Positions 1 to 64,000 of a stretch of 64,000 bases of DNA are shown one piece after another. Positions within the stretch are counted from its first letter, which is position 1; each line of letters opens with the position of its first letter. This DNA comes from Escherichia phage kvi. Location of the stretch: sequence record MN850615.1; one strand, given 5' to 3'. The translations under genes were made by a program, and so were the position numbers. A model generated the notes under the pieces. That model did not search any database. It was given only the letters and a program-made list of their open reading frames with translations, and was not told the origin of the DNA.

Positions 1-309
1 ATAAATTTCGACGATCTGCGCTGGAGTCAGCCCGTCTACATTAATCAGACTATCAAGCCCAAAACTACGGAAACCTTCAACTGCAATTTCATATACTGGC
101 AAAGATGTTTCTGATTCTTTACGCGGTTTTTCAACATTCGGAACTAACCACTTTTCGTATGTTTCAAACGGCATCAGTGCCGGATCTCGCGTGGCGATCA
201 TCTCACGGACAGTACCATCTTTCTTAGTAAACTGCAAAGAGTGAGTACCGACCGAAAACATTTTCTTTAGTGCTTCACGAAGTGCGATATTATCAACTTG
301 TTCAGTCAT
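1..309 (-). CDS. hypothetical protein, partial (3' end beyond window start)
   Basis: ATG at 309-307 next to cd stop; frame open to window edge (MTEQVDNIALREALKK...); absent from ORF track because no stop in window. Confidence 0.35.
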   Translation of the reverse strand, partial: MTEQVDNIALREALKKMFSVGTHSLQFTKKDGTVREMIATRDPALMPFETYEKWLVPNVEKPRKESETSLPVYEIAVEGFRSFGLDSLINVDGLTPAQIVEIY

Positions 310-808
310 TATCAATACCCTTCAAATCAGTCAATAATGCTTTTGGAATACGCGTGATTGTAATATCTGCATTATTCAGAATATCAGCCCAATCACGCCC
401 ACCATTTCGATCATATGTGTCGCAATAGTATAGATGTTTAATACCACTGTTTGCAATTGCTTTAGCGCAATCTGGACACGGTGAAGCAGTACACCACATA
501 CTAGCGCCTTCAATCGATACACCGCTACGGGCAGCAAACAAAATAGCATTTAATTCAGCGTGGATCTCGTTTTTCTGTGACCATGCACTATGCTCTGGTC
601 GTTTTTCTGGGATCATTTTGCCGTCATCATCCAGCCAACCGTTTTTATGTGCATGACAGCTACAATTTACTTGCCCTGCTGGAGTTCCGTTAAATCCAGT
701 AGAAATGATTCGCCCGTCTTTTTCAATTAGTGCGCCTACCTTCCACGAAACGCATTTAGAGTTCTTTGCGATTAGATAGGCGATCTGCATGTAAGTTTGT
801 GACAACAT
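302..808 (-). CDS. cd: dCMP deaminase
   Basis: 168 aa; cytidine/dCMP deaminase zinc motifs (HAELNA ... PCPDC); T4-like position downstream of pseT. Confidence 0.9.
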   Translation of the reverse strand: MLSQTYMQIAYLIAKNSKCVSWKVGALIEKDGRIISTGFNGTPAGQVNCSCHAHKNGWLDDDGKMIPEKRPEHSAWSQKNEIHAELNAILFAARSGVSIEGASMWCTASPCPDCAKAIANSGIKHLYYCDTYDRNGGRDWADILNNADITITRIPKALLTDLKGIDND

Positions 809-834
809 AATATAATCCTCACATCACATATTAA

Positions 835-1038
835 TTAACCGTATACGCGAAAGTATTCTACTGATCCGTCGCTATACTGTTTTACATTGAATGTATTCAC
901 ACCATGATTATTTCTCATGATGACATATACACTGCGACGTTCATCGCTAAACGGCATAACTGGCGCTGGTTCAATATCAACACTAAAACCACGTTTAGCA
1001 AGTGCTTCGCCTAATTGCTTGAGTTTATCGGTAAACAT
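835..1038 (-). CDS. hypothetical protein
   Basis: 67-aa ORF between pseT and cd; no recognisable motif. Confidence 0.4.
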   Translation of the reverse strand: MFTDKLKQLGEALAKRGFSVDIEPAPVMPFSDERRSVYVIMRNNHGVNTFNVKQYSDGSVEYFRVYG

Positions 1039-1916
1039 TAAAAGTCTCCGTAGTTAACCTGAAAACATTCTACACCAATTGAGCGGTACATGTCAACCAC
1101 TTGATCACGGTCATCTACTGCCAACACAACATGATAACGCGGTGCAATTTCAGAGAAGAAGATCTCTTTCTTCACTTCATGATCAGGACGACGATCATTA
1201 GTTTCACGTTGAAAGTGATCGCTAGGTTCAATACCCTGTTCACGCAGCCATTGCAGAGTATCTTCTTCGCAAACATCCTCACGCCCTGAGCATGTAATGA
1301 TACGATAACCATTATCACGATACAGTTTAAGCATTTCGATCACTTGCGGACGCGGTTTATCTTCTTTGACCTTTGTCCAGTCAAACGGATGACGACCGCC
1401 CTTATCCGCTAATGTTCCATCAATATCAAAGATCACTGCCTTCGGCAGCATGGTATTCGGTTTGTATACTTCTTGACCCATATATTCCTGCATCAGATAA
1501 AATTGGTTGCGCAAATGAGAAAGTGGGATTGCTTTCTCTCCGCGATAGAAATTACGTTTCTTTAGTGTCTCAAATGATTCATTGAACACTTGTTCAGTAT
1601 ACACCGCGTTAAATTCTTTTGCAAGTTCTTTGTAGAATACACGATGTTTTTCTTTCAGGTTAGTATCAGAGATAATGATACTTAATCCGCGTGATAGAGT
1701 CTCACGAGCAATCATTCTCTGAATAGACTCTACCAGCTTTTCTTTTTCCTTAGTATACTTGTATTTCAAATGTGAGTCAACGCCAAACAACATAAGACGA
1801 AGATCATCGCGATTCACATTACGATAATTACTAAACCGTTTACATGTTTCCATAGCCCATGTAGTTTTACCGGACCCAGAACAACCAACGGTTAAAATCA
1901 CTTCACATTTCGGCAT
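1038..1916 (-). CDS. pseT: polynucleotide 5'-kinase/3'-phosphatase
   Basis: P-loop GCSGSGKTTW at N-terminus plus HAD-type DxDGT phosphatase motif (FDIDGTL); start refined to ATG 1916 with SD AAGGAG, TAATG overlap with upstream gene. Confidence 0.9.
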   Translation of the reverse strand: MPKCEVILTVGCSGSGKTTWAMETCKRFSNYRNVNRDDLRLMLFGVDSHLKYKYTKEKEKLVESIQRMIARETLSRGLSIIISDTNLKEKHRVFYKELAKEFNAVYTEQVFNESFETLKKRNFYRGEKAIPLSHLRNQFYLMQEYMGQEVYKPNTMLPKAVIFDIDGTLADKGGRHPFDWTKVKEDKPRPQVIEMLKLYRDNGYRIITCSGREDVCEEDTLQWLREQGIEPSDHFQRETNDRRPDHEVKKEIFFSEIAPRYHVVLAVDDRDQVVDMYRSIGVECFQVNYGDF

Positions 1917-2368
1917 TATTTCTCCTTCGGTTTGCACCGTTCCTCATTAAGTTCTTTTCGATAATAACACATGATCAACTTACTTTCAAGTGTATATCTC
2001 TTAATATCCGCAAGCCAGACTCTGAATTTTTGGGAGTCCTCCCACGACATAGAAACTCTAGGTTTACCGTCTATTGTATCCACTTTCAGGTCAATGTCAA
2101 CTTTTTCTATTGGTGCTGGTAGTGGTGGATGTAATTTCGGTTCCTGTGAATAATGGTCCATTGTACACGAAGAAAGCGCAAATACAATAGGCACAGCGAA
2201 GACATGGATTATGGAGGTCTGAAAATTCTTATGTGCTTTCTTAAACATCCAGTGTATCACGAAAATTGAAAACACCATCAGGATAATAATGCTTGCACCT
2301 ATCCCCAGATAATCAACCAGATTAAAATTGCTTATCTGCTCTTGTGTAGGCAATATTTCTATGCTCAT
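1916..2368 (-). CDS. putative o-spanin (outer-membrane lipoprotein, PseT.2-like)
   Basis: Lipobox-like ALSSC after hydrophobic stretch, proline-rich segment; ATGA overlap and strong SD after i-spanin candidate; position between rnlA and pseT as for T4 spanins; start uncertain (M1 2368 or M41 2248). Confidence 0.4.
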   Translation of the reverse strand: MSIEILPTQEQISNFNLVDYLGIGASIIILMVFSIFVIHWMFKKAHKNFQTSIIHVFAVPIVFALSSCTMDHYSQEPKLHPPLPAPIEKVDIDLKVDTIDGKPRVSMSWEDSQKFRVWLADIKRYTLESKLIMCYYRKELNEERCKPKEK

Positions 2369-2688
2369 TTAGTAGCCTCCTTTAATTCTTCGGTAAACTC
2401 CTTAAATGAATCATTAAGCTGTTTCTCTACCAACTTTGGTTTTTGTGCTACTACATAGCCTCGTGTAGCGTCTTTCATTGCTTTGTTTTGTTCTTCTGCA
2501 AACTTAGTTCTTATTCCGTACATCTCCTTTTGTAGTGAGTCTACGACCTTCATCTTTTCATCTGTCTTTTTCTTATATTCTGTAAATTCCTGATTCAGCC
2601 GATCTACCTCCTTTTTATTTTCCCACCACATATTGCCACCTACCCCCAGCAATACAGATATGATAACAATGTATATCAGCTTTGACAT
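2365..2688 (-). CDS. putative i-spanin (type II membrane, coiled-coil; PseT.3-like)
   Basis: N-terminal TM helix (LIYIVIISVLLGVGG) followed by charged coiled-coil region; start refined to ATG 2688. Confidence 0.5.
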   Translation of the reverse strand: MSKLIYIVIISVLLGVGGNMWWENKKEVDRLNQEFTEYKKKTDEKMKVVDSLQKEMYGIRTKFAEEQNKAMKDATRGYVVAQKPKLVEKQLNDSFKEFTEELKEATK

Positions 2689-2699
2689 ATTACCCCCAA

Positions 2700-2727
2700 C
2701 GACAAAAGGCGGGGAACTAGCCCCGCT
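2700..2727 (-). terminator. rho-independent terminator downstream of rnlA
   Basis: GCGGGG-CTAGTT-CCCCGC hairpin followed by TTTTGT on minus strand. Confidence 0.55.
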
Positions 2728-2732
2728 TATTA

Positions 2733-3902
2733 TTACCAATCAATCTTATCAGCCGGAATAAGTTTCTTATAATTCCGTAGATAGTAAGTTTTCATTGAAT
2801 CCAGAATACGGTCATAATCAAGACCATCAAATGCAATCATCAGACACATGAAAATATATGCTTGTGCATCACCATGTTTACGTGATTCGATAGTCGCATT
2901 TGATGCATATGTCTTTCTGTCTTCTCCCGCGTGTGCGTTATAAAATTCTGTTGCTGTCGTGAAGGCATTGCGAAGAATAGACCTGAATGCTTCCTCGAAT
3001 AGCTCGATTCGTTCCAGTGCTTCCGGTTCGCCTTCATATGCAGCACGCAAATCATCGGTTTCGCTTTCTACGACATAGTAGATCAGGTTATTAGGAAACA
3101 TCGATGTGTTTTTAATGTTATGCACACCAATATACCATTCACTCTTCACTTTGAACATTTGACCGTCTTTAGTGCGTGCAACAATTCCTTCGATACCTTC
3201 TGCGGTCCGAACTTCATCAAGAATATTGCTAAAACGCGCTGAATCAACCTGTAACGCATTTACCAGATGAGGACGTAGGATTGCGTCAGCAAATAGCATT
3301 TGATGCGGTACGTACTCTCCTGTGACGTTATGGCGTACATTCAGAAGTGTTAGCGACGGTTCAGAATATTCTACAACAATTCGGTTGCTGGGTGCTGTAT
3401 ATTCAAAGTTGAAAGTATAATCAGACCCAATATCAGCAATCTTAGCGCGTAGATCCGCATACTTCTCTGAATACAGAAGACCGTTTGCTCTCTCTGCCTG
3501 GCTTGAGTACAAGGCCGCTTTAGACTTCAACTGAACATAGCCGTTATCAATGTATGTGCTTACTAGACTACCGTCCATTTTGTCCATGACCATTTCCACA
3601 TCTTCCGGCTTAAAGCGAGCGCGATCATTCTCACCCAAATTAAAAAACTTCTCCATAGGACGAGATGCGATGCGGACCGGACGACCTTTATCGTCAATTT
3701 CAAACATGATCCCGCGACACTCTAACGCATCTGGTTTATTCCACATTTCCGGTTTGCTCAAGTACAGATAGCTAAAAATGCGCATACGGGTTTGCATCGC
3801 CGTAATTTCATCTTTGTAATAGAACGTATCAGATCCGTCACATAGTGCCATCAGATTTTTGAACAATGCTAAAACTTTTTTGTTGTTTTCTTTTGTTGAC
3901 AT
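2733..3902 (-). CDS. rnlA: RNA ligase 1
   Basis: 389 aa; Rnl1-type motifs (DALECRGIMFE, nucleotidyltransferase lysine region KMDGSL), T4-like position (gene 63). Confidence 0.85.
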   Translation of the reverse strand: MSTKENNKKVLALFKNLMALCDGSDTFYYKDEITAMQTRMRIFSYLYLSKPEMWNKPDALECRGIMFEIDDKGRPVRIASRPMEKFFNLGENDRARFKPEDVEMVMDKMDGSLVSTYIDNGYVQLKSKAALYSSQAERANGLLYSEKYADLRAKIADIGSDYTFNFEYTAPSNRIVVEYSEPSLTLLNVRHNVTGEYVPHQMLFADAILRPHLVNALQVDSARFSNILDEVRTAEGIEGIVARTKDGQMFKVKSEWYIGVHNIKNTSMFPNNLIYYVVESETDDLRAAYEGEPEALERIELFEEAFRSILRNAFTTATEFYNAHAGEDRKTYASNATIESRKHGDAQAYIFMCLMIAFDGLDYDRILDSMKTYYLRNYKKLIPADKIDW

Positions 3903-4299
3903 AATTTGTGTTCCATTCTGGTTTAAATTTGGTGATCAAAACAGGTTCTTCGATATCGGCAGTGCTTATAATATCCTTGCCCGTTGGATTCTCAATATAT
4001 AACTCAAAGCACTGGCGGTAATAGAATGTTACTGTCTTACCTTCCTCTAGCGCCTTATGAATATTCTTACTCTTGCGAGTATCCGCTGTTGGTGTTTGTC
4101 TGTTAATGCTAGTCCGGTAATAATTGATCCGCTTTCTGAGATTGACAGTCTGACCAATGTATACCAGTTCATCATCAACCGAAATAGCGTAAAGAACATT
4201 TAAACGGTTCTTCTGAGGCGGTAGAATCACGTCACCATCTTTACACTCTAAACATGAATATTTAACGAATCCATAGTTTTCTATTAGCTCATTAATCAT
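3838..4299 (-). CDS. denA: endonuclease II (GIY-YIG family)
   Basis: 153 aa; GIY-YIG-like core VLYAI...VYIGQT...LRKRINYYR; between rnlA and nrdB as in T4. Confidence 0.8.
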   Translation of the reverse strand: MINELIENYGFVKYSCLECKDGDVILPPQKNRLNVLYAISVDDELVYIGQTVNLRKRINYYRTSINRQTPTADTRKSKNIHKALEEGKTVTFYYRQCFELYIENPTGKDIISTADIEEPVLITKFKPEWNTNYVNKRKQQKSFSIVQKSDGTM

Positions 4300-4349
4300 T
4301 ATCCTTTCCTCACGTCACAACAAAGGCGGGATTTCTCCCGCCCACCTTA

Positions 4350-4748
4350 TTAACTTTCCAGAATATCGCGAGCTTCGTTACGCTCCTTGATGATTTTCAG
4401 GACAAATTCCAGTTTTTCTTTGTTTAGTGTTCCGTTTTCCATTGCTTCTTTGACGGTAAACACTCCGCCACCTTGACCGTATACAGTGACAGTGATTTCA
4501 CCTAACATCGTGGTATGAAAACCGCCAATTTTCGGTGATTCGAAAGAAACAATTACCTCGCGGACAGTATTACCGTCGTTGATTTCTGAGAGGGTAATGT
4601 CGTTTTTGTAGGCGGTTGCTTTAACCATACGGATCAGCATAGTCTGATCTGGGGAGATGGTCATTTTGTCCATTGCATGTTGCAATGCAGCGTAACCGAA
4701 AACTTTAACGAAGTCCAGAACGTCTTTGCGAGTTTGAAATTTAATCAT
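4350..4748 (-). CDS. hypothetical protein
   Basis: 132-aa ORF with upstream promoter and SD. Confidence 0.5.
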   Translation of the reverse strand: MIKFQTRKDVLDFVKVFGYAALQHAMDKMTISPDQTMLIRMVKATAYKNDITLSEINDGNTVREVIVSFESPKIGGFHTTMLGEITVTVYGQGGGVFTVKEAMENGTLNKEKLEFVLKIIKERNEARDILES

Positions 4749-4781
4749 CTTGATACTCCTTAGTTGTTTTGGTATGGGAGT

Positions 4782-4810
4782 ATCTTACTACTCCCGTGAT
4801 ATGCTGTCAA
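4782..4810 (-). promoter_or_regulatory. sigma70-like early promoter
   Basis: minus strand TTGACA (4810-4805) N17 TAAGAT (4787-4782); -10 sits in loop of GGGAGTA/TACTCCC hairpin. Confidence 0.5.
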
Positions 4811-4818
4811 CTGCTTTT

Positions 4819-4968
4819 TTATGCAACCGCAAACATCAACATTTGAACATTCTTGGCTGTCTGGCTTTCAAAGTTCTGACATTCTTTGATAATGTCCTCT
4901 ACTTTCTCGCCGGAGATCTCCGCGTAAGTTTCGATTGCCATTTTCAGTACCGCGTCAAAGTTGTTCAT
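4819..4968 (-). CDS. small hypothetical protein (49 aa)
   Basis: ATG 4968 preceded by AAGGAGAATCAA; MNNFDAVLKMAIETYAEISGEKVEDIIKEC...; own promoter upstream; below ORF-track cutoff. Confidence 0.35.
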   Translation of the reverse strand: MNNFDAVLKMAIETYAEISGEKVEDIIKECQNFESQTAKNVQMLMFAVA

Positions 4969-5006
4969 TTGATTCTCCTTAAAGTGTATTTCGTTTCGAT
5001 GGGGGT

Positions 5007-5035
5007 ATATTAATACCCCCGTTATTCAGTGTCAA
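5007..5035 (-). promoter_or_regulatory. sigma70-like early promoter
   Basis: TTGACA N17 TAATAT; -10 embedded in GGGGGTAT/ATACCCCC palindrome. Confidence 0.5.
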
Positions 5036-5254
5036 CTACTTTTTAATGACAATTTCGAATTTTGCTACCTTTCGTCCTCGTTTATTGAAAGCAACCCACG
5101 GACGGTTTTCAATATAGAACAATTCTTCGCCAATAATGAATACTGGCTGATTGTAAAGGCGACCCATCAGGTCACGCTGGCGAATGGTAGTAGATTCGTA
5201 TACTTCGCCTACTACAAAGTGTTTGCTGATAGAGTCGGTGCAAGTAAATTTCAT
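5036..5254 (-). CDS. hypothetical protein
   Basis: 72-aa ORF with SD; own promoter. Confidence 0.45.
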   Translation of the reverse strand: MKFTCTDSISKHFVVGEVYESTTIRQRDLMGRLYNQPVFIIGEELFYIENRPWVAFNKRGRKVAKFEIVIKK

Positions 5255-5283
5255 TTTGATTCTCCTTTGTTTCTTGGTGGGGT

Positions 5284-5313
5284 ATATTACTACCCCCCGT
5301 TATTCAGTGTCAA
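5284..5313 (-). promoter_or_regulatory. sigma70-like early promoter
   Basis: TTGACA N18 TAATAT; near-duplicate of promoter at 5007-5035. Confidence 0.45.
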
Positions 5314-5320
5314 CTACTTT

Positions 5321-5539
5321 TTACTTGTTGTATTCATTCCACCATTGAGTGAGCTTATCAATTATTTTTGTGTTTCTATCCAACTTATCCCACCGTTTTC
5401 TAGGGTTTATCAACCGGAATAGGTAAGGTGTACTTGTTAAGTGAACTCGGTCAATGTAGTGATTGATGTACTGCTTTTCGATTCTAAGTTTCATCTTTTT
5501 ACGATGAAAATATGCAATGACTTGTTCTTCTGTTTCCAT
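5321..5539 (-). CDS. hypothetical protein
   Basis: 72-aa basic ORF. Confidence 0.45.
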   Translation of the reverse strand: METEEQVIAYFHRKKMKLRIEKQYINHYIDRVHLTSTPYLFRLINPRKRWDKLDRNTKIIDKLTQWWNEYNK

Positions 5540-5563
5540 ATGTTCCTCCGTTTCGATGTGCGT

Positions 5564-5592
5564 ATTATGCTATGGCAAGATCAGATTGTCAA
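5564..5592 (-). promoter_or_regulatory. sigma70-like early promoter
   Basis: TTGACA N17 CATAAT followed by conserved leader CATCGAAAC..GGAGG. Confidence 0.5.
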
Positions 5593-5601
5593 CACCCAAT
5601 A

Positions 5602-5628
5602 ACAAAAAAAGTCGCCACTATGGGCGAC
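5602..5628 (-). terminator. rho-independent terminator
   Basis: GTCGCC-CATAGT-GGCGAC hairpin + TTTTTTTGT on minus strand, after 5641..6117. Confidence 0.6.
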
Positions 5629-5640
5629 TTTGAACAAACA

Positions 5641-6117
5641 TTAATCATGACCGTGATTTGCAATATCCGCTCGCGTCTTATCTTTGTGATTTCCTACGTC
5701 AAAGACACGATAACCATTTTCACGCAAAACTTTAATCACTTCTGGGTTATCCTCAAAGACTCCGACAACTTCATCTTTATCAAAGGATTTAATTACCTCT
5801 AATTTGATGTGATAGTCTTTACGGGAATCTGTACGGCCTCTCATAAAGATTTTATCAAAACACACCCCGTTAGAAATTAACCAATCAATTGTTTCCATGT
5901 AAGCATGTGAACTTCGTCCGGTGAGGATGTAAATCAAATGCCCGTTGTCGGAAAGAGCATTAATAACACGAATTACATCGTAAATGGGGGAATCTCCCCC
6001 ACATGCCTTGTTATATTCGATCCATGACTCGACTTTATCAAGATTTTCGGTTGGCATCTTTGCTAGTCGATGCGTTGGATCTGTGATCGTAAAATCTAAA
6101 TCGACAAAATATATCAT
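5641..6117 (-). CDS. HAD-superfamily phosphatase (putative nucleotidase)
   Basis: 158 aa; N-terminal DxDxT motif (VDLDFTIT), later T/S (ILTGRS), K and acidic (FEDNPE) motifs; adjacent to nrdB. Confidence 0.5.
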   Translation of the reverse strand: MIYFVDLDFTITDPTHRLAKMPTENLDKVESWIEYNKACGGDSPIYDVIRVINALSDNGHLIYILTGRSSHAYMETIDWLISNGVCFDKIFMRGRTDSRKDYHIKLEVIKSFDKDEVVGVFEDNPEVIKVLRENGYRVFDVGNHKDKTRADIANHGHD

Positions 6118-7274
6118 AGATATTTCCCGAATCGGTTGTAGTCATCGTCTGTTAAATCGGTATTAACCTGAGATACCAGATACATGATCTCTACTTCTTG
6201 CGCCGCGTTTTGAACTTCGTCAGAGTTCAACCATTTACGCATCCACGGTAACGGATGACGACGAACACTAAACGGGCTTTTCAGTCCGGCAGCACGCATA
6301 CGGGAATCTGCCAGGTATTCTACATAGGTTTTCAGAATTTCCGGTGACAGGTTAGGAATTGCCCCCATTGCGAATAGGTGGTCTACCCATTCTTTTTCTT
6401 GCTCGACAACATCCAGAAAGATTTTCGTTGCTTCGCCTTCAAGTTCTTCCGCAATCTGTTTCCACTCATCACCATCAACCCCCGTTTGCCATTGACGAAT
6501 AATGTATTGTGTGCCTTTTAAGTGAAGTTGTTCATCACGCGCAATAAATTTCATGATCTTCGCGTTACCTTCCAGTAAACCACGTTCGGCAAAGCTGAAA
6601 GTACATGCAAAGGACACATAAAAACGAATTGCTTCCAGTGCATTGACGCAGTGTGCACACAGATAAATCGAAGCCATCAGATCTCGTTTTGTATCTTCAA
6701 AAAATCTTCTTGCATCATCTAATGCTGTCTGGTCGTCTCGTTCTTCCCAATAACGGAGATCTTCTTTTGCATTCTCATACTTACGAATCCAATAAAGAAC
6801 ATCATCATAATATTTCCCGATAGATTCCGCTCGCTTCATGATAGCAGGGTTATCGATGATCTGGTCGAACTCACTAGCCGGATCAATGAAACAGTTACGC
6901 ATAATGTGTGTATAGCTTCGGCTATGAATCGTTTCGCTGAATGTCCATGTTTGCAACCATGTATCGAGAGTTGGATCAGATACAATTGGACCAAATGCTG
7001 CGGACGGTGCGCGACCTTGAATAGAATCAAGTAATGTCTGATACTTCAAGTTTTCAGTAAAGAAACGCTTTTCAACGTCACCCATATTAAGATATTGAAT
7101 GCGGTCGGTTGCAAGTGAAATTTCTTCTGGACGCCAGAAAAATGACAATTGCTTTTCGATCAGTTCTTCAAATACTTGATGACGCTGAATATCATAGCGA
7201 GCTATACCCAACCCACTACCCAGAAACATCGGTTCGTTCATAATATCAACATGTTCGCGGTTAAATACGCTCAT
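6114..7274 (-). CDS. nrdB: ribonucleotide reductase small (beta) subunit
   Basis: 386 aa; class Ia R2 di-iron/tyrosyl radical ferritin-like signature; T4 synteny. Confidence 0.9.
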   Translation of the reverse strand: MSVFNREHVDIMNEPMFLGSGLGIARYDIQRHQVFEELIEKQLSFFWRPEEISLATDRIQYLNMGDVEKRFFTENLKYQTLLDSIQGRAPSAAFGPIVSDPTLDTWLQTWTFSETIHSRSYTHIMRNCFIDPASEFDQIIDNPAIMKRAESIGKYYDDVLYWIRKYENAKEDLRYWEERDDQTALDDARRFFEDTKRDLMASIYLCAHCVNALEAIRFYVSFACTFSFAERGLLEGNAKIMKFIARDEQLHLKGTQYIIRQWQTGVDGDEWKQIAEELEGEATKIFLDVVEQEKEWVDHLFAMGAIPNLSPEILKTYVEYLADSRMRAAGLKSPFSVRRHPLPWMRKWLNSDEVQNAAQEVEIMYLVSQVNTDLTDDDYNRFGKYL

Positions 7275-7289
7275 TAATTCACCTCACTA

Positions 7290-7457
7290 TCACTTTTTAA
7301 CACAAAAGAACTTAGTATTTCTGTTTATTTCGCTATCCTGCTGCAATTCCTGCACAGCTTCAAAACAATTTTGATATGATGAAAACTCTACGCTGGTAAC
7401 AGTTCCTTTATTATATACGCCTACGCTAACGGAAAGCAATAACCATAATGTAGTCAT
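7290..7457 (-). CDS. small secreted/membrane protein, paralog B (55 aa)
   Basis: MTTLWLLLSVSVGVYNKG... two Cys; TAATG coupling to upstream paralog; unlisted in ORF track. Confidence 0.35.
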   Translation of the reverse strand: MTTLWLLLSVSVGVYNKGTVTSVEFSSYQNCFEAVQELQQDSEINRNTKFFCVKK

Positions 7458-7630
7458 TAGTTCACCTTTTGTTTTTCAACGCAATATAGATTCATAAAGC
7501 GTTTATTGTCTTCGCTGATAATCTCGCGAGCTTTAACGCAATCCTGCTTTGTTGCAAACTCAATGCTTGACATATTTCCGTAATTATACATTGAATTGCT
7601 TATTGCAATCAATAACCATACAGTAGCCAT
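7457..7630 (-). CDS. small secreted/membrane protein, paralog A (57 aa)
   Basis: MATVWLLIAISNSMYNYG... two Cys; TAATG coupling to upstream ORF. Confidence 0.35.
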   Translation of the reverse strand: MATVWLLIAISNSMYNYGNMSSIEFATKQDCVKAREIISEDNKRFMNLYCVEKQKVN

Positions 7631-7797
7631 TATCCGACAACCTCAAAACATTTATCATCAGGAAGAATCGCCCATTCTACACCGTATTCATCCTCGACGT
7701 AGTAGCAAGTCCCATCATGTCGAGCATCATATTCATCACCAACAACAAAGCTATCAGCTAGTTCAAAATCTACAGCAACACATTTTAATTTGGTCAT
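7630..7797 (-). CDS. small acidic hypothetical protein
   Basis: start refined to ATG 7797 (downstream of promoter); 55 aa. Confidence 0.4.
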   Translation of the reverse strand: MTKLKCVAVDFELADSFVVGDEYDARHDGTCYYVEDEYGVEWAILPDDKCFEVVG

Positions 7798-7828
7798 AAT
7801 AAAATCCTCACTTGTTTTTGATGGTTGT

Positions 7829-7857
7829 ATTATAGCGGGGATTTCTCCCCGCGTCAA
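7829..7857 (-). promoter_or_regulatory. sigma70-like early promoter with hairpin spacer
   Basis: TTGACG N17 TATAAT; spacer is perfect GCGGGGA-GAAA-TCCCCGC palindrome. Confidence 0.5.
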
Positions 7858-7865
7858 CACTTATT

Positions 7866-10109
7866 TTACAGCTTGCAAGATGAGCACTCGCTAGAGTCTT
7901 CCGTACCATCTGCACCGTCGCGAACGTTCGCATAATACAGGGTTTTCAGACCGTAATATTGAGCAAACAACATATCATCTAAAACATCAGCAATATCGAC
8001 TTTACCCGTCTTATAAGTGCTTGGATCGTAGGATGTGTTGGAACTAATCGCCTGATCTACAAACTTCTGCATGATCGCTGCCAGTGTCAGATAAGGCTTG
8101 TTACCTTTCTTGATCAGTGTCCAAAGCAGGTCAATAACATCAGCATTATTCTCTACGTTCGGAATAACCTGATTAAATTGCCCTTCTTTCGATCCTTTAA
8201 CCGATACAATACCGCGAGGCGGTTCAATACCGTTTGTGCTGTTAGATACCTGAGAAGACGACTCACAAGGCATCAGAGCCGAAAGCGTACTGTTACGAAT
8301 GCCATATTTTTTCAGGTCTTCGCGCAGTTCTTCCCAATCCATCTCATATACCGGATCAACCAGTTCATCTACTGTCTTTTTGTACCAGTCGATAGGCAGT
8401 TCACCGCGTCCATAACGTGTTTCGTGCATCAGTTCGCAAGCACCCTTCTCTTTAGCCAGTTGCACACTAGCCTTAATCAGAGCATATTGCAAGCGTTCAA
8501 ACGTTTTATGCGTAAACTCGTTAGCGTCTTCATATGTGAAGAAATTATCCGCGAGATACGATGCAAAGTTAGTCACCCCAACACCCAGAGAGCGACGTTT
8601 TTTGGATGTCAGAGCTTGCTCTACAGGATAATCCTGGTAATCTAACAGGTTGTCAAGTGCACGCACCATAACCATAGCAATGCGTTCTACTTCTTCCATA
8701 TTTTCGATATCAAAGTTTCCTAAAACATATGCTGCCAAAGTACATAGGCTGATCTCTGAATCATCACGACCCATCGGTTTTGTAGGCAGAGCAATTTCAC
8801 AACACAGGTTGGATTGTTTAATCGGTGCTACATTACGAATAAACGCCCCGTGATTGTTCATGTTGTCTGTGAACGTTGGGTAGATTCGACCAGTGTTAAA
8901 ACGTTCAATTGCCACCGCTAAAAACAGGTCTTCGGCTTTAACACGAGTTTTACGAACACTCGGATCTTTTTCCAGTTTTTCGTAAAGCTGGCGGAAACCT
9001 TCCTCATCTCGGAAGTATAGATCCCACAACAAGCCACCTGCAACATCTGGACTAAACAGAGTAATGTAATCCCGTTTAAGGAATCGCTCTACCATCAGGT
9101 TATTAATCTGTACGCCGTAATCAAGATGACGAATGCGGTTATCTTCCACCCCCTTATTGTTCTTTAACACAATCAGACTTTCAAACTCTAAATGCCACAT
9201 TGGGTAATAGAGAGTCGCCGCCCCGCCACGAATACCGCCTTGTGAGCATGACTTAACGGCAGTCTGAAAATGTTTCCAGAATGGGATAACGCCAGTATGA
9301 CGAACTTCACCATGCCCGATCTTAGATCCTTCCGCGCGAATCATACCAGCATTGATACCGATACCAGCACGCTTGCTAATATACTTGATGATTGCATTTG
9401 CTGTTTCGTTGATGCCCTGCAATGAGTCATCACTTTCAATCACCACACACGAACTAAATTGGCGTGTTGGGGTACGCACACCAGCCATAATCGGAGTAGG
9501 CAGAGATATTTGCTTATTCGCAACAGCATTATAAAAATCAATCACATGTTCAAGTCGATTTTCTGTCTCTTCTTGATGCAAGCACATACCGATCAGCATA
9601 TACGCAAATTGCGGTGTTTCGATGATTTTCTTAGTGCTGCGATCCTGAACAAGATATTTCTCTTTTAACTGCATAGCACCAGCATAGGTCATTTTAAAAT
9701 CAAGTTTATGGTCGATGAATTTCTCCAGATATTCCACTTCTTCACGGGAATACTTTTGCAGAATTTCGCGATCATATTTTCCGGTTGCAATATTACGCTC
9801 AATATGGCTGTAAAAATCAATCGGTTGGAATTGACCGTATACTGATTTGCGAAGCGCGAACATTGCAAGGTTACTTGCTACATATTGATAATCGGGTGTT
9901 TCTACAGTAATGTTATCTGCGGCGACCTTAATCAATACTTTCTGGATATCATTGGTAGACATACCTTCTGTCAGAAGTGGTTCAACCATATCAAACAATT
10001 CATATGGATCAACGTTATGACCTTCGGCTGCCGCTTCCAGAATTTTCATTACTTTTTCTTTTTCAAACGGAACAGTCAGACCGGAAGACTTAACAACATT
10101 TTTAATCAT
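7866..10109 (-). CDS. nrdA: ribonucleotide reductase large (alpha) subunit
   Basis: 747 aa; ATP-cone N-terminus, active-site and C-terminal CSSC redox pair typical of class Ia NrdA. Confidence 0.95.
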   Translation of the reverse strand: MIKNVVKSSGLTVPFEKEKVMKILEAAAEGHNVDPYELFDMVEPLLTEGMSTNDIQKVLIKVAADNITVETPDYQYVASNLAMFALRKSVYGQFQPIDFYSHIERNIATGKYDREILQKYSREEVEYLEKFIDHKLDFKMTYAGAMQLKEKYLVQDRSTKKIIETPQFAYMLIGMCLHQEETENRLEHVIDFYNAVANKQISLPTPIMAGVRTPTRQFSSCVVIESDDSLQGINETANAIIKYISKRAGIGINAGMIRAEGSKIGHGEVRHTGVIPFWKHFQTAVKSCSQGGIRGGAATLYYPMWHLEFESLIVLKNNKGVEDNRIRHLDYGVQINNLMVERFLKRDYITLFSPDVAGGLLWDLYFRDEEGFRQLYEKLEKDPSVRKTRVKAEDLFLAVAIERFNTGRIYPTFTDNMNNHGAFIRNVAPIKQSNLCCEIALPTKPMGRDDSEISLCTLAAYVLGNFDIENMEEVERIAMVMVRALDNLLDYQDYPVEQALTSKKRRSLGVGVTNFASYLADNFFTYEDANEFTHKTFERLQYALIKASVQLAKEKGACELMHETRYGRGELPIDWYKKTVDELVDPVYEMDWEELREDLKKYGIRNSTLSALMPCESSSQVSNSTNGIEPPRGIVSVKGSKEGQFNQVIPNVENNADVIDLLWTLIKKGNKPYLTLAAIMQKFVDQAISSNTSYDPSTYKTGKVDIADVLDDMLFAQYYGLKTLYYANVRDGADGTEDSSECSSCKL

Positions 10110-10147
10110 ATTACCTCACTTCATATTTTAGCAGGAACAAGTTTATC

Positions 10148-10163
10148 CTCCATATTGGGGGCT
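10148..10163 (-). promoter_or_regulatory. GNRA-loop G5/C5 RNA hairpin upstream of nrdA
   Basis: GGGGGC-GAAA-GCCCCC on minus strand; identical copy at 21564-21579 on plus strand. Confidence 0.4.
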
Positions 10164-10177
10164 TTCGCCCCCTTTGT

Positions 10178-11398
10178 TTATACTGCCATTTGAGCGGTGA
10201 TCGCTGGATGGCTTTGATAGTTGTGAATTTTAAAGTCTTTCGGAGTCTTTGTCAATACCTCATCTAAAGATTTAAATTCCGGCAACTCAATTGTTGGTTT
10301 ATCAAACGGAACACGGCTTAACTGTTCCATAACTTGATCAAAGTGGTTTTTGTAAATGTGAGTATCTCCACCAGAGAAAATCAGTTCTCCTACCTCAAGA
10401 TCACACATTTTCGCTATGATGTGAGTTAACAGCGCATAGCTGGCAACATTAAAGGGCAAGCCCAAAAAGCTGTCTACGCTTCGCTGAAACCACATACAAG
10501 ACAGTTTACCTTCATTGACGTAGAATTGCACGAAAGGATGACATACACCTAATACAGCATTATGTGTTCCCTGTACGTTCCATGAGTCAATAATGATCCG
10601 GCGATCCGTTGGATTGTTTTTAATTTGTTCAATCACGTTTTGTAACTGGTCTTCCCAAATCTTCGGGCGATAGACATATTCTTCATCGTCTTTAGTGCTT
10701 GATGTGTCTACGTCCATACTAACAAACATCGTGGTATCCGGTGCTATAATATCCCCACCCAGATAATCACTATCAAGCAGATAACCGAAATAACCATCAT
10801 CTACCCATTCCTGGAATCCCCACAAGCAATATGCATCATTAACAAAATTAGATTGAGTCTTCCAGTGGTCTGCTACCAGAATATAATCAAACTCTTCATA
10901 ACGCATACCACGCCAGATAGCACATAAACGGTCTTCTGTGTCATTGGTTGGCGTAAAGTCTTCTACCCACGGGTGCTTAAATGTATGTGTATATTTGCTC
11001 TTAACGCGCTTAATTTTGATTTCACCATGTGGATGAATCGGTTTGCGTCGCCACGCCATACCATACATATTGCCGACATTATAACCATTGAATCGCAAGG
11101 GATTCTTTTCTTTCATATCAAGACAGTTGCCGCGCCAAATATCAAAGGCTTCCTCGTCAAACTTGCCGCGTGTAATTTCCTGTAAGCGACGGCGGTCAAG
11201 TGATCCCTCCATAAACCATAGCAATTCGCCAATTACAGAGGCTGTAGCCATCTTTTTAGTGGTCAGTAATGGGAAACCCTTGCTTAAATCAATTCGCATC
11301 TCTGCGCCGAATTTAGAGAGCGTACCTACCCCCGTGCGGTCTTCACGAGGACAGCCATTATCAAGAACATCACGCAATAGTTTCAAATATTCTTTCAT
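10178..11398 (-). CDS. td: thymidylate synthase with large internal insertion
   Basis: 406 aa; ThyA motifs DRTGVGT, LLWF, RRIIIDSWNV, catalytic CHPFVQFYV, GLPFNVASYALL, GGDTHIY; extra ~130 residues between AWRR and EDQLQ. Confidence 0.85.
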   Translation of the reverse strand: MKEYLKLLRDVLDNGCPREDRTGVGTLSKFGAEMRIDLSKGFPLLTTKKMATASVIGELLWFMEGSLDRRRLQEITRGKFDEEAFDIWRGNCLDMKEKNPLRFNGYNVGNMYGMAWRRKPIHPHGEIKIKRVKSKYTHTFKHPWVEDFTPTNDTEDRLCAIWRGMRYEEFDYILVADHWKTQSNFVNDAYCLWGFQEWVDDGYFGYLLDSDYLGGDIIAPDTTMFVSMDVDTSSTKDDEEYVYRPKIWEDQLQNVIEQIKNNPTDRRIIIDSWNVQGTHNAVLGVCHPFVQFYVNEGKLSCMWFQRSVDSFLGLPFNVASYALLTHIIAKMCDLEVGELIFSGGDTHIYKNHFDQVMEQLSRVPFDKPTIELPEFKSLDEVLTKTPKDFKIHNYQSHPAITAQMAV

Positions 11399-11639
11399 CC
11401 CACATCACCTTTTTCTTATTGATTGCTTTCTTACGCAGTTTTGCTACTGTCTCGTCAATGTCTATAAAGATAACACCACGGTCGAATATAGTAGCAGGTC
11501 TTGATATATCGCTATTTTCTTGCACAGGAAACCATGATGCGCTCGCTTCATCATAGAGATATTGTAAACCGTAATAATCTACGGCTACTGCGTAGTTTTC
11601 ACTGGTAGCTGTCCATAATTGAATAATACCGACTTTCAT
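11370..11639 (-). CDS. hypothetical protein
   Basis: start refined to ATG 11639 (TAATG overlap with zinc-ribbon sORF); 89 aa. Confidence 0.4.
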   Translation of the reverse strand: MKVGIIQLWTATSENYAVAVDYYGLQYLYDEASASWFPVQENSDISRPATIFDRGVIFIDIDETVAKLRKKAINKKKVMWDERIFETIA

Positions 11640-11731
11640 TATTGTTCCCGTCCGCAATGTAAGCACCGACTACCAGCAAACATTAAAGATTCACCACAAT
11701 GTTTGCACTCATAATCTGTCAGAATTTTCAT
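11639..11731 (-). CDS. small zinc-ribbon peptide (30 aa)
   Basis: MKILTDYECKHCGESLMFAGSRCLHCGREQ; two CxxC pairs; starts 2 nt after frd stop. Confidence 0.3.
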   Translation of the reverse strand: MKILTDYECKHCGESLMFAGSRCLHCGREQ

Positions 11732-11732
11732 G

Positions 11733-12314
11733 TTACGCCTTCTTACGTTCTAAAATTTGTTCGCTGATCAGGTAATTATCAAGGAAGTAATTATGTTCTT
11801 CTTTGGTTACAAAGTCAAAATACAATTCCTGAATCATTTCCTTAGATATACCAACATCATATTCAAATGGATCGTTGATCCCTGAACGTTTAACATACGT
11901 TAACACAATACGGTCCGCAAAGTCAACTGCTTTTTCAATCAGGGAAGGTCCACCAATAACGCTTACCAAACCTTGCAATTTCTCTATGACTTCTAATAAT
12001 TCCTTCAATCCACCATCATTAGTAATCGCGGTATACACATCAGGTTGTTCGCCGTTTTTTGCTTTCGGTGCTGGCTTACTAGTATCGGTACTAACAACCA
12101 CATTCACACGACCTTCCAGTGCTTTAGGGAGACTTTCAAAGGTATTACGTCCCATTACAACCGCCGCAAGATCAACATCTCCCATAGTGCGCATTTTAAA
12201 GTTTTCCATGTCCTTTTTAATTGGACGCCCCCAGGGTAAACCGCCTTTAAAACCAAAAGCCCAATTTTCATCTGACATTTTAGTGTCACCAATCGCAAAT
12301 ACACATTGAATCAT
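11733..12314 (-). CDS. frd: dihydrofolate reductase
   Basis: 193 aa; DHFR fold motifs (IGxxxxLPW, GR-T-ES, VIGG), adjacent to td. Confidence 0.85.
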   Translation of the reverse strand: MIQCVFAIGDTKMSDENWAFGFKGGLPWGRPIKKDMENFKMRTMGDVDLAAVVMGRNTFESLPKALEGRVNVVVSTDTSKPAPKAKNGEQPDVYTAITNDGGLKELLEVIEKLQGLVSVIGGPSLIEKAVDFADRIVLTYVKRSGINDPFEYDVGISKEMIQELYFDFVTKEEHNYFLDNYLISEQILERKKA

Positions 12315-12329
12315 AATATAAATCTCCCA

Positions 12330-12659
12330 TCAAATCAGTTTGAAATAGTTTTCGTTTACATTTTCTTCTGTGATTGCTGTCTTAAATTCTTGACCGTTAT
12401 CCGGTGTGATGAAATAACGGTCAGAATAATCACGAAAACGTTTTAAGTGAGATACCCCAACATTAACACCATGTTCCCAAAAACGAAAGGTAATCATTTT
12501 TGGTTCATATCGATAGTCGCTGGTTAACACAGTACCATCACCGCGACGGGCTTCATAAACCGTAATACATTCACGATTAGCGGCTTTAAGGCATTCTTCA
12601 ATAGTGCCGCACGAGATAATACTTACTTTTTCATCTACGATTTGTTCTACAGTCCACAT
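12330..12659 (-). CDS. hypothetical protein
   Basis: 109-aa ORF with promoter. Confidence 0.45.
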   Translation of the reverse strand: MWTVEQIVDEKVSIISCGTIEECLKAANRECITVYEARRGDGTVLTSDYRYEPKMITFRFWEHGVNVGVSHLKRFRDYSDRYFITPDNGQEFKTAITEENVNENYFKLI

Positions 12660-12690
12660 AATATAATCCTCTCTTTGTTTTGATGTTTGT

Positions 12691-12718
12691 ATTATACACT
12701 ATTGCGTTACGCTGTCAA
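12691..12718 (-). promoter_or_regulatory. sigma70-like early promoter
   Basis: TTGACA N16 TATAAT. Confidence 0.5.
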
Positions 12719-13044
12719 CCTTTTTGTTCCATGAAAAGCGGTGCTGTTTCTTCTTTCAGTTTAATAACTAGCGCGGAAACTTCATCAAGAAAATCTTTTT
12801 CCATATGAGCAAGCATTGATTTAGAATCTTTGATGACTTTCAAAGAATATTCACTTAGATTTCCTTTTCCTAACAATAATGCAGGATACACACTATGTGG
12901 GATCTCGATTTCATGATATTCGCTCATAGTATAATATTTGTGAATTTTTAAATCTATATTTCTTCGTTGTACGTCCACATCAGCAATGACATACAGAAGT
13001 TCGATTTTATCGCTTTTCTGGGAAAGGGTAGCATTCAAAAACAT
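12715..13044 (-). CDS. hypothetical protein
   Basis: 109-aa ORF. Confidence 0.45.
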   Translation of the reverse strand: MFLNATLSQKSDKIELLYVIADVDVQRRNIDLKIHKYYTMSEYHEIEIPHSVYPALLLGKGNLSEYSLKVIKDSKSMLAHMEKDFLDEVSALVIKLKEETAPLFMEQKG

Positions 13045-13073
13045 TGTTAATCCTCCTTTGTTTCGATGTGTGT

Positions 13074-13101
13074 ATTATACATTACCGCGCCAGCATGTCA
13101 A
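13074..13101 (-). promoter_or_regulatory. sigma70-like early promoter
   Basis: TTGACA N16 TATAAT. Confidence 0.5.
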
Positions 13102-13125
13102 TATATTTTTCATAAAAATTTAGGC

Positions 13126-13152
13126 AATAAAAAAGCCTCCCCGAAGGGAGGC
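13126..13152 (-). terminator. rho-independent terminator downstream of gene 32
   Basis: GCCTCCC-TTCG-GGGAGGC + TTTTTTATT on minus strand. Confidence 0.65.
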
Positions 13153-13163
13153 TGTAAAATTCA

Positions 13164-14138
13164 TTACATCGCTAACAGAGAGTCCAGGTCATCCAGATCA
13201 GAAGCGGAGGAAGTACCGCCACCCAGGTCCAGAGATGCCATCAGGTCATCAGCGGAAGAATCTAACGCCGTGCTAGCTGCGTTAATACCAACTACAGTGC
13301 TAGCTGCGGTCATACCAGAATCGAATGCATTCATCTGTGCGTCAAAATCGTCAAGCTGGCTGTTAATCGCTGCCGCAGCACTGGAAGCCGCAGCACCAGC
13401 TACCATAGAAACGCCCATAGTTTTCTTAAATTTGGTTTCCAGTTCATCGAACGGTTTAAACTGGCTAGGCGCTACAATCTCACTCAGATCAACCATGTTT
13501 TCCATCAGATATTTCTGATATGCTTCGTCTTCAATTTTCGGAAGCTGTGATTGCTGCATGAAACGAGAATCATCATAGTTCTGGTGTTTATCAACCTTCT
13601 TAGCTTTCAGGAGGAAGTTAGCACCGGAGAACACACAAGTTACATCTACCGGAACTTCGCCCATATCGGTATTCACGTTCACCATCGCAACGATCTTATC
13701 ATAAATTTTCTGACCGAAGCGGAATTTGAATACCTTACCTTCATTTTCTGGCGCTTGAGGATCTTTCAGTACCAGAATATTTGCGTAGTAAGAGGCTTTA
13801 CGCTTAATCAGTTGCCATTCGGTTTTATCGGTATTGTACAGGTCTTTTTCGTTAATATATTTGCACACAGGGCAAGAATCAAAATCACCGTGGGTGCTGG
13901 AGCAGTTTTCCCAATACCATTTACCATTAACTTTGAAGGAATGGTTTACCAGTTTCACAATCGGCAGACCGTCTTCTGTCTTAGACGGCAGGAAGCGAAT
14001 CAGGGCTTCACCGTTACCTGCTGCATCAGTCTTAATCTTCCACTCTTTCGGATCTTCTTTGGAGAAACCGTTGCCACCTTTCAGTGCGGCCAGTTGAGCT
14101 TGCAGTTTGGAGCTATCTTGACGACGAAACATGTTCAT
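13164..14138 (-). CDS. 32: single-stranded DNA-binding protein gp32
   Basis: 324 aa; gp32 zinc-binding subdomain (H..C..C..C: [10 protein letters not shown]), LAST-like basic N-term, acidic Ser/Asp-rich C-terminus. Confidence 0.9.
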
Positions 14139-14184
14139 AATTATACCTCTTTATACATTAACTATTGATTAATTTACGTTTTAT

Positions 14185-14213
14185 ACTATATCAGATACTT
14201 AATTGCTTGTCAA
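14185..14213 (-). promoter_or_regulatory. sigma70-like promoter for gene 32
   Basis: TTGACA N17 TATAGT within 3' end of HNH ORF. Confidence 0.4.
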
Positions 14214-14795
14214 TACTTTATCAATTATATCTAACAGTTTTGGCTTTCTATTTTCAAATTCTAACATCTCTTCGGGAGAAATGTCAACTACTTCTGTTTT
14301 GTTGAAAAAGTTTGGGTCTATAGCATCAGCAACAAAGTTTCTCGCAAGTGCTGCCGCTTTCTCATGAACATATATTCCCAAATATATCAACTTCTTTCTT
14401 TCGACCTGAATATTGGCAACATATTTACCATCTCGTTTATAAAGACTAACACCGATATATTCAGACGATCGGCCTTTCTGTTTACCCATATTTCTTGAGT
14501 TTTGTTGCTCGTTCGCATCTCTCAAGTTTTCAATCCGATTATCTGTTATAATTCGGTTAACATGGTCAACGTATTTTGGCATGTATCCATGATGCATAAA
14601 GAAAATTATTCTATGCTCTTTATGATGTTTACCATCGATACACACCAATCTGTATCCATGACTAGGATTAACTCCACCCGCTCTAGATCCGACTTTATGC
14701 TTTCTGTTTGTCGATATCTTGCGAATCAGCTTACCGTTATCATATTTAAAGAGTTCATGACAACGAGCATACAATTCAGGATCATATGTTTTCAC
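14199..14795 (-). CDS. HNH homing endonuclease with AP2 DNA-binding domain
   Basis: HNH core (HHGYMPKYVDHVNRIITDNRIENLR) followed by AP2-like segment (SEYIGVSLYKRDGKYVANIQ...GIYVHEKAAALA); free-standing between 32 and 59. Confidence 0.8.
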   Translation of the reverse strand: MKTYDPELYARCHELFKYDNGKLIRKISTNRKHKVGSRAGGVNPSHGYRLVCIDGKHHKEHRIIFFMHHGYMPKYVDHVNRIITDNRIENLRDANEQQNSRNMGKQKGRSSEYIGVSLYKRDGKYVANIQVERKKLIYLGIYVHEKAAALARNFVADAIDPNFFNKTEVVDISPEEMLEFENRKPKLLDIIDKVLTSN

Positions 14796-15459
14796 CTTTT
14801 AACCTCGATATTTCTTTACACTCTTTAACTACTTTAACAAATAATGCTCTTGCTTTTGCGGCGTCAATAACAAGTAGTTTCTTGTACGCCTTCATTTTAA
14901 CACTATAAGTTTGCCAAATCAAGTCTTTGGCTACCTTGTCGTGTTCGTCGATTATATTTAGAAAGCTATCTAACAACATAAACGACTCAAACGATATAAT
15001 CCGATTTTGCAGTAGTTTAAAGATACCGCTAGTTTCGGTTGCGGGATTGTATGTAATTAGCTCTTTAAGAGTAACCCCGCGTTTCTCTGAGAAGTATACC
15101 AGACTTTTAATGTCATCGTCAAATCGTGTTGCCGCATCAGTGATTTTACCGATGTACTCCATGTAAAACCCGTATGCGTCAACATCGGTGATTTCACCTA
15201 CCCATGCATCGGTATTAGATACCAGATTGCTTAGGAATAGGAAGTATAATTCTCTTAGATTGTACTTTTCCGCTAATTTTGCGAAATAATACTTATCTCT
15301 GCGTTTATTGAATGCGGCATCAGATAACCGCATCCTCCAATTATATTTTACGCAATCATAACGCCCGTTCATATGAGCTTTCATCATGCAATATAACATA
15401 TACACAGATTTAGCATTAATTCGCATATCTGGTTCTGGAGGAAGACGGTTTCTGATCAT
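14782..15459 (-). CDS. 59: helicase loader gp59
   Basis: 225 aa; T4-like synteny (between 32 and 33); basic HMG-like N-domain. Confidence 0.75.
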   Translation of the reverse strand: MIRNRLPPEPDMRINAKSVYMLYCMMKAHMNGRYDCVKYNWRMRLSDAAFNKRRDKYYFAKLAEKYNLRELYFLFLSNLVSNTDAWVGEITDVDAYGFYMEYIGKITDAATRFDDDIKSLVYFSEKRGVTLKELITYNPATETSGIFKLLQNRIISFESFMLLDSFLNIIDEHDKVAKDLIWQTYSVKMKAYKKLLVIDAAKARALFVKVVKECKEISRLKGENI

Positions 15460-15468
15460 ACATACCCC

Positions 15469-15738
15469 TTAAATATCGAGAGTGTTGGTCGGTTCGTCGA
15501 TCACTCCCTTCCTGAGTGTTCTATTTACTATACATTCTTGTGTGATCTTGTCAATAATGGACACCGGAATATACTTCTGATAGTGACCATATTCGATAGA
15601 GTTTTCCTCTACAAACTGCGTTGTCGCTTCAAGATAAGTCAATCCCTCTTCAACAACCAGTTTTTCGATTGCAAGACCGTTTGCTGTTTTATTCGCGGCT
15701 TTTACCGCATGTTCATTAAGCATTGAACACCCGATCAT
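15469..15738 (-). CDS. 33: late transcription accessory protein gp33
   Basis: 89 aa acidic protein at conserved position 59-33-dsbA. Confidence 0.5.
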   Translation of the reverse strand: MIGCSMLNEHAVKAANKTANGLAIEKLVVEEGLTYLEATTQFVEENSIEYGHYQKYIPVSIIDKITQECIVNRTLRKGVIDEPTNTLDI

Positions 15739-15991
15739 AGAGTTCTACCGCTTCGTCGCGTTCTGCTTCGAAGGTTTCGCGCTGTTGCTGGTGATACAGT
15801 TTAAACAGAATGCCCCACATTTTACCATCTACGCCTAATTCTTCTTTAGCACGCTGTTTGATCTCTTTGATCTTATCGCCATATGCTTCTTGAATGGTTT
15901 TCTGATCGCTGGCTTCTTTAATCAGTTGCGCCAGGGTATTTCCGTGTACATTTTCATCGAATACTACTTTTTCTTTTTTCTGTTCAGTCAT
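15716..15991 (-). CDS. dsbA: dsDNA-binding protein DsbA
   Basis: 91-aa basic protein at T4 dsbA position. Confidence 0.45.
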   Translation of the reverse strand: MTEQKKEKVVFDENVHGNTLAQLIKEASDQKTIQEAYGDKIKEIKQRAKEELGVDGKMWGILFKLYHQQQRETFEAERDEAVELYDRVFNA

Positions 15992-15996
15992 AATAT

Positions 15997-16596
15997 TTAA
16001 CCCTCTTTCGTCATTAATTGAAAACCACGTTCAGCTTTTGAAATTTCGCTAGGACTTAAATCGTCACCAACATATTCTAGCATCATTTCTCGGATAATGT
16101 CAAGTGCTTTTTCATCACCTGATTTTAACTCGAACTCAAGTTCATAATGAGCAGTGTTTCCCAATCCTTCGCCTACTTTGCCATAATAGAAAGTGTCTTT
16201 GCACATTTCCACTATACCACAACCCATATCTAGAGTCAATGACTTGCGATATGTCATTACTTGCATTATTGCAGTGATATAGTCGGAGTTTACCCCTAGA
16301 CTATCAATAAAATGGACGAACTCATCCCAATTTGAAAATGTCATTTCCTCGCGGTTGAATAGTCCAGATTCATTATCACCCATTTTGACCATGATCTCTG
16401 ATTTTCTACAGTCAAGTCGTGCATAAATTCCTTTTTGACGTAGCGCATGATCTTCGGTATCATAATAAAATTCGTGTTTTAATATGTTATCTCGGTCTAA
16501 GAGATTGTACCCGTCATACATTGCCACCCACAAATCACAGATGGTTTCGACGCCAATTTGTGAGTGTGCATAGTATTTTAATTCAAGTTCTTTCAT
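15997..16596 (-). CDS. CYTH-domain protein (triphosphate tunnel metalloenzyme, YgiF/CyaB-like)
   Basis: 199 aa; N-terminal ExExK (ELELK), YYDTEDHAL...ARLD, C-terminal ELEFELKSGD and SKAERGF, all CYTH hallmarks. Confidence 0.65.
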   Translation of the reverse strand: MKELELKYYAHSQIGVETICDLWVAMYDGYNLLDRDNILKHEFYYDTEDHALRQKGIYARLDCRKSEIMVKMGDNESGLFNREEMTFSNWDEFVHFIDSLGVNSDYITAIMQVMTYRKSLTLDMGCGIVEMCKDTFYYGKVGEGLGNTAHYELEFELKSGDEKALDIIREMMLEYVGDDLSPSEISKAERGFQLMTKEG

Positions 16597-16606
16597 GTGT
16601 CAACCC

Positions 16607-17554
16607 TTAGAACTCACCAATTTTCTGTAACATTTTAACTAACGCATTTGTTACAAAATAGTTATAAATTTTACCGCGTGGTGCTGGTTTAGATTTTTCC
16701 CATGCTAACAAAATTTCATATTCGATGTTATCAGGAATAAATTCAAAATCAATAAGTTCGCGGTTTTCGTCAAAGCGTCGTGCTTCTTCCTCTGTCATCA
16801 AAGACTTTGGATCTTCGGCATCGAAAATTTGCTCTAACCATTTGGTTGCAATTGGTTTAGCTCGTTCTCCTTCCAGTCGTGAGATAATGAAATCACTACG
16901 GCACTTGATAGAAGCTACACCGTCTTTTGCGTCACCCTTAACACATTTTACCATAAGGTCTTTGTAAGGGCTACCATATTTGCATTTCTTCCACGCTTTC
17001 TGTACTGGCGACCACTGTTTCACGTTTTTGTATTTGTGCAACTGTGTGTAGTCACCATCGCCGGAGTTGATTAGCACCTGGCGACCTTCTACAGAAAACT
17101 TTTTAGTTAATACAGCGATTATATCATCCGCTTCAACTTTGTCAACCTTAATAACGTGATAAGGCATGTTCTCTTTAAACTCTTCGGTGATCTTATTGAT
17201 CGCAGCAAAGATCATCTCCCAATCACGCGGATCTGCGTCTCGTTTTTCCTTACGGTTGCGTTTATAGTAAGGTGCGATATCACGTCGCCAGTAACCTTTG
17301 CTTGAATCAAAGGCAAGTACCGTAATTGGGTATTGCTCTTTGAATTTTGTCATATTATAACGCATGGTGTCAAGGATAAGATGACGGATCATACCTTCAT
17401 TAATAGGATCTTCCGGTTTAAAGGTATGTGAGATAGTAGCAATCATAAGCTGCGACATATCAATCAAATGCACACCTTCCGGCAGTTTATCTTCTGGATC
17501 ATCGAAGAAATCATTAAGTGTAGCGGTCGTTTTTGTAAATGGGTTATACGTCAT
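16607..17554 (-). CDS. rnh: RNase H / FEN-type 5'-3' exonuclease
   Basis: 315 aa; FEN-1/RNase H fold motifs (EADDIIA, SGDGDYTQL), T4 position before gene 34. Confidence 0.85.
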   Translation of the reverse strand: MTYNPFTKTTATLNDFFDDPEDKLPEGVHLIDMSQLMIATISHTFKPEDPINEGMIRHLILDTMRYNMTKFKEQYPITVLAFDSSKGYWRRDIAPYYKRNRKEKRDADPRDWEMIFAAINKITEEFKENMPYHVIKVDKVEADDIIAVLTKKFSVEGRQVLINSGDGDYTQLHKYKNVKQWSPVQKAWKKCKYGSPYKDLMVKCVKGDAKDGVASIKCRSDFIISRLEGERAKPIATKWLEQIFDAEDPKSLMTEEEARRFDENRELIDFEFIPDNIEYEILLAWEKSKPAPRGKIYNYFVTNALVKMLQKIGEF

Positions 17555-17556
17555 AA

Positions 17557-17742
17557 TTAAGTTCTCTCCACTCTCACAACAACATATTCGCCAAACGAGT
17601 TAGATACTTCACGGTCATACCCGTACTTCTCCATAACTCGCAGAATTGCATTGTTTAATTCGGCGCGGAAATAATTGTAATCCTTATCAGGGATTCTGTC
17701 AACTACCCATTTTGCACCTTCTGACAAATCAACTTTAACCAT
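17557..17742 (-). CDS. hypothetical protein
   Basis: 61-aa ORF coupled to rnh. Confidence 0.4.
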   Translation of the reverse strand: MVKVDLSEGAKWVVDRIPDKDYNYFRAELNNAILRVMEKYGYDREVSNSFGEYVVVRVERT

Positions 17743-17780
17743 AATATATCATCCTCTTTTGTTTCTATCAAGCCTTATTT

Positions 17781-17788
17781 TATAAATA
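17781..17788 (+). promoter_or_regulatory. T4-type late promoter box
   Basis: TATAAATA 29 nt upstream of gene 34 ATG. Confidence 0.55.
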
Positions 17789-17816
17789 TGAACATACTAT
17801 AAAAGGAGACCCAATA

Positions 17817-20800
17817 ATGGCAGATTTTTCTCAACATTTCAAGGCCACATTTGGCTTTGACGCTGGTAATGAAAAGGTCGTCAATGTAGCATTGGCTGAT
17901 AAGAATGTCAACACCGATGCGGTCAACGTTGAATTTTTCAATTACCATAATGGTATTACTCAGTATGACACAACTCGCGGTTATGATCAATACGGAACTA
18001 CAATCTATCAAAACCGTCCGTATTATGCAAAAGAAGATATCACAAAGCCAGCAGGTGATTTTGACCCGACTAAATGGCAAGCACTGCGCACGGACCCACG
18101 TTGGGATTATATTGCAGCAACTTCCGGTGATACTCCTTTACAGTCTGGTGATTATATCGCAGCAGATGGTCAATTTGCAAACTTGACTTTCTCTATGCCA
18201 ACTAAACCAGCAGAGGGAGACACTATAACAGTAAAAGATATCGGTGGCAAGTGTGGTGTTAACGAATTATCGTTCTTGAGTACAGGACATGAGTTTTACC
18301 ATAACGGTAATGTGTACAACCGAAAATGGTATTGCACTACCCCGTATGCAATGAACTATTTCATCTTTGTTCGTAATCGTTGGCATGTTTATCAGACAGG
18401 AACAGAGCCACGCGGTGTGTACGCACAGCCAGCGATTGATGCTATTCAAATGCAGAATGGTGATCAGGTATTTCGTCGTAGTTCGTTGGGTAATATTACC
18501 TTAGTGCTTCCTAAGTTTGCCAACAATGGCGACATGATCCAGACTACAGACCTTGACGGATTAACCGCAACCAACCACGTTACGGTTAAAGTTCATGAGC
18601 ACGCAGAAGAACAATCAATTGGCACGTCCGGTCTAAAAGAGATTATCGGTAAGCGTAGCGGTCATGGTGTATTCATCTTTGACAAGACGGAAAACTTATG
18701 GCGTTTGTGGGATGGTGATCAGTCTGTTCGTCTTAAACCGATCATCGATGACACTCGCTTGCAACCTAATAGCTATGTTGCTGTATTTGGTGATCGTGAT
18801 GTTACTCTGACGCTGCCGACCAATGTCGAGCCGGGTGATCGTATTCAAGTTTCTATGCAGTATATGAACGGAAACCAGAATTGCCGTATTATCACCGCCA
18901 CAGAGGATACAAAAATCCTTATGCAGAAAAACATGGTTCAGTTTCCTAAGCGTAGCGAGTACCCATTCAATGGGACCGATACATGGACGGGAGTATCTGA
19001 ATTATCTTTCAACGCTGCAAATGATTATGTACCTTATCTGGAGTTCTCTTATTCAGAAGGTGATGATGGTAAGAAATACTGGTTGGTGGCACATGCTCAC
19101 CCGATTGTAGAACGAGTAGATCCGACTCGTAAAGATCGTGTTGGTGTAATTGCACTGGCTACCCAGACTGAAACGAATAAAAATCATGAAGATAATCCTA
19201 GCGACGAAGTTGCGGTGACTCCAAAGGTTCTGGCTAATAAAACAGCCAACGAAACTCGACGCGGTATTGCTCGCATTGCGACTCAAGCGGAAACGCATCA
19301 AGATACTGGTTCCAACTTCCTGGATGATGTTATCGTTACGCCTAAAAAGTTAAATGACTGTGTTGCTACCGAAGCCCGTCGTGGTGTGATGGAAATTGCA
19401 ACTCAACATGAAACCAATGAAGGTTTAGACGATACCCGCGCTATTACTCCTAAGAAATTAGAAGAACGTCGCGCTTCCGAAGATCTCGCTGGTATTGCTG
19501 AAATTGTTCAGGCTGGCGGCAGTGCTGCCGCTCGACGTGGCGAAGCTGGTACAGGGATCTATAACATCAATGACCATGCTAAAATTGTTACGCCAAAAAA
19601 CATCAACGAAGTCAAGGCGACCGAAACTTCCCGTGGTGTTGGCTATCTGGCAACTGACGCGGAAGTGCAAGGGGCTACAGAATCAACCCCGCAAGATGCT
19701 TTACTCATCACGACTCGCACGCTAACGAAACGTACTGCTACCGAATCGCGCACTGGTATCGCTGAAATTGCAACTCAGGAAGAAACAAACTTAGGTCAAA
19801 GTGATAACCATATCATCACGCCTAAAAAGCTGCATACTCGCCGCGCAACGGAAACTTTACACGGTTTAGCAGAAATTGCAACTCAGCCGGAATTTGACGC
19901 AGGTCGTGACGATTCTCGCATTTCTACCCCATTGAAGATTAAAACCTTCTTTGAGAATGCACAGCGTTTGAAAGTAGATCCGACTCAGGGGCTTAACCTT
20001 ACTGGTGATTTGTGGCAAGGTATCATGATCAGCGGTCTGGATGCAACCGAAGACACAAAAGGTGTCGCTAAAGTTGCTACTACTCAGCTTACGGATGCGG
20101 GTCAAGATGATACTACAATCATCACGCCTAAAAAGCTGCAAGGCAAAAAGGCAACCGAAGGTAAAGAAGGTATTATCCGAGTTGGTACTCAAGCCGAAAC
20201 CGTGGCTGGTGCACTGGCTAATGTAGCAATTTCTCCGAAGAACTTCAAATATGTTGTTCAGACAGAGGATACATGGAAAGCAACCGAATCGCGTCGTGGC
20301 TTCTTGAAAGTTGCTACTCAGGAAAACTGTTTTGTTGGTGATAATCTGCAAGGTTCTACTCAAGAACTAGGAAACTACCAGCATGACGGAATTGCTGTTA
20401 CCCCGAAAGGATTAAACTACGCACTTGCTAATTTCTTACCTAAGATGGCAACCGCTCAGAATAGTTTGAAATTGGGTAACGTAGAGGCCGCTAAATGGGC
20501 GCGTAGAGACATTGACCAGACCATAGAGAGCAATTACACGTTTAATAAAAAAGTTAACGTGAAGGGCGATTTAGAGTGCTTAAAATCAGGTTCCTTTGAA
20601 ACTCTGTCTGTGACTAAGAACTCGACCGATGTTCCGAGTAATGGTCATCTGGTGTTGGGTGAGCGTGGAGTTGACGGTCACACCGGAATTACTCTGCATG
20701 GCACAACCGCATCGGAAGGCATGAAAAACTCTTGGTCTATTATCGTTGGTGGTACTGGAACAGCGCAAGTTGTTGATAGTGATGCTATCGCTTTCGGTAA

Positions 20801-21557
20801 AATCAATGATGGTGGAGTCGTTGAGCATTACGCCTTTGCTATGAAACACAATGGCGACGCGACAGCATATAGAGACTTTATTGCAGGTCGTAACCTGTAT
20901 GCGAAACAAGGCGGTTTATACATTGTTGACCAGTCTAATCCGGCAATGACTCGTTCCCCAGATGGTATGCTGAATATCGGTCACGGTGGAAGTGTTAACA
21001 TCAAGGCAGGGCATCAAACGTTAACTACAGAGATCGCCGGACAGAAGTATCAGATCGTACACGCAGGAAACGCTGACGAAGTTCTTAACCGTCAGTTTGT
21101 TAAGAATGCTGGCGATACAATGGTCGGTAAGCTGACTATGGATAATGCGCCTATTGTTTCTGTTAAGCATGAAGCTAGCGCGGCAACCGCTCCGGCAATC
21201 GGTAACATCGGTTTCTGGAATATGCGAGTTACTACCCAGAACATCAAAGAAACTTATCCAGAGAAGAAAAACGGTACTCTGATGCAATGGGGTACTGACG
21301 CGGACGGGCTTACCCAGCTTTGGTCCCCTGATGGTACTCATAAACATTATATCCGTTCCGGTACTGGTGGTCAATGGACCGCATGGGGTGAAATTTACAC
21401 CAAACAGAATAAGCCTACCGCTCAGGAAATCGGGGCAGTAGTTGCAGAAGGTGGTTTAATGAACTCTATGACGGTTCGTGACTGGATCAAAGTTGGTAAT
21501 GTTAAAATCATCGCCAATAATCTGACTCGTACCGTAGACTTTATTTGGGAAGACTAA
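17817..21557 (+). CDS. 34: long tail fibre proximal subunit gp34
   Basis: 1246 aa; repeated ...ITPKKL..R.ATE..RG.AEIATQ.E... fibre repeats; size and position as T4 gp34. Confidence 0.9.
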   Translation: MADFSQHFKATFGFDAGNEKVVNVALADKNVNTDAVNVEFFNYHNGITQYDTTRGYDQYGTTIYQNRPYYAKEDITKPAGDFDPTKWQALRTDPRWDYIAATSGDTPLQSGDYIAADGQFANLTFSMPTKPAEGDTITVKDIGGKCGVNELSFLSTGHEFYHNGNVYNRKWYCTTPYAMNYFIFVRNRWHVYQTGTEPRGVYAQPAIDAIQMQNGDQVFRRSSLGNITLVLPKFANNGDMIQTTDLDGLTATNHVTVKVHEHAEEQSIGTSGLKEIIGKRSGHGVFIFDKTENLWRLWDGDQSVRLKPIIDDTRLQPNSYVAVFGDRDVTLTLPTNVEPGDRIQVSMQYMNGNQNCRIITATEDTKILMQKNMVQFPKRSEYPFNGTDTWTGVSELSFNAANDYVPYLEFSYSEGDDGKKYWLVAHAHPIVERVDPTRKDRVGVIALATQTETNKNHEDNPSDEVAVTPKVLANKTANETRRGIARIATQAETHQDTGSNFLDDVIVTPKKLNDCVATEARRGVMEIATQHETNEGLDDTRAITPKKLEERRASEDLAGIAEIVQAGGSAAARRGEAGTGIYNINDHAKIVTPKNINEVKATETSRGVGYLATDAEVQGATESTPQDALLITTRTLTKRTATESRTGIAEIATQEETNLGQSDNHIITPKKLHTRRATETLHGLAEIATQPEFDAGRDDSRISTPLKIKTFFENAQRLKVDPTQGLNLTGDLWQGIMISGLDATEDTKGVAKVATTQLTDAGQDDTTIITPKKLQGKKATEGKEGIIRVGTQAETVAGALANVAISPKNFKYVVQTEDTWKATESRRGFLKVATQENCFVGDNLQGSTQELGNYQHDGIAVTPKGLNYALANFLPKMATAQNSLKLGNVEAAKWARRDIDQTIESNYTFNKKVNVKGDLECLKSGSFETLSVTKNSTDVPSNGHLVLGERGVDGHTGITLHGTTASEGMKNSWSIIVGGTGTAQVVDSDAIAFGKINDGGVVEHYAFAMKHNGDATAYRDFIAGRNLYAKQGGLYIVDQSNPAMTRSPDGMLNIGHGGSVNIKAGHQTLTTEIAGQKYQIVHAGNADEVLNRQFVKNAGDTMVGKLTMDNAPIVSVKHEASAATAPAIGNIGFWNMRVTTQNIKETYPEKKNGTLMQWGTDADGLTQLWSPDGTHKHYIRSGTGGQWTAWGEIYTKQNKPTAQEIGAVVAEGGLMNSMTVRDWIKVGNVKIIANNLTRTVDFIWED

Positions 21558-21563
21558 TTAAAG

Positions 21564-21579
21564 GGGGCGAAAGCCCCCT
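21564..21579 (+). promoter_or_regulatory. GNRA-loop G5/C5 RNA hairpin upstream of gene 35
   Basis: GGGGGC-GAAA-GCCCCC then TATGGGGTTATTATG; same element as 10148-10163. Confidence 0.4.
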
Positions 21580-21590
21580 ATGGGGTTATT

Positions 21591-22730
21591 ATGACACAAG
21601 AGATAGAATTACGCAACACTGGAATTAGGTTTGCGCATTTCGACGAAGACTCTGCGACATTTACCAGCATTTCAGAAAATAACTCTGTGATGTATAAGCT
21701 GGAAGTGCGCGGATCTAATGCGGATTCTACCAAACCAGCAAGAATTAGATTTAATGGAGTGGAGATCGTCGGGACTGGCTATGAGACTGGCCTAAACTTT
21801 AAAGTTTTTACTCCAACTGGACAATTGCACGAAGAAAAGGTATTCTATGGTCGTGGTGCTGTATTGGCAATGCGTGATTATCTTTATTTGCTAAAAGGCG
21901 ACTATATCATTGCGATGGCAACGCATGGAGAATTGTTTGCAGATCCGATAAGTGATGATATATTTTCTAAGCTGGGATCTGTATCATTCCCGAATCACAT
22001 TTTGCTACAGCAAATGCCTCGTGTATCCTATGCAGCAATTTATTCTACTAAAATGGGTAAAATTGTGTGCGAAGGGATGCAAGCAACTCACGGGGAAGGT
22101 CAAGATTCGTCTATACAGATCGAGAAAGTTTATGATACTATAGACGATCTTGCAATAACAGGAACACCACAACGATTTTTAGATTATCCGGTTGAGTATG
22201 TTAGCGAAGATTCCGAACATTTCGAGCTAATACAATGGCCTCGTGATGAGACCAGCGCCCCACTTGAGGATTTTAACATAAAGGCAGGTGACAAACTATC
22301 AATATCCTTTGAATTGTTCCGTGATAGTGCCGCAGCCGCAGCCAACGTAACAGCGCGTTTCTATCACAACTACTTCACCGATGGACAATATCAAACTGGT
22401 GTTCGATACAATGCCAGCAAAAAAGACCAATGGGAAAAGTTTGAAGCCGTCTATACCGTACCGGAAGGAGTTGATAGTGTAGTAACTGGTTGTATCAGAT
22501 ATCCAACCAACTCCAATGAAGGTATTGTTAAAATTAGAAACATACTAATAACGCCGATCAGTGGAGTCGTCAAAACTACTGGTCCTACTTCATTTGGTGT
22601 TAATGGTGTTAGAACAACTCATATTCAGGATAACGGTGATTTTACTAACCCTGTAATGAGTCTTCTTAAACTACCCAGAGATAATAAACACATCACATCC
22701 AACAACTTTAAAGAGTTCGATGTTGATTAA
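21591..22730 (+). CDS. 35: long tail fibre hinge/connector gp35
   Basis: 379 aa; synteny between 34 and 36. Confidence 0.65.
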   Translation: MTQEIELRNTGIRFAHFDEDSATFTSISENNSVMYKLEVRGSNADSTKPARIRFNGVEIVGTGYETGLNFKVFTPTGQLHEEKVFYGRGAVLAMRDYLYLLKGDYIIAMATHGELFADPISDDIFSKLGSVSFPNHILLQQMPRVSYAAIYSTKMGKIVCEGMQATHGEGQDSSIQIEKVYDTIDDLAITGTPQRFLDYPVEYVSEDSEHFELIQWPRDETSAPLEDFNIKAGDKLSISFELFRDSAAAAANVTARFYHNYFTDGQYQTGVRYNASKKDQWEKFEAVYTVPEGVDSVVTGCIRYPTNSNEGIVKIRNILITPISGVVKTTGPTSFGVNGVRTTHIQDNGDFTNPVMSLLKLPRDNKHITSNNFKEFDVD

Positions 22731-22742
22731 CATTTTTAACAA

Positions 22743-22772
22743 GCCGATCCATGTGGTCGGCTTTATTTTTAT
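22743..22772 (+). terminator. rho-independent terminator after gene 35
   Basis: GCCGATC-CATGT-GGTCGGC + TTTATTTTTAT. Confidence 0.6.
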
Positions 22773-22891
22773 ACAGTTGGTTAAATTGTAACCAAAACGA
22801 AGAAAGATCTTTAGAATAATAGAAAATTTGTTTCGGTTAAAAAGTAGTCAGTGCCTACGGCACGTCGCGAAGCGATATTTTGTTAACATTC

Positions 22892-22899
22892 TATAAATA
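22892..22899 (+). promoter_or_regulatory. T4-type late promoter box
   Basis: TATAAATA 34 nt upstream of gene 36 ATG. Confidence 0.55.
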
Positions 22900-22932
22900 C
22901 TCGGAACTATAACTAATTTTTGAGGTTACTTT

Positions 22933-24423
22933 ATGGCAGATTTGAAATATGGATCTACTGTAGGTGGATCTCCCATTTGGACGCAAGGAAACTTGACGAT
23001 CCAGCCAGCGGGGGATCAGCTTTTCTACAAAGGTCATAAAATCTATACCGCTTTTGATAAACCTTCGGCTGCCGATTTTGATGCTGTTAGTGCATCCGAA
23101 GGTGGCACATTTCAAAAGCAAGTTCATTTCGAGGAAGGTTTAAGCGTAGGTAGCGCATCGGCTGGAGAAACCAAAAAGAACGGGATCTTTAAAGGAAATA
23201 GTGATGCGGCTAACTTTGATGGTGTAAGTTGGGGTTTGCATTCGTGGAAATCTATTGGTTTTGTTAATGCCCGTGATGGCGTTATCATGGCTTATATTGA
23301 CACTACCACAGGTGATTTTAAAACTAAAGGGACTATCGAAGGGACAACCATTAAAGACACAGGTCAACGCGTCTATAGCCCTGTTAATAAACCAACGAAT
23401 AATGATTTAGATTTGGTGTCTCGTCGCGGTGATACCCTCACAGGAACATATAATTTAAACACTGTCACTGTTAAACTATCGGTTGATTCGAAATTAATTG
23501 CAAGGGAACGTGATTTAATTAATTTTGATGCGACTAAGATCTATTATGGTAACGTTCTTGATACGTTGGTCTTCCGAAGTAAAGATGAGCCTACCATTTT
23601 TGTTAATGGTAAAGAAGGTCGTTTTTATCACACCAACAATAAACCAACTAAAGCCGATGTGGGACTAGGCAATGTCACCAATGATGCACAGGTTAAACGT
23701 GCTGGTGATATTATGGAAGGTAACTTGCAAGCGCCTAGAATGTTGGCGACAAACGATCCGGCTGGTCCTAATGAATTGGTTCGTTTGAGCTACTTTGAGA
23801 AAAAATCAATGGTAGCAAATCCATCCATCATTGGAAACGTTGATTGGAACACTCTTATTAATCGCGGTATCTATCGTGTGGAAAATGCTGGGTCGGGTAC
23901 TAATAAACCGTCTGATAGCTATTATAACGGCGTTTTGATGGTATATCGCCCAGAAGATGCTGTCGGTACTCGTCGAATTGTTCAGGTATACTATCCTGAA
24001 TCTATTGATCATCCGATGTGCTGGCGTTCTTGTTCTAATGAATCATGGACTGTATGGAACTATGTAGATCACCGTAAATTGGCTGATATTCGCTATGTTA
24101 ACGTAACTGGCGATACCATGACAGGACCGTTAACTGTTCCGGCGGCAAATGGCGTTAAAACGGCTAGCGGTGCATATAATGGTGATAACTACTATGCTGG
24201 ACTTAATAGCTTAAATGGTACAGCAATGATTCATCGTGTTAGCGATATTAAAGCGCACGAGAAACTAGGAATCACACATGATTCTAAAATTATTTTCGTT
24301 AAATCTCGTGGCAATACTCAGGACACCGATACCTTTGAATTATACCACGAAGGACATAAACCAACTCCTGATGAGGTTGGCGCGGTTCCGCTCAATGCGG
24401 TAATTGATTTTGGTACTTTCTAA
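22933..24423 (+). CDS. 36: long tail fibre distal subunit gp36 (enlarged)
   Basis: 496 aa; repeated NKPT..D.GL / HKPTPDEVGA motifs typical of distal fibre proteins. Confidence 0.65.
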   Translation: MADLKYGSTVGGSPIWTQGNLTIQPAGDQLFYKGHKIYTAFDKPSAADFDAVSASEGGTFQKQVHFEEGLSVGSASAGETKKNGIFKGNSDAANFDGVSWGLHSWKSIGFVNARDGVIMAYIDTTTGDFKTKGTIEGTTIKDTGQRVYSPVNKPTNNDLDLVSRRGDTLTGTYNLNTVTVKLSVDSKLIARERDLINFDATKIYYGNVLDTLVFRSKDEPTIFVNGKEGRFYHTNNKPTKADVGLGNVTNDAQVKRAGDIMEGNLQAPRMLATNDPAGPNELVRLSYFEKKSMVANPSIIGNVDWNTLINRGIYRVENAGSGTNKPSDSYYNGVLMVYRPEDAVGTRRIVQVYYPESIDHPMCWRSCSNESWTVWNYVDHRKLADIRYVNVTGDTMTGPLTVPAANGVKTASGAYNGDNYYAGLNSLNGTAMIHRVSDIKAHEKLGITHDSKIIFVKSRGNTQDTDTFELYHEGHKPTPDEVGAVPLNAVIDFGTF

Positions 24424-24427
24424 TATT

Positions 24428-24452
24428 AGCGGGGATTCTCCCCGCTTTTCTA
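24428..24452 (+). terminator. hairpin terminator/attenuator after gene 36
   Basis: AGCGGGGA-TTC-TCCCCGCT + TTTCT. Confidence 0.45.
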
Positions 24453-24491
24453 AATAATATTATTCTAATAACCGTTTAAGGATTTTATAAA

Positions 24492-27260
24492 ATGGCAGAT
24501 TTAAACAGAATCCAGTTTAAACGCACTAGCGCAGCCGGACGTAAACCGGATGCTGGTACGATGAATCCGGGAGAGTTGGCAATTAACTTAGCAGACCAAT
24601 ATCTGCTTACAAAAAATGATGATGGGCAAATTGTTAATTTAAGCTGCCCTCCTGTTTATGATAAAGGCTTTAATGTAAACGGTCGTGTTGTTGTAGATGA
24701 CCTTGTGTGGAGTAATACCGCAAACTATTTCGATGATCCGACCGCACGAAATCTTGATAAATTTGGGGCGTTTCGTACTAATGATATGGATGGTCATCTA
24801 GCATTGGCTTTGCATATTCCCCATCCTAGCGGTATAAATCATGCTCGTGGGTTGGATTTTACTTATGGTTCTAACGTTGTTCCTACTGTAAAAACCTATG
24901 GTTATAACGCTGATGGTGTATTGGCATATTCATATCGCATGTATCACGAAGGTGATAAGCCTAGTCCGTCAGAATTGAATGTGTACAGCAAACAAGAAGT
25001 AGATCGGATGTTCCAGAAGACCATCAACTTTGGTGTAGAAACTGGATGGTTTAAAATTGCTACCGCCATTATTCCGCAAAATGATGGACGTAGCTTGAAA
25101 ATTAGATTGATTGGTGGAAATGGGTGGAACGTAGGACAAACTGGACAATGTAATATTATTGAACTTGTTATAAGGACTAGCAACGGTTCGCCTAAAGGAA
25201 TTAACTTTGTTGCGTATCATCATGTTTCTGGTTACGAGAATCAATTTTGTGCCATTAATACAAGTGATGACACTTATGATATCTATGCATATTACTTCGA
25301 ATTTACTAATATGGTAATGGCTGAATATCAAGCGTCTACCGGTGTTAATTTAACTGTACTTGATCGACCTGAATATGTAGGCGAAAAACCTGTAGCTGAT
25401 CATATCTATGATGCATATACAATACACTCCTTTAACAGTTTCAGTAACCGTGGGACATTAAATTTTGCTGGAAACCATCAAGGCCAATATGACATTGAGC
25501 ATATGAACGAACAACCGACAAATGCTAAAAATATGTTGCGTCGGTTTAGAAGCTCTGCTCTTGCCACTATCTGGCATGAAACCGTTGATGACCAGAATTA
25601 TCGTCTTGCCACTGGCAGTACAGATTCAGGTCAACAATTATTGCTGACAACAACCGGGTTACATGTCAAGAGATTAACATTGGATGGTGGTGCTGCGGGT
25701 GGAAATGCTGGTATTGATATTCGTCGAGGACCAAACGAAGCAAGCCATTTTAATTTTATGGATTATCGCACTGGTCAAGATGTTCGTAATGGCTGGTTTG
25801 GTTTTGGTGATTTGACGACCAAAGATTTTATTTGGTGGAACGATAACGGTCAAAACTCGATAAACTTGGTCGAAAACGGTGAATTACAGATTTCTGGTGG
25901 TAAAGGCCAGAAAATTGTAATGAATAGCGAAGTTGCATTATCTGAAAATGCTCGTTTGGCTGTTAGAGGTGGTAATTATGGCGTGATATTCCGTAATGAT
26001 GGAACGAGCTTTCATCTGCTTACTACCGATTTAAAAGATTCTTTTGGTAATTGGAATAATCGCAGACCGTTCAGTTATGATTTCGCCACTGGTGGATTAT
26101 ATTTAGGTGGTACTGACACCGCACGTTGTTTGCATCTGGGAATTGATGGTAGTACCCGTATCGAGGATAACTTAGTTTTCAGGGCGGGATCTCGTCAATC
26201 AATGGACTACTTAGAATTTGTTCATTGGGGGGCAAGCAATGTAGGTCGAAATAACGTTTTAAGTCTTCGTGACTCAAAAGGGTTTTTAGCAGAATTTGAG
26301 CGTAAAGGTGATAACACCATTCAAAATACATTCTTCGGAAGATTTAAAGTCAATGGTGATTCTAACGTTATTACCATTAATGCTCCTACTGATTCTGATG
26401 CTGTTTATGTGAAAGGTACTTGTAATGATGTAGATAACTGGTATATCGGTAAAGGTGGTGCTGGTAATGGATTAGTTTTTTGTAGTTATAAGACTAATGC
26501 GGCTGTTCATCTCACAGATAATGGTGAGATAGCACTTGCGCCACAAAATTTTAATAATGTTAGTATTAGCAAAGACCGCATCTATATAAACGCTACACAG
26601 TGGGTTGCTAATCATTCCGGTGCATGGGACGGACAATGGCGCGAAGAAGCACCTATCTTTGTTGATCAGGGTAGTGTTGGAGAAGATAGCTATTATCCAC
26701 TTATTAAAGGACATAGCCAGATCACAGGTCAAGGTTATTCTACTAAGGTTGACTTTGGCTTACGTCGTACTCCCCAAACATGGGGACAAGCTGTTATTCG
26801 TGTTGGTTCTGCGGAAAACTCGCCAGCGGCTGGTCATCCTCAAGCTGTATTCGAGTTCCATCATGATGGTACTTTCTATTCTCCGGGTAATGGTAACTTT
26901 AACGATGTTTATATTCGTTCTGATGACCGTCTTAAGATTAATAAAGAAGAGTTAGAAAACGGAGCACTTGAAAAAGTATGCCGTCTGAAAGTTTATACTT
27001 ACGATAAAGTTAAGTCTATTAAAGATCGTAGTGTGATTAAACGTGAAGCTGGTATTATTGCTCAGGATCTTGAAAAAGAATTGCCGGAAGCTGTATCGAA
27101 AGTTGAAGTTGATGGATCTGACGTACTGACAATTTCTAACTCGGCAGTGAATGCTCTTTTAATTAAGGCTATTCAGGAAATGAGTGAAGAAATTAAAGAA
27201 TTGAAAACTCCTTTCTTTACTAAAATTGCTCGCAAAATTAGTAAATATTTTAAATTCTAA
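24492..27260 (+). CDS. 37: long tail fibre distal subunit gp37 with C-terminal intramolecular chaperone domain
   Basis: 922 aa; fibre repeats; C-terminal ~110 aa (DDRLKINKEELENG...AIQEMSEEIKELK) resembles autocleaving chaperone domain. Confidence 0.8.
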   Translation: MADLNRIQFKRTSAAGRKPDAGTMNPGELAINLADQYLLTKNDDGQIVNLSCPPVYDKGFNVNGRVVVDDLVWSNTANYFDDPTARNLDKFGAFRTNDMDGHLALALHIPHPSGINHARGLDFTYGSNVVPTVKTYGYNADGVLAYSYRMYHEGDKPSPSELNVYSKQEVDRMFQKTINFGVETGWFKIATAIIPQNDGRSLKIRLIGGNGWNVGQTGQCNIIELVIRTSNGSPKGINFVAYHHVSGYENQFCAINTSDDTYDIYAYYFEFTNMVMAEYQASTGVNLTVLDRPEYVGEKPVADHIYDAYTIHSFNSFSNRGTLNFAGNHQGQYDIEHMNEQPTNAKNMLRRFRSSALATIWHETVDDQNYRLATGSTDSGQQLLLTTTGLHVKRLTLDGGAAGGNAGIDIRRGPNEASHFNFMDYRTGQDVRNGWFGFGDLTTKDFIWWNDNGQNSINLVENGELQISGGKGQKIVMNSEVALSENARLAVRGGNYGVIFRNDGTSFHLLTTDLKDSFGNWNNRRPFSYDFATGGLYLGGTDTARCLHLGIDGSTRIEDNLVFRAGSRQSMDYLEFVHWGASNVGRNNVLSLRDSKGFLAEFERKGDNTIQNTFFGRFKVNGDSNVITINAPTDSDAVYVKGTCNDVDNWYIGKGGAGNGLVFCSYKTNAAVHLTDNGEIALAPQNFNNVSISKDRIYINATQWVANHSGAWDGQWREEAPIFVDQGSVGEDSYYPLIKGHSQITGQGYSTKVDFGLRRTPQTWGQAVIRVGSAENSPAAGHPQAVFEFHHDGTFYSPGNGNFNDVYIRSDDRLKINKEELENGALEKVCRLKVYTYDKVKSIKDRSVIKREAGIIAQDLEKELPEAVSKVEVDGSDVLTISNSAVNALLIKAIQEMSEEIKELKTPFFTKIARKISKYFKF

Positions 27261-27297
27261 CAACAAGGGGGCAACGCCCCCCTTTGGAGTATAAATT

Positions 27298-28077
27298 ATG
27301 GCAGTAGTTGGTGTTCCTGGTTGGATTGGAAGTTCAGCCGCAAATGAAACAGGGCAACGATGGATGAGTCAAGCGGCTGGTCAATTAAGATTGGGTGTTC
27401 CTTGCTGGATGAGTCAATTTGCAGGTCGCTCGCGAGAAATTATTCATACACTTGGTGCAGACCATAACTTCAATGGTCAGTGGTTCCGTGATAGATGCTT
27501 TGAAGCAGGTAGTACACCTATAGTGTTTAATATCACTGGAGATTTAGTATCATATTCTAAAGATGTTCCTTTATTCTTTATGTACGGAGATACACCGAAT
27601 GAATATGTTCAGTTGAATATACACGGCGTAACGATGTATGGACGTGGCGGTAATGGCGGTAGCAATGGTCCTGGATCAGCCGGGGGGCATTGTATTCAAA
27701 ATGATATTGGTGGGAGACTAAGAATTAATAATGGTGGAGCTATTGCAGGTGGCGGTGGCGGTGGCGGTGGCGGTAACAGGGGTCGACTAGTATTTGGTGG
27801 TGGCGGTGGTCGCCCATTCGGTGCTGGTGGGTCTTCCTCGAATATGGGTTCTGGTGCAACCGCTGGCACTATTTACGCTCCGGGTCAAGGATCTGTTGGT
27901 TCGGGGTCTCTTAGTGCATATACAGGCGGTGCGGGCGGTAACGTTGGTGCTGCTGGAGGAAGATGTAATACTCACGGTAACGGTACAGAATATAACGGCG
28001 GAGCTGCTGGTTATGCTGTTATAGGGTCTGCTCCAACGTGGCAAAATCGCGGAGCTATTTACGGACCGGCTGTTTAG
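27298..28077 (+). CDS. 38: tail fibre adhesin gp38 (T2-type, glycine-rich motifs)
   Basis: 259 aa; conserved N-terminus [23 protein letters not shown] and multiple poly-Gly motifs separating variable segments. Confidence 0.8.
27748..27774 (+). repeat. (GGTGGC)n hexanucleotide repeat inside gene 38
   Basis: ggt ggc x4 + ggt encoding a Gly9 run. Confidence 0.9.
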
Positions 28078-28140
28078 ACGCAATTATAAAAAGAATTAAG
28101 GAAAACTCCCACGGAAGGGAACTACTAAGGAGAAACGGCT

Positions 28141-28380
28141 ATGGTCTATAATATCGTCATTGGTGCTTTGTCTAATTTCGGAATGAAACTATTGTCAAAG
28201 TTAATTAGTGAAAAGATGCTCACTAAAATTTTCTTCTATTGCGCTCGTCGTCTTGCGGCTTATACCAATACGCCAATTGATGATCGTTTTGTGGAAGAAC
28301 TTTATAAGGAGTTTAATAAAGATCAGTCAGAAGATAGTAACGAGCAAGATAAACCTAGTGATAGTCAACTACCTAAATAA
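28141..28380 (+). CDS. hypothetical protein
   Basis: 79-aa ORF between 38 and t; hydrophobic N-terminus, acidic C-terminus. Confidence 0.4.
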   Translation: MVYNIVIGALSNFGMKLLSKLISEKMLTKIFFYCARRLAAYTNTPIDDRFVEELYKEFNKDQSEDSNEQDKPSDSQLPK

Positions 28381-28413
28381 GAGTACACTGTCATAGTTAT
28401 CTTAGGGCATTAT

Positions 28414-29070
28414 ATGCAAGTTTCTGAAAAAGGGAAAGACTTTGCTATCTCAAATGTCCTGCGCGCTATTTTCACAACTAAAAGCACGGAGTTGCTCGTA
28501 CTTCGTGTTTTTGCTGCCGTCGTGTTGTCCATATTAGCATTTGTCGTTTATAGTAAAAACGAGTTATTTGCGCTTTATAAAGAGACTCGTTATGAGACTT
28601 ATGCTCACATTCTCCAGGTAGAGAAAGACCGCAATTTTGATAATGCAGCACAGGAGCAGTTACAGATAGTTCATGTGTCGGCTGATGCCGATTTTTCTGC
28701 TGTTTTTAGTTTTCGTCCGAAAAACCTAAACTATTTTGTTGATTTGGTGGCATATGAAGGAAAGCTACCGCATACAATCGATGAAAAAAATTTAGGTGGA
28801 TTCCCTATCAATAAAACGAGTGAAGAATATCGTAGGCATCTTTTAGGTAAATCCTATTTTACCGATAAAGATTTCCAGTATATTCCATCAAGAGAAAAGA
28901 AATTAGAGAATATCGATATAGGTTTCATGTATTCTTGTCCTATATTCAATCTCGATAATGTCTATTCTGGTAGTATCGCCATTTCATGGAAGAATAAACC
29001 GGATATTGACATTGAGAATTTAGATACTCTTTGCAATCAATCTGCCAGAATCCTCGGAAGGATTAGATAA
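28414..29070 (+). CDS. t: holin
   Basis: 218 aa; single N-terminal TM then large periplasmic domain with conserved block LQIVHVSADADFSAVFSFRPKNLNYFVD..AYEGKLP; T4 t position and size. Confidence 0.85.
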   Translation: MQVSEKGKDFAISNVLRAIFTTKSTELLVLRVFAAVVLSILAFVVYSKNELFALYKETRYETYAHILQVEKDRNFDNAAQEQLQIVHVSADADFSAVFSFRPKNLNYFVDLVAYEGKLPHTIDEKNLGGFPINKTSEEYRRHLLGKSYFTDKDFQYIPSREKKLENIDIGFMYSCPIFNLDNVYSGSIAISWKNKPDIDIENLDTLCNQSARILGRIR

Positions 29071-29073
29071 CTT

Positions 29074-29109
29074 AAAGGGGAAGCCTTTCGGCCTCCCCTT
29101 CTTTTTATT
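29074..29109. terminator. bidirectional hairpin terminator between convergent t and minus-strand early genes
   Basis: GGGGAAGCC-TTTC-GGCCTCCCC flanked by T-run on plus strand and on minus strand. Confidence 0.55.
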
Positions 29110-29353
29110 GGCGCATAGACGCGCCTGAATCGCATTTTGACGCTGTATGATGAAAACAGGTAGCGTACCAGTCATCGGCTTGTTTGTCTTCGTCAGAAAA
29201 CGCGTAATTGCGTTGTATGCCGTTTTCTACTTTGACCAGTGCAATAGCTGTTTCTGGAAGATCAATCAATCGGACAAAATCGCCATCTTCCCATTCTACA
29301 CGAGCAATATCATAACCCATCTCAAAATAAACAATCGCTTGCTCTAATCTCAT
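29105..29353 (-). CDS. hypothetical protein
   Basis: 82-aa ORF. Confidence 0.4.
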   Translation of the reverse strand: MRLEQAIVYFEMGYDIARVEWEDGDFVRLIDLPETAIALVKVENGIQRNYAFSDEDKQADDWYATCFHHTASKCDSGASMRQ

Positions 29354-29697
29354 TCTGGAAACTTCCCGTAAACATTCTCTGCCAACTTACGTGCATCGCT
29401 AATAATATCTTTCATGTGATGGTCGTATTGCTTTGCCATAATAAGAATACAATCAATGAAGAATGAATAACGTCTAGAATTTACTAAAAAGTTTTTACCT
29501 AGTGAATCAAACGGATCTGGATCATCAAGTTCGATAGATTCTCTAACTTTAGACAATTCTTTCATTACAAGGTTTACATCGTTTATAATATCTTTTGATT
29601 TATATGCGCCTTTCTTTAACAATATGGCGGTCAATTCTGACGCAGTTTCTTGAAATTCTTTCTGATAAGCTGAGTTTACATCATCGATATTAAACAT
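29350..29697 (-). CDS. hypothetical protein (paralog pair member)
   Basis: 115 aa, starts MFNIDDV; similar size and N-terminus to neighbour 29707..30039. Confidence 0.45.
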   Translation of the reverse strand: MFNIDDVNSAYQKEFQETASELTAILLKKGAYKSKDIINDVNLVMKELSKVRESIELDDPDPFDSLGKNFLVNSRRYSFFIDCILIMAKQYDHHMKDIISDARKLAENVYGKFPE

Positions 29698-29706
29698 AAT
29701 CGCCTC

Positions 29707-30039
29707 TCAAATATTGCCGTAAATGTTTTCAGTCATGGTTCTTGCTTCTTCCAGCATTTTGGTCATGCTCATGGTGTAGTTGTTATCTCGTACAGACTTA
29801 ATAACGACAAGCAAGGAATCTAGGAAAACTTTATATACTCTCCATTTTACGCTATTGTTGAATAGTTTTATATCTTCTACTTTATCGATCAGATAACCTA
29901 AAACAGATAGCGCCTCGTTCACTTCTTCCGTTACTTTACTGCCACTAAACCAGATGGGGTAAAGCTGGATTGACAGCGACCGTGCTGCCTCTTTCAGTTC
30001 GGTCGCCTTCCATGATTCATATTGATCAAAGTTAAACAT
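29707..30039 (-). CDS. hypothetical protein (paralog pair member)
   Basis: 110 aa, starts MFNFDQY. Confidence 0.45.
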   Translation of the reverse strand: MFNFDQYESWKATELKEAARSLSIQLYPIWFSGSKVTEEVNEALSVLGYLIDKVEDIKLFNNSVKWRVYKVFLDSLLVVIKSVRDNNYTMSMTKMLEEARTMTENIYGNI

Positions 30040-30051
30040 TATAGAATACCA

Positions 30052-30384
30052 TTACAGATGAAAACCTGTTACGATCACCGCATCGATCATACCGCTAGGA
30101 ATAAACGGTTCGCCCTCTTTTATTTCAACTTTGAATTGATGCCATTTCGCTAATACTTCTTCCGGTACACCCAGCGATTTGGCGTCTGCTTTAGTTTCAT
30201 CCATAATCCAACTAGGCTGCATGAGAGCATAGTTTACATAGTCCATTTCTGGGGTCATGTCATCAATGTTAATATATTTGCAGTTGACGCGTTTCAGAAT
30301 TTCAAATTCTTTATTGTCAACCTGTACCATGTATAATTCAGTAGTTTCTGGAATCAGTTCCCACACAATCAGTACATTTTTCAT
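30052..30384 (-). CDS. hypothetical protein
   Basis: 110-aa ORF. Confidence 0.45.
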   Translation of the reverse strand: MKNVLIVWELIPETTELYMVQVDNKEFEILKRVNCKYINIDDMTPEMDYVNYALMQPSWIMDETKADAKSLGVPEEVLAKWHQFKVEIKEGEPFIPSGMIDAVIVTGFHL

Positions 30385-30392
30385 AGTTCACC

Positions 30393-30761
30393 TCACTTAA
30401 CAAAGATTTTCTTTAATGCTTTCAGGATCGTTGCTTCCGGTGCTTCTTCCGGTGGAGGAAGCAATTCTACCACTTCCTCTTCCAACTCGATATAGTCTAC
30501 CAGATATTCTACATAGAATGCAAGTGCTTCCATGAAATTAGATGCTACATCCGATTCACCACAAGCGCCTACATGCATTGTATAAACATCACTGCGATCA
30601 AGTTTGTGGATGCTTCCCAGATAGTTTCGGTTATACCAGACTTCCCACACTTTCAGCTTTCCGGTTTTGGTTGCTGTTTTATAATCGGTTTCGTAATGAT
30701 GCAATTGACGTTGCAGATCATTGATAATAACACATTTTTCGTAATTGTTTTGAATTTCCAT
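30393..30761 (-). CDS. hypothetical protein
   Basis: 122-aa ORF with acidic proline-rich C-terminus. Confidence 0.45.
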   Translation of the reverse strand: MEIQNNYEKCVIINDLQRQLHHYETDYKTATKTGKLKVWEVWYNRNYLGSIHKLDRSDVYTMHVGACGESDVASNFMEALAFYVEYLVDYIELEEEVVELLPPPEEAPEATILKALKKIFVK

Positions 30762-30771
30762 GATGTAATCC

Positions 30772-30963
30772 TCACTTATCGTTAAGAAGTTCTAAAACTT
30801 TCTGTCGTACTTTGTCAATATTAGTTGATTCAAAAACTGTACGGTATCCCCAGCTTTGACCGTATGATCGCGAGCAATCCCCATATCCCCATTGTTCAAT
30901 CTGATAGTATTCAAGGAATGGGTGCTGCCGAACTATGATACCATCGCGATTAAAAATTACCAT
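30772..30963 (-). CDS. hypothetical protein
   Basis: 63-aa ORF. Confidence 0.4.
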   Translation of the reverse strand: MVIFNRDGIIVRQHPFLEYYQIEQWGYGDCSRSYGQSWGYRTVFESTNIDKVRQKVLELLNDK

Positions 30964-30986
30964 AATATAATCCTCACGTCAACAAC

Positions 30987-31274
30987 TTATTTTCGGTTGT
31001 GGTCACGATATGTTTTAAAATATCCCTCGTACCACGGTAAAATATCTGGATTTTTACCACTATACAGACCTTTAACCATCATGTCAATAAGGCCACCTGG
31101 TGTTTGATAGTTTCCAGCTTTTATAAGCTCTCTGATTAAAATCTCTCTGTATATGTCTTTCGGATCTTCGTAATCAACTTGTATTGTGGTTGTGTTCTCA
31201 TTCAATTTGGTTTCTGGAGTATCTCGCATCGCATCCCACCAATCTTTTGTGATCTTCATGTTATTGAATTGCAT
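30987..31274 (-). CDS. hypothetical protein
   Basis: 95-aa ORF. Confidence 0.4.
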   Translation of the reverse strand: MQFNNMKITKDWWDAMRDTPETKLNENTTTIQVDYEDPKDIYREILIRELIKAGNYQTPGGLIDMMVKGLYSGKNPDILPWYEGYFKTYRDHNRK

Positions 31275-31285
31275 AATTTAACCTC

Positions 31286-32044
31286 TTACTTGCAAACGTA
31301 TTGATCTACATCAATTGCGCCACCGAATGTAGGATGACGTTTTTCGAATCGAATAGTTCCGTCGTTTGGTTCGAAAACGGAGTATTCATATAGATCTTTC
31401 TTGCCAACATTCTTATAAAACCCGCCTTTAGTCATAACGGTTTCTTGTACGTTTGCTTTGTGTACGTTGTATTCGTCAATGTATACAAAATCAACCATCT
31501 TCCCATTTTTAATGGTTACTTTAAGATCTCCTGGTTGATTTCCATATTTGGCATACAGTGGCGCTTCTTTAATTTTTGTGGAAATTCCATCTTTCATACT
31601 CCACTCATAACGAACGGTGCATTGATAGGTAAAAGTTTCGACCTTCGGTTCTTCTACCACTTTTGCTTCCTGTTTCGGTTGTTCTTCTTCAACCTTCGCA
31701 GAAGTCTCTGAATCGCTTTCTGACGCGGTTTCTTCTTTAGGTAATACATTCATCAAGTTTTGGATTTGAGCGTTGTATACAGCCTCCAGTGGCTGAATCT
31801 GCCCGATATTGATCATTGTATCACGAACAGTTTTATTCCAGTTTCGTTGCTCTTGTTTCAGAGACGGATCAATCTTAACAGCCTTAACATACACCTCATG
31901 AAGTTTAGAGTCCAGTGCGGAGATAGACTCATTAGCACAAATAAACTTCTCTGATTTGGTAGTAGCTTTAGCGCAATCAAAGGACGCAGCGTTAGCACCG
32001 AAAGCAGTAGAAGAAAGAACGATAGCAGCGATAATGTTTTTCAT
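31286..32044 (-). CDS. secreted DUF1311 (LprI-like, putative lysozyme-inhibitor family) protein
   Basis: start refined to ATG 32044 (M1 of track lies inside promoter); signal peptide MKNIIAAIVLSSTAFGANA; DUF1311 signature SFDCAKA..EKFIC...LDSKL..VY...QR.W.K..RD; C-terminal Cys-bracketed domain (YQC...YVCK). Confidence 0.6.
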   Translation of the reverse strand: MKNIIAAIVLSSTAFGANAASFDCAKATTKSEKFICANESISALDSKLHEVYVKAVKIDPSLKQEQRNWNKTVRDTMINIGQIQPLEAVYNAQIQNLMNVLPKEETASESDSETSAKVEEEQPKQEAKVVEEPKVETFTYQCTVRYEWSMKDGISTKIKEAPLYAKYGNQPGDLKVTIKNGKMVDFVYIDEYNVHKANVQETVMTKGGFYKNVGKKDLYEYSVFEPNDGTIRFEKRHPTFGGAIDVDQYVCK

Positions 32045-32078
32045 AATATATTCCTCAGTGTTTTGTCTTGATGGGAGT

Positions 32079-32107
32079 ATCTTACTACTCACTTAATCCG
32101 GTGTCAA
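32079..32107 (-). promoter_or_regulatory. sigma70-like early promoter
   Basis: TTGACA N17 TAAGAT. Confidence 0.5.
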
Positions 32108-32114
32108 CTACTTT

Positions 32115-32270
32115 TTAAATTTCTTCTACAGTAAAGTCTTCAATGTTGTTGTGCTCGGCGAACGTTGCCAGACCAGCATTCCATGCATCATCCTCAGAGA
32201 AGAATACACCGTAACGTTCATATCCTTTAGCGCCTTCAAATTTAACCATTAATTTGTGAGTATGTTTCAT
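32115..32270 (-). CDS. small hypothetical protein
   Basis: start refined to ATG 32270 downstream of promoter (SD GAAGGAG); 51 aa. Confidence 0.4.
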   Translation of the reverse strand: MKHTHKLMVKFEGAKGYERYGVFFSEDDAWNAGLATFAEHNNIEDFTVEEI

Positions 32271-32301
32271 TTTGATTCTCCTTCGTTGTCTTGATGAGTT
32301 T

Positions 32302-32330
32302 AGTATAGGGGATCGCCGATCCCCTGTCAA
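32302..32330 (-). promoter_or_regulatory. sigma70-like early promoter with hairpin spacer
   Basis: TTGACA N17 TATACT; spacer GGGGATC-GGC-GATCCCC. Confidence 0.5.
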
Positions 32331-32339
32331 CAACTATTT

Positions 32340-32552
32340 TTAATTTTTACCCGCTCGTGCATTAATACGCATTTTCTGAATAGCCATGATCTGGCTTACT
32401 GCTTCTTCTTTACGTTCTTGCGTGATAACGTGACCAGATTCCGCAAACTCTCCCGCAACTTCTTCTACGATCTCGCGAACTTGAGAACGTCCAAATATGC
32501 GGTTTCCTTCGTAGCTCATAAATTCTGTTACTACTTGCTCGATAGATTTCAT
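32340..32552 (-). CDS. small hypothetical protein
   Basis: start refined to ATG 32552 (SD AAAGGAG); 70 aa. Confidence 0.4.
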   Translation of the reverse strand: MKSIEQVVTEFMSYEGNRIFGRSQVREIVEEVAGEFAESGHVITQERKEEAVSQIMAIQKMRINARAGKN

Positions 32553-32581
32553 GTGATTCTCCTTTCGTTTGGTATGGTAGT

Positions 32582-32610
32582 ATAATACTACTCCCATTTC
32601 TTTACGTCAA
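32582..32610 (-). promoter_or_regulatory. sigma70-like early promoter
   Basis: TTGACG N17 TATTAT. Confidence 0.45.
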
Positions 32611-32613
32611 CAA

Positions 32614-32775
32614 CTATTTTAAATTATTTTCGACCTTCACCCATTCCGCGTATTCTTGCGCGGCTACTTTCGGATTTAGTCCGTCTTCGTACATTGCTTC
32701 AAGTAATGCTTCGTCGGTGGGCTTATACCCTAGATAAGCCTCCACCTGATTTTTCCAAATTTTATACCAGTTCAT
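32614..32775 (-). CDS. small hypothetical protein
   Basis: start refined to ATG 32775; 53 aa. Confidence 0.35.
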   Translation of the reverse strand: MNWYKIWKNQVEAYLGYKPTDEALLEAMYEDGLNPKVAAQEYAEWVKVENNLK

Positions 32776-32779
32776 ATTA

Positions 32780-33052
32780 TCACCAGTCAAGAGCGCGTGT
32801 CTCTGCGTCTTCCCATGCTTGATCCATAACAGCCTTGAAAACATATTCTAAAGTATCATCTTTAGAGAATCCGAAGACCTTAGACGGAATATCTTCAATT
32901 GCTACTCCCGCGACTTCTGCATTACGCGCTTGGCAATAATGCAACTCTAAGTTATCGAGATAGCGACCGCCTAATTTCTCCATATCATCCCAGCATTTCC
33001 AGTAACCTACTTTATTTGCAATCGCTAACACCTTGCTGTTTTCGTTGTTCAT
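32780..33052 (-). CDS. hypothetical protein
   Basis: start refined to ATG 33052 (SD AAAAGGAG); 90 aa. Confidence 0.4.
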   Translation of the reverse strand: MNNENSKVLAIANKVGYWKCWDDMEKLGGRYLDNLELHYCQARNAEVAGVAIEDIPSKVFGFSKDDTLEYVFKAVMDQAWEDAETRALDW

Positions 33053-33083
33053 CTTTGATTCTCCTTTTGTTTGGTATGTGTGT

Positions 33084-33112
33084 ATTATGCAATGATGGAT
33101 TTGTGAAGTCAA
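33084..33112 (-). promoter_or_regulatory. sigma70-like early promoter
   Basis: TTGACT N17 CATAAT. Confidence 0.45.
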
Positions 33113-33121
33113 CAACTTTTT

Positions 33122-33153
33122 AAAATAAAAAAGCCGACCACACGGATCGGCTT
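33122..33153 (-). terminator. rho-independent terminator
   Basis: GCCGATC-CGTGT-GGTCGGC + TTTTTTATTTT on minus strand; near-identical to plus-strand terminator at 22743. Confidence 0.6.
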
Positions 33154-33162
33154 AATAATCAG

Positions 33163-33558
33163 TTACTTACTAAATTTCTTTTTGGCTTCGTCTACCGCAT
33201 GAGATGCCAGTACCGCAGCCGCATGTGCACTTTTATCTGTGTTGCAGAGAACGCCCAGATAAACATCACGCCAAAGTTTAATCATCTCGTAGATCATATC
33301 AATATCATTTTCTTGTTTGTTGGCGATGCTATTCGTCGTTATCTGGTAAGGTAACGGCTTGATCTGTACTGGTTCCGCCATCGGGCTAATCGGTTTCGGA
33401 TCAGTCATAATAGGTGCTGTTGTGGGTGGTGTTTTCCATACGTCATTATTCCACGGTTTAATCGTTGTATCGTAAAGTTTATAAGGATTTTTGTCTGGAT
33501 TAACCATCCAGGCATGATGAGTACCCAAACCATTTGAAGTGATGCGTCGTTCAGTCAT
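33163..33558 (-). CDS. hypothetical protein
   Basis: 131-aa ORF. Confidence 0.45.
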   Translation of the reverse strand: MTERRITSNGLGTHHAWMVNPDKNPYKLYDTTIKPWNNDVWKTPPTTAPIMTDPKPISPMAEPVQIKPLPYQITTNSIANKQENDIDMIYEMIKLWRDVYLGVLCNTDKSAHAAAVLASHAVDEAKKKFSK

Positions 33559-33760
33559 ACTTTCCCTCCAAAAATTCTTTCATCAAATAGTCTATCGTTG
33601 CTCTGTGTTCTGGTGTGTTTGTTATCTCTGCTAACTTATTCAGAGATTCAATAGTGATCCGGTTGGATTCTTCCAGTGTTTCAACGACAATTGGAACAAT
33701 CTTTTTATTGTTGTACACAAATGCAATATAACCGCCTTCTGGATATTCTTTCATAATCAA
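33551..33760 (-). CDS. hypothetical protein
   Basis: 69-aa ORF coupled to gene 52. Confidence 0.4.
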   Translation of the reverse strand: MIMKEYPEGGYIAFVYNNKKIVPIVVETLEESNRITIESLNKLAEITNTPEHRATIDYLMKEFLEGKYD

Positions 33761-35118
33761 CCCTTCTTAAGTTCTTTAAGATCTTTCTTATATTCCTTCA
33801 TTGCGGTCGTCTTTGTCCAATACTCATATTCACTATGATGTTTATCGGCATCTTTGACCAGTCGATCATACTCTTCTTGAGTAACGCTATACAATGGCAT
33901 AGAAACTAGCTTATCGGCGTATGGACGCAGTTTTTCATGTCCATTGATGGATTGCATTACCTCGGCCTTTTTCTTGCCCTGTAGCTCGATTTCGCCCTTA
34001 ATTACGCGGTCGATAAATTCAGCTTTAGCCATTGCATAATTGTATGCTTCCAGTGTTTCCGCTTGCATCAATTCAATGCGTTTATCGACATACCCTAATC
34101 GGATTTCGACGAATCGACGGATCAGATCGCTCGCTTTCTCGAATACTTCTACTAAACCACGTTCATTAACCACTACGATATTCTGGGCTACTAACTGTGT
34201 TAGTTTAAAATCCTTCATGATTTGCTCATGTCGAGCGGATTCATCTTCGCTTTTGAAATAATCGCGTTTCAGTGTTACTTCAAATCTGAATCCGTCCTTA
34301 GAGCAACGGTCATTATACGATACAATCAGATCTTTTTCTTCCAGTGCATCCAGTACCGCTACATATTCTTCACGGTCGAACTTATAAGGAACTTCTGATA
34401 TTGTCAGTTTAGTCTTGCCGTTTAGTTCATATGTACCCTCAAGAATCACACCATCGCGATCATCTCGCGGGATAACTTTACCCGTGAATTTCGGGAATTG
34501 AACATTAGGTTCTTTATCCAGTTTTCCGGCAAGTGCTAGCTCTGTGCATTCAATAAGGCTTTCCAGTGAATGCGGTAAAATGTCAGTTTTATACCCTGAA
34601 GCAATACCACTAATACCATTAGCCAATACCATTGGCACAACTGGCAAGTAGAACGCTGGCGGGATGTGTTCCAGATCTTCGTGCTTAGGTGCGCAATTCA
34701 TATCTTTATAGATTTTAAAGAAGTTTTCATGCACACGAGCAAAGATATAACGTGCTGCACCTGCTTTCTGGACTAAACGAGATCCGAAGTTACCTTGACC
34801 GTCAAGCAGTGGAGTATTATTGCTCCATGTATTCGCCATGAGTGATCCGGCTTCTACGGCATTAGTTTCGCCGTGGTGATACCCCAATTCAGCAACACCA
34901 GATCCAATATCTGCCATCTTACGGAATTTCTTACGGTCGCCTTTACTCTTTTGAAGTGCGCACTCCATAACAAAGCGTTGCACTGGTTTAAGCCCATCTA
35001 CTAATTGAGGAATCCCGCGTTCCTCGGCAGAATAGATCGCATATTCCTTAGCTTCATTATGTACAATGCTTTCAAGGCTGCGGTAAGTAACTGATTTATT
35101 CATCTTCACCTCATACAC
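33757..35118 (-). CDS. 52: DNA topoisomerase II medium subunit gp52
   Basis: 453 aa; GyrA/ParC-type N-terminal motifs (AIYSAEERGIPQLVDGLKPVQRF, active-site Tyr region). Confidence 0.85.
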   Translation of the reverse strand: MYEVKMNKSVTYRSLESIVHNEAKEYAIYSAEERGIPQLVDGLKPVQRFVMECALQKSKGDRKKFRKMADIGSGVAELGYHHGETNAVEAGSLMANTWSNNTPLLDGQGNFGSRLVQKAGAARYIFARVHENFFKIYKDMNCAPKHEDLEHIPPAFYLPVVPMVLANGISGIASGYKTDILPHSLESLIECTELALAGKLDKEPNVQFPKFTGKVIPRDDRDGVILEGTYELNGKTKLTISEVPYKFDREEYVAVLDALEEKDLIVSYNDRCSKDGFRFEVTLKRDYFKSEDESARHEQIMKDFKLTQLVAQNIVVVNERGLVEVFEKASDLIRRFVEIRLGYVDKRIELMQAETLEAYNYAMAKAEFIDRVIKGEIELQGKKKAEVMQSINGHEKLRPYADKLVSMPLYSVTQEEYDRLVKDADKHHSEYEYWTKTTAMKEYKKDLKELKKG

Positions 35119-35473
35119 GCTTACAAATCACATTCTTTACTTTATCAGATTTATCAGCCCAATCCAATAGCCATTTTAACGGAAGGATTGACACAATAAA
35201 CGGGGCAGCAATCAAAGCAAACATGATACACCGGATAATCAGGAAAGTGCAAGTAACAAAGCTAGCGATACTGATCCCGACAAAACAAAATACCATAGAA
35301 AACAGAGTAATGATATAGAAAGGCCAGAATACCCACTCCCGCATCTTAACGCCTTTGTATTCTCTGAATTGCTTAAAATCTACAAACAACTCTCGGATAG
35401 ACGCGTACAGGACCGAAAAATCATCTTTCATTGCTCTGAATGAGCAATCTTCTATTTTAGAATGACCTAGCAT
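35111..35473 (-). CDS. hypothetical membrane protein
   Basis: 120 aa with 2-3 predicted TM helices. Confidence 0.45.
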   Translation of the reverse strand: MLGHSKIEDCSFRAMKDDFSVLYASIRELFVDFKQFREYKGVKMREWVFWPFYIITLFSMVFCFVGISIASFVTCTFLIIRCIMFALIAAPFIVSILPLKWLLDWADKSDKVKNVICKRV

Positions 35474-35475
35474 TA

Positions 35476-35769
35476 TTAACCGCCTTTAACCATTGATACA
35501 GGAATTGTTTTCTGATTTGTGTATAAGTGGCCTACTTCAATTTTTTCTTGAATCACCACGACGTTACAATATCCACTGTCTTTAAGTTTTCTGATAATGA
35601 CTCGCTTTTGTTCGTCGGTGATAGGATTGACTGTTCTCACCAATTCACCGCAAATAATAGCACCATCTTTACAATTACCAGTAACTTTCATGCTACGACC
35701 GTGAACAACAACCACGTCACCGTAAATCACATTTTCGTCGTCGTATTTGGTAATAACCGTGACCGTCAT
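35476..35769 (-). CDS. hypothetical protein
   Basis: 97-aa ORF. Confidence 0.45.
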   Translation of the reverse strand: MTVTVITKYDDENVIYGDVVVVHGRSMKVTGNCKDGAIICGELVRTVNPITDEQKRVIIRKLKDSGYCNVVVIQEKIEVGHLYTNQKTIPVSMVKGG

Positions 35770-35780
35770 AATGTATTCCC

Positions 35781-35807
35781 TCTAAGAAAGGCCGCGCAAA
35801 GCGGCCT
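35781..35807 (-). terminator. hairpin terminator-like element
   Basis: AGGCCGC-TTTGC-GCGGCCT + TTCTTAG (weak U-tract). Confidence 0.35.
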
Positions 35808-35814
35808 ATGTTGA

Positions 35815-36147
35815 TTATTGTTCTACAGTATAACCGTTGTTTTCAAGCCATGCAATAACAATCTTTTCGCCAATTTCATCGAGCATTTCATCAGCGCCAT
35901 ATTCTTTAATGAAAGTCGATGGATCATTATTGCTTACTACGTGCTGGATCACAACATGTTCAGGAATTGCGTCTAGTAGTTCGCTATGATCATACTCATT
36001 AACGATATCTTCAACACTAACATTATTAACCAAATCAACATCATCCATAGTCACAGTAACGCGACCGGACGGACGCAATGAATATTGGCTACTTTCAACT
36101 TCAACATGTGCACTTTCGCAAGTAACTTTCATATCAACCATAATCAA
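35815..36147 (-). CDS. hypothetical acidic protein
   Basis: 110-aa ORF. Confidence 0.45.
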   Translation of the reverse strand: MIMVDMKVTCESAHVEVESSQYSLRPSGRVTVTMDDVDLVNNVSVEDIVNEYDHSELLDAIPEHVVIQHVVSNNDPSTFIKEYGADEMLDEIGEKIVIAWLENNGYTVEQ

Positions 36148-36155
36148 TTCCTCTG

Positions 36156-37157
36156 TTAGTAATGGCTAAAACCTTCGGTCACATCTTCAACCACATAGTA
36201 ACGATGACAGCGCATTTTGGCATTTGCATAATCTTTCGGGATACTTACAACGTGACGCGGATCAACTTTGCATTTAATGATTCGGCCTCGTCCACCGCCA
36301 TAGTGCGGAATATAGTGTTTCGCTGCAACGTGGAGGCCATTAGAGCAAGTGCGATCATCATCTGGGTCCACGTCTTTACGCTTCATTTTAACCGTGCGAC
36401 CTGGGCTATTATCAAACGTATGCGTAAAGAAATCTTTATAATCAACATCAACACGTTTCCATGCATAGAAACAACCATCTTCCACGATCTCAATGTCGTT
36501 GTGCTCTAAGAAGTCAAATAGACGATCTACGGCCTTACGGCTAGGGTTTTTCTTGCACTTCTCAAAGAAGTTAAGATAGTGCGTATATGGCTTATTCTCT
36601 TTAATCGACTCCACAACTCGACGAGTCAGATTATTATCAAGAACAATATTATGATAATACACAATACCATTTTCGATACGGAAAGCGCCGTGATAATATA
36701 CTTCAACCGCTTTCTTAATGTCAATCAGCGTAATAGCTTTGATGAAATCATTATGTTTAATCGCTTCCAGTGCTTCCTTAAAGTTAACATGTGATGGATC
36801 AGCAGTATAAACAATGTCACCACATGTAATAGTAATAAACTTAGTTGAGGCTATGGCTACGATTTTTGAGGAAGTAGTTACGGGCTTTTTTGCGCGTTCA
36901 CCGCCTTTTCCTTTACTGGTTTTACGGCGTGCTTTACGTTTTTCTAGTGCCTTGCGACCTTCCGCTACTGCGTCTTTCTGAATCAGTAATACACGGGAGG
37001 CAGTGCGACGAGATACACCAAATGCTGCCGCAAGTGCTTCGCGGGTAGTAAACTTACCTTCGCCCCACTGTTTAGCCAGTTTGATTTGTTTCGCAGAATC
37101 CAGACATTGAACGTTACGGTCAGAGACGGTGATTTTTGCTTTAGTCATAGTATTCAT
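36156..37157 (-). CDS. rIIB: rIIB lysis-inhibition/membrane-integrity protein
   Basis: 333 aa; conserved rIIB blocks (SRKAVDRLFDFLEHNDIEIVEDGCFYAWKRV, CSNGLHV, AKMRCHRYYVVEDVTE); directly downstream of rIIA. Confidence 0.85.
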   Translation of the reverse strand: MNTMTKAKITVSDRNVQCLDSAKQIKLAKQWGEGKFTTREALAAAFGVSRRTASRVLLIQKDAVAEGRKALEKRKARRKTSKGKGGERAKKPVTTSSKIVAIASTKFITITCGDIVYTADPSHVNFKEALEAIKHNDFIKAITLIDIKKAVEVYYHGAFRIENGIVYYHNIVLDNNLTRRVVESIKENKPYTHYLNFFEKCKKNPSRKAVDRLFDFLEHNDIEIVEDGCFYAWKRVDVDYKDFFTHTFDNSPGRTVKMKRKDVDPDDDRTCSNGLHVAAKHYIPHYGGGRGRIIKCKVDPRHVVSIPKDYANAKMRCHRYYVVEDVTEGFSHY

Positions 37158-37210
37158 TCCTCTATTAGTTGGGCGACTATTGCCGCCCGATTCACATCAT
37201 TATACCAGAA

Positions 37211-37342
37211 TTATTTTGCTTCGACAACCTTGCGGATTGTGCGGTCTGATACATTATAGATTCGTGCCAGTTCGCCTTTAGTCAAACCGCGAGCGTATTG
37301 TTTACGGATGGTTTCTTTCTGGATGGCGGTCAGTTTAGTCAT
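37211..37342 (-). CDS. small helix-turn-helix protein (43 aa)
   Basis: ATG 37342 with SD GAGGTGA; MTKLTAIQKETIRKQYARGLTKGELARIYNVSDRTIRKVVEAK; between rIIA and rIIB; not in ORF track. Confidence 0.35.
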   Translation of the reverse strand: MTKLTAIQKETIRKQYARGLTKGELARIYNVSDRTIRKVVEAK

Positions 37343-37353
37343 AATATCACCTC

Positions 37354-39462
37354 TTAAAATTTAACATTCTTAACCAGTTTCATAAAGTCTTGTGCGCGTT
37401 TGTCATTATGCAGAATACGATACCAGTTATCGACAATATCATACAGTAACGGGCTATTCTCTTTAAACTTCGCACAAACTGCTTTAATTCGTTCGTTTGC
37501 TACCGTGAATTTTTCATCACAAATCTTTTTAGTTTCTTCGTCCATAATCCAACGAGTACGAAGGAGTAACTTGGAAACCTCTTTATTATAATGACGACCG
37601 TACAGTCTGTCAATAAATTCTGGAACACAGCGTTCTAGTTCATCGTCATGAAACAACATAGTGATCACACCCAGATATTCGCCATACCCCAGATGATTGG
37701 TCTTAACCTTCTTAGCCAGACCAGCCAGCTTACCGCGAACAAATTCTAGCGCACATTCCAATTGTTCGTCAACGAGATATTTTTGTGTCTCGTTTCGAGT
37801 AATAATATACTTTGTTACCCCGAAGTAGTCAAGCGCCGTGTGTAATGTATTTTCACTATGGATCGATTTACGACTACGGCTTTCGAATGCATCACCTACG
37901 CGGAACATGTGCAAGCCTGATAACTCGCGAATCTCTGCCGCTTTCATGTGATGGCTGGTTTTATGCCAACTGTCACCAATCTTTTCCATGATATACACGT
38001 TAGGCAGCTTAGGAGTCGCTTCACGTTGTGTACGCTCGGTCTTCTCCGGTTTAACTGCTTTAGCACGCAGATCATCGGCCTCAGAAACTTTAATCACGGT
38101 CATTTCAGAATCATCATAATACTGTTTGATGTACTCGAAAGTTTCCATATGTTTTTCGTTGCGCTGACGGAACACCAGTACCTTTTTATTGATGCCGTAT
38201 TCCTGGACCATACCGTTAAGAGTCAGTGCGCGTAGTTTCGGTTTATCGGTATCATCAATAAGACACATAATATCTTCTTTATGCATCCATACAAAATGCG
38301 TAATGTTGTATTGACTGCTAACGAAAGCAGGGCGCAATTTACTGATTGTGTGACGAGTACGATACAGAGTATACACCTGACCTTCTACGTCATTAGGCGA
38401 ATCTTTACCCGCATTCACAAACTTATTATAGATTGCTACCGGATCATCCCACTGCCCGATCTTACCCATCTTGCTAATAATATTGCGTTGAGTCGATGAA
38501 TACTCGCTCATAAATTGCGCAAGTTTACGCTCTGTTTTAATGTTGGCGATCTTCTCTTTGACCTTTTCCAACATCATTTCATTGATTTCTGCAATGCGTT
38601 TTTCGATGTTCGCTTTAGTCTCAATTGACAAGTGAACTTCTTCACGCGATGGCATCAGGTCCAGATCACCCAACTCAAAATTAATGTAAATGGTCTGGTG
38701 CTGGCGGTTTACAGCTTCTAACCATGTTCCGCGAACATATTCATACGGGATCGGATACTGGATCTTACCCATGATTGCATATACTACATAGGAATCGTTA
38801 TCACGCCCATTACAAACATAATAATTATCAAAGCTAGGGAAATAATTAATTTCGATTGCATTGATATTAGGTTTGTGTTCCCCAAAATGACGCAGTACAA
38901 ATTGCGCTTCTCGATGCCATGTCTGAATATCTTTTTCTTTCACCGGAATAGTGATTTTCAGACCATTGTCTTCATAGGTCGGTTCGTCGAAAATCTGCAC
39001 CATTTTCGGCATAGAGTTTTGCACAAATGCCGTAAAGCCATAAGCGCGACCATTGTAATAGTTTACGATTGTAAAGGTGTCAGTGTAGCTATAAGCAGAT
39101 TTCGCACCTAAACCAAAAGACCCGATATAGTCATTAGTCTGGTCTTTTGTTGATTCAAAGTAAACCGTAAACAGTTGTTCTAATTCTTTCTTAGACGGAA
39201 TACCAGTACCATAATCACGCACAGAGAAATACGGTTCGATTGCAGTCGGTAAATGAATATCAAACGGACGATCTAAGGTTCCGGCTTCTTTGTGAGTGTC
39301 GGTAGCATTGCACGAATACTCACGGACGCAAGCACGCTCACAATATTGATAAGTGTTCTTAGAAAGCACCATAAAAGCCTTGCTACTTGCTTTCAGTGAA
39401 AAATCAACCGCACCGCTCAGGTCACTGCCAAATACTTCTTCATTATCAATATGCATTTTCAT
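37354..39462 (-). CDS. rIIA: rIIA protein (GHKL ATPase-like)
   Basis: 702 aa; HATPase_c-like motifs (E..SCNATD, DYGTGIP, SFGLGAKS); T4 position. Confidence 0.85.
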   Translation of the reverse strand: MKMHIDNEEVFGSDLSGAVDFSLKASSKAFMVLSKNTYQYCERACVREYSCNATDTHKEAGTLDRPFDIHLPTAIEPYFSVRDYGTGIPSKKELEQLFTVYFESTKDQTNDYIGSFGLGAKSAYSYTDTFTIVNYYNGRAYGFTAFVQNSMPKMVQIFDEPTYEDNGLKITIPVKEKDIQTWHREAQFVLRHFGEHKPNINAIEINYFPSFDNYYVCNGRDNDSYVVYAIMGKIQYPIPYEYVRGTWLEAVNRQHQTIYINFELGDLDLMPSREEVHLSIETKANIEKRIAEINEMMLEKVKEKIANIKTERKLAQFMSEYSSTQRNIISKMGKIGQWDDPVAIYNKFVNAGKDSPNDVEGQVYTLYRTRHTISKLRPAFVSSQYNITHFVWMHKEDIMCLIDDTDKPKLRALTLNGMVQEYGINKKVLVFRQRNEKHMETFEYIKQYYDDSEMTVIKVSEADDLRAKAVKPEKTERTQREATPKLPNVYIMEKIGDSWHKTSHHMKAAEIRELSGLHMFRVGDAFESRSRKSIHSENTLHTALDYFGVTKYIITRNETQKYLVDEQLECALEFVRGKLAGLAKKVKTNHLGYGEYLGVITMLFHDDELERCVPEFIDRLYGRHYNKEVSKLLLRTRWIMDEETKKICDEKFTVANERIKAVCAKFKENSPLLYDIVDNWYRILHNDKRAQDFMKLVKNVKF

Positions 39463-39476
39463 AATATAATCCTCAC

Positions 39477-39734
39477 TTAATTAAAATCTTCTTTGTCCAT
39501 CTCTGCGTAGATTACATCCCACGCCCATAAATCAATAAACGCATTATATGTCACGGTGCAATCGTTGTCAATCACTTCTTTCGCATATTTCTTGATGTTT
39601 TCGTAGGAAACTTGCGGGTCAATTTTGTGTTTACGAAGGTGCGCATATTCATATCTCAGACATTTCATAAACAGGTCCATCGATTTCTTTTCTCGATGAC
39701 ACTTGGCGATCATAAAATCAAAACTTCGACTCAT
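39477..39734 (-). CDS. hypothetical protein
   Basis: 85-aa ORF. Confidence 0.4.
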   Translation of the reverse strand: MSRSFDFMIAKCHREKKSMDLFMKCLRYEYAHLRKHKIDPQVSYENIKKYAKEVIDNDCTVTYNAFIDLWAWDVIYAEMDKEDFN

Positions 39735-39745
39735 TTTTCTACTCC

Positions 39746-39940
39746 TTATACATTTTCAATTACCCATTGCAGATGGGCTTCTGCGTCAACCAGTTCAGCG
39801 CGGCTTTTCTCTAAGCACTTGCTGTATTCTTTACGTTCCCACTCGGCAATTTCGTTTTTCAGGACTTCTTCATAGTAAGCAATTACGCCTTTCAGGTCTG
39901 AAACTTTACGGCTTGCCAATTCGATGTAATGGTTACGCAT
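39746..39940 (-). CDS. hypothetical protein
   Basis: 64-aa ORF. Confidence 0.4.
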   Translation of the reverse strand: MRNHYIELASRKVSDLKGVIAYYEEVLKNEIAEWERKEYSKCLEKSRAELVDAEAHLQWVIENV

Positions 39941-40136
39941 TTTGATTCTCCTTTGTTACTAGATAACGAATTTGGTCTTGCATTGCGATCAGTTCCCAGC
40001 GTGCTACTTTCATCATGGAAACTGACTCTTTGAACATAATATTAGCTTTTTCCTTCTCCCCTGTCAAGTAGATTTCTGCAATTTTTTCACAAAATTTTTG
40101 AGTTTCTTCATTCTTAAACGGTTTCATATAAGTCAA
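39933..40136 (-). CDS. hypothetical protein
   Basis: 67-aa ORF. Confidence 0.4.
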   Translation of the reverse strand: MTYMKPFKNEETQKFCEKIAEIYLTGEKEKANIMFKESVSMMKVARWELIAMQDQIRYLVTKENQNA

Positions 40137-40157
40137 CCTTTTGTTTTCGATGGGGAC

Positions 40158-40186
40158 ATTATGATATATCCCCGATCCAGTGTCAA
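40158..40186 (-). promoter_or_regulatory. sigma70-like early promoter
   Basis: TTGACA N17 CATAAT; -10 in loop of GGGGA/TCCCC hairpin. Confidence 0.45.
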
Positions 40187-40193
40187 CAGATTT

Positions 40194-40529
40194 TTAATCT
40201 TTTTTCAATGCATCCATTACTCGCTCTGCGATCAGTTCTCGTAAGCACTGATAACCATGATATTTGATGGCAATGTCACGCAGATCATTAACCAGTTCCC
40301 GTACTTCATGGTCTTTCAGATCGTCTCTGTATTTCGATTTAACCGTGTCTTTAGGTGGATTGTGGATAACCTGAAAACCTTGTTCTGCAATCACTGCGGC
40401 TTCTCGCTGGCGTTCATGTTGTACTGTATTTTTGATCAGGTCTACTTCCATGAACTTTGTCATACTCATCATCATGTTATTCTTTTTGCTCATTATTAAA
40501 TCCTCATAAACGAAAAGGGAGACTCCCAT
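40194..40529 (-). CDS. hypothetical protein
   Basis: 111-aa ORF. Confidence 0.45.
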   Translation of the reverse strand: MGVSLFVYEDLIMSKKNNMMMSMTKFMEVDLIKNTVQHERQREAAVIAEQGFQVIHNPPKDTVKSKYRDDLKDHEVRELVNDLRDIAIKYHGYQCLRELIAERVMDALKKD

Positions 40530-40551
40530 TATAGAGAATCTCCCTTGTATG

Positions 40552-41115
40552 TCAACTAAAATTTAAAGATGCAAACTCCCCGTGATGAATTTTTGCATAT
40601 TCATCATATGCTCTAGCGGCTTCCTCCTGAGTAGCAAACGATCCTATGTATTTTCTGTATCCGTTTATCCTTATTTGTGCTTGCCACGGTCTTTTGCTAG
40701 ATCCTTTGCGATGAGTAACACCATTATATATGCTCGTGCACCCGTCAATTTTCTTTTTATTGTACATGTTTTGTTGTTGTGTTGCCTCCCGTAAATTTGG
40801 TGGATTGTTGTTTTCTGGATTCCCGTCTATGTGGTCTATTACCTTAACCTGTGTTCCATATTCAAGAAACCAGACAATTCTATGTACAAGATATGTAGAT
40901 GTTCTCTTTTTAACCTTATTGTAAACATCTATTGCCAAATGACCGTAATTTAACTTTTTTGTTTTTACTTTATCACCGACTCGGTAGAAATATCCCTCTG
41001 GTAGACCATTAAAAGACGGACTATTTGTTTTGTGATATAGAACACCTTCCGTGTGTTCAAATCTGCGTTTTAATTCCTCTTGAATTTCAGTATTCCAAAA
41101 TTTCGCACTTTTCAT
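40552..41115 (-). CDS. HNH homing endonuclease with AP2 domain (Mob-like)
   Basis: HNH core (YLVHRIVWFLEYG..VIDHIDGNPENNNPPNLREATQQQN) plus AP2-like (GVTHRKGSSKRPWQAQIRINGYRKYIGSFATQEEAARAYDEYA); immediately downstream of gene 39. Confidence 0.8.
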   Translation of the reverse strand: MKSAKFWNTEIQEELKRRFEHTEGVLYHKTNSPSFNGLPEGYFYRVGDKVKTKKLNYGHLAIDVYNKVKKRTSTYLVHRIVWFLEYGTQVKVIDHIDGNPENNNPPNLREATQQQNMYNKKKIDGCTSIYNGVTHRKGSSKRPWQAQIRINGYRKYIGSFATQEEAARAYDEYAKIHHGEFASLNFS

Positions 41116-41116
41116 A

Positions 41117-42940
41117 TTATGACGCCATCCATGCCTTCCTCATGTCTGAATCTTCACTATAGAGCAAATCGAATAGCTCTTTATAGTTTTCCGGTAACGT
41201 GATGATCTCCATGACAGGATCGTTGATCACGCGATGATAGTCTGATTCTGTGAGCGATGCTAAACCTTTGATATATCGAATGTTGTAACCTTTGATATTA
41301 TCTCGGTCGGTCTCAAAATCTTCTAGGTCATAATACCATCGAACATCATCACCTTTCTTTGGTTCCGCAATGATAATAGGTGTTTTGATAAACCGGATTC
41401 GTCCATCTTCGAACAATTCAGGCCAACGAGCAAAGAAAGAGATCAGACTAGGTTTAATAGACCCGATCCCGTCAGTATCAGCGTCTGTCATAATCGCAAT
41501 ATTTTTGTATTGCATAACTTCCAATGCATCAACACCAAATTGCAAGCCAGTGATCGCCATGATGTTAAAAATTTCGGCGTTCTTAACGATCTTTGCCTCC
41601 GGTTGTTCCCACGTTGTAAGAGTTTTGCCTCGCAACGGGAAACCTCCATGTAAATCTGGATCACGTACAGAGACCAGATAGTTGATCGCGGAATCACCTT
41701 CCGTCAAAAACAGGGTAGTTTCTGCGTCAGTTCCAATAAGGTTAGCTTTAACGTGTTTTGCTACCTTAGCCCGTTTCGCTGCTTTTGCTACCTTAGTCGC
41801 TGCCGCTTTATCTGCTGCCTCTTTGCGTGCCAGGACTACAGCAATAATAGGCATGATAATGTTTTCTTTCTTCGCAATGACTTTAGCCAGCTTTTTAAAA
41901 TCAAGATCAATATGACGCTTGATATCACCAGTTGGATTAGTCAATCGTTCTTTTGTCTGTGAATCAAAACGAAGGTTAGGCAATTCACGAACAATAAGAA
42001 TACAGGTCAATCCAGACTTAACCGCAGCTTTAGTAACATCAACCTTATGTTCTTTCTTGATTCGTTTTACAATCTCTTCACAAAGATCATCTGTCACGTA
42101 GTCTACGTGTGTTCCCCCGTTTTTGGTAAACAGACCATTAGCAAAGGATACTGATTTAAAACCTTCTCCCTCGACCGCAGGAACTAGGGCAAGTGAAAAG
42201 TTTTTATCTTCAATGACAAACGGATCATCATTGTATAGTTTAGCATAATCCTTGAACTTACTAACAATACGTTTACCATTAAACTTAAACGTGATCTTAG
42301 GAAAGATTACGCTCAATGATTGCAGACGATCATGAACAATATCTAAAACAGAGTTGTCCATCATATAACCTTCGAAGTGGTCGAAGTCTGGGCAAAATGT
42401 AACCTTTGTTCCCTTCAATTTTGATGGTTTCGATGACCATGTGATATTTTCAGCACCGTTTGTACATTGAACGGTCATTTCTGTTTCTCCGTCACAGGTC
42501 ACACCAGTAAACCAATCGCTAAAGAAATTTGACAACGACGACCCCACACCGTTCATCCCTTGCGTTAATCGATTGGTATCATCAAAGTTAGACCCTGCTT
42601 TTGTTCGTGTCCATGCGGCTACAGGTTGCGGAATCTGCGTGCCCTCTGGAGTAGTAACCATATGTTGAGGAATACCGCGACCATTGTCTGTTACCGTAAC
42701 AATATTGTTTTGGATATCGACGCTAATCACATTGGCAAATTCAAAATTAGTGCGAATCGCCTCGTCTACAGAGTTGTCGATGATCTCATCAATGATTTTA
42801 ACCAGTCCTGGAACATATGAAATTTTTGTCCATTTACCGAACAGGAAACGTTGGTGTTCTTCGTAAGTTGTTGATCCTATATACATTCCTGCACGCTTAA
42901 GGACATGTTCACGATCAGATAAAATGCGAAACTCACTCAT
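41117..42940 (-). CDS. 39: DNA topoisomerase II large subunit (fused gp39+gp60 type)
   Basis: 607 aa; GyrB-type ATPase (GHKL) and TOPRIM motifs in one ORF. Confidence 0.85.
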   Translation of the reverse strand: MSEFRILSDREHVLKRAGMYIGSTTYEEHQRFLFGKWTKISYVPGLVKIIDEIIDNSVDEAIRTNFEFANVISVDIQNNIVTVTDNGRGIPQHMVTTPEGTQIPQPVAAWTRTKAGSNFDDTNRLTQGMNGVGSSLSNFFSDWFTGVTCDGETEMTVQCTNGAENITWSSKPSKLKGTKVTFCPDFDHFEGYMMDNSVLDIVHDRLQSLSVIFPKITFKFNGKRIVSKFKDYAKLYNDDPFVIEDKNFSLALVPAVEGEGFKSVSFANGLFTKNGGTHVDYVTDDLCEEIVKRIKKEHKVDVTKAAVKSGLTCILIVRELPNLRFDSQTKERLTNPTGDIKRHIDLDFKKLAKVIAKKENIIMPIIAVVLARKEAADKAAATKVAKAAKRAKVAKHVKANLIGTDAETTLFLTEGDSAINYLVSVRDPDLHGGFPLRGKTLTTWEQPEAKIVKNAEIFNIMAITGLQFGVDALEVMQYKNIAIMTDADTDGIGSIKPSLISFFARWPELFEDGRIRFIKTPIIIAEPKKGDDVRWYYDLEDFETDRDNIKGYNIRYIKGLASLTESDYHRVINDPVMEIITLPENYKELFDLLYSEDSDMRKAWMAS

Positions 42941-43039
42941 TATTAAACCTCTTCATAACATAACCATAACTTACTGCAACCGCCACAAAGACGGCTGCAA
43001 CAATCATATTAAAAATTGAGTGATTGTCAAGTATATGAC

Positions 43040-43213
43040 TCATGACACGCGCACATTTTTATCGTAATACCCGCCATTAATCCCGCGCGGGGCAGTTAAT
43101 CCCTGTTTACATTCTTTACCGCATTCAGGGCATTCTGCCTTTTCACGCTCGGAAATTTTGCGGATTTTCTGAAATTGACCGTGTTCTTCACAAGAATAAT
43201 CGTATAATGGCAT
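43040..43213 (-). CDS. FmdB-family zinc-ribbon protein
   Basis: start refined to ATG 43213; MPLYDYSCEEHG...ECPECG pattern. Confidence 0.45.
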   Translation of the reverse strand: MPLYDYSCEEHGQFQKIRKISEREKAECPECGKECKQGLTAPRGINGGYYDKNVRVS

Positions 43214-43214
43214 A

Positions 43215-43883
43215 TTATCCCCTTTGTTTCTTAACTGAATTTGGATCTGGATTTTCTGGTAGGTCTTCCAGACCCATAGCATAACGTTGTGCATAGATTA
43301 GCATAAGAATATCGCGAGCGCAATCATGAATTGCATCATGTGCGATAAAACCATCTAGCGTACCCATTGGTAACGGACACTCACACATCCCGCGATGCAT
43401 CAATGTACGCTCAATGGCGGTGCGAACATCTCGGATGTTCCAGAATCGCACAGGTTCAAGATTGAACGTCTCTCGTGTATTGTGTGCATCGCGGATCATA
43501 TCAACTAGTAACGGAATATCAAACGCATTACCGCGTGACCACAATACGGATTTAACCGGATCTACCCCTACGGCTTCACAGAATGCGTTAAAACGCGCTA
43601 AACCTTCTTTAGTTGATACTTCCGTACCATTTGTGATTAATTGCTTTCTCATGCCTTCTGAGGCGGTATTCTTCCACCATTCAACCACACCATGATCAAA
43701 CACCCTTACACCTTTCTGGGAAGGAATATCAAATTTTACCAGAAAGGAATTGTCAACCAGTTCTTTAAATGTAGGTGGGTTGTGCGGATCTTCTTTAAAT
43801 CCGATTGCCGCCATATTGATAACCGCCCCATCAGGCGGATAACCTAAACTTTCAAAGTCAATCATTAAATCCACTGGAAGCAT
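43215..43883 (-). CDS. dexA: exonuclease A (DEDD 3'-5' exonuclease)
   Basis: start refined to ATG 43883 (SD GGAGGA); DnaQ-like Exo I motif IDFESLG; T4 position next to dda. Confidence 0.7.
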   Translation of the reverse strand: MLPVDLMIDFESLGYPPDGAVINMAAIGFKEDPHNPPTFKELVDNSFLVKFDIPSQKGVRVFDHGVVEWWKNTASEGMRKQLITNGTEVSTKEGLARFNAFCEAVGVDPVKSVLWSRGNAFDIPLLVDMIRDAHNTRETFNLEPVRFWNIRDVRTAIERTLMHRGMCECPLPMGTLDGFIAHDAIHDCARDILMLIYAQRYAMGLEDLPENPDPNSVKKQRG

Positions 43884-43884
43884 T

Positions 43885-44127
43885 TTAAATATCCTCCGCG
43901 ATATGCCGGAACAACTCCAGATCGTTTTTATCCAGAATGAAACCGCTACAATCAATAATCCCGTTACCGTAATTATCGGTTAACAGTCGTTCCGTTGCCA
44001 TGTATGCGCGTACTTTGTTGTTAAAATTCATTACATGTTGTGCATAGTCACAATGAATCTTTTGACGGTTCCACGCGACAATTGATTGTAGATGTATTAC
44101 ATTAGCCACATTATTAATAACAACCAT
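43885..44127 (-). CDS. hypothetical protein
   Basis: start refined to ATG 44127 preceded by repeated junction AAGCGAGGGTTTTGAT; 80 aa. Confidence 0.4.
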   Translation of the reverse strand: MVVINNVANVIHLQSIVAWNRQKIHCDYAQHVMNFNNKVRAYMATERLLTDNYGNGIIDCSGFILDKNDLELFRHIAEDI

Positions 44128-44180
44128 ATCAAAACCCTCGCTTAGTGGAATGTTCTGACATTTTATTGATACATACAGCT
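44125..44180 (-). repeat. direct repeat copy 1 (gene-junction repeat)
   Basis: ~57 bp, ~85% identical to 44303-44360. Confidence 0.7.
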
Positions 44181-44305
44181 TGGTAGTCACGAGATTTTTT
44201 TGACGAATTAAGAGCTACGGCCAAAAAATCCTGTAACTGTTCGTTTGTCATTGTTGGCTTACACCGCGTATCTAAACTCTTCTTTCTTCTAGCTTCATTA
44301 GCCAT
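44129..44305 (-). CDS. small hypothetical protein (58 aa)
   Basis: MANEARRKK...CINKMSEHSTKRGF; C-terminus paralogous to neighbour; unlisted in track. Confidence 0.35.
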   Translation of the reverse strand: MANEARRKKSLDTRCKPTMTNEQLQDFLAVALNSSKKSRDYQAVCINKMSEHSTKRGF

Positions 44306-44360
44306 ATCAAAACCCTCGCTTAGTGAAATATTCGATCATTTTATTGATACATTCAGCTTC
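44303..44360 (-). repeat. direct repeat copy 2 (gene-junction repeat)
   Basis: see copy 1. Confidence 0.7.
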
Positions 44361-44474
44361 ACTGTCGCCGGATACGTTCCATCCATAATGACCCCAACTA
44401 AAACACATGGTAACAGTTCCATTGTGACGGCGTACCGTCACTTCGTCAAATTCGGGGATACTTCGCATAATCAT
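44307..44474 (-). CDS. small hypothetical protein (55 aa)
   Basis: MIMRSIPEFDEVTV...ECINKMIEYFTKRGF; SD GAGGAAA overlapping dda stop; unlisted in track. Confidence 0.35.
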   Translation of the reverse strand: MIMRSIPEFDEVTVRRHNGTVTMCFSWGHYGWNVSGDSEAECINKMIEYFTKRGF

Positions 44475-44484
44475 AATAATTTCC

Positions 44485-45876
44485 TCAAATATAGTCTACT
44501 CGATACCTCGCACGGGTAACACCAACATATAATAACTGCATTGCCAATTCAAAGTCAACATTATCTGTACACATGCAAGGGGTATACAGGAACACGCGGT
44601 CTACGCTGATTCCTTGTGACTTATGAATAGTGCAAGCTGGTAATGCTTTTACATTCAAGAACATACGCTTCATCGTCCAGAAAGAATCCCAATCCGGTTT
44701 AAAATTCGGATTCTCTTTCTTCATTTCGCGATATTGTCCGGCGACCGTATTCAGATAGATAGAGAAAATGTTCTTCTGACGTTGTTCTGTCAGAATGTTG
44801 ATTTCTACTAAATCTGGTTTATCTGTAGTTATTCCGACTGCATCTAAACCGACTTTCTGATTTAGGATTTCTTTGTCTTCGTCATCATCGACGCTTTCCA
44901 CTTTCAGAGTATATCCTAAAACTGGTTGCGGATCTACCCCCGTGCAACGTAATGTAAATTCGCGCGGTATAACCTCTTTAACTCGGATCATCTCACCATT
45001 GTTAAAAATAACATTGGGGATCTTCTTCCCGCGTTCATCTCGCAGATATTCGATCAATGGTTCCTGAGTAACCAGAATTTCATCTACAATCACTGGTTCA
45101 TCGGTGTTATAAACGCGCTTACGTACAATTTCATTGAGTTTTTCGACGCTCTTGTTAGTGTAAGCCAGAATACGGTTTTCTAGAAGGTCTTCCGGCGTTT
45201 TAACGGTTTCGAAATAATGCTTCATAAACTCCGGCAGAGTTGAGCTATGGAATACACCCTCGTTACCGCACTGCTTTTCGAATACCCATTTACCATTACG
45301 GACAGCGGTCGCCACATCAATTATTGGCGCATTAGATCGTTTAATCTCTGTAAGTTCTACATTCTGAAACCTTTCATCGGTGAAGAAAGGAGAGATCGAC
45401 GTTGCGCCGCTCGGATCAACTGGTCGTAACTGGTACAGATCACCCACGGCAATAATAACAATTCGACCGTTGATACTCTTCATGAGAATATCAAATAGTT
45501 TCTTATCGACCATACTCGCTTCATCAACAATGATGATCTGAACATCATCTAGCTTAGGAGTATCTTTTTGCTCAAATACTTGAGTATCTTCATAGTTGGT
45601 CGGGTTTAGTCGCAGTAGTGCATGTAAAGTAAATGCTTGACGACCTACCGCTTTACTCAAAACTTTTTTAGCCTGGTGGGTAGGCGTTGCCAAAACCACA
45701 CCAGTTACACCACGGCGGACCATTTCCTGAACAATGAATTTCATCATTGCGGTTTTACCAGTACCCGCCGCACCACGGACAGTTGTATGCTTCTTTTGTT
45801 CAATGCGTTTCATTAGAACATCAAAAGCATGTTTTTGCCCGTCTGTTAACATATCGAAAGTTAATACTCTGCTCAT
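44485..45876 (-). CDS. dda: Dda-type SF1 DNA helicase
   Basis: 463 aa; Walker A GAAGTGKT, Walker B IIVDEASM, SF1 helicase motifs. Confidence 0.85.
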   Translation of the reverse strand: MSRVLTFDMLTDGQKHAFDVLMKRIEQKKHTTVRGAAGTGKTAMMKFIVQEMVRRGVTGVVLATPTHQAKKVLSKAVGRQAFTLHALLRLNPTNYEDTQVFEQKDTPKLDDVQIIIVDEASMVDKKLFDILMKSINGRIVIIAVGDLYQLRPVDPSGATSISPFFTDERFQNVELTEIKRSNAPIIDVATAVRNGKWVFEKQCGNEGVFHSSTLPEFMKHYFETVKTPEDLLENRILAYTNKSVEKLNEIVRKRVYNTDEPVIVDEILVTQEPLIEYLRDERGKKIPNVIFNNGEMIRVKEVIPREFTLRCTGVDPQPVLGYTLKVESVDDDEDKEILNQKVGLDAVGITTDKPDLVEINILTEQRQKNIFSIYLNTVAGQYREMKKENPNFKPDWDSFWTMKRMFLNVKALPACTIHKSQGISVDRVFLYTPCMCTDNVDFELAMQLLYVGVTRARYRVDYI

Positions 45877-46190
45877 TATCCTAAAATCCTCACCTTGCGA
45901 ACACAGATAGTATTGAGTTCTCGCCGTACCCGTTCTTTTTCATATTCAGGAATTTTATATTCGATACCATCCCGAACAATTTCAGAAGACCGGATTATGC
46001 CAAATTTTCGTTTAGGTACAACCTTGTATTTCGGTTCACCCGCCAATAGACTCTCACAATAATCTATCTGATCACACATTGACGCTAACGCAGCATCATG
46101 TGTTTCGCAAGTTAGGACGCGACCTTTCGCGTCCACTGAGTATTGAAAGAATCCGTCTTTATCACGATAACATACAGCAAATACATGCAT
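45876..46190 (-). CDS. hypothetical protein
   Basis: 104-aa ORF coupled to dda. Confidence 0.45.
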   Translation of the reverse strand: MHVFAVCYRDKDGFFQYSVDAKGRVLTCETHDAALASMCDQIDYCESLLAGEPKYKVVPKRKFGIIRSSEIVRDGIEYKIPEYEKERVRRELNTICVRKVRILG

Positions 46191-46945
46191 TATAAACCTA
46201 CCTTCGCTTTCATCAATTCAATCCACGACGCATCAATCGGAAGCCCGTATTTCACGCGTTCTTTTTGTGCTGGCGTTAAGTTCTCATACTTAGAAAGAGA
46301 TTCAATCAAAACGCTGGTATATTTTAGCACGATTTCGGTATTGTTTGCAATAGCCTTAAGTTTTTCTTCTTTCTTGTTGATTTCGCTAAGGGCTTGCTTG
46401 AGATCTGCAATTTTCTGATAACGTTCTTCCATACGGAAGAGAGTATTTTTAATCGCTCGCTCGGCTGCCTCTGCTTTCTCCGGTTCGTTGTGCTTTTTGT
46501 GGCGCTCGATTGCTAATTTCTTTTCTTCGATTGCCATTTCCTGATTTTTGATGCGATTCTCGTTAAGTTCGATCCACTCGATGTACTTCGCACGTAGGGC
46601 AATTTCATCATCAGAAAGTTTACCGTTAGTTCCTAGTTCCTGGATCTCTTTAAGAGATTCGATAGTGTGATTGCCACGGAAAGAATTGTATTTCAGTTTA
46701 ACCGGAATTACATTGCCATCAACATATCCCAGATTGCAATCAATGCGCTCTAAGGAGAGTCCGTCATCACCTTCACCGAAAGCCTCACCTGAATAGGCAC
46801 AATGAGTCTGGCGGTAAATGTTACGAACAGTGACTAAGCTCATAGAGAAGTCTTTGTTGCGACGTGAAGCACCAGCCATGATAGAGTTCAGCCGGAAAAC
46901 AACCAACGCCAATTCTTCGTTAGATTTAAAAGCAAACAGTTTCAT
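46190..46945 (-). CDS. hypothetical coiled-coil protein (T4 srd position)
   Basis: 251 aa, long charged coiled-coil; identity to Srd not verifiable. Confidence 0.4.
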   Translation of the reverse strand: MKLFAFKSNEELALVVFRLNSIMAGASRRNKDFSMSLVTVRNIYRQTHCAYSGEAFGEGDDGLSLERIDCNLGYVDGNVIPVKLKYNSFRGNHTIESLKEIQELGTNGKLSDDEIALRAKYIEWIELNENRIKNQEMAIEEKKLAIERHKKHNEPEKAEAAERAIKNTLFRMEERYQKIADLKQALSEINKKEEKLKAIANNTEIVLKYTSVLIESLSKYENLTPAQKERVKYGLPIDASWIELMKAKVGL

Positions 46946-46974
46946 AATTGATTCTCCTTAGTTGGCATGTGTGT

Positions 46975-47003
46975 ATTATTGTCTATCTGGTTTGTGCTGT
47001 CAA
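46975..47003 (-). promoter_or_regulatory. sigma70-like early promoter
   Basis: TTGACA N17 AATAAT. Confidence 0.45.
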
Positions 47004-47006
47004 CAC

Positions 47007-47510
47007 TTAAATTAAAGAAAATTTGTAAATCTCTATCAGATCGCCGTTACACGCGTAAACTTCCTCGATCTCATCAAGGATCATGGTCGTCCCTGTCTTG
47101 TATATGCACTCGCGCTCATCTGCCAACATAGCATACAAAGACAGTCGAGTAGTCGGATTGTCATACTCTTTAGACACCACTCGGTCAATAGCATGTTCGT
47201 AATAATTCATGCAAGGCTTGGTAGGTTTTATTGCAATAATCTTTCCTGTTGCATAAACATCGGTCGCAAAGTCCTCTGCTGTTGATTGCAGTGGCGTAAA
47301 GCTCATAGGACGCTCTACAACGAAAGAATCGCCTACAATTAAGGTATCCAGCTTACGACCTTCTCTTTTGCTCACACCGCGATACAAGGCTTCATGATGC
47401 ACTAACCGCTCAGTCTTTTCGATCAATCCATTAAGGATCGACATATCGATATTTTCTTTAGAGTTCATCACTTCATCAATGATGTTAAGTTCTTCTGGTG
47501 TAAATTGCAT
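47007..47510 (-). CDS. putative ADP-ribosyltransferase (ModA/ModB-like)
   Basis: 167 aa; ordered R (LYRG) ... S-x-T (MSFT) ... E-x-E (ADERE) motifs; T4 modA/modB position. Confidence 0.4.
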   Translation of the reverse strand: MQFTPEELNIIDEVMNSKENIDMSILNGLIEKTERLVHHEALYRGVSKREGRKLDTLIVGDSFVVERPMSFTPLQSTAEDFATDVYATGKIIAIKPTKPCMNYYEHAIDRVVSKEYDNPTTRLSLYAMLADERECIYKTGTTMILDEIEEVYACNGDLIEIYKFSLI

Positions 47511-47543
47511 AATAAAAAAGCCTCCAATCTTTCGACGGGAGGC
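47511..47543 (-). terminator. rho-independent terminator
   Basis: GCCTCC-N12-GGAGGC + TTTTTTATT on minus strand. Confidence 0.5.
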
Positions 47544-47579
47544 ATAATAAAACCATTATAGAGTAGTGTCAACTAATTT

Positions 47580-48104
47580 TTAGTAGCCTCGTTCTTGACG
47601 GGCGAAGTTTTCAGCATTTTTCAGATAGTACAGAATAAAGAGTTCTTGAGCGTCAATACCCAGCGGGATCATCTTTGACAGAATGAAGTGGATAGCGTCC
47701 ACAAATTCAAATTTCACTTCAAGCTGATCTTCCGGTGACAGTTCAGAGAATTTACGCGCTCGCGCTTCCCCGTGGTTCTTTTTCCACATTTTCCAGATTG
47801 CACTTGCATCTTTACCATTGGACATTCCACCCAGCGATGTGTAAAGCTCTCGTGTTTCGTCTGCGATAGCGTCATCCATCCGCTGCATCCAATCCAGCAT
47901 TTCACCGCAAGTCTCTAGCTTAGTTGGATTTGGGACCCAATCAAATTTTTCGGATAGTGCAACCTGCAAACCAGTTTGCATTTCGAGCATCACCTGAAAC
48001 GGATCTTTACCTTCTGCAATCGCGTGATGATATGCGGCGATAGCCGCGTTAATATCTTTTTCGTTAACCAGACCAGCACAAGAATTAAATTCTGACATAT
48101 TCAC
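47580..48104 (-). CDS. 56: dCTP/dUTP pyrophosphatase gp56-like (MazG-type)
   Basis: 174 aa; MazG-like EExxE/D helices; position between mod-like gene and primase. Confidence 0.5.
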   Translation of the reverse strand: MNMSEFNSCAGLVNEKDINAAIAAYHHAIAEGKDPFQVMLEMQTGLQVALSEKFDWVPNPTKLETCGEMLDWMQRMDDAIADETRELYTSLGGMSNGKDASAIWKMWKKNHGEARARKFSELSPEDQLEVKFEFVDAIHFILSKMIPLGIDAQELFILYYLKNAENFARQERGY

Positions 48105-48112
48105 CTCATTAA

Positions 48113-49141
48113 TTAAAATTTACAATATTTCATAAACCGCATTTTAGCCATCAGACCTTGTACGGTGTTCTCTTTGATATATTCCATGATCTGGTCGCGT
48201 GTAGCGCCCTCGTCCTGAATCATGGCGTTAACGTCTTTAGAATGCCACGGGCAACGGTCCCACAAAACAATCTTTTCCCCTGCATTGATAAACTTTTCCA
48301 GTCGGTGCATTGTATCGGCAGACCGTGGTTCCGCATCAAGTACAAACACTCGCTGATCAGGGAAAGGAATTTCATCTAATCCCAAAGTACCGCCAGTAAT
48401 TGCACACCCGTTATCAATAAACAATGAATCGATCGGACCTTCTAAGAAATACACTGGTTTACTCGGATCGGCGCGTTCAAGACCATAGACCTTACTCGCT
48501 AACTCATGAGTTTTAATCGTCATATATTTGGTCTTTCCGTAATCCTTTCTCAATGCTCGCCCCTGAATGGATTCTATCTTGTTCTCGCGGTTAAAGATAG
48601 GAATCACTAAACGCGGTTCAGGTTGTGGATTCTTGAAAGTATCAGCCTTAATGTGATTTGCTACCTTTTGCCATTCTCTCGTGAAATACAGAAGATCCCA
48701 TTTATCGTGAGGAATACAGCGATCACTGACATACTTTATTATAGGATGATTAGCCGGAAGAGTATCTAATCTCTCGCAGAAAGGCAATGTTTGCACTTTC
48801 TTAATCTCCGGCTTTTCTACCTTTTTCAGTGGCTTGAACGTGGTGTTCTTGTGGTCGCCTTGTTCCTTCCGTCGTTCTATAAGCCATTCCCTGAATAGGT
48901 CCGGCTTATACTGTTTGAGAAATTCACCTAACGGCTGATTGTAGTTACAGTTGAAACAGCCGCAACGCAAACTATCCTTATAGGTATAGATACGGAATCG
49001 CGCTTGAGTATGATTTTTCTTTGAGTCACCGCAGATCGGACAACTACAGACCAGCGTAAATGAGCTAGTATGCAACCGTTTAAAATTTCGTTCGCCGTAT
49101 ATGGCTTTTTCCGCTATTTCATAATCTGCGTAGTAAATCAT
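48113..49141 (-). CDS. 61: DNA primase gp61
   Basis: 342 aa; N-terminal zinc ribbon (CSCPICGDS...CFNC) and TOPRIM-like C-domain. Confidence 0.85.
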   Translation of the reverse strand: MIYYADYEIAEKAIYGERNFKRLHTSSFTLVCSCPICGDSKKNHTQARFRIYTYKDSLRCGCFNCNYNQPLGEFLKQYKPDLFREWLIERRKEQGDHKNTTFKPLKKVEKPEIKKVQTLPFCERLDTLPANHPIIKYVSDRCIPHDKWDLLYFTREWQKVANHIKADTFKNPQPEPRLVIPIFNRENKIESIQGRALRKDYGKTKYMTIKTHELASKVYGLERADPSKPVYFLEGPIDSLFIDNGCAITGGTLGLDEIPFPDQRVFVLDAEPRSADTMHRLEKFINAGEKIVLWDRCPWHSKDVNAMIQDEGATRDQIMEYIKENTVQGLMAKMRFMKYCKF

Positions 49142-49150
49142 ATTAACCTC

Positions 49151-49354
49151 TTATAGCTCAAATTTCATGAAAGTTCCCACACTTTCATTTTCATTCTCTC
49201 CGTTCTCATCTAAGCCAAATTTGTAGACACTACCATCTGGCGATGTGTAAGAGAATACACGAAAACGGCCTACCGAATCAAGTTCTGTAAATTCATATTC
49301 TTTTCCGGCTTCAAAAAGTGCATATGTGCTTTTAAGACATTTCATCGTAATCAT
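49151..49354 (-). CDS. hypothetical protein
   Basis: 67-aa ORF. Confidence 0.4.
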   Translation of the reverse strand: MITMKCLKSTYALFEAGKEYEFTELDSVGRFRVFSYTSPDGSVYKFGLDENGENENESVGTFMKFEL

Positions 49355-49674
49355 TTAAGCGCCACCGACAACAGAATGAGAACTACACCAACATACATTG
49401 TGATCTCGGATAACTTTTCTGTTTTTGTTTTGTGTCCAGATAATCCGAAAACAACAACACCGACAATAGCGGACAGCAAGCCAACGATAAACATGATGAT
49501 ACTAAGCACCGTCTTTCTCCTTTTTGCGTTTTTCTTTACCCGCTACACTAGGTCCACGATTGGTAATAGATCCGCTCGTTTCCCCTGCTGCGATCTTCTC
49601 AGGATTGCCGCCAGCATCGCCAGCGGTCATATCTTCTTTGAGTTTATTTTCTTCAACAAACTGTTTAAATCCAA

Positions 49675-50052
49675 TCATAGAATAATCTCTTTCAGTAAGT
49701 CAACAATCTGGTCTTTCGTCAGTTTATCCTGATTCTCTACAATCTTGATAACACAAGCATTAACATCTTTTCGAGTCACGCGGGAGATCGTTTTAATACG
49801 ATGAAACGGTTCGTAGAAATATACTGCTTCATTATAGAGCGCAGCAATTTTTCGACGCATTTGATCTTTATCTGACAAGAAAACAAGTGCTGTTTTATGA
49901 CCTTCTACACCCGCCACGTTATATAGTTCAGCAACACCCCAGCGACCTTCCGGTTCAATCATTCCGGCGTGTTTACCGTCGATAAAAATAAGAATATCTC
50001 CGTTGAATGCGGTTTTGAATGCTACATCTTCCGGCGTAATCATATTTTTCAT
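49675..50052 (-). CDS. hypothetical protein
   Basis: 125-aa ORF. Confidence 0.45.
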   Translation of the reverse strand: MKNMITPEDVAFKTAFNGDILIFIDGKHAGMIEPEGRWGVAELYNVAGVEGHKTALVFLSDKDQMRRKIAALYNEAVYFYEPFHRIKTISRVTRKDVNACVIKIVENQDKLTKDQIVDLLKEIIL

Positions 50053-50082
50053 AATATCGTCTCCTTAGAGTTTCATTATAGA

Positions 50083-50718
50083 TCAAGCGAATGTAGAAAG
50101 CAAACGTTTTGTTTCTTTCAGTTGTCGTTCAAGATCTTTGCGTTTCTCTTTAAGTTGCATTTTAGCATTATTTCGCTCTCTTGTAACCTCTTTATCAATG
50201 CTCTTATTCCAGTTATCAATATCAGAATAAGTTGGCATACCCAATTCTAGACCTAATGCGGTTGGATACAGGGTAACAGTCCATAAACCGCTAATCTTCT
50301 TAAATAGGTCGGGGTGTAGTGTACTATCTACATCTTCCGGTGTCAACTCTTTTTCTTCTTTCAGTGGTGGGATCTCGTCATATGGTTCCAGTGCATTTAC
50401 TTTAATATCAGATACCTCATCAAAGAATCCGCGTACATCCGCAGGAAATACACAAGCAATTTCCCAACCGTGATCACGCAGAGAAGTAATATTTTTCACT
50501 CCCCCACCATGTGTGATGATTGATGTGACATTGCCATCAAGGTCCACCGAATTTACGAGAAATGGCTTATCGTCTGTCAGATCATTATAAAACTGTGCTT
50601 CGGCTGTAGTCATCTCCAGAAACAGATCTCGGATCGGACGACCATCAGGTGCGTTACCTTCCTTGAGAGTATAAAAGCGACTTACGATCCATTTTGGCGG
50701 TAAAGCATTAGCGATCAT
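50083..50718 (-). CDS. hypothetical protein (T4 61.2 position)
   Basis: 211-aa ORF between primase and helicase. Confidence 0.45.
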   Translation of the reverse strand: MIANALPPKWIVSRFYTLKEGNAPDGRPIRDLFLEMTTAEAQFYNDLTDDKPFLVNSVDLDGNVTSIITHGGGVKNITSLRDHGWEIACVFPADVRGFFDEVSDIKVNALEPYDEIPPLKEEKELTPEDVDSTLHPDLFKKISGLWTVTLYPTALGLELGMPTYSDIDNWNKSIDKEVTRERNNAKMQLKEKRKDLERQLKETKRLLSTFA

Positions 50719-50768
50719 GTTATATCTCCTATCAAATCATTCACCAGCGCCCCGTAGGGCGCATTTTA

Positions 50769-52181
50769 TTAGAAAGTCATGTTATTTGCTAGCTCGTCGA
50801 GTTTTTCTCGTTTCTCGGCTTGCTGTGCGCTTTGTGGTTTAACTTGTGCATTCTCCTGATCTGCGATCTGGTTTGGGACTTCATACCAACGCTGATTGCC
50901 TTTTTTCACACCAACGTTAAACCGTGAATAATAGTTCTTATCACCGTAACGAGACTTGATCTGCTTCATGAGTTGGACGCCCATTTTAGCCAGGTCTTCG
51001 GTTTCGATAACACCCAACATAAAGTCGGCAGTAGCCGGAAGACCTGCTGATTCAGCGGTATCACTCATGTTAAGGTCGGAAGCATCCCAACCAGCACGGG
51101 TAGTTTGTGCCGCAGTCCAACCAACAACATCCCACTTAACAAAAAATCCGCGAAGTTCTTCCGCAATCGCTTTAACGAGAGTGTAGCTATTCTCAGAGTA
51201 TACACGCAAGCGAGACGATGCGCAAATCCCCAGATAGTCAACAATCACAACATCAGGTTTAAACTGTTTCTTGAGTCGCAATTCATTCATTAACGCCTCA
51301 AAGTGATTGGAGTTCGCGCCACCAGTCGGATACTGCTTGATCATCAATTTTCCAACCGGACGATCTCCGATCTTCTTATTCTTAACACGCTTCATACGTG
51401 CGGAATATTCCGCAAAAGAAACATTACCATTATCCAATTCATCTAATGTAATGTCAAGCAAGTTTGCGTCGATACGTTTGGCTACGACATGCTCTGCCAT
51501 CTCCATTGAGATATACAATACATCATAACCACATTCCATATAATCCGCAGCAAGAGAACATAATCCAAGCGATTTACCAACATTTACACCAGCAAGCAAC
51601 ACATTTAGCGTTTTTCTTTCCGCACCTCCTTTCGTGATTTTATTCAACATCGGCAGCTTAAACGGGATCTTATTCGCCTTAGTCTGATATAGCAAGAATC
51701 GTTTTTCAAAGTCATTAAACCAGTCATGACCTACATCAGAATCAAACGTAATGGATAGTGCTTCCTGCATGATCTCAGGAATAGCACCCTCACTCGGCAA
51801 TTTCTTATTCTGTTTCTCTTTTGGTAGTTGTGCGTTCGCCTGAATCTCTAGCGCCCGTGACATTGCATTATACATGGCACGGTCACGAATAAATTTTTCG
51901 GTTTCCTTCATTAACCAATCAAGGTCTTCCGGTGTATTCTCAAGCGAATCAAGAAGAGTTTTAGCCCCTTCATATGTTGTCTGATTGCCTCTCTCCTTGT
52001 CTAAAGCAATCTGTAATGCAGTTGGCGTAGGAATGTTGGAATATTCGTCTACGTGCTTTTTAATCAGCTTATAAATCAGTTTTTCTTCGTCTTCGGTGAA
52101 GTAGTCCGCTTTAAGGTGAGGCCATACATTCGTAAAGAATGCGCCATTGTAAATCAACTGTGAAAAGATAGTTTTAATCAT
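50769..52181 (-). CDS. 41: replicative DNA helicase gp41 (DnaB-like)
   Basis: 470 aa; Walker A GVNVGKS, DnaB-family C-terminal RecA-like domain. Confidence 0.9.
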   Translation of the reverse strand: MIKTIFSQLIYNGAFFTNVWPHLKADYFTEDEEKLIYKLIKKHVDEYSNIPTPTALQIALDKERGNQTTYEGAKTLLDSLENTPEDLDWLMKETEKFIRDRAMYNAMSRALEIQANAQLPKEKQNKKLPSEGAIPEIMQEALSITFDSDVGHDWFNDFEKRFLLYQTKANKIPFKLPMLNKITKGGAERKTLNVLLAGVNVGKSLGLCSLAADYMECGYDVLYISMEMAEHVVAKRIDANLLDITLDELDNGNVSFAEYSARMKRVKNKKIGDRPVGKLMIKQYPTGGANSNHFEALMNELRLKKQFKPDVVIVDYLGICASSRLRVYSENSYTLVKAIAEELRGFFVKWDVVGWTAAQTTRAGWDASDLNMSDTAESAGLPATADFMLGVIETEDLAKMGVQLMKQIKSRYGDKNYYSRFNVGVKKGNQRWYEVPNQIADQENAQVKPQSAQQAEKREKLDELANNMTF

Positions 52182-52495
52182 ACATAGCCCCCAACTACAC
52201 GCATAACAAAGGTCTTGAGTTTATACCAGAAAGTTTCTTTTTTCAACTTTTCTTCTGCTTCTTTGATCTGCGCGGTTAACGCCTTAATGACGTGTGGATA
52301 TACCACATCACGATCTGACGGCGTGGAGTAGTCGACCACAATACCTTTAGTGTCTGGATCGTATTCAACATTATGAATATAGACAATATGATGTTCTCCC
52401 TCTTCATCAACAATTATCAGTTCCTGAATAACTGTCTTCATTGCTTCTTGAATCAAGCCGTGTGCTTCTTCTAAACTTGTTGGTTTCTTATCCAT
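52178..52495 (-). CDS. 40: gp40-like membrane-associated protein
   Basis: 105 aa; position between uvsX and 41; hydrophobic C-terminus. Confidence 0.4.
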   Translation of the reverse strand: MDKKPTSLEEAHGLIQEAMKTVIQELIIVDEEGEHHIVYIHNVEYDPDTKGIVVDYSTPSDRDVVYPHVIKALTAQIKEAEEKLKKETFWYKLKTFVMRVVGGYV

Positions 52496-52514
52496 AATAT
52501 AATCCTCTCTAGAT

Positions 52515-52538
52515 ATGAAAAAGGGGCACGTAGCCCCT
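52515..52538 (-). terminator. rho-independent terminator after uvsX
   Basis: AGGGGC-TACGT-GCCCCT + TTTTTCA on minus strand. Confidence 0.5.
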
Positions 52539-52550
52539 TTACTACCATTG

Positions 52551-53621
52551 TTATGCTAACATATCTTCGATTTCTTTGTCAACTGCTTCGTCGCTGATCA
52601 CTTGCCCCAGCTTATAATGATCGTTGATTGCTTCGTTAAACTTATCGTTTGTCAGAAGTGGTTTCCAGAACTCAATGCTATTGGTTTCTTTAGCACGGAA
52701 CTTGCGTTCTTCGGTTTCCATCTCTCCGGTCTCGGTATTTAGGATTGAACGAGAATACCAGCCGTTTGACGGTTTCACTACCCAGCCTAACTCTACAGCC
52801 AATTCCAGCAACCCGGAATAAGGATCGATACCACCGCTAAATGTTACGCTAATCGGGAACTTAGATTTTTCTTTAACGGTTCGTGATTTTTCCGCATTCA
52901 GGATAAAATCATAACCAGTAATTTCGGTTCCTTCTTTCTGCTGACGACGACCAATAATGAAAACTTCATTGGCTGAATACATCGCGCCCGTACCGCCGGA
53001 CATAACGGTCTTACTAAACATTTCTTGCGTTTCGTAAGTGTGGTTAATAGCGATGCACGGGATATCATTCATAGTCAGATACGGCGTAACCATACGGAAC
53101 AAGCCTTTAAGTGCTTTAGCTCGCGTCATATCCTGCGCTGATTTCTCATTAATCGCGTCTTCAACTTCTTTTTTGCTTGCTAAGTTACCGATTGAGTCAA
53201 TAAAGATGATCACTTTATCTTCACGGGTAATTTGCTCAAGCTGGTTCATGATTTCAAATTTCAGTTCTTCGATGTTCTTGATTGGAACATGCACCACGCG
53301 ATCAGGATCTACACCCATAGATTCAAGATAAGCGGACGTAATACCAAACTCAGAATCAAAGAACAAGCACGCCGCATCAGGATTCTGTTTCATGTATGCA
53401 CTAACGCAAGTTAATCCCATGTTTGATTTAAAGTGCTTAGACGGACCAGCAAAGAAAATCAGACCAGATTGAAAGCCTTTTTTAAGATCACCTGAAAACG
53501 CAATATTCAGCATCGGGATCTTAGTGCGAGTATTTGTTTTTTCGTTAAAGAAGCTGGATTTAGACAGTACCGCAGTAGTTTTCAGGGTAGAGTTCTTTTT
53601 CAGTTTTTCCAGTACAGACAT
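52551..53621 (-). CDS. uvsX: UvsX recombinase (RecA/Rad51 family)
   Basis: 356 aa; Walker A GPSKHFKSN, RecA-fold motifs. Confidence 0.9.
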   Translation of the reverse strand: MSVLEKLKKNSTLKTTAVLSKSSFFNEKTNTRTKIPMLNIAFSGDLKKGFQSGLIFFAGPSKHFKSNMGLTCVSAYMKQNPDAACLFFDSEFGITSAYLESMGVDPDRVVHVPIKNIEELKFEIMNQLEQITREDKVIIFIDSIGNLASKKEVEDAINEKSAQDMTRAKALKGLFRMVTPYLTMNDIPCIAINHTYETQEMFSKTVMSGGTGAMYSANEVFIIGRRQQKEGTEITGYDFILNAEKSRTVKEKSKFPISVTFSGGIDPYSGLLELAVELGWVVKPSNGWYSRSILNTETGEMETEERKFRAKETNSIEFWKPLLTNDKFNEAINDHYKLGQVISDEAVDKEIEDMLA

Positions 53622-53632
53622 TATTAATACCT

Positions 53633-53860
53633 CTATTCAGTTAATCCGTAATACTTTAATTGCTTCATTGTTATTCGATCTTTGTAGTGCTCTTGAATTA
53701 ACTTTTTCATCGCATCAACATCGATCGTCACAAATACTTCGTTGCTGTGATTTCCGTGAACTTTCTTGAAATGCTCTATGCCTTCCTCACGTTCACGTTT
53801 AATCTTTTCAATGTCTCTCATCGTATATTTCTCACGTTGGCGGGTATCGTCACCCAACAC
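53633..53860 (-). CDS. hypothetical protein
   Basis: 75-aa ORF, the only gene between 43 and uvsX. Confidence 0.4.
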   Translation of the reverse strand: MLGDDTRQREKYTMRDIEKIKREREEGIEHFKKVHGNHSNEVFVTIDVDAMKKLIQEHYKDRITMKQLKYYGLTE

Positions 53861-53882
53861 CCGCCATTATACACACTTTATC

Positions 53883-55359
53883 TTAAATGTCAAACAGGTC
53901 AGTCAGAGAAGCAACTTTCTCATATTGCAGCTTTGCAGCCGTGGTAATGTTCTCCAGTGGTTTGACGAAAGTCTTATTAAACAACAAAGGCCAGTCTAAC
54001 CACTTTAACACCTCTGATTCAATTTCTGGAGGAATACGAGTACCGGACAACCAACCAAAACAGATTTCTCCAAACGGATTTCGATCTTTCAGCGGTACAA
54101 TCATAACCTTCTCGCCCTCACGAATTGGATCTAGTCCGAATTTTCGAGCATTACGATTATAACACAATACACTCTTAACCGCATACGGACAACCCTTAAT
54201 CGGATACCCGTTTGAATCGCTGTATTTCTGTAGGTTGTTTGCAGATGATACCGCAGCAACCTCAAGATAATCAAGTTTTCTAAATTCTTGCTCAAAAATA
54301 CCGTAGTATTCCTGCAATGACTCTTCACCTTCCTGCAACATACGGCGAATACATTCTTTCAGTGATTTCTGACATGCTTTAGGGGTGGAGCTACGTTGCG
54401 TTTCCAAGCCCATGATTTTTAGCTTAGGTTCAGCAAAGCGCGTTCCTTCCATATCCCAAACATTAAGAGCATAACGCTTTTTGCCAGTCCAGAATCCACC
54501 GATACCCGCAGATTTCAACGGAGGACCAGCAATTGCCTCACGGTCCATAAACATCAAGTGCTCATAGTTGTTCATGTACTCGCATAACTCGCGATATCCC
54601 TTGTCGATAATAGGTTCCATTCGATGTTTACCGAAATTATCAAGGAAGTCAACAAGTTTTTCGGTATCGTCGAAACGGTCTTCCCCGCCAACCTTATCAA
54701 CAACATTGTTAACCAGCACATAAACGGAGTCAGTATCACAATAACGAACATATGCAAAATCGGTTGTTCCGCAAAGCTCGTTTAAGTATTCGTTAATCTT
54801 ACGCTCAATCCACTGAATTGCAAGCTGACCAAACAAGGTGATCGCACTAGCGTTACGGAGATCATAAAAACGGAATTTAGGATTCCCCAACGCACCATAA
54901 AGGGAGTTGATCAAAACTTTTCGAGAAAGCTGGTTTGTATTGCACAAGATCGACTCGTCTTTACATTCTTCCAGCAATTTCTCTAAGGCATCTTTACTTA
55001 ATTCAGAAAGCATCGATTTAAACGCTTCATCAAAGTCGTGACGTACTTCAACGCTATAGCTAATGGTTCCCCCATAAACATGATTTTCATCGTGTAGAAT
55101 CGCTTTACAGAGTTCAGCATTGCGATCACATGCCAACATCATGTTTTTGTACTGCTTACGCTGATCGAATACCTTTTTAATCTCAATCGGTACGATACCG
55201 TGAATATCTTTTCTATACATCCATCCGTTAGGAGAGCAAGAATACTCATCACTCGGACGTGGTGCAGTTTTATTGATATACTCGTGCATCGGTGCAGCAT
55301 CAAAAGATCCGGCGATTGTTTCCGGCGAAATGTTAACCTGACGGATGATTGATGGATAC
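53883..55359 (-). CDS. 43: DNA polymerase gp43, exon 2 (polymerase domain)
   Basis: frame open from 55358 (YPSIIRQVN...) with TAA just upstream; family-B motifs KILINSLYGALG and YCDTDS. Confidence 0.85.
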
Positions 55360-56473
55360 CATTATGTTCAGCGCGGTTCGCTACTCCCGCGCCCGTTCTC
55401 TTACGAACTGCTACATGTCACCATGTAGATCAGACTATATCACATTCTCATAGAGAATCCTGCCATTTCGAATCGCTTGATTCTACTCTACTCGGTTCGT
55501 TACCCTTTCGATAGTCGTTGAACAACTGCATCTTTAAGCTCATTTTGATCAAACGGTGTTCTCTTACAGTACCCGCTATAATTCTTAGCAAAAGGTTTCT
55601 TCTTACCAAAGATCTCTTTTCCTGAATTATGTGATTCAACAAGAAAATTCACCATTTCATCAAATGTGAAACTTGCAAATTTAGCATAAGTTTCATTACG
55701 TTTTGACATTATTTTACTCATAACTTCCGGTCGTTTAGACGCTGAATTTTCGCGTTTCTCGCCAGTATTAAATGATACCAACTCACCGGAAACATATCTA
55801 GGATCATCACAACTAACTCTAAACCGATTTCCTTCCTTATCCTTAACGATAACAGTATTCTTTAGCTTTTCTGCCATAGAATCAAGACCTTTTCGTATAG
55901 TGTCCTCATCAGCCCCGAAATATTTCTTTCCGCTCATATCGGTTCTGGCTTTTCCGGTCTTGTTTTCGGATATTTTCAGTCTAACTTCCTCTCGCTTGGC
56001 TGGGTTATTGTCTCCAGCGAATGCATCTTTGGTTAACGCCTTCACTTTATCGTCATAAGATCCTCTAGAGATGAAAGCATATGCTCTCTTGCATTCACCG
56101 TTATTGAATATTAAGCACAATAACCGATGCGCCTCGACGTGGTCTTCAAACTTAAGCCTAACAAGATTCCATTTATCTAACCGATATTCAGGGAACATTG
56201 ACTTCGGGCATATATGATGCACCTCGGAATATTCTTCACCCTGATACGGATTAGACACCAGTTTAATGTAGTCGTTTAATGCTTCCTCGTTATGTATTTC
56301 GTACTTTCTTAAAATGTCTTTCATCTCGCGCCTCCAATGTATATCAATATTTATATACATTATAAGACACGTTAGCTCAAAATGCAACTGCTGCTGATTG
56401 TCTCCTTAGAGATTTCCCAGCAATTAAGCAGGTTATTCGATCACTGTCACCAGTGAAAGCCCCATATCAGTTT
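55360..56473 (-). mobile_element. group I self-splicing intron in gene 43
   Basis: P, Q, R, S core elements in order; 5' exon ends in U, intron ends in G; encloses HNH ORF. Confidence 0.8.
55500..56324 (-). CDS. intron-encoded HNH homing endonuclease
   Basis: start refined to ATG 56324 (SD GGAGG); HNH motif EVHHICPKSMFPEY..WNLVRLKFEDHVEAH; 3' end overlaps intron R element. Confidence 0.8.
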   Translation of the reverse strand: MKDILRKYEIHNEEALNDYIKLVSNPYQGEEYSEVHHICPKSMFPEYRLDKWNLVRLKFEDHVEAHRLLCLIFNNGECKRAYAFISRGSYDDKVKALTKDAFAGDNNPAKREEVRLKISENKTGKARTDMSGKKYFGADEDTIRKGLDSMAEKLKNTVIVKDKEGNRFRVSCDDPRYVSGELVSFNTGEKRENSASKRPEVMSKIMSKRNETYAKFASFTFDEMVNFLVESHNSGKEIFGKKKPFAKNYSGYCKRTPFDQNELKDAVVQRLSKG

Positions 56474-57675
56474 AGGGAAGTAAGGTCAAAGCTCATCATC
56501 CAACGGTAAGCATTCGGCACAGGTTCTTTTACGAATGCGCCTGGATACGTCTGCTTAGGCTGTATCTTATTTTCCGGTACTACTTTACCCTCAGCTTTCA
56601 GAGATCCGAAGATAATAGCATCCCATACTTTCATCGGGTTATAAACATGGTTAAATTTAATCTTTGCATAGAAACATAGACTATACACCAGATCGATAAA
56701 TCCACGCTTTTTATCAATCGCCAGCACACGATCAACGTCGCCGATGTTATAATCGATGTAAAGTTGATGGTTGTCATCACGCAATTTCTTTAACGGACCA
56801 TCATAATCAACCTTACCGATTCCTGTCTCATATTCAGCAACATAATCTAACGCATATGTTGGTTGAGTCGTAAAGCTAAATTTCTTGTATAGGTCAATAT
56901 AATCAAGGCTTTCGATCCCCATGATCGTAAATGCTTCACGCTCGTTGCCAAAATCATCCTGTGAGATTCGGGATTTAATCTTACCGCACGGGCTTAGACG
57001 GTTAGCGGTTCTACTTCCGAACTTATTACTGATACGTTTAATGATATATGGAATATCGAATGTTTCTGTGTTCCAGCCAGTGAAACCAACGGGTCGGTTT
57101 TCCTCAAAGAATCGGATGTATTCTAACAGCAATTCATCTTCTGTGTCATAGACGTTATAAACAACGCGCTCTACAATATCAGGTCGAAGAATAGACTTGC
57201 TAGATTCCCAGATTTCACCGTTTTTTCCTTTCAAATCAAATACAAAGAAACGATCATGTACGGAATCATAATGCGTAATTGCATCGATAGGATATTTCGC
57301 TTCTTCTGGTTTAGGAAATTCTGGGGCAGTGACCTCGATATCAACCCATGCTACACGGATTTTATTTCGGTCATATCGAATCTCTCCTTTATACGTATCA
57401 GACAGATAGGAGATGATAAAATCATCCATCCCTAGCGCCTCTTGCCCCATTTCTCCCATCTTTTTACGCCATTTGTTGGCCTCGTTCATAGAGGGGAATT
57501 TTTTAGCAATGCAAGGCTTGCCATAGATATCTTTATAATTCGTAACCATACCAGGCGCGGCATGATGAAATAAAGTTGGCGTATATTCAACGTAACGCTC
57601 TTGTTCTTGTCCAGCATCATCAATATAACGCTCGTAGATCTTATCACCTACTCGCTCACATGACAGAAAATACAT
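56474..57675 (-). CDS. 43: DNA polymerase gp43, exon 1 (3'-5' exonuclease domain)
   Basis: start refined to ATG 57675 (SD GAAGGAG; track start is GTG); Exo I WVDIEV, Exo III YNIGDVD; ends ...SFDLTSL. Confidence 0.85.
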
Positions 57676-57707
57676 AATATAAACTCCTTCACTTACGAAA
57701 GACACTC

Positions 57708-57736
57708 ATTATAGGGGAATCGACTTAGTTTGTCAA
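57708..57736 (-). promoter_or_regulatory. sigma70-like promoter upstream of gene 43
   Basis: TTGACA N17 TATAAT. Confidence 0.5.
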
Positions 57737-57757
57737 TACCCCTATCCCATCAGTATC

Positions 57758-58120
57758 TTATCGCCCGATCTGATATTTCTCGATCAGCGTCCACTCTTCT
57801 TTCTGTTTGAAAGACAATACACGGAAATTATTAACTTCGGTAGTTTCAAAATCACTATCAATCAGGGTACACAGATTCCACTGCGCCAGAAGTTTTGCAA
57901 TGTTATTACGGCGTAATTCATCTTCCCACGTCATTTTAACACTACGACCATCTAATTTCAACAACTCCTTGAAATGAACGATGTAATAGCGCCCTTTCTT
58001 CTGGAGAATATGACAAGACTGATACAGTGTCTTGTCTCGATTGTTGGCAATGCCGCAGCGGGTTAAAGTTTCCTTAATTTTAAGGAAGTTTTCAGGACTA
58101 ATCAAATTAATTTCAATCAT
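57758..58120 (-). CDS. regA: translational repressor RegA
   Basis: 120 aa; conserved RegA block TRCGIANNRDKTLYQSCHILQKKGRYYIVHFKE. Confidence 0.85.
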   Translation of the reverse strand: MIEINLISPENFLKIKETLTRCGIANNRDKTLYQSCHILQKKGRYYIVHFKELLKLDGRSVKMTWEDELRRNNIAKLLAQWNLCTLIDSDFETTEVNNFRVLSFKQKEEWTLIEKYQIGR

Positions 58121-58121
58121 T

Positions 58122-58700
58122 TTACCACCTTTCTATAATCTTTTTAAGTCGTTTCCTTTCTGTCTGATTCTTAGTAACACCCGCCAAAAGTTCATCGGTC
58201 GCATACGGTTTAATGTGCTTCAATAACTTGTCCATATATCCCTTTTCATTAGCCAAATCGAGATAAAACCGGGCGTCATCCATATTTACACAATATGCTT
58301 TCGCCACTGCCATTAAAACCAATTTTTGGTCCAATTCTTCTGTTAGTTTAGCCCATTTACCGTATCGTTTCCCCTTAGAAATACTCTGTAAGAGATAATC
58401 AAAATGCATTTGATCTGGGAGGCCATGACCGATTAAATTCATCACATACGCGCTATATAGGCAATCTGCGTGCTGGGAAAGAGCGGTGTTAATCCATCTC
58501 TGGTTATATGCAGAATTGTTTCCCACATTAACGCGCTGTTTATCTAAGGTGATATGATCCATCAGAGCAAATAATGCATTGTCGGTTTTCTCGGTGAATG
58601 TATCCGCTAATTCAGACACCTTTTCCCAATCACGAGAGCGCCATGCAATTTCATGCTCGTTTAATTGTGTATCATCTTCACCGAAAAATTGACCTAACAT
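58122..58700 (-). CDS. 62: clamp loader small subunit gp62
   Basis: 192 aa; synteny regA-62-44. Confidence 0.65.
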   Translation of the reverse strand: MLGQFFGEDDTQLNEHEIAWRSRDWEKVSELADTFTEKTDNALFALMDHITLDKQRVNVGNNSAYNQRWINTALSQHADCLYSAYVMNLIGHGLPDQMHFDYLLQSISKGKRYGKWAKLTEELDQKLVLMAVAKAYCVNMDDARFYLDLANEKGYMDKLLKHIKPYATDELLAGVTKNQTERKRLKKIIERW

Positions 58701-59689
58701 TATACGAACTCCAATTCAACCATTAATTGCATTAACAAAAAGACAATGTGAATCTCTTTATCAGCCGCGTGTGCAAACATCTGATTATTTTCACCGATAA
58801 TCTCGGTCAGACGTATAATCGACGCTGGCTTAACTTGAGTATACAACTCATTATAAAGTTTCTTGACAAATTGAGCGTATGTATTGGTATATCGCGGTGC
58901 AAGTTTACGCACATTAGCAAACTGTTTAGTTTTAAGTGCTTCCACCACATCGGTTACTTCGGTATTGCTACTTTCTATAACCATGCTCAATACGCCAGCA
59001 TCAATTTTACCATGTTTAGCGTAGCGGTCCAAAAGTTTCATTACGCGTCGGAAGTCTGGGAAGTTCTGCTTAACCAGTTCCGCTAATACGCGCATTTCTT
59101 CGACTGGCACACCTTCTTTATCAAGAATTGCTTTACACCGGACGATCATTTCTTTCATCATGCGAAGCTGATCATCTTTAGTCGGAGATCCAAACGTGAT
59201 TGGATCAAATCGAGATCGTAACGCTGGGATAATACCTTCTAGATCGTTTGCTGTGATAATGAATGTTACATTGTTTGAGTATGCCTCAGAGAAACTACGC
59301 AAGTGTCTTTGAGCATCAGCTAGCCCCGCTCGGTCATACTCATCGATAATAACAACTTTGCCTTTTTCTCGTTTTTCTTCATCGAGTGATACACTCTGCG
59401 CAAAGCGTGTAATCTCATCTCGGATAAAATCAATCTTACAATCTGCGCCGTTAACAAACAGATAATCAACACCCACATCTTCGCAAAGCGCCTTAGCAAC
59501 GGTTGTTTTACCAGTACCCGGCGATGGGCTATGCAGAATCATTGAAGGGATTCGGCCTTGCTTAACAATCTGCGCGAAGATCTTTTTATCTGCTTCCGGC
59601 AGAATACATTCAGAAATTGATTTCGGACGGTATTTCTGTTCCCACTGAAACTCATTTTCATTAACACTCAGCATATAATCACCTCTCAC
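58700..59689 (-). CDS. 44: clamp loader large subunit gp44 (RFC-like AAA+)
   Basis: 329 aa; Walker A SPSPGTGKTT, Walker B IIDEYD, SRC-like motif. Confidence 0.85.
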   Translation of the reverse strand: MRGDYMLSVNENEFQWEQKYRPKSISECILPEADKKIFAQIVKQGRIPSMILHSPSPGTGKTTVAKALCEDVGVDYLFVNGADCKIDFIRDEITRFAQSVSLDEEKREKGKVVIIDEYDRAGLADAQRHLRSFSEAYSNNVTFIITANDLEGIIPALRSRFDPITFGSPTKDDQLRMMKEMIVRCKAILDKEGVPVEEMRVLAELVKQNFPDFRRVMKLLDRYAKHGKIDAGVLSMVIESSNTEVTDVVEALKTKQFANVRKLAPRYTNTYAQFVKKLYNELYTQVKPASIIRLTEIIGENNQMFAHAADKEIHIVFLLMQLMVELEFV

Positions 59690-59739
59690 AAATTACATCA
59701 TTAAAACGGGGAGTATTTATACTCCCCACAAACATTATA

Positions 59740-60429
59740 TTAGTCGGTGTAGCTGGAGTCAAGGTCACACGCGATCATATAAGATACGGTTTCACTTGCC
59801 AGCCATACAGCCTTACGGCGAGTGAAGCTCAGTTTGTAATCGCCGAAGTCAGTAGCAACCAGTTTCATGTTATCTTTACGAATAAAGAAATGGAAGTCTG
59901 CGGTTCCGGTATATTCGCCCATATCAAGACAAAACATCTCATTAGGATTATTTTTGTCAATCTCTTCCCAACCTTTGATCATCAGACGACCATCAATCGG
60001 AAGAAATTCAAGGCGATCCACTTTAAGCTGATTGCTCATTTTCATAAGCTGTTTCAGATCGTCGTTGCTCAGTTCGTAATCTACATCGCTTGCAGGTGGA
60101 GTAACTCGGCCTTTCGGTGATACGATAGCAGCAGCACTAGCACCAGGGTAATTAATTTTCAGACGATCATTAGACACACGAATGTTTCCGGTGCGGTCAT
60201 CAACCGTAATATCTGCTTCATCGCCTACCAGATTCAGAATACCCAGGAAAGAGTTAAGATCATAGATCCCGATTTCGTGTTCCAGTTCTTGATTCAGAGT
60301 CGCTTCACCATATACAACGTTTGTCATGTTTTTGGTGATTAGGACGTTTCCTTTTTTCAGGATGATACCTGGGTTAATAGCGGAAAAGTTTTTCATGGTA
60401 GCAATGGTTTCTTTAGTCAGTTTCATCAA
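59740..60429 (-). CDS. 45: sliding clamp gp45
   Basis: 229 aa; size and position of T4 gp45. Confidence 0.75.
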   Translation of the reverse strand: MMKLTKETIATMKNFSAINPGIILKKGNVLITKNMTNVVYGEATLNQELEHEIGIYDLNSFLGILNLVGDEADITVDDRTGNIRVSNDRLKINYPGASAAAIVSPKGRVTPPASDVDYELSNDDLKQLMKMSNQLKVDRLEFLPIDGRLMIKGWEEIDKNNPNEMFCLDMGEYTGTADFHFFIRKDNMKLVATDFGDYKLSFTRRKAVWLASETVSYMIACDLDSSYTD

Positions 60430-60456
60430 ATCACCTTTATCATGTTAATCAATTAA

Positions 60457-60855
60457 TTACGGGTTTACTTCGTGCTCATTTTGAATCTTTAGCATTCTTT
60501 CGATAAATTTTTTCTCGGCTTCCTTGTCGGATGAGTGAGTATACTTCAATCCAATGTAAGCTGTCAAGTATTGTTGCAGAGCATAGACAGTAACAGGATT
60601 CTTTGCGGTCTTTTTGCCGTCGAGATATACCAGATCACCACGAACATCAAACGCAAGTTTACGACGAATCACATCATCAACAAATTTATCTAGAACAAAA
60701 TACCACTCAATACACTCTATCCCGTGACGGTAGTTCATTACATCATTATCTTTGATATAGTCAAACGGAATATGACATAATTTACTATTTTGTAGGATGA
60801 ATAGCATTTGTTCTTTTAAGCTCATACGTTTCATTCTATCACTTCCCATCAGCAA
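60457..60855 (-). CDS. hypothetical protein (T4 rpbA position)
   Basis: 132-aa ORF. Confidence 0.4.
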   Translation of the reverse strand: MLMGSDRMKRMSLKEQMLFILQNSKLCHIPFDYIKDNDVMNYRHGIECIEWYFVLDKFVDDVIRRKLAFDVRGDLVYLDGKKTAKNPVTVYALQQYLTAYIGLKYTHSSDKEAEKKFIERMLKIQNEHEVNP

Positions 60856-61231
60856 TTGCGATTAGACGAGTTACTACTACGCTAGCGGCTTCAATCAGCA
60901 GTTCATCAGTATCAATCTGATAACCCTTTTCGAGAATATCTTTACCTCGAATAGTTTTAGCGCCTTTAGCAATTGAATCATCGTAATACTTGCGCATTGC
61001 CGCGATCCATTCTTTTTGCACCATATCATCAATATGCGCGTACAGTTCAAAGCGTGCTTGCTGCGGGATAACCTTCATTTTAGCTTTCTCGCTTTCCGGC
61101 ATTTGTAGTACCCACGCTTTACGGATCTTGTTCATTGCTCGGTCAAATTCGAGACTGGTTTTCTTGTTCTGAATGTCTGCTACAGTAATTTTAGCCAGGT
61201 TTGCGGAAGTAGTCATAATATTAATCTCCAA
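60839..61231 (-). CDS. hypothetical protein
   Basis: 130-aa ORF. Confidence 0.4.
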   Translation of the reverse strand: MEINIMTTSANLAKITVADIQNKKTSLEFDRAMNKIRKAWVLQMPESEKAKMKVIPQQARFELYAHIDDMVQKEWIAAMRKYYDDSIAKGAKTIRGKDILEKGYQIDTDELLIEAASVVVTRLIAIADGK

Positions 61232-61246
61232 AATAAAATCAGTATA

Positions 61247-61477
61247 TCACGTTCTAAAGTTTGTTGCAACCCCAGCATCAGGGTAATCAAGTTTATCAAA
61301 GTTTGGGACCAGCATAAACTCATGATGACGACAAGACAACATTTTTGTTATGTCTTCATCGCTGTATATGCTGTTTTTCATATCCCCCATACTAACTACA
61401 TATTCTTCACCGGAATATAGATTGATTAAGGTATACAATTCTAACTCCGGCTGCGTTACTCTGTCAAATGTTAACAT
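61247..61477 (-). CDS. hypothetical protein
   Basis: 76-aa ORF. Confidence 0.4.
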   Translation of the reverse strand: MLTFDRVTQPELELYTLINLYSGEEYVVSMGDMKNSIYSDEDITKMLSCRHHEFMLVPNFDKLDYPDAGVATNFRT

Positions 61478-63146
61478 TCATTTCAGTGAATCGCCCACGT
61501 TTAACCATCTTGAGATGACGGCTAAAATCATCAGGGTTATGGTCACGATGGCTGATAATATACACGTTATCATCTAACTTGTCAATGATGGAATCAAGTG
61601 CTTTTACGCCTTGAACGTCCGTAGCCCCATCATAAATTTCGTCGAGTACCAACAAAGAAATGTTAGTACCAGATACTTTACCAGCAACATCACGCCATGT
61701 AAAGAGCATCGCAAGGTCAATACGTGCTTTTTCGCCTTGACTGAACGATGTATACGAAAACGATTCACGCCCCCGTGATTTGATTGTTTCGTTAAACTCT
61801 TCATCTAGCGTAAAGATATAATCCGCTTCCATGATATCAAGATAATACGCAATCCGATCATTGAAATATGGAATATATTTCTTGACGATAGACGCCTTAA
61901 CACCGGAATCCTTCAACATTTCTGTTACAAATCCACGGTGATATTTTTCAAGAACTAGCTTTGATTTTTCATTAGTAATCTCTACCAGTTCGTGTTCCAG
62001 TTTAGCAAGTTCTTCGGAATTGTCAACCCTTTCTTTTTGTAATTCCTGAATTGCTTTCTGGATCTGTTTAGCCCGACCTACAGATGCCGTTAAATTCGCT
62101 CTCTGTGACTCTATAGCGCGTTTAATTTCCAAGACCTTAGTTTGTGCTGTCTGGAAAGAATTGGCTTTCTCTGCGTATTCTACGCGTTTCTCGTCAATAA
62201 GAGACAGTTTATGTTCGGCTTGTGCTTTTTGTTCGCGTACAGCCTGATCATTACCCTGAATGATCGGTTGTGTGCACGTAGGACAGATCCCGCCTTTCTC
62301 GTGCATATGGATAACACGGTCAAAGTTCTGGATCTGCGCACCAATCTGTGCGATAGCAGTATTAATTTTAGCCAATGCTGCGCTAGGATCTTCCGGCATA
62401 ACAACAGACAATAGCTCATCGGTCAAGCGCGTTTCTTCGGCTTTAAACGCTTTAGCTGATTCTACTTCTTTCTCGTACATATTCTGCAAACGCTGTAGAT
62501 TCTCGGCACTCGCCTTGCTAGCGTCTTCTATGTACTTTTTATGAGTGTTGATTTGTTGCTGAACGTGATTAGCTTTCATTTCCTGCATTTGGATATTCTG
62601 GGTAATCTCGCGCACATACGCTTTATTCAGTTTATCCATTTCGCCTAGCGTAGCAATATCAAGCAAATCCTCGACCAGTTTACGGCGACCCGCTGCCGGA
62701 AGACTCATAAACGGAACATAACCAGCAGTTCCTAAAACAACGATCTGTTTAAAGCTGGCTAGGTTCATTCCTATGATACCTTCAAAATATTCCTGAAAGT
62801 CTTTGGTGCTTGCGCTCTCGTCGATCTTTTGACCGTCGCGATGCACTTCGAATACTTCCGGTTTTTGACCACGTTTGATATAAAACTCTTTCCCGTCCAG
62901 TTCAAACCAGACTTCGACTAACAGTTTCTTTTTGTTGACGCTGTTAATCAATTGGCCTTTCTTGATACTACGAAACGGTTTACCGAACAACACAAAGCAA
63001 AGCGCCTCGATCATTGTTGATTTACCAGCACCGTTAACACCAGTGATTAGTGTCTTTTTGAATCCGTCTAGCTGAATCTCTACAGGTTCAGCACCCACGC
63101 TCATTATATTTTGATAGCGCAAGGTTTTAAAATTTAACTTTGCCAT
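61464..63146 (-). CDS. 46: recombination endonuclease subunit gp46 (Rad50/SbcC-like)
   Basis: start refined to ATG 63146; Walker A GVNGAGKST, central coiled coil with CPTC zinc hook, C-terminal LLVLDEIYDG. Confidence 0.9.
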   Translation of the reverse strand: MAKLNFKTLRYQNIMSVGAEPVEIQLDGFKKTLITGVNGAGKSTMIEALCFVLFGKPFRSIKKGQLINSVNKKKLLVEVWFELDGKEFYIKRGQKPEVFEVHRDGQKIDESASTKDFQEYFEGIIGMNLASFKQIVVLGTAGYVPFMSLPAAGRRKLVEDLLDIATLGEMDKLNKAYVREITQNIQMQEMKANHVQQQINTHKKYIEDASKASAENLQRLQNMYEKEVESAKAFKAEETRLTDELLSVVMPEDPSAALAKINTAIAQIGAQIQNFDRVIHMHEKGGICPTCTQPIIQGNDQAVREQKAQAEHKLSLIDEKRVEYAEKANSFQTAQTKVLEIKRAIESQRANLTASVGRAKQIQKAIQELQKERVDNSEELAKLEHELVEITNEKSKLVLEKYHRGFVTEMLKDSGVKASIVKKYIPYFNDRIAYYLDIMEADYIFTLDEEFNETIKSRGRESFSYTSFSQGEKARIDLAMLFTWRDVAGKVSGTNISLLVLDEIYDGATDVQGVKALDSIIDKLDDNVYIISHRDHNPDDFSRHLKMVKRGRFTEMNVNI

Positions 63147-63390
63147 TAATCCACTCCGCAATCACACATTCCATAATATTAAATGCTAACACATCTTCAT
63201 CAATGTTGTAAACACTTGCCGCCTTCACTTTAACTAATGTGTCTCTGCGATCTGGCAACATGATCACATAATCCAGTGTCGCAGGATCATATGTCATAAA
63301 GGGATCAACATAAATCCCTTTATTCAATGCCAGATATTCGCGAAGACCTTCTATAACCCTGTGTCTAAGGTAGGTCATCGATAGAATCAT
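63127..63390 (-). CDS. hypothetical protein
   Basis: 87-aa ORF overlapping gp46 start. Confidence 0.35.
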   Translation of the reverse strand: MILSMTYLRHRVIEGLREYLALNKGIYVDPFMTYDPATLDYVIMLPDRRDTLVKVKAASVYNIDEDVLAFNIMECVIAEWINGKVKF

Positions 63391-64000
63391 TTTAGTTTAT
63401 GTTCCTCTAAAAATTCTTCAATTTCACCTTGCAGGTCTTCCGCTTGCTGTTCCAGAATATCGCGAAATTCACCTACAGTCAAGCGGTAATCACATTTCAC
63501 CAGTCGATGCGGGAGAATATACCCTTTATACATTGTCTCTGACGCTTCCAGGAATACCCCACTATGCATGACAGAGATCCAACCTGTTAACGTCAATGGA
63601 GTATTCGGAAAATAATACTTGCTGGATTGTTTCCACTGTACGAAAGCACCATATACAATCGGATTATATTCACCAACCACACTCTTAATAATGGATTCTA
63701 CTTTGTCTTTTACAAAGTCGCCAATGTCCATAGTTACCATCAAATCCTGTGGATGAATCACTTTAAGGTAACGACGATAACCGTCATCATACCACATCTT
63801 AACCACTGGCTGACCCCACATTTTAGCAATACTCGCTTTCAGATAGCCATAGATCGGATTCTTGCAATGTGATTGTTTTAGTGTGTATGTGTGCACCAAT
63901 TTAATAAAATGTTCCATTACCAACAAATCAGAATCAGCCGCGACCATAGTCGTATTCATAATATGTTCCTCGTTCAATCTCATATTGTTTCAGGTCTTCT
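63387..64000 (-). CDS. 47: probable gp47 (Mre11/SbcD-like) C-terminal part; 5' end likely outside window
   Basis: frame remains open upstream of the track ATG to the window edge; synteny upstream of 46; phosphoesterase motifs not visible in this portion. Confidence 0.35.

Follow-up and report, generated by a model that had tools for sequence, protein, structure and literature searches.

An exported DUF1311 protein with an interchangeable C-terminal domain in Krischvirus phages and Escherichia coli prophages, a candidate periplasmic exclusion factor

Described systems and their relation to the locus

The spackle protein (Sp) of phage T4 inhibits the tail lysozyme (gp5) of phages that superinfect the cell. 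It is made early, carries a signal peptide and disulfides, and is located in the periplasm, and its fold is helical. The protein analyzed here is encoded in a stretch of 64,000 nucleotides of Escherichia phage kvi (sequence record MN850615.1, hereafter the window). It resembles Sp in that both carry a signal peptide; an early promoter-like site suggests that the window protein, too, is made early, and a periplasmic location with disulfides is predicted for it. In contrast, the two sequences are unrelated, and any analogy between them would be functional only. This unrelatedness had been stated in the initial annotation and was confirmed by tblastn with the verified T4 Sp sequence against the Krischvirus genome, represented by positions 1-127.5 kb of RB49 plus the window, where no homologue was found and the only match was a spurious one inside gene 41 (E = 0.06). 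Similarly, the interval of genes 41-61, where spackle (gene 61.3) is located in T4, encoded no exported protein. A 52-amino-acid ORF between genes 61 and 41 (49351-49509, minus strand) contained two hydrophobic segments and may specify a small membrane protein. Both spackle and a DUF1311 protein are present in Klebsiella phage Marfa; hence the two are not simply alternatives to each other.

With respect to architecture, the window protein was compared with LprI (Rv1541c) of Mycobacterium tuberculosis, a reported lysozyme inhibitor that is composed of a PF07007 (DUF1311/LprI) domain and an MliC domain (PMC7933661). An extracytoplasmic location is common to the two proteins (by prediction for the window protein), and the structural model of the latter suggests the same order of an export signal, a DUF1311/LprI domain, and a small C-terminal beta-barrel. 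Unlike LprI, which is a glycosylated lipoprotein, the window protein lacks a lipobox and would be cleaved by signal peptidase I. The barrel of LprI is a true MliC domain (PF09864), whereas that of the window protein has no detectable sequence relation to MliC; further features that LprI does not share are the long acidic linker and the exchange of the barrel as a cassette.

The PF07007 domain also occurs in ScwA of Salmonella, a periplasmic protein stabilized by two disulfides, which affects the levels of MltD, Slt, and AmiC, lyses cells when overproduced, and confers no lysozyme resistance; it is the only enterobacterial LprI-domain protein tested for such resistance (PMC7933661). ScwA and the window protein have the PF07007 domain and the periplasmic location (predicted for the latter) in common. 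However, the LprI domain of ScwA is C-terminal (aa 185-271) and no barrel is present, whereas the DUF1311 domain of the window protein is N-terminal and accompanied by a barrel. Because ScwA gave no lysozyme resistance, the name "lysozyme inhibitor" is a weak one for DUF1311, and the label may travel with the LprI domain that is not the inhibitory one. The database label "lysozyme inhibitor LprI family" would thus be attached to the wrong domain of LprI, and no function should be deduced from it. Additionally, LprI-domain proteins with signal peptides adjoin lysozyme-like or transglycosylase effectors of type VI secretion systems (T6SS) as putative immunity genes (PMC9796082, PMC8867033).

The DUF1311/LprI domain annotation of the family is already public and is not new. 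RB49 ORF260c, presumably the RB49p262 gene under an older numbering, was listed with DUF1311 at E = 0.2 in a 2006 paper (PMC1524935), and the RB49 protein Q7Y3G7 is named [quoted passage not shown] in UniProt. A literature search found no paper linking LprI-family proteins to phages, and none of the papers examined appears to describe the fold of the barrel, its exchange as cassettes, or the capture by a prophage reported below.

Gene structure, export signal, and the constant module

The region 30900-32500 of the window shared 98.5% identity with Escherichia phage RB49 and 91-99% identity with about 58 other Krischvirus genomes, and by nucleotide sequence the 64-kb window is a Krischvirus (RB49-like). 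The locus lies in a block of small leftward early genes that extends from holin t (RB49p254) to gene 52 (RB49p269), and the RB49 gene order bears out the location between these two genes that had been assigned from the window alone. The longest ORF (31286-32092, minus strand) comprises 268 amino acids when read from a GTG. This GTG (32092-32090) is situated within the spacer of an early sigma-70-type promoter-like site (TTGACA-17-TAAGAT; 32079-32107, minus strand), and the true start is therefore the ATG at 32044. The coding sequence from this ATG (31286-32044, minus strand, with the stop codon at 31286-31288) encodes a precursor of 252 amino acids, which is a homologue of RB49p262 and a member of PHROG 14799, a family annotated as of unknown function. 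A Shine-Dalgarno sequence, GAGGAA (32051-32056, minus strand), is located 6 nt before the ATG, and the same start is used by RB49p262 (252 aa in the RB49 annotation) and by the E. coli homologues. The promoter, the Shine-Dalgarno sequence, and these starts all agree with the earlier proposal that translation begins at 32044 and that the upstream start falls inside a promoter spacer. The downstream gene (30987-31274, minus strand) encodes a homologue of RB49p261 of 95 amino acids.

Small leftward ORFs of the neighborhood each had a strong early promoter of their own (32302-32330, 31059-31087, 32582-32610, and 33084-33112, minus strand). The promoter at 32330-32302 contained a perfect GC-rich stem-loop, ggggatcggcgatcccc, in its spacer, equivalent to the PeSL-type motif described in RB49 and Phi1 (PMC2839356). 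The PeSL paper on mobile ORF modules of RB49-type phages (Arbiol et al., 2010) does not mention ORF262. In those modules, the recombination sites are early-promoter/stem-loop cassettes that bound an ORF, whereas the exchange points observed here were in the linker inside the gene and just past the stop codon, and not in promoters. The gene also has its own early promoter, and the stem-loop is found in the spacer of the neighboring promoter at 32330-32302. Adjoining holin t, an ORF of 82 amino acids (29105-29353, minus strand) matched the Tad2-like (Thoeris anti-defence 2) family (Pfam accession PF11195) with 27.1 bits against a cut-off of 25 (E = 6.4e-6); hence the block from t to gene 52 holds at least one anti-defence-type gene.

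The precursor begins with a signal peptide (aa 1-19, MKNIIAAIVLSSTAFGANA; 31988-32044, minus strand), in which cleavage by signal peptidase I is predicted after ANA. It is laid out as MKN / IIAAIVLSSTAFG / ANA, with 13 hydrophobic residues of a mean Kyte-Doolittle hydropathy of 2.08, and the mature protein would start with ASFDC. The junction, A-x-A followed by ASFDC, was conserved among distant phage homologues. Both the hydropathy and the conserved junction support the signal peptide and the cleavage after ANA that were originally proposed, and neither a lipobox nor a membrane anchor was found in the window protein sequence.

The signal peptide is followed by a constant module (aa 20-103; 31736-31987, minus strand), which forms a four-helix DUF1311/LprI domain (PF07007) and contains C24 and C36. 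The PF07007 profile matched aa 24-76 with 25.8 bits against a Pfam cut-off of 22 (E = 1.4e-5), spanning profile positions 1-71 of 106, and the homologues also carry a precomputed PF07007 assignment. The DUF1311 signature noticed in the initial annotation is thus above the Pfam gathering threshold. An AlphaFold2 model built from a 16-sequence alignment placed four helices over aa 30-98 with a pLDDT of about 62-79. The protein contains exactly four Cys, of which C24 and C36 in the DUF1311 part were invariant in two family alignments (A1 and A4), and C142 and C251 flank the C-terminal domain. A search of the N-domain profile against the PDB gave a sole match, a weak one to the tandem-DUF1311 protein 6AR7, and the whole window protein had no match among PDB sequences. 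A further protein, P0019, showed a weak PADLOC match to the C-terminus of PDC-S13 in its DUF1311 region (aa 54-111, E = 0.0044), and the defence candidate PDC-S13 may include a DUF1311-like segment. The constant module is connected to the C-terminal domain by a linker (aa 104-133; 31646-31735, minus strand) that is acidic, rich in E, K, P, and Q, and disordered, with a pLDDT below 50.

Across the 16 aligned homologues, near-invariance extended over the first 103-125 residues. Among close relatives, the N-domain had a dS of 0.06-0.26 and a dN of 0.004-0.03 (Nei-Gojobori), and in comparison with a more distant phage it retained 84-89% amino-acid identity despite a dS of 1.3-1.9. Judged by these substitution rates, the N-terminal half is under strong purifying selection. 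A decaying gene without function was ruled out by the dN/dS of the N-domain (about 0.05-0.15 in most comparisons) and by the presence of the gene across the genus.

Such strong purifying selection on the constant domain fits a conserved host partner. Like ScwA, a periplasmic, disulfide-stabilized LprI-domain controller of MltD, Slt, and AmiC levels (PMC7933661), the DUF1311 domain might bind or stabilize lytic transglycosylases or other autolysins (MltD, Slt), by which the sacculus would be kept intact or the timing of lysis tuned, in infection or in the lysogen, with the barrel adapting to variants among host strains. The early expression predicted from the promoter-like site is consistent with a modulation of host wall enzymes of this kind. 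However, the architecture of ScwA, with its LprI domain at aa 185-271 and no barrel, differs from that of the window protein; the conserved autolysins of E. coli would leave several anciently diverged cassette classes unexplained; and the location at a prophage end, combined with an origin in a virulent phage, is more characteristic of an exclusion gene. A modulator of host wall enzymes was hence considered unlikely.

The modeled C-terminal barrel and its exchange among phages

The variable module (aa 134-252; 31289-31645, minus strand) was modeled as an eight-stranded beta-barrel whose first strand contains C142 and whose last strand contains C251. Modeled alone from 12 family sequences, the C-domain reached a pLDDT of 90.9 and a pTM of 0.82 with eight strands, and the independent BFVD model of RB49 Q7Y3G7 agreed with it (TM 0.92). 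The fold neighbors of the barrel included PliC/MliC, PhiA, and the Neisseria ACP, with low rmsd and near-full target coverage, all of which are proteinaceous inhibitors of lysozymes or other peptidoglycan hydrolases. Cap15 and outer-membrane barrels scored as high as or higher than these inhibitors against the barrel model, and TbpB, fHbp, and NHBA were also among the structural matches of the full model or the barrel; as modeled, the barrel fold is generic and resembles many unrelated barrels too. A Foldseek search of the full model against the PDB returned only weak matches to lipocalin-like (calycin) barrels, with a best E of 4.7e-3.

The C-domain had been likened to LprI/MliC-type inhibitors on the basis of its bracketing Cys. 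The bracket and the resemblance in fold held up, in that the model is an antiparallel barrel of eight strands flanked by Cys at both ends, as is found in MliC/PliC, and membership by sequence did not. A phmmer search of the barrel against 1.84 billion representatives recovered the family only, plus two repetitive false positives. Similarly, a Pfam scan of five C-domain classes at E up to 10 gave no match, MliC included, a PDB profile search with the barrel returned no MliC/PliC and nothing relevant, and an hhalign comparison of the barrel with an MliC/PliC alignment gave a probability of 0.3%. The motifs SxSGAxY and YxxxTKG, which were invariant in the MliC/PliC alignment (A3), were both absent from the window protein; a lone "TKG" (VMTKGGFY) was present and was not conserved across the other cassette classes. 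In the MliC of Pseudomonas aeruginosa (3F6Z) and the Brucella PliC (4MIR), these motifs form the loops that insert into lysozyme, in contrast to the window protein, where such loops are missing. The Cys bracket reads YKC...ACK in the P. aeruginosa protein compared with YQC...VCK in the window protein. Membership in MliC (PF09864) was therefore rejected on the strength of the Pfam, PDB-profile, and hhalign searches and of the absence of the lysozyme-inserting motifs, and the C-domain, as modeled, looks like inhibitors of the PliC/MliC class without demonstrable membership. The Neisseria ACP is likewise described as an eight-stranded barrel, in which a disulfide holds the first strand to the last, and it inhibits lysozyme without the MliC motifs (PMC5507604). 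Unlike the window protein, ACP and PhiA are stand-alone barrels with no DUF1311 module, and their likeness to it is structural only.

The C-terminal residues, about 115 in number, fell into several classes, and only C142, G153, and C251 were common to all of the 16 homologues. At the DNA level, the Krischvirus genomes Phi1 and UPWr_E1 were 94-97% identical to the window up to 31643, had no detectable identity over the C-domain (a lost stretch of about 31642-31290), and returned to about 92% identity directly past the stop codon. The length of the linker differed among homologues, and the left breakpoints of the cassettes fell within it. The gene was present in essentially every Krischvirus record, with class a found in 44 records and the other classes in about 14. 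Between classes, the dS of the C-domains was saturated and the dN ranged from 0.35 to 1.9 (Nei-Gojobori). The contrast with the N-domain argues that the classes are old alleles recombined onto a recently shared backbone, and not the product of recent hypermutation. This combination of a constant half with exchangeable cassettes is the most prominent property of the locus, and neither it nor the prophage copies had been noticed in the initial annotation.

Classes a, b, and c were alignable pairwise at 27-41% identity. Homology of class d to classes a-c was not demonstrable past the first strand (hhalign 3%), so the barrel model is not to be extended to class d, whose C-domain may have another fold. 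In the more distant Klebsiella phage Marfa, Aeromonas phage AS-sw, and Salmonella phage SSU5, the same signal peptide and DUF1311 module were found with unrelated C-domains that contain a Cys pair.

Co-variation of the barrel with proteins of the same phages was not observed. The tail lysozyme gp5 was 95.7-100% identical across Krischvirus records, including phages of classes b and c, so that co-variation with the tail lysozyme of the genus itself is ruled out. The same holds for the gp38 adhesin, because class a occurs with different gp38 alleles: within Krischvirus, the allele of the window is common only to FL20, and class a is common to RB49 and most isolates. The gp38 allele itself (27298-28077, plus strand) was 99.4% identical to that of FL20 and had about 90% DNA identity to many phages with Tequatrovirus-sized genomes; this pattern suggests mosaicism of the adhesin across genera.

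Ancient alleles on a conserved backbone are typical of specificity determinants, and small barrels are general protein-binding scaffolds, as illustrated by TbpB, fHbp, and NHBA among the matches. Periplasmic exclusion might accordingly proceed by a route other than wall hydrolases, in which the barrel binds the periplasmic face of a receptor, a Tol/Ton component, an injected protein, or the DNA-translocation path, and the cassette class defines which phages are excluded. The location of the E. coli copies at a prophage end, as for known exclusion proteins such as Cor, is in line with this possibility. Cor and Llp are lipoproteins, however, whereas the window protein has no lipobox or membrane anchor; the cassette class did not co-vary with gp38, since the window and RB49 share class a and not gp38; and the link of DUF1311 to wall-enzyme contexts would be left unexplained. 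Exclusion through targets other than hydrolases was thus regarded as decidedly unlikely.

As for the wall-cleaving enzymes of the genus itself, Krischvirus gp5 carries a Phage_lysozyme domain, the only muramidase domain among the two phage proteins scanned. The Krischvirus endolysin RB49p102 (L019 4820-5209) matched Peptidase_M15_4 with 46.8 bits and is not a lysozyme of the T4 e type. Because the endolysin belongs to Peptidase_M15_4, a periplasmic inhibitor of muramidases would not hinder the phage's own lysis.

Prophage copies and the proposed role of the protein

The ends of prophages typically hold accessory ("moron") genes, often including those for exclusion proteins such as Cor. A homologue of the window gene, annotated as "lysozyme inhibitor LprI family protein", was carried by 26 of 5426 complete E. 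coli genomes. In every examined case, it was the last gene of a prophage in or beside hicB that encodes a gpA-type terminase and a Rha regulator. The 5' half of the E. coli copies had 94-96% nucleotide identity to the window over a stretch that starts 6 nt before the ATG and extends to the linker, and the matches stopped at three different points, corresponding to three cassette classes. These prophage classes (b1, c2, and d), or close relatives of them, were also found in lytic Krischvirus contexts, and the 120 nt upstream of the prophage gene were identical across all three.

Downstream of both the b1 and the c2 copies, 25 codons of the next Krischvirus gene were retained as a truncated remnant, the same in both and with a common right junction, and the class d copy had no remnant. 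The remnant (MKFNSMKITKDWWDAM...) of the gene at 30987-31274 was located at L004 9780-9857 (E. coli H2 chromosome) and was also seen in L005 and L015. The first 69 bp or so of the downstream gene make up the right-hand homology arm that was kept beside the b1 and c2 prophage copies, and the stretch past the stop codon and the first part of the remnant followed the corresponding lytic alleles. Since a remnant of a Krischvirus downstream gene adjoins the prophage copy, the direction of transfer was from the virulent phage to the prophage. The sequences suggest that the gene was captured from a Krischvirus and that its cassette was later replaced by homologous recombination, for which the constant 5' half and the remnant served as the flanking regions. 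The prophage copy has promoter-like and terminator-like sites of its own. In the carrier strains, hicB was annotated as C-terminally truncated (L004 10019-10330; L005 10016-10324), and the antitoxin of the HicA toxin may thereby be impaired.

The neighbors of the prophage copy had no recognizable function and no PADLOC match. This context bears on a possible immunity to bacterial weapons, in which the infected cell or the lysogen would be shielded from muramidase or amidase effectors of T6SS or from bacteriocins. LprI-domain and ACP-like proteins with signal peptides are known as orphan immunity genes in T6SS islands (PMC9796082, PMC8867033, PMC12135965), and polymorphic immunity domains are usual in such systems. 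Nevertheless, no effector gene adjoins the phage or the prophage copy, the window protein matched none of the PADLOC defence-system and toxin-immunity profiles, and the gain for a virulent phage with a cycle of roughly half an hour is not evident. A role confined to bacterial weapons appeared very unlikely.

The explanation favored here, held tentatively, is that the protein is a periplasmic exclusion or immunity factor that neutralizes incoming wall-cleaving enzymes, with the barrel as an exchangeable specificity module. An early-made, Sec-exported, soluble periplasmic protein would carry two disulfide-stabilized modules on a flexible acidic tether and would bind and neutralize peptidoglycan-cleaving enzymes that reach the periplasm from outside. 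The likeliest target would be the tail-tip lysozyme of superinfecting T-even-type phages, and muramidase toxins of competing bacteria would be a second possible target; the role would be superinfection exclusion or immunity, as for spackle in T4. One module may meet a conserved partner, with the barrel providing the exchangeable specificity and being reassorted through homologous crossovers in the linker and immediately after the stop codon. The E. coli prophage would have captured the gene from Krischvirus and would keep swapping cassettes with such phages.

The gene structure, the export signal, the domain architecture, the model fold, the cassette polymorphism, the purifying selection on the gene, and its flow between virulent phage and prophage were shown by the analysis; the target, and any inhibitory activity, we infer from several features. 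The neutralization of hydrolases is favored by the signal peptide, the four Cys, the PF07007 domain, the linker, and the barrel model with inhibitors among its fold neighbors, as well as by the module order of LprI and the LprI-domain proteins adjacent to T6SS. The cassette polymorphism, its sharp DNA boundaries, the near-universal presence in Krischvirus, and the copies at prophage ends argue in the same direction, as do the absence of spackle, the gp5 lysozyme, the peptidase endolysin, and the neighboring Tad2-like gene. In contrast, the lack of a sequence link or motifs of MliC/PliC, the lack of lysozyme resistance from ScwA, the near-invariant gp5, the presence of both spackle and a DUF1311 protein in Marfa, and a class d that is not demonstrably homologous count against it.

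A broader and unlikely extension of this hydrolase-neutralizing role is that the locus forms a polymorphic exclusion-specificity system across phage lifestyles, in which a prophage domesticated the exclusion gene of a virulent phage and updates its allele by recombination. Each barrel class would then set which incoming phages or wall-degrading enzymes are neutralized, the prophage would use the gene to protect its lysogen, and the constant N-domain coding region and the 69-bp remnant of the neighboring gene would serve as homology arms. If this were true, allele replacement in the chromosome would imply that cells survive such Krischvirus infections.

The gene is a concrete and easily testable candidate for superinfection exclusion or wall protection in T4-type phages outside the T4 genus that have no spackle. 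It is kept in every sequenced member of the genus, is predicted to be early and exported, and is built like the one known two-domain bacterial lysozyme inhibitor, and the cassette polymorphism supplies natural variants in specificity. A constant DUF1311 half joined to a swapped barrel half suggests that the protein acts in conflicts between phages or over the cell wall. Additionally, the finding of near-identical copies in E. coli prophages provides a clear and datable case of gene flow from virulent to temperate phages, which bears on how lysogens gain resistance to therapeutic Krischvirus phages.

Follow-up and report, generated by a model that had tools for sequence, protein, structure and literature searches.

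Gene content of the 43-uvsX junction

The locus described here lies within a 64,000-nucleotide stretch, termed here the window, of the genome of Escherichia phage kvi (MN850615.1), which is about 165 kb long in all. Within the window the genes for DNA polymerase (gene 43) and for the recombinase UvsX, both of which are on the minus strand, are separated by only 261 bp: the gene 43 stop codon (TAA) occupies positions 53885-53883 and the uvsX start codon (ATG) begins at 53621, in agreement with the interval of 53622-53882 that a preliminary description of this DNA had given. The junction and its surroundings contain the following features:

52551-53621, minus strand: uvsX (RecA-like recombinase), 356 aa; 63% identity to T4 UvsX over 350 aa (tblastn)
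53633-53821, minus strand: a 62-codon open reading frame (termed here ORF62), homologue of RB49p025 and member of phrog_12120 (PHROG E = 4e-42, all 62 residues aligned over the whole length of the 62-residue profile)
53822-53860, minus strand: non-coding 5' leader, counted earlier as 13 extra codons starting from a GTG at 53860
53839-53865, minus strand: stem-loop predicted by RNA folding, GGCGGGTGTTG-GGTGA-CGATACCCGCC, which follows the -10 hexamer without a gap and forms the hairpin part of a PeSL element
53866-53893, minus strand: perfect sigma-70 early promoter, TTGACA-N16-TATAAT, matching the consensus at 12/12 positions
53883-55359, minus strand: 3' coding part of gene 43 (DNA polymerase), approximately T4 gp43 residues 413-897; Pfam DNA_pol_B
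55360-56480, minus strand: 1,121-bp insertion in gene 43, corresponding to a gap in the megablast alignment to RB49
55500-56387, minus strand: HNH homing-endonuclease ORF within the gene 43 insertion (phrog_12434, E = 4e-131)
56481-57675, minus strand: 5' coding part of gene 43, from the exonuclease domain to the start of polymerase motif A; Pfam DNA_pol_B_exo1

T4 has the same core genes on either side, in the same orientation, with gene 43 upstream and uvsX-40-41 downstream; there, however, the two genes are separated by approximately 3.6 kb (positions 23562-27196 of the T4 record) encoding imm.1, imm, gene 42, b-gt and segA, whereas here they are separated by a single, unrelated 62-codon ORF. 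The preliminary description had listed imm, gene 42 and beta-gt as the occupants of the T4 interval, a list that is accurate but that leaves out segA and imm.1; it had rightly noted a single ORF at the junction analysed here, but had made it 75 codons long. At the same locus, uvsX is annotated in both RB49 and ECD7.

Krischvirus corresponds to the RB49/phi1/JSE 'pseudo-T-even' group of the Straboviridae, and both identity to RB49 and synteny place the window within this genus. It is 97-99% identical to RB49, JSE, ECD7 and PTE-Eco09; RB49 aligns to 57,749 of its 64,000 bp at 97.4% identity; and the order 41-40-uvsX-ORF62-43-regA-62-44-45 is common to the window and to RB49, phi1, JSE, ECD7, PTE-Eco09 and TB34. 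(The G+C content is 40.6%.) When positions 52000-58000 are searched with megablast, the best match is PTE-Eco09 (99.4%; RB49 yields 98.6%), and every one of the 58 near-full-length matches is a Krischvirus. The junction promoter and the 62-codon ORF of the window occur likewise in RB49 and other Krischvirus genomes, which also resemble it both in what they retain (cd, td, frd, 56, denA and dam) and in what they are missing (42, a-gt, b-gt, imm, alc and denB). Segments without an RB49 match are the gene 43 insert (which is absent from RB49, but which the window shares with ECD7, JSE and PTE-Eco09), an HNH-AP2 ORF adjoining gene 39, the distal tail-fibre region and a few small ORFs. A junction-spanning segment of 901 bp is colinear in 58/58 Krischvirus records at 95-100% identity (with one record at 100%). 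The genus as a whole shares this fixed 43-uvsX arrangement, which is not a peculiarity of this isolate.

A promoter and stem-loop element at the junction

The TTGACA hexamer (53893-53888) lies inside the last codons of gene 43 and TATAAT lies at 53871-53866; the stem-loop begins right after the latter, is not followed by a U-tract, and is separated by a 17-nt leader from the ATG at 53821. Within the window there are 8 perfect matches to TTGACA-N15-18-TATAAT, all on the minus strand, against an expected number of 0.11, and 32 sites with at most one mismatch, every one of them again on the minus strand. Among the 32 promoter-proximal stretches that were folded, that at the junction forms the most stable stem-loop (-22.0 kcal/mol; 11 pairs). 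The RB49 annotation records a 'hypothetical early promoter' at the equivalent place.

Elements of this kind, termed PeSL (early promoter plus stem-loop), were reportedly described for RB49 and phi1 by Arbiol et al. in 2010. The junction element conforms to their definition in that a near-consensus sigma-70 promoter is adjacent to a Gn-loop-Cn stem-loop. In RB49 and phi1 such elements combine sigma-70 hexamers that are nearly perfect with a Gn-loop-Cn stem (Comeau et al. 2014, PMC4122927). The resemblance extends to the spacing (TTGACA-N16/17-TATAAT, then Gn-loop-Cn) and to the location upstream of a small ORF without an assigned function; the junction copy differs, however, in lying between two core genes and in being invariant across the genus. 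None of the 58 genus members has an indel here, nor was any sign found that this copy has recently mediated shuffling; the contrast with T4 is at most compatible with a role of such elements as recombination points for ORF shuffling. The promoter is predicted to give an early transcript of ORF62, uvsX, 40 and 41. Because the stem-loop directly follows the -10 hexamer, it would form fully only in transcripts that read through from gene 43.

The 62-codon ORF

The 75-codon reading of the ORF, which starts from the GTG at 53860, was rejected: this codon is part of the hairpin's 5' arm, lacks a ribosome-binding site and is located 6 nt past the -10 hexamer, that is, roughly at the expected start of transcription. 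Moreover, the 62-residue phrog_12120 profile covers residues 14-75 of the long reading and leaves the extra 13 uncovered, and RB49, ECD7 and PTE-Eco09 each annotate a 189-nt gene here. At its other end, the ORF62 stop codon (53635-53633) is followed by 11 nt containing GAGG and then by the uvsX ATG; because the stop codon is only 11 nt from that ATG, the two genes are probably co-transcribed.

ORF62 is at least 95% identical in the 58 Krischvirus records, and the family is otherwise rare, with 8 matches among 1.84 billion cluster representatives; a word-indexed protein search returned only 4 near-identical proteins. The protein is charged, with a conserved segment 'IEHFKKxHGNHSxEV', and matches no Pfam or NCBIfam family. 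An AlphaFold2 model consists of three helices (pLDDT 79) and has no fold neighbour in the PDB with an E-value below 6. Outside of Krischvirus, Salmonella phage Akira has a homologue that stands alone as an ORF, and in Klebsiella phage BUCT791 a homologous 45-residue module forms the N-terminus of a DUF2800/PD-(D/E)XK nuclease, the gene for which adjoins a DNA polymerase gene. Based on its position and on the fusion of this module to a PD-(D/E)XK nuclease in Klebsiella phages, ORF62 might, as a tentative guess, act early, alongside the co-expressed UvsX, as an accessory factor in the recombination or replication of DNA; the main alternative is a role in host takeover or anti-defence.

A further candidate function, that of a stand-in for Imm, was rejected, since ORF62 lacks both sequence similarity to Imm and a membrane segment. 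T4 Imm is likewise encoded by a small early gene just downstream of gene 43, but it is an 83-residue membrane protein, whereas ORF62 is highly charged and without a hydrophobic stretch.

Retained genes of nucleotide metabolism

The preliminary description had also reported cd, td, frd and a gene 56 candidate elsewhere in the window, and tblastn and Pfam searches bear out all four:

302-808, minus strand: cd, dCMP deaminase; 56% identity to T4 Cd; Pfam dCMP_cyt_deam_1
10178-11398, minus strand: td, thymidylate synthase; Pfam PF00303, E = 1.5e-84
11733-12314, minus strand: frd, dihydrofolate reductase; 37% identity to T4 Frd; Pfam DHFR_1
47580-48104, minus strand: gene 56 homologue (dCTPase/dUTPase family); Pfam dUTPase_2; phrog_173, NTP pyrophosphohydrolase

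The only thymidylate-synthase-family gene in the window is td. An Asn at the position equivalent to Asn177 marks an enzyme acting on dUMP, whereas dCMP hydroxymethylases have an Asp there. In an alignment to E. coli ThyA, both the catalytic Cys and the Asn of 'LPFNVASY' are intact in td, which by these residues is an enzyme of the dUMP type. In T4, gp56 is a dCTPase; the homologue here aligns with it over its full length (173 residues, 49% identity, E = 2e-60). The specificity of this homologue may plausibly have narrowed towards dUTP, inasmuch as a dCTPase would be unexpected in a phage with cytosine DNA. In such a phage, with a G+C content of 40.6%, cd, td, frd and gp56 would most simply serve the supply of dTMP and the clearance of dUTP, and not the synthesis of hydroxymethylcytosine (hmC). 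Gene 56 is present in all but the giant phages (Petrov 2010, PMC2993671).

The retention of a full-length gp56 together with denA in a phage with cytosine DNA counts against the main explanation given below.

Search for the T4 hydroxymethylcytosine genes

The preliminary description left two possibilities: either the hydroxymethylation and glucosylation genes are located elsewhere in the genome, or the phage uses a different cytosine chemistry. T4 proteins taken from the annotated record were therefore used as tblastn queries against three targets: (i) the window, (ii) the complete RB49 genome, and (iii) positions 1-76000 and 125001-167554 of PTE-Eco09, which are the parts of that genome outside the equivalent of the window. 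No significant match was found in any of the three for gp42, a-gt, b-gt, imm, imm.1, alc, denB, arn, ndd, motA or asiA. The sole signal for gp42 is a weak match to its paralogue td (E = 0.013), and neither a-gt nor b-gt yields anything better than E = 1 with the T4 queries, a search whose reach does not extend to a highly divergent enzyme. Positive controls were readily detected by the same means (gp56, 49% identity; denA, 49%; cd, 56%; frd, 37%; dam, 46%; uvsX, 63%; gp43, 52-58%). Absence beyond the window is judged indirectly, from relatives that are 97-99% identical to it.

Other lines of evidence agree. None of the missing T4 genes is annotated in RB49, and in 30 unassigned ORFs from RB49 and the window no glycosyltransferase and no second thymidylate-synthase-like Pfam domain was found. 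In RB49 the site of the alpha-gt gene (between 47 and a-gt.4) is occupied instead by an HNH endonuclease. RB49p189 has no sequence match to any solved structure. In T4, alc, denB and arn act against cytosine-containing DNA or protect hmC DNA. None of the genes by which a T4-type hmC system would be recognised (gp42, an alpha- or beta-glucosyltransferase, and alc, denB and arn) came up in these searches. The genus very probably lacks the whole of the hmC system, i.e., gene 42, both glucosyltransferases, alc, denB and arn, and the phage would therefore replicate with ordinary cytosine.

Restriction-site avoidance

Observed counts of palindromic words were compared with their maximal-order Markov expectation in the window, in RB49 and in a 109-kb sample of T4. 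The observed/expected ratios are as follows:

6-mer palindromes with four G/C: window 0.30, RB49 0.32, T4 0.97
Non-palindromic 6-mers with four G/C: window 1.00, RB49 1.00, T4 1.00
GATC: window 1.02, RB49 1.06, T4 0.35

Within the 164 kb of RB49, TCCGGA is observed 0 times against 65 expected, AAGCTT 0 against 38, ACCGGT 0 against 35, GGATCC 0 against 34 and GAATTC 2 against 46; the genome contains no EcoKI site; and the ratios for CCWGG and CCSGG are 0.38-0.39, as compared with 1.05-1.11 in T4. No avoidance is seen in this lineage for GATC, the site methylated by the Dam enzyme that the phage itself encodes, whereas T4 is depleted of it.

Such a depletion of palindromes is the classic signature of a lineage that has faced restriction enzymes of types I and II. 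If cytosines have long been masked, there is no selection against restriction sites. T4, the DNA of which contains glucosyl-hmC, shows no depletion of G/C palindromes (0.97), in contrast to the ordinary-cytosine Krischvirus (0.30 in the window). The depletion fits unmodified cytosine and argues against a general masking of cytosine in the past of the genus. Escape from restriction may instead have come about through the loss of nearly all 6-bp palindromes containing G/C and of all EcoKI sites, to which Dam and further methyltransferases encoded by the phage may add. A limited literature search found no published description of restriction-site avoidance in RB49.

Cytosine chemistry of the genus

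Published evidence points in the same direction. The carriers of gene 42 do not include the RB49 type (Petrov 2010, PMC2993671, Table 4). RB49 has served as an unmodified control; it is described as having neither the hydroxymethylase nor beta-gt, and HpaII as well as NheI were shown to cut its DNA (Yaung 2014, PMC4041780). Krischvirus is likewise described as lacking the hmC gene and endonuclease IV, and RB49 is stated to transduce plasmids (Nikulin 2025, PMC12115623). Finally, in a 2026 paper on the Durham Collection, the Krischvirus phage TB34 was found by HPLC-MS to contain canonical nucleosides only, and Krischvirus was reported to have no genes for hmC synthesis and glycosylation at the syntenic loci (PMC13390438).

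Because the window is of the RB49 type, the absence from it of the hmC genes is explained outright; the missing hydroxymethylase and glucosyltransferase genes are an expected and already published property of the genus. In sum, it is very likely that this is a Krischvirus with a fixed 261-bp unit between 43 and uvsX, with no relocated cassette and no hmC system, and with DNA containing ordinary cytosine. The 'different cytosine chemistry' envisaged earlier would, on this account, be simply that of plain, unmodified cytosine; no evidence of an exotic modification was found. It is their ordinary cytosine that makes RB49 virions suitable as an unmodified control, that renders RB49 DNA sensitive to restriction and to Cas9, and that underlies plasmid transduction. 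What the present analysis contributes is the assignment to Krischvirus, the correction of the ORF from 75 to 62 codons, the recognition of the promoter/stem-loop element, and the proposal that restriction would be escaped by purging sites rather than by masking cytosine, which bears on the report, in the same 2026 paper, of a modified Krischvirus stock.

That stock, termed SAP, yielded 5-hmdC and alpha-gentiobiosyl-methyl-dC and was sensitive to BrxU, with the pathway given as 'unknown' (PMC13390438). Taken at face value, it would suggest that Krischvirus, possibly including the phage considered here, can make hmC or glycosyl-hmC through an unrecognised pathway, i.e., by enzymes unrelated to gp42 and the glucosyltransferases, switched by some factor other than gene content. 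The many Krischvirus ORFs without an assigned function leave room for such enzymes, and the retention of gp56 and denA would suit them. If so, the empty 43-uvsX interval would mark a lineage with an undiscovered pathway of pyrimidine modification and, were the SAP result real, gene content would be no predictor of cytosine chemistry in Krischvirus.

The details of the report, however, favour another reading. The SAP genome is 99.96% identical to that of the unmodified TB34; seven Tequatrovirus phages of the collection to which SAP belongs have the same modification profile; and, among the modified DNAs, SAP DNA was cleaved most weakly by BrxU (all from PMC13390438). A table of variants between SAP and TB34 lists 15 substitutions, all of them C-to-T or G-to-A, and about 50 one-base indels (PMC13390438). 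The indels fall mostly in runs of the same base and are most likely assembly errors, because many of them would frameshift essential genes (43, 45, uvsX, 39, nrdB and 47 among those affected). As for the substitutions, all 8 that could be checked in the SAP sequence lie at the central base of CCSGG, for which reason Dcm sites (CCWGG) were rejected as their location, and at 6 of the 7 sites that could be mapped the SAP allele is found in RB49; they are either real mutations or motif-specific base-calling errors. Judged from these sequences, no difference in gene content and no plausible coding difference appears to account for the switch in SAP chemistry. Given a profile identical to that of Tequatrovirus and the weakest BrxU cleavage, a mixed or mislabelled stock is preferred here, as the more likely reading, to a hidden pathway. 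Since RB49 and TB34 are, in addition, experimentally unmodified, and since palindrome avoidance points to a lineage whose DNA has long been exposed to restriction enzymes, cytosine modification by unrelated enzymes in this phage or its genus is judged very improbable.

Slightly less probable still is a simple rearrangement, in which genes for hmC synthesis and glucosylation would be present outside the 64-kb window. Only 64 kb of the approximately 165-kb genome are in view, and T4-like genomes do shuffle accessory genes within hyperplastic regions (PMC4122927). The tblastn searches with T4 proteins were, however, extended beyond the window by way of the complete RB49 genome and the outlying parts of PTE-Eco09, and no relocated gene 42 or glucosyltransferase gene came to light in either or in the window itself; in RB49 an HNH endonuclease is found at the alpha-gt site; the genus is stated to be without these genes in three independent papers; and a strong avoidance of palindromes would not persist in hmC-protected DNA. 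A recent, isolate-specific deletion of a T4-like cassette, of which the short interval would be the scar, can be dismissed as the least credible of all: although T4 has over 3 kb more at this place and a PeSL, a proposed mediator of indels, lies exactly at the junction, not one of the 58 Krischvirus records departs from the colinear order of these 901 bp, none of the companion genes (alc, denB, arn and alpha-gt) is present anywhere in the genome, and the depletion of palindromes throughout the genome points to a long history with unmodified DNA.

The insertion within gene 43

Upstream of the junction, gene 43 of the window is interrupted. Residues 413-897 of T4 gp43 match positions 55358-53892 (58% identity, tblastn) and residues 4-412 match positions 57672-56473; the 3' part is colinear with RB49 gene 43 up to position 55359, where the 1,121-bp insertion begins. 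With Rfam gathering thresholds, neither a tRNA nor any annotated RNA is found in the whole window; the insertion does align to the full length of the RF00028 model, at a sub-threshold score (30.6 bits, against a gathering score of 50). The insertion is probably a group I intron, and an intron has been proposed at the equivalent place in gene 43 of JSE (Petrov 2010, PMC2993671).

Depletion of palindromic restriction sites

Six-base-pair palindromes containing four G/C bases are strongly under-represented in the window, where they occur at an observed/expected ratio of 0.30, as compared with 0.97 in T4. Non-palindromic 6-mers with the same number of G/C bases occur at a ratio of 1.00; the depletion--which is seen both in the window and in the loci of the RB49 record (L004-L007)--is specific to palindromes, as well as extreme. 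Numerous common restriction sites are missing altogether, and RB49 contains no EcoKI site. GATC, by contrast, is not avoided in this lineage, whereas in T4 it is depleted (observed/expected 0.35).

Substitutions distinguishing SAP from TB34

The genome sequences of the Krischvirus stocks SAP and TB34 differ at the following positions that were checked in SAP (OZ034687.1):

2830, 5316, 11508, 15164, 19368, 21108, 31223, 32862

Every one of these eight substitutions falls at the central base of a CCSGG motif (CCCGG to CCTGG), and half of the 16 CCSGG sites within the first 35 kb of SAP are affected. At six of the seven sites that could be mapped onto RB49, the latter carries the SAP allele. Such a pattern reflects either a motif-specific base-calling error or else motif-directed mutation or selection.

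A candidate cytosine methylase

Outside the window, the RB49 record encodes a protein with a domain of the GmrSD_N (DUF262) type (E = 5e-20):

L006 15041-16606 (RB49 record 115041-116606), RB49p187

Two genes away is RB49p189, which belongs to phrog_757 ('DNA methyltransferase') and in which FDGSG, PPC and ENP motifs, similar to those of C5-cytosine methyltransferases, can be recognized by eye; a match to RB49p189 was found neither among Pfam domains nor among PDB sequences. RB49p189 may be a site-specific cytosine methylase whose neighbour, RB49p187, has a nuclease-like domain of a type directed against modified DNA.

Nucleotide-metabolism and nuclease genes

The genes concerned lie in the window:

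3838-4299, minus strand, denA (endonuclease II)
10178-11398, minus strand, thymidylate synthase
47580-48104, minus strand, full-length gp56 homologue, 49% identical to T4 gp56

In T4, gp56 is a dCTPase/dUTPase and endonuclease II initiates the breakdown of cytosine-containing DNA; both genes are retained here although the phage's own DNA contains cytosine. The presence of gp56 and denA in RB49 has been mentioned in the literature (PMC8056088). The thymidylate synthase is 406 residues long, as opposed to 264 in E. coli, and retains its catalytic residues; the extra sequence lies between the parts aligning to E. coli residues 82 and 110--the region of the variable 'small domain' of this enzyme--and no separate Pfam domain was detected within it.

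Homing endonuclease ORFs and the tail-fibre region

Two homing endonuclease ORFs, one of them within an insert in gene 43, occur at the following positions:

40552-41115, minus strand, HNH_3 + AP2 homing endonuclease ORF, adjoining gene 39
55360-56480, minus strand, insert in gene 43 (1,121 bp)
55500-56387, minus strand, HNH homing endonuclease ORF (phrog_12434) within the insert

Both the insert and the HNH_3 + AP2 ORF (alignment gap 40556-41144) are missing from RB49. The split in gene 43 comes just where polymerase motif A begins, with '...SFDLTSLN' as the last residues of the upstream ORF and the equivalent of T4 residue 413 restarting at 55358. The insert matches the group I intron model RF00028 over the full length of the model, although the score of 30.6 bits is below the gathering score of 50. 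Instead of being synthesized as two proteins, the polymerase probably arises by translation of a spliced mRNA.

The distal long-tail-fibre region (24662-27738), for which megablast finds no match in RB49, is presumably a swapped host-range module.

Sigma-70 promoters

Near-consensus sigma-70 promoters (at most one mismatch in 12) occur at 32 sites from 1067 to 61585, none of them on the plus strand. In several cases a G/C-rich hairpin comes directly after the promoter (for example, at 59762, 47572, 43030 and 40555), and these pairs look like PeSL elements. The promoter at 40555-40528, just downstream of the HNH_3 + AP2 ORF, is perfect.

Relatives of the 62-residue protein

The 62-residue protein encoded between gene 43 and uvsX has a conserved core, 'IEHFKKxHGNHSxEV', which recurs in two other settings: as the N-terminal module of a 430-residue DUF2800/PD-(D/E)XK nuclease in the Klebsiella siphophage BUCT791 (L015 2468-3760), and within a free-standing 60-residue ORF in the Akiravirus Salmonella phage Akira (L014 2447-2629).

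Follow-up and report, generated by a model that had tools for sequence, protein, structure and literature searches.

The window, a stretch of 64,000 nucleotides from Escherichia phage kvi (MN850615.1), belongs to a Krischvirus, a T4-type phage of the RB49 kind. On its minus strand, gene 43 for the family B DNA polymerase lies in two pieces, separated by an insertion that carries an open reading frame (ORF). The locus is composed of the following features:

56474..57675, minus strand: gene 43 exon 1 (family B DNA polymerase), 1202 nt, from ATG (MYFLSCERVG...) to U56474
55360..56473, minus strand: very probable group I (IA2, td-like) intron, 1114 nt, with its terminal G (omega-G) at 55360
56327..56371, minus strand: predicted hairpin burying the Shine-Dalgarno sequence of the intron ORF, with GGAGG at 56335-31; 5' arm and loop contain TATAAATA (56355-48)
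55500..56324, minus strand: putative intron-encoded homing endonuclease, Mob-like HNH with NUMOD3-like repeats, 274 aa
53883..55359, minus strand: gene 43 exon 2 of 1477 nt, stop codon included (Pfam DNA_pol_B, E = 2.7e-22)

Exon 1 matches Pfam DNA_pol_B_exo1 (E = 1.8e-16) and is colinear with RB49 gp43. The gene 43 of RB49 lacks the 1114-nt insertion, which sits exactly between CU and G of a Leu codon. U56474 is the second base of this codon in the motif DLTSL|YPS, and exon 2 begins with G|UAU CCA, which completes CUG and continues as YPSIIRQ... Excising 55360-56473 gives a 2679-nt coding sequence whose 892-aa product is the same as RB49 gp43 in 892 of 892 residues, and the predicted spliced junction reads ...ACUUCCCU|GUAUCCAUC... 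The original prediction had joined U56474 to G55359 to restore CUG. It had also placed the end of the upstream ORF at ...SFDLTSLN-stop (stop at 56469-56467), the opening of the downstream polymerase frame at 55358, the last intron base at G55360 and the last 5' exon base at U56474. The comparison with intronless relatives bears this junction out, and the observation of a gene 43 intron is confirmed with every coordinate exact.

The first in-frame ATG of exon 2 is found at 55289, 23 codons past the 3' splice site, and the Shine-Dalgarno sequence that we sought upstream of it is absent. Among 9 phages these 23 codons contain 10 polymorphic sites, nine of which are synonymous. Judging by these codons, which include YPS of motif A and evolve as coding sequence, exon 2 is evidently read from its first base.

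Ribozyme fold and covariation

The helices that we assign to the intron RNA are:

56460..56477, minus strand: P1, CCCU (56477-56474) and A56473 with UGGGG (56464-60), from the sequence and the Rfam alignment of the copy in phage JSE
56464..56468, minus strand: P10 half of the internal guide, GAUAU, adjoining the guide GGGG; predicted to pair with exon 2 GUAUC (55359-55355)
56442..56455, minus strand: P2 hairpin, CACUG-GUGA-CAGUG with a GNRA tetraloop; compensatory changes in 4/5 pairs
56427..56432, minus strand: P3 5' strand CCUGCU, with GGCAGG at 55464-55459; 100% of cells paired, compensatory changes in 4/6 pairs
56392..56425, minus strand: P4-P5-P4', with P4 UGCUGG (56422-17), P5 UCUC-UAAG-GAGA (56412-01) and P4' UCAGCA (56397-92)
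56374..56391, minus strand: P6/P6a 5' strand GCAGUUGCAUUUUGAGCU, pairing with 55540-55522 and closing an 837-nt ORF-bearing loop
55522..55540, minus strand: P6/P6a 3' strand AGCUUAAAGAUGCAGUUGU, within the ORF end
55512..55516, minus strand: P7 5' strand GACUA, in R, pairing with UAGUC (55437-55433) in S; invariant in 8/8 introns
55470..55511, minus strand: P7.1, UCG (55511-09) with CGA (55494-92), and P7.2, GAAUC-AAGC-GAUUC (55483-70)
55444..55458, minus strand: P8 hairpin AUUCUC-UAU-GAGAAU; 95.8% paired, 3 covarying pairs
55371..55428, minus strand: P9 (55428-11, GUGA tetraloop), P9.1 (55408-395) and P9.2 (55392-371), with 3, 4 and 5 covarying pairs

The characteristic arrangement of a group I intron is found here. 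The last U of the 5' exon pairs with a guide G as a wobble at the 5' splice site, and this U-G pair occurs in 7 of the 8 aligned introns. The exon sequence TCCCT is retained in all intron-containing alleles, which come from three phage lineages. P1 itself is short, with 5 bp. The intron ends in omega-G, homologous introns likewise terminate in G, and the 3' exon could form P10, a pairing that was drawn by eye from the sequence; Pectobacterium phage POP12 has a GUAU with GUAC pairing at the P10 position. P3 to P8 follow in canonical order, with covariation and with P7 forming a pseudoknot with P3 and holding the guanosine-binding site. Two additional helices, P7.1 and P7.2, lie between P7 and the 3' strand of P3 and are those of subgroup IA2. 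The classic P and Q elements fall within the P4-P5-P4' stretch. All four elements of the original prediction, namely P (AATTGCTGGGAAA, 56425-56413), Q (AATCAGCAGC, 56399-56390), R (GTTCAACGACTAT, 55523-55511) and S (GATATAGTCTG, 55441-55431), are exactly placed, as is the internal guide GGGG at 56463-56460, which pairs with the 5' exon CCCU.

For covariation we drew up a model by hand, with 72 pairs in 13 helices, and evaluated it across 8 introns. Pairing is seen in 90.8% of cells, against 37-44% with slid partners, a figure to be read knowing that six of the eight sequences come from three lineages (four of the six from Ackermannviridae) and that many cells are not independent events. Changes on both sides are found in 34 pairs, against 9-12 in the slid controls, and none of 500 shuffles reached the observed values. 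P3, P5 (3 covarying pairs), P6 and P8 covary, and so does P7.2, with 3 covarying pairs and complete (100%) pairing. P4, P7 and P7.1 are invariant, which is compatible with the fold and gives no covariation evidence; P4 matches the Rfam consensus. P6 is an 18-bp helix (56391-56374 with 55540-55522), of which all 10 counted pairs form in the window and all 10 in POP12. Three of these pairs differ between the two phages, two of them on both sides (U-A to A-U, C-G to A-U). Unconstrained minimum free energy folding of the ORF-deleted RNA gives complete P1, P2, P3, P5, P7.2, P8, P9, P9.1 and P9.2. It does not recover P4, P7.1 and most of P6, and the P7 pseudoknot cannot be drawn by the program. We do not count these misses against the helices because P6 covaries and P4 fits the Rfam consensus.

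The Rfam search needs a more careful reading. The group I model RF00028 matches the window with 30.6 bits (55411-55671) and 13.2 bits (56392-56422). Its E-value is 1.3e-5 when the local region is searched and 6.6e-4 over all 64 kb of the window, in which RF00028 is the sole Rfam match at E <= 0.05. At the gathering threshold, which for RF00028 is a curated score of 50 bits, nothing is reported in the whole window. The score reaches only 30.6 bits because of the 837-nt ORF-bearing loop in P6. The JSE copy, in which 650 bp of the ORF are deleted, gives a full-length match (42.9 bits, E = 1.6e-9), and with 58.6 bits the gathering score is exceeded by a homologue in phage PC3 that occupies this site and naturally has no ORF. 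The group I covariance match that was anticipated is thus present at a permissive E-value, and above the cut-off in PC3, but the window itself stays below the gathering score. Taking "no hit" at that score as a refutation would have wrongly rejected a real intron. More generally, Rfam scans at the gathering threshold overlook ORF-bearing group I introns (30.6 against 50 bits).

The match to a group I intron lies well beyond chance, both by the RF00028 E-values and by the 0 of 500 shuffles. The intronless relatives, Rfam and covariation together support the group I reading, and we are highly confident that a mobile IA2 group I intron, similar to that of T4 td, interrupts gene 43 inside the Leu codon of motif A (DxxSL|YPS). 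At least 11 independently deposited phage records have this intron in an essential polymerase, so it must be removed in vivo, and the viability of these phages points indirectly to guanosine-dependent self-splicing. From the fold we would expect the following course of splicing. One pre-mRNA would be transcribed across the interrupted gene, and the intron would fold into a P3-P8 core that contains the pseudoknot of P3 and P7 as well as the IA-specific P7.1 and P7.2. The guide GGGG would form P1 with exon CCCU and set the U-G wobble at the splice site, whereupon a free guanosine bound in P7 would attack after U56474. The adjoining guide GAUAU could then align exon 2 GUAUC as P10. With G55360 in the guanosine site the exons would be ligated, giving CUG and the full-length 892-aa polymerase.

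The intron ORF and its expression

The 274-aa ORF had been predicted to lie between Q and R with its own Shine-Dalgarno sequence. Both points hold: it occupies the P6 loop (56324-55500), and GGAGG is found 7 nt before its ATG. The 9 codons that close it (AVVQRLSKG) lie over P6', P7 and the first part of P7.1.

PHROGs labels the ORF product "HNH endonuclease" (phrog_12434, E = 1.9e-130), which is an annotation and not a curated domain model. Among 26 homologues with identities down to 26%, H36, H37, P40, H62 and H66 never vary and the conservation of N53 is at least 90%, so that the His...Asn...His pattern of catalytic and metal-binding residues is present as HH-N-H-H. The motif region furthermore shares 41% identity (E = 3e-16) with a free-standing Mob endonuclease of the T4 type, of a class termed "mob-like HNH" by Petrov et al. 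2010 (PMC2993671). The Pfam HNH domain, on the other hand, was found neither in the ORF (at E <= 0.01 or E <= 10) nor in the 26 homologues, and the only Pfam match of the ORF is NUMOD3 with E = 0.27. Searches of PDB chains with the single sequence (phmmer) and with a profile gave spurious or no matches, and none as an HNH enzyme. On the conserved residues and the Mob similarity, we regard the ORF product as a putative Mob-like HNH homing endonuclease.

The hairpin over the GGAGG has a folding energy of -18.6 to -19.4 kcal/mol (z = -3.8 to -4.8). POP12 and Dickeya phage LIMEstone1 have hairpins of this design but of different sequence, so that the design is shared by three lineages. TATAAATA is the consensus of T4 late promoters, and the arrangement resembles the design of T4 late expression. 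In T4, the ribosome-binding site of I-TevI is hidden in a hairpin and a late promoter produces translatable late transcripts. By analogy, the endonuclease's ribosome-binding site would be locked in the hairpin of the long pre-mRNA, and a late start at TATAAATA would give transcripts without the 5' arm, which are translatable. We infer in this way that TATAAATA may be the promoter of the endonuclease gene and that its expression may be timed late. The octamer occurs only 4 times in the window, but a single occurrence is statistically not compelling as a promoter.

Competing readings and mobility

The two polymerase pieces could alternatively be true cistrons, 43A and 43B, separated by the insertion of a homing endonuclease, which are translated apart and reassemble without splicing, an arrangement seen in Aeromonas phages 44RR and 25 and in nrdA of Aeh1. 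GenBank records do annotate a "DNA polymerase" CDS on either side of the ORF, and split gp43 enzymes exist among T4-type phages (Edgell et al. 2010, PMC2988022). A split gene of the 44RR type would have a separate start for its second cistron, and all conserved residues would be covered by the two polypeptides together. Here the break sits within catalytic motif A, the first piece would gain an Asn before its stop, and ATG 55289 is without a Shine-Dalgarno sequence. A start there would drop YPSIIRQVNISPETIAGSFDAAP, yet this segment is conserved and evolves almost entirely by synonymous changes, and the intervening RNA forms a complete covarying group I core. We therefore regard separate translation as highly improbable. 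Even less credible is a free-standing endonuclease gene beside an ORF-less intron, although collaborative homing of this sort has been described for T4-type phages (Petrov et al. 2010, PMC2993671), with Aeromonas phage 25 as an example, and for cyanophage psbA. The ORF sits between the two strands of the 18-bp P6 helix and its end is made of core helices, which places it inside the ribozyme and not beside it.

A more serious question is whether the intron splices while its endonuclease does not, or not mainly, serve homing. The protein could be inactive, a splicing aid, or mainly a means of interference competition that attacks the polymerase gene of co-infecting phages without the intron. The ORF of JSE has decayed while the intron persists, the Pfam HNH domain is undetected, and intronless relatives show clustered synonymous changes at the target. 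An intron-encoded endonuclease of phage PhiPA3 has also been reported to act in phage-phage competition (PMC11620839). But all four full-length copies that were translated (window, G2494, JK32 and ECD7) have the complete ORF of 274 aa, its protein is 98.5-99.3% conserved in ELT4, Cognac and JK32, and the catalytic-motif residues are invariant even in the most distant homologues. The recoded exon bases beside the intron also fit homing with co-conversion. We consider a mainly non-homing role rather unlikely, and none of these roles would exclude homing. As for other candidates, an intein was rejected owing to in-frame stop codons after the junction, and a second intron in gene 43 was rejected since the spliced coding sequence is colinear with RB49 throughout. 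Rfam gave no further group I introns in the 64-kb window at E <= 0.05.

Most intronless phages differ from the intron-bearing allele by 11 synonymous changes within 29 nt around the insertion point, and the recoded bases form a short stretch beside the intron, as predicted for homing with co-conversion. This clustering is consistent with past homing, without being a proof of it. On the preferred reading of a mobile intron with a homing endonuclease, the enzyme would cut or nick an intronless gene 43 in a mixed infection, and recombinational repair would copy the intron together with a few flanking exon bases.

We tentatively raise a further possibility, which is at present doubtful: Krischviruses that co-infect a cell may be in a continuing conflict at the active-site codons of the polymerase, in which intron and endonuclease form one party and the synonymous variants are selected cleavage-resistance alleles. 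On this reading the element also seems to have passed between Straboviridae and Ackermannviridae through the nearly universal DxxSLYP target. If this were true, hybrids of the RB49 type would be products of partial co-conversion or intron loss, and the endonuclease would serve for competition in addition to homing. The locus would then be a natural system for target-site escape inside an invariant protein motif.

Distribution and closest known systems

The gene 43 intron is already known and is not new. We find the same intron in at least 11 other public Krischvirus GenBank records, with 98-99.6% identity. These 11 records correspond to 10 phages (ELT4, JEP8, G2494, G5211, ECD7, MIZ4, MIZ5, Cognac, PTE-Eco09 and JK32), as ECD7 was deposited twice. 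Introns of the same family are found in the same codon, always with exon TCCCT, in POP12 and in Ackermannviridae (I-LimII). To call the element a notable invasion was therefore an overstatement: besides the public records, the JSE relic was reported in 2010, and group I introns of phage DNA polymerase genes are a well-known class. A literature search on the Krischvirus intron found no papers, nor did we find experimental proof of splicing for the gene 43 intron or for I-LimII, and the LIMEstone paper labels the I-LimII intron "putative" (PMC3296691).

Most records with the element annotate two "DNA polymerase" CDSs and, in addition, an HNH gene or a "hypothetical protein". None of the five Krischvirus records inspected has an annotated intron or joined CDS, hence the Krischvirus polymerase is mis-described as fragmented. 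For the biology, the window adds a clean and intact example to the known class of mobile group I introns that interrupt essential replication genes of phages. A useful comparison set comes with it, with intron-containing, ORF-decayed (JSE) and intronless alleles in one genus at about 98% identity, and with homologous introns at one codon in two phage families.

The closest relative is the putative group I intron in JSE gene 43 described by Petrov et al. 2010 (Virol J 7:292, PMC2993671). It has the same nucleotide position and flanking exon bases and is 99.1% identical in the shared parts, but about 650 bp of its ORF are lost and 32 codons are left, while the ORF of the window is intact with 274 aa, as it is in the 11 other records. 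The I-LimII intron of LIMEstone1 and its Ackermannviridae copies (Adriaenssens et al. 2012, PMC3296691) interrupt the same polymerase codon (D-L-N-S-L|Y-P) after the same exon TCCCT. They share a homologous ribozyme core and an endonuclease that is 35% identical over 96% of its length, and the version above the Rfam cut-off in PC3 is an ORF-less one of this kind. They differ from the gene 43 intron in belonging to another phage family and in having a larger P6a, P7.1 and P8 and a weaker P10, and LIMEstone1 has a second insertion further along the polymerase gene.

Several more distant introns share parts of this design. SPO1 (I-HmuI), Bastille (I-BasI) and Pf-WMP3 (I-PfoP3I) also have group I introns with an HNH-type endonuclease in an essential and conserved polymerase region (PMC3428280; PMC2988022). 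Their polymerases are, however, of family A and their insertion sites are unrelated, and these endonucleases, unlike the ORF of the window, have Pfam HNH and NUMOD matches or solved structures. Aeromonas phage 25 carries a group IA intron in a T4-type gene 43 (25.g43B; Petrov, Ratnayaka and Karam 2010, as cited in PMC2993671). In that account the intron is ORF-less and thought to depend on a neighbouring free-standing endonuclease, and genes 43A and 43B of Aeromonas phages 25 and 44RR are truly two cistrons, which gene 43 of the window is not.

Over 128 nt, the 3' core of the gene 43 intron shares 81.5% identity with a site in Proteus phage phiP4-3 that is annotated as an I-TevI homing endonuclease. 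The T4 td intron, of subgroup IA2, has its ORF in P6, then P7.1 and P7.2, and then P9 to P9.2, and its helix plan is the same as that of the gene 43 intron. The gene 43 intron also resembles td/I-TevI in having the endonuclease's ribosome-binding site in a hairpin with a late-promoter-like element. It differs from td in that the interrupted gene encodes a polymerase instead of thymidylate synthase, in that the putative endonuclease is Mob-like HNH instead of GIY-YIG, and in that the ORF end reads through P6' and P7.

The insertion in gene 43 and its probable removal from the RNA

By megablast the window belongs to Krischvirus, the RB49-like T4-type coliphages, with vB_EcoM_G2494 and G5211 as nearest records (99.2% over the 1.7 kb tested), and uvsX, gene 43, regA, 62 and 44 adjoin one another in it. 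The original prediction placed a group I intron in gene 43, and all of its coordinates were exact when re-read on the sequence:

56469-56467, minus strand: stop of the upstream polymerase ORF, which ends ...SFDLTSLN
56463-60, minus strand: guide GGGG
56425-13, minus strand: core motif P, AATTGCTGGGAAA
56399-90, minus strand: core motif Q, AATCAGCAGC
56324-55500, minus strand: endonuclease ORF, 274 aa, with GGAGG 7 nt upstream of its ATG
55523-11, minus strand: core motif R, GTTCAACGACTAT
55441-31, minus strand: core motif S, GATATAGTCTG
55360, minus strand: last base of the intron, G
55358, minus strand: position from which the downstream polymerase frame is open

Exactly 1114 nt, from 55360 to 56473, are missing from RB49, and their excision leaves a 2679-nt CDS whose product equals RB49 gp43 at 892 of 892 residues. 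Together these observations fix the junction U56474/G55359 to the nucleotide, and the usual ambiguity there is settled by the U and G rule. In the mechanical ORF list gene 43 begins at a GTG, ten codons ahead of its true start (window 57675-57705); RB49 and related phages use that true start, an ATG that opens MYFLSCERVG....

With its in-frame stop codon the insert cannot be an intein. The other alternative is a split enzyme of the 44RR type, in which genes 43A and 43B are separately translated cistrons. The downstream piece does have an ATG at 55289, 23 codons in, but we found no Shine-Dalgarno sequence before it. The 69 nt upstream of this ATG evolve as coding sequence, since nine of their ten polymorphic sites among nine Krischvirus sequences are synonymous, and the YPS of motif A, part of the active site in family B polymerases, is encoded there. 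These coding codons and the missing Shine-Dalgarno sequence rule out the split enzyme. Exon 2 is coding from its first base, so the insert must be removed at the RNA level.

Covariance models and the intron fold

A covariance-model search had been proposed as a check. At the Rfam gathering threshold no family is reported in the 64-kb window, but at permissive thresholds the group I intron family RF00028 is the only one found, at 30.6 bits, with the 3' half (R, P3', P8, S, P9) aligned confidently and a second match of 13.2 bits to P3-P5. The score falls below the cut-off because of an 837-nt loop in P6, as two relatives show. In JSE the same intron is present (99.1% identity over the shared parts) but lacks 650 bp of the ORF, and it reaches 42.9 bits against the full model (E = 1.6e-9), with P1 first, at exon CCCU. 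At that site PC3 (Ackermannviridae) has a homologue that naturally carries no ORF; it scores 58.6 bits, above the cut-off.

Our full fold model comprises P1, P2, P3, P4, P5, P6/P6a, P7, P7.1, P7.2, P3', P8, P7', P9, P9.1 and P9.2, with P6/P6a closing the loop that contains the ORF; we added a five-base P10, in which exon 2 GUAUC pairs with GAUAU, immediately next to the P1 guide. The modelled helices are arranged as in subgroup IA2 (T4 td type). When the ORF-excised RNA is folded without constraints, nine helices come out whole. We aligned eight introns, namely the ORF-excised window intron, those of POP12, LIMEstone1, PC3, KE30 and allotria, and two related ones from Acinetobacter phage YMC13/03/R2096. 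Standard pairs occupy 90.8% of cells, against 37-44% with partners slid by 1-3 columns, and both sides change in 34 of 72 pairs, compared with 9-12 in the slid controls; since four of these eight introns are closely related, the cell counts overstate independent events. None of 500 shuffles equals any of the observed measures. Covariation is seen in P2, P3, P5, P6, P7.2, P8, P9, P9.1 and P9.2, while P4, P7 and P7.1 are invariant, and most of the signal comes from two contrasts, the window against POP12 and the polymerase introns against Acinetobacter. The insertion is confirmed, and its reading as a group I intron is supported by intronless RB49, by RF00028 in JSE and PC3, and by covariation.

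Distribution, exon flanks and annotation

The full intron is found in 11 records at 98-99.6% identity (phage collection), with JSE as a decayed copy, beside about 41 intronless Krischvirus records. The same codon (D-x-x-S-L/Y-P) is occupied by homologous introns with homologous endonucleases in POP12, a Straboviridae phage of Pectobacterium, as well as in many Ackermannviridae that infect Dickeya, Salmonella and E. coli. The exon sequence is TCCCT, pairing with the guide GGGG, in all intron-bearing alleles, and AGTCT or AGTTT in intronless Krischviruses. We compared window positions 56484-56475 and 55358-55340 with the intronless alleles L003 and L011-L013 (a slash marks the insertion site):

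Intron-bearing: GAC CTT ACT TCC CT/G TAT CCA TCA ATC ATC CGT
Most intronless Krischviruses: GAC TTA ACA AGT CT/G TAC CCA TCT ATT ATT CGA

The last 10 exon-1 bases hold six synonymous differences from RB49 and the first 19 exon-2 bases five more from the majority intronless type; the two sequences above differ by 11 silent changes in 29 nt, clustered at the insertion site, and the remainder of gene 43 differs by about 1.7%. Hybrid alleles, in which an intronless 5' flank is joined to an intron-type 3' flank, occur in RB49, KFS-EC, Whisky and FL37. Such a pattern would be expected from co-conversion of the exon flanks during homing, and selection for cleavage-resistant targets has possibly sharpened it. 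Judged from these alignments, the flanks look like co-conversion tracts, target-site escape, or both.

YMC13/03/R2096 (L007) has two adjacent unannotated group I introns (1342-1611 and 1727-1949; RF00028 78.8 and 96.6 bits); an HNH endonuclease gene lies on one side of the pair and the annotated large-subunit terminase CDS on the other, which suggests that the terminase gene has unannotated upstream exons. In LIMEstone1 (L005) a second insertion, 4088-4930, lies further along the polymerase gene; it encodes I-LimIII on the other strand and is flanked by two further 'DNA polymerase' CDSs.

In substance the element was known before. Petrov et al. (2010, PMC2993671) noted a putative group I intron in gene 43 of JSE, and Adriaenssens et al. 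(2012, PMC3296691) gave the name I-LimII to a putative intron in the polymerase gene of LIMEstone1. Phage DNA polymerase genes with a group I intron and an HNH endonuclease have been known for a long time, those of SPO1, Bastille and Pf-WMP3 among them (PMC3428280; PMC2988022, reference list). Our literature search found no paper on the intact Krischvirus intron or demonstrating its splicing. None of five inspected Krischvirus records with the element (MK327935, MK962753, NC_041936, NC_012740 and others) annotates an intron or joined CDS; the polymerase is entered either as a pair of CDSs or under a misc_feature, 'similar to putative DNA polymerase'. The case is of value mainly for the annotation correction, as evidence that Rfam scans run at threshold overlook introns with an ORF, and as a tidy natural series for homing studies.

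The endonuclease gene and its proposed regulation

The ORF had been called an HNH endonuclease. It falls in phrog_12434, 'HNH endonuclease' (E = 1.9e-130), and is 35% identical to I-LimII over 96% of its length. I-LimII is GIY-YIG in Table 1 of the LIMEstone1 paper (PMC3296691), contrary to its assignment as HNH by RefSeq and by the homology found here. Over residues 12-84 the ORF product shares 41% identity (E = 3e-16) with a free-standing T4-type endonuclease of the Mob class, which is encoded between nrdD and nrdG; Petrov et al. (PMC2993671) list this class as 'mob-like HNH'. H36, H37, P40, H62 and H66 never change across 26 homologues, down to 26% identity, and N53 almost never. PDB sequence searches gave no matches, and neither the ORF, its relatives nor the T4 Mob protein matches Pfam HNH. 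We accept 'Mob-like HNH' as the best label, noting that it did not pass the curated-domain test.

The last nine codons, AVVQRLSKG (with the stop, 55500-55529), are also P6', P7 and the first P7.1 nucleotides. This double role explains why the motif is kept in homologues otherwise only 41-78% identical: ribozyme constraints apparently keep a protein motif from changing. Metagenomic homologues with this C-terminus thus belong to the same intron family. In JSE (L001, around 1990-2060) the length of the 650-bp deletion is not divisible by three, and 32 codons of the endonuclease gene remain; the ribozyme parts are still 99% identical. This copy shows an endonuclease caught in decay after fixation.

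In our folding the Shine-Dalgarno sequence of the ORF is paired within a hairpin, 56371-56327 (-18.6 to -19.4 kcal/mol), whose 5' arm and loop hold TATAAATA, the T4 late-promoter consensus. The POP12 and LIMEstone1 hairpins differ in sequence and share the layout and a TAAATA motif, annotated in LIMEstone1 by its authors as a putative late promoter. The window hairpin has z = -3.8 to -4.8, and no shuffle folds as well. T4 I-TevI and mobE are translated only from late transcripts without the 5' arm of their hairpin. By analogy, the ORF would be translated only from late transcripts that lack this arm, and its hairpin and late-promoter consensus match the regulation of I-TevI and mobE.
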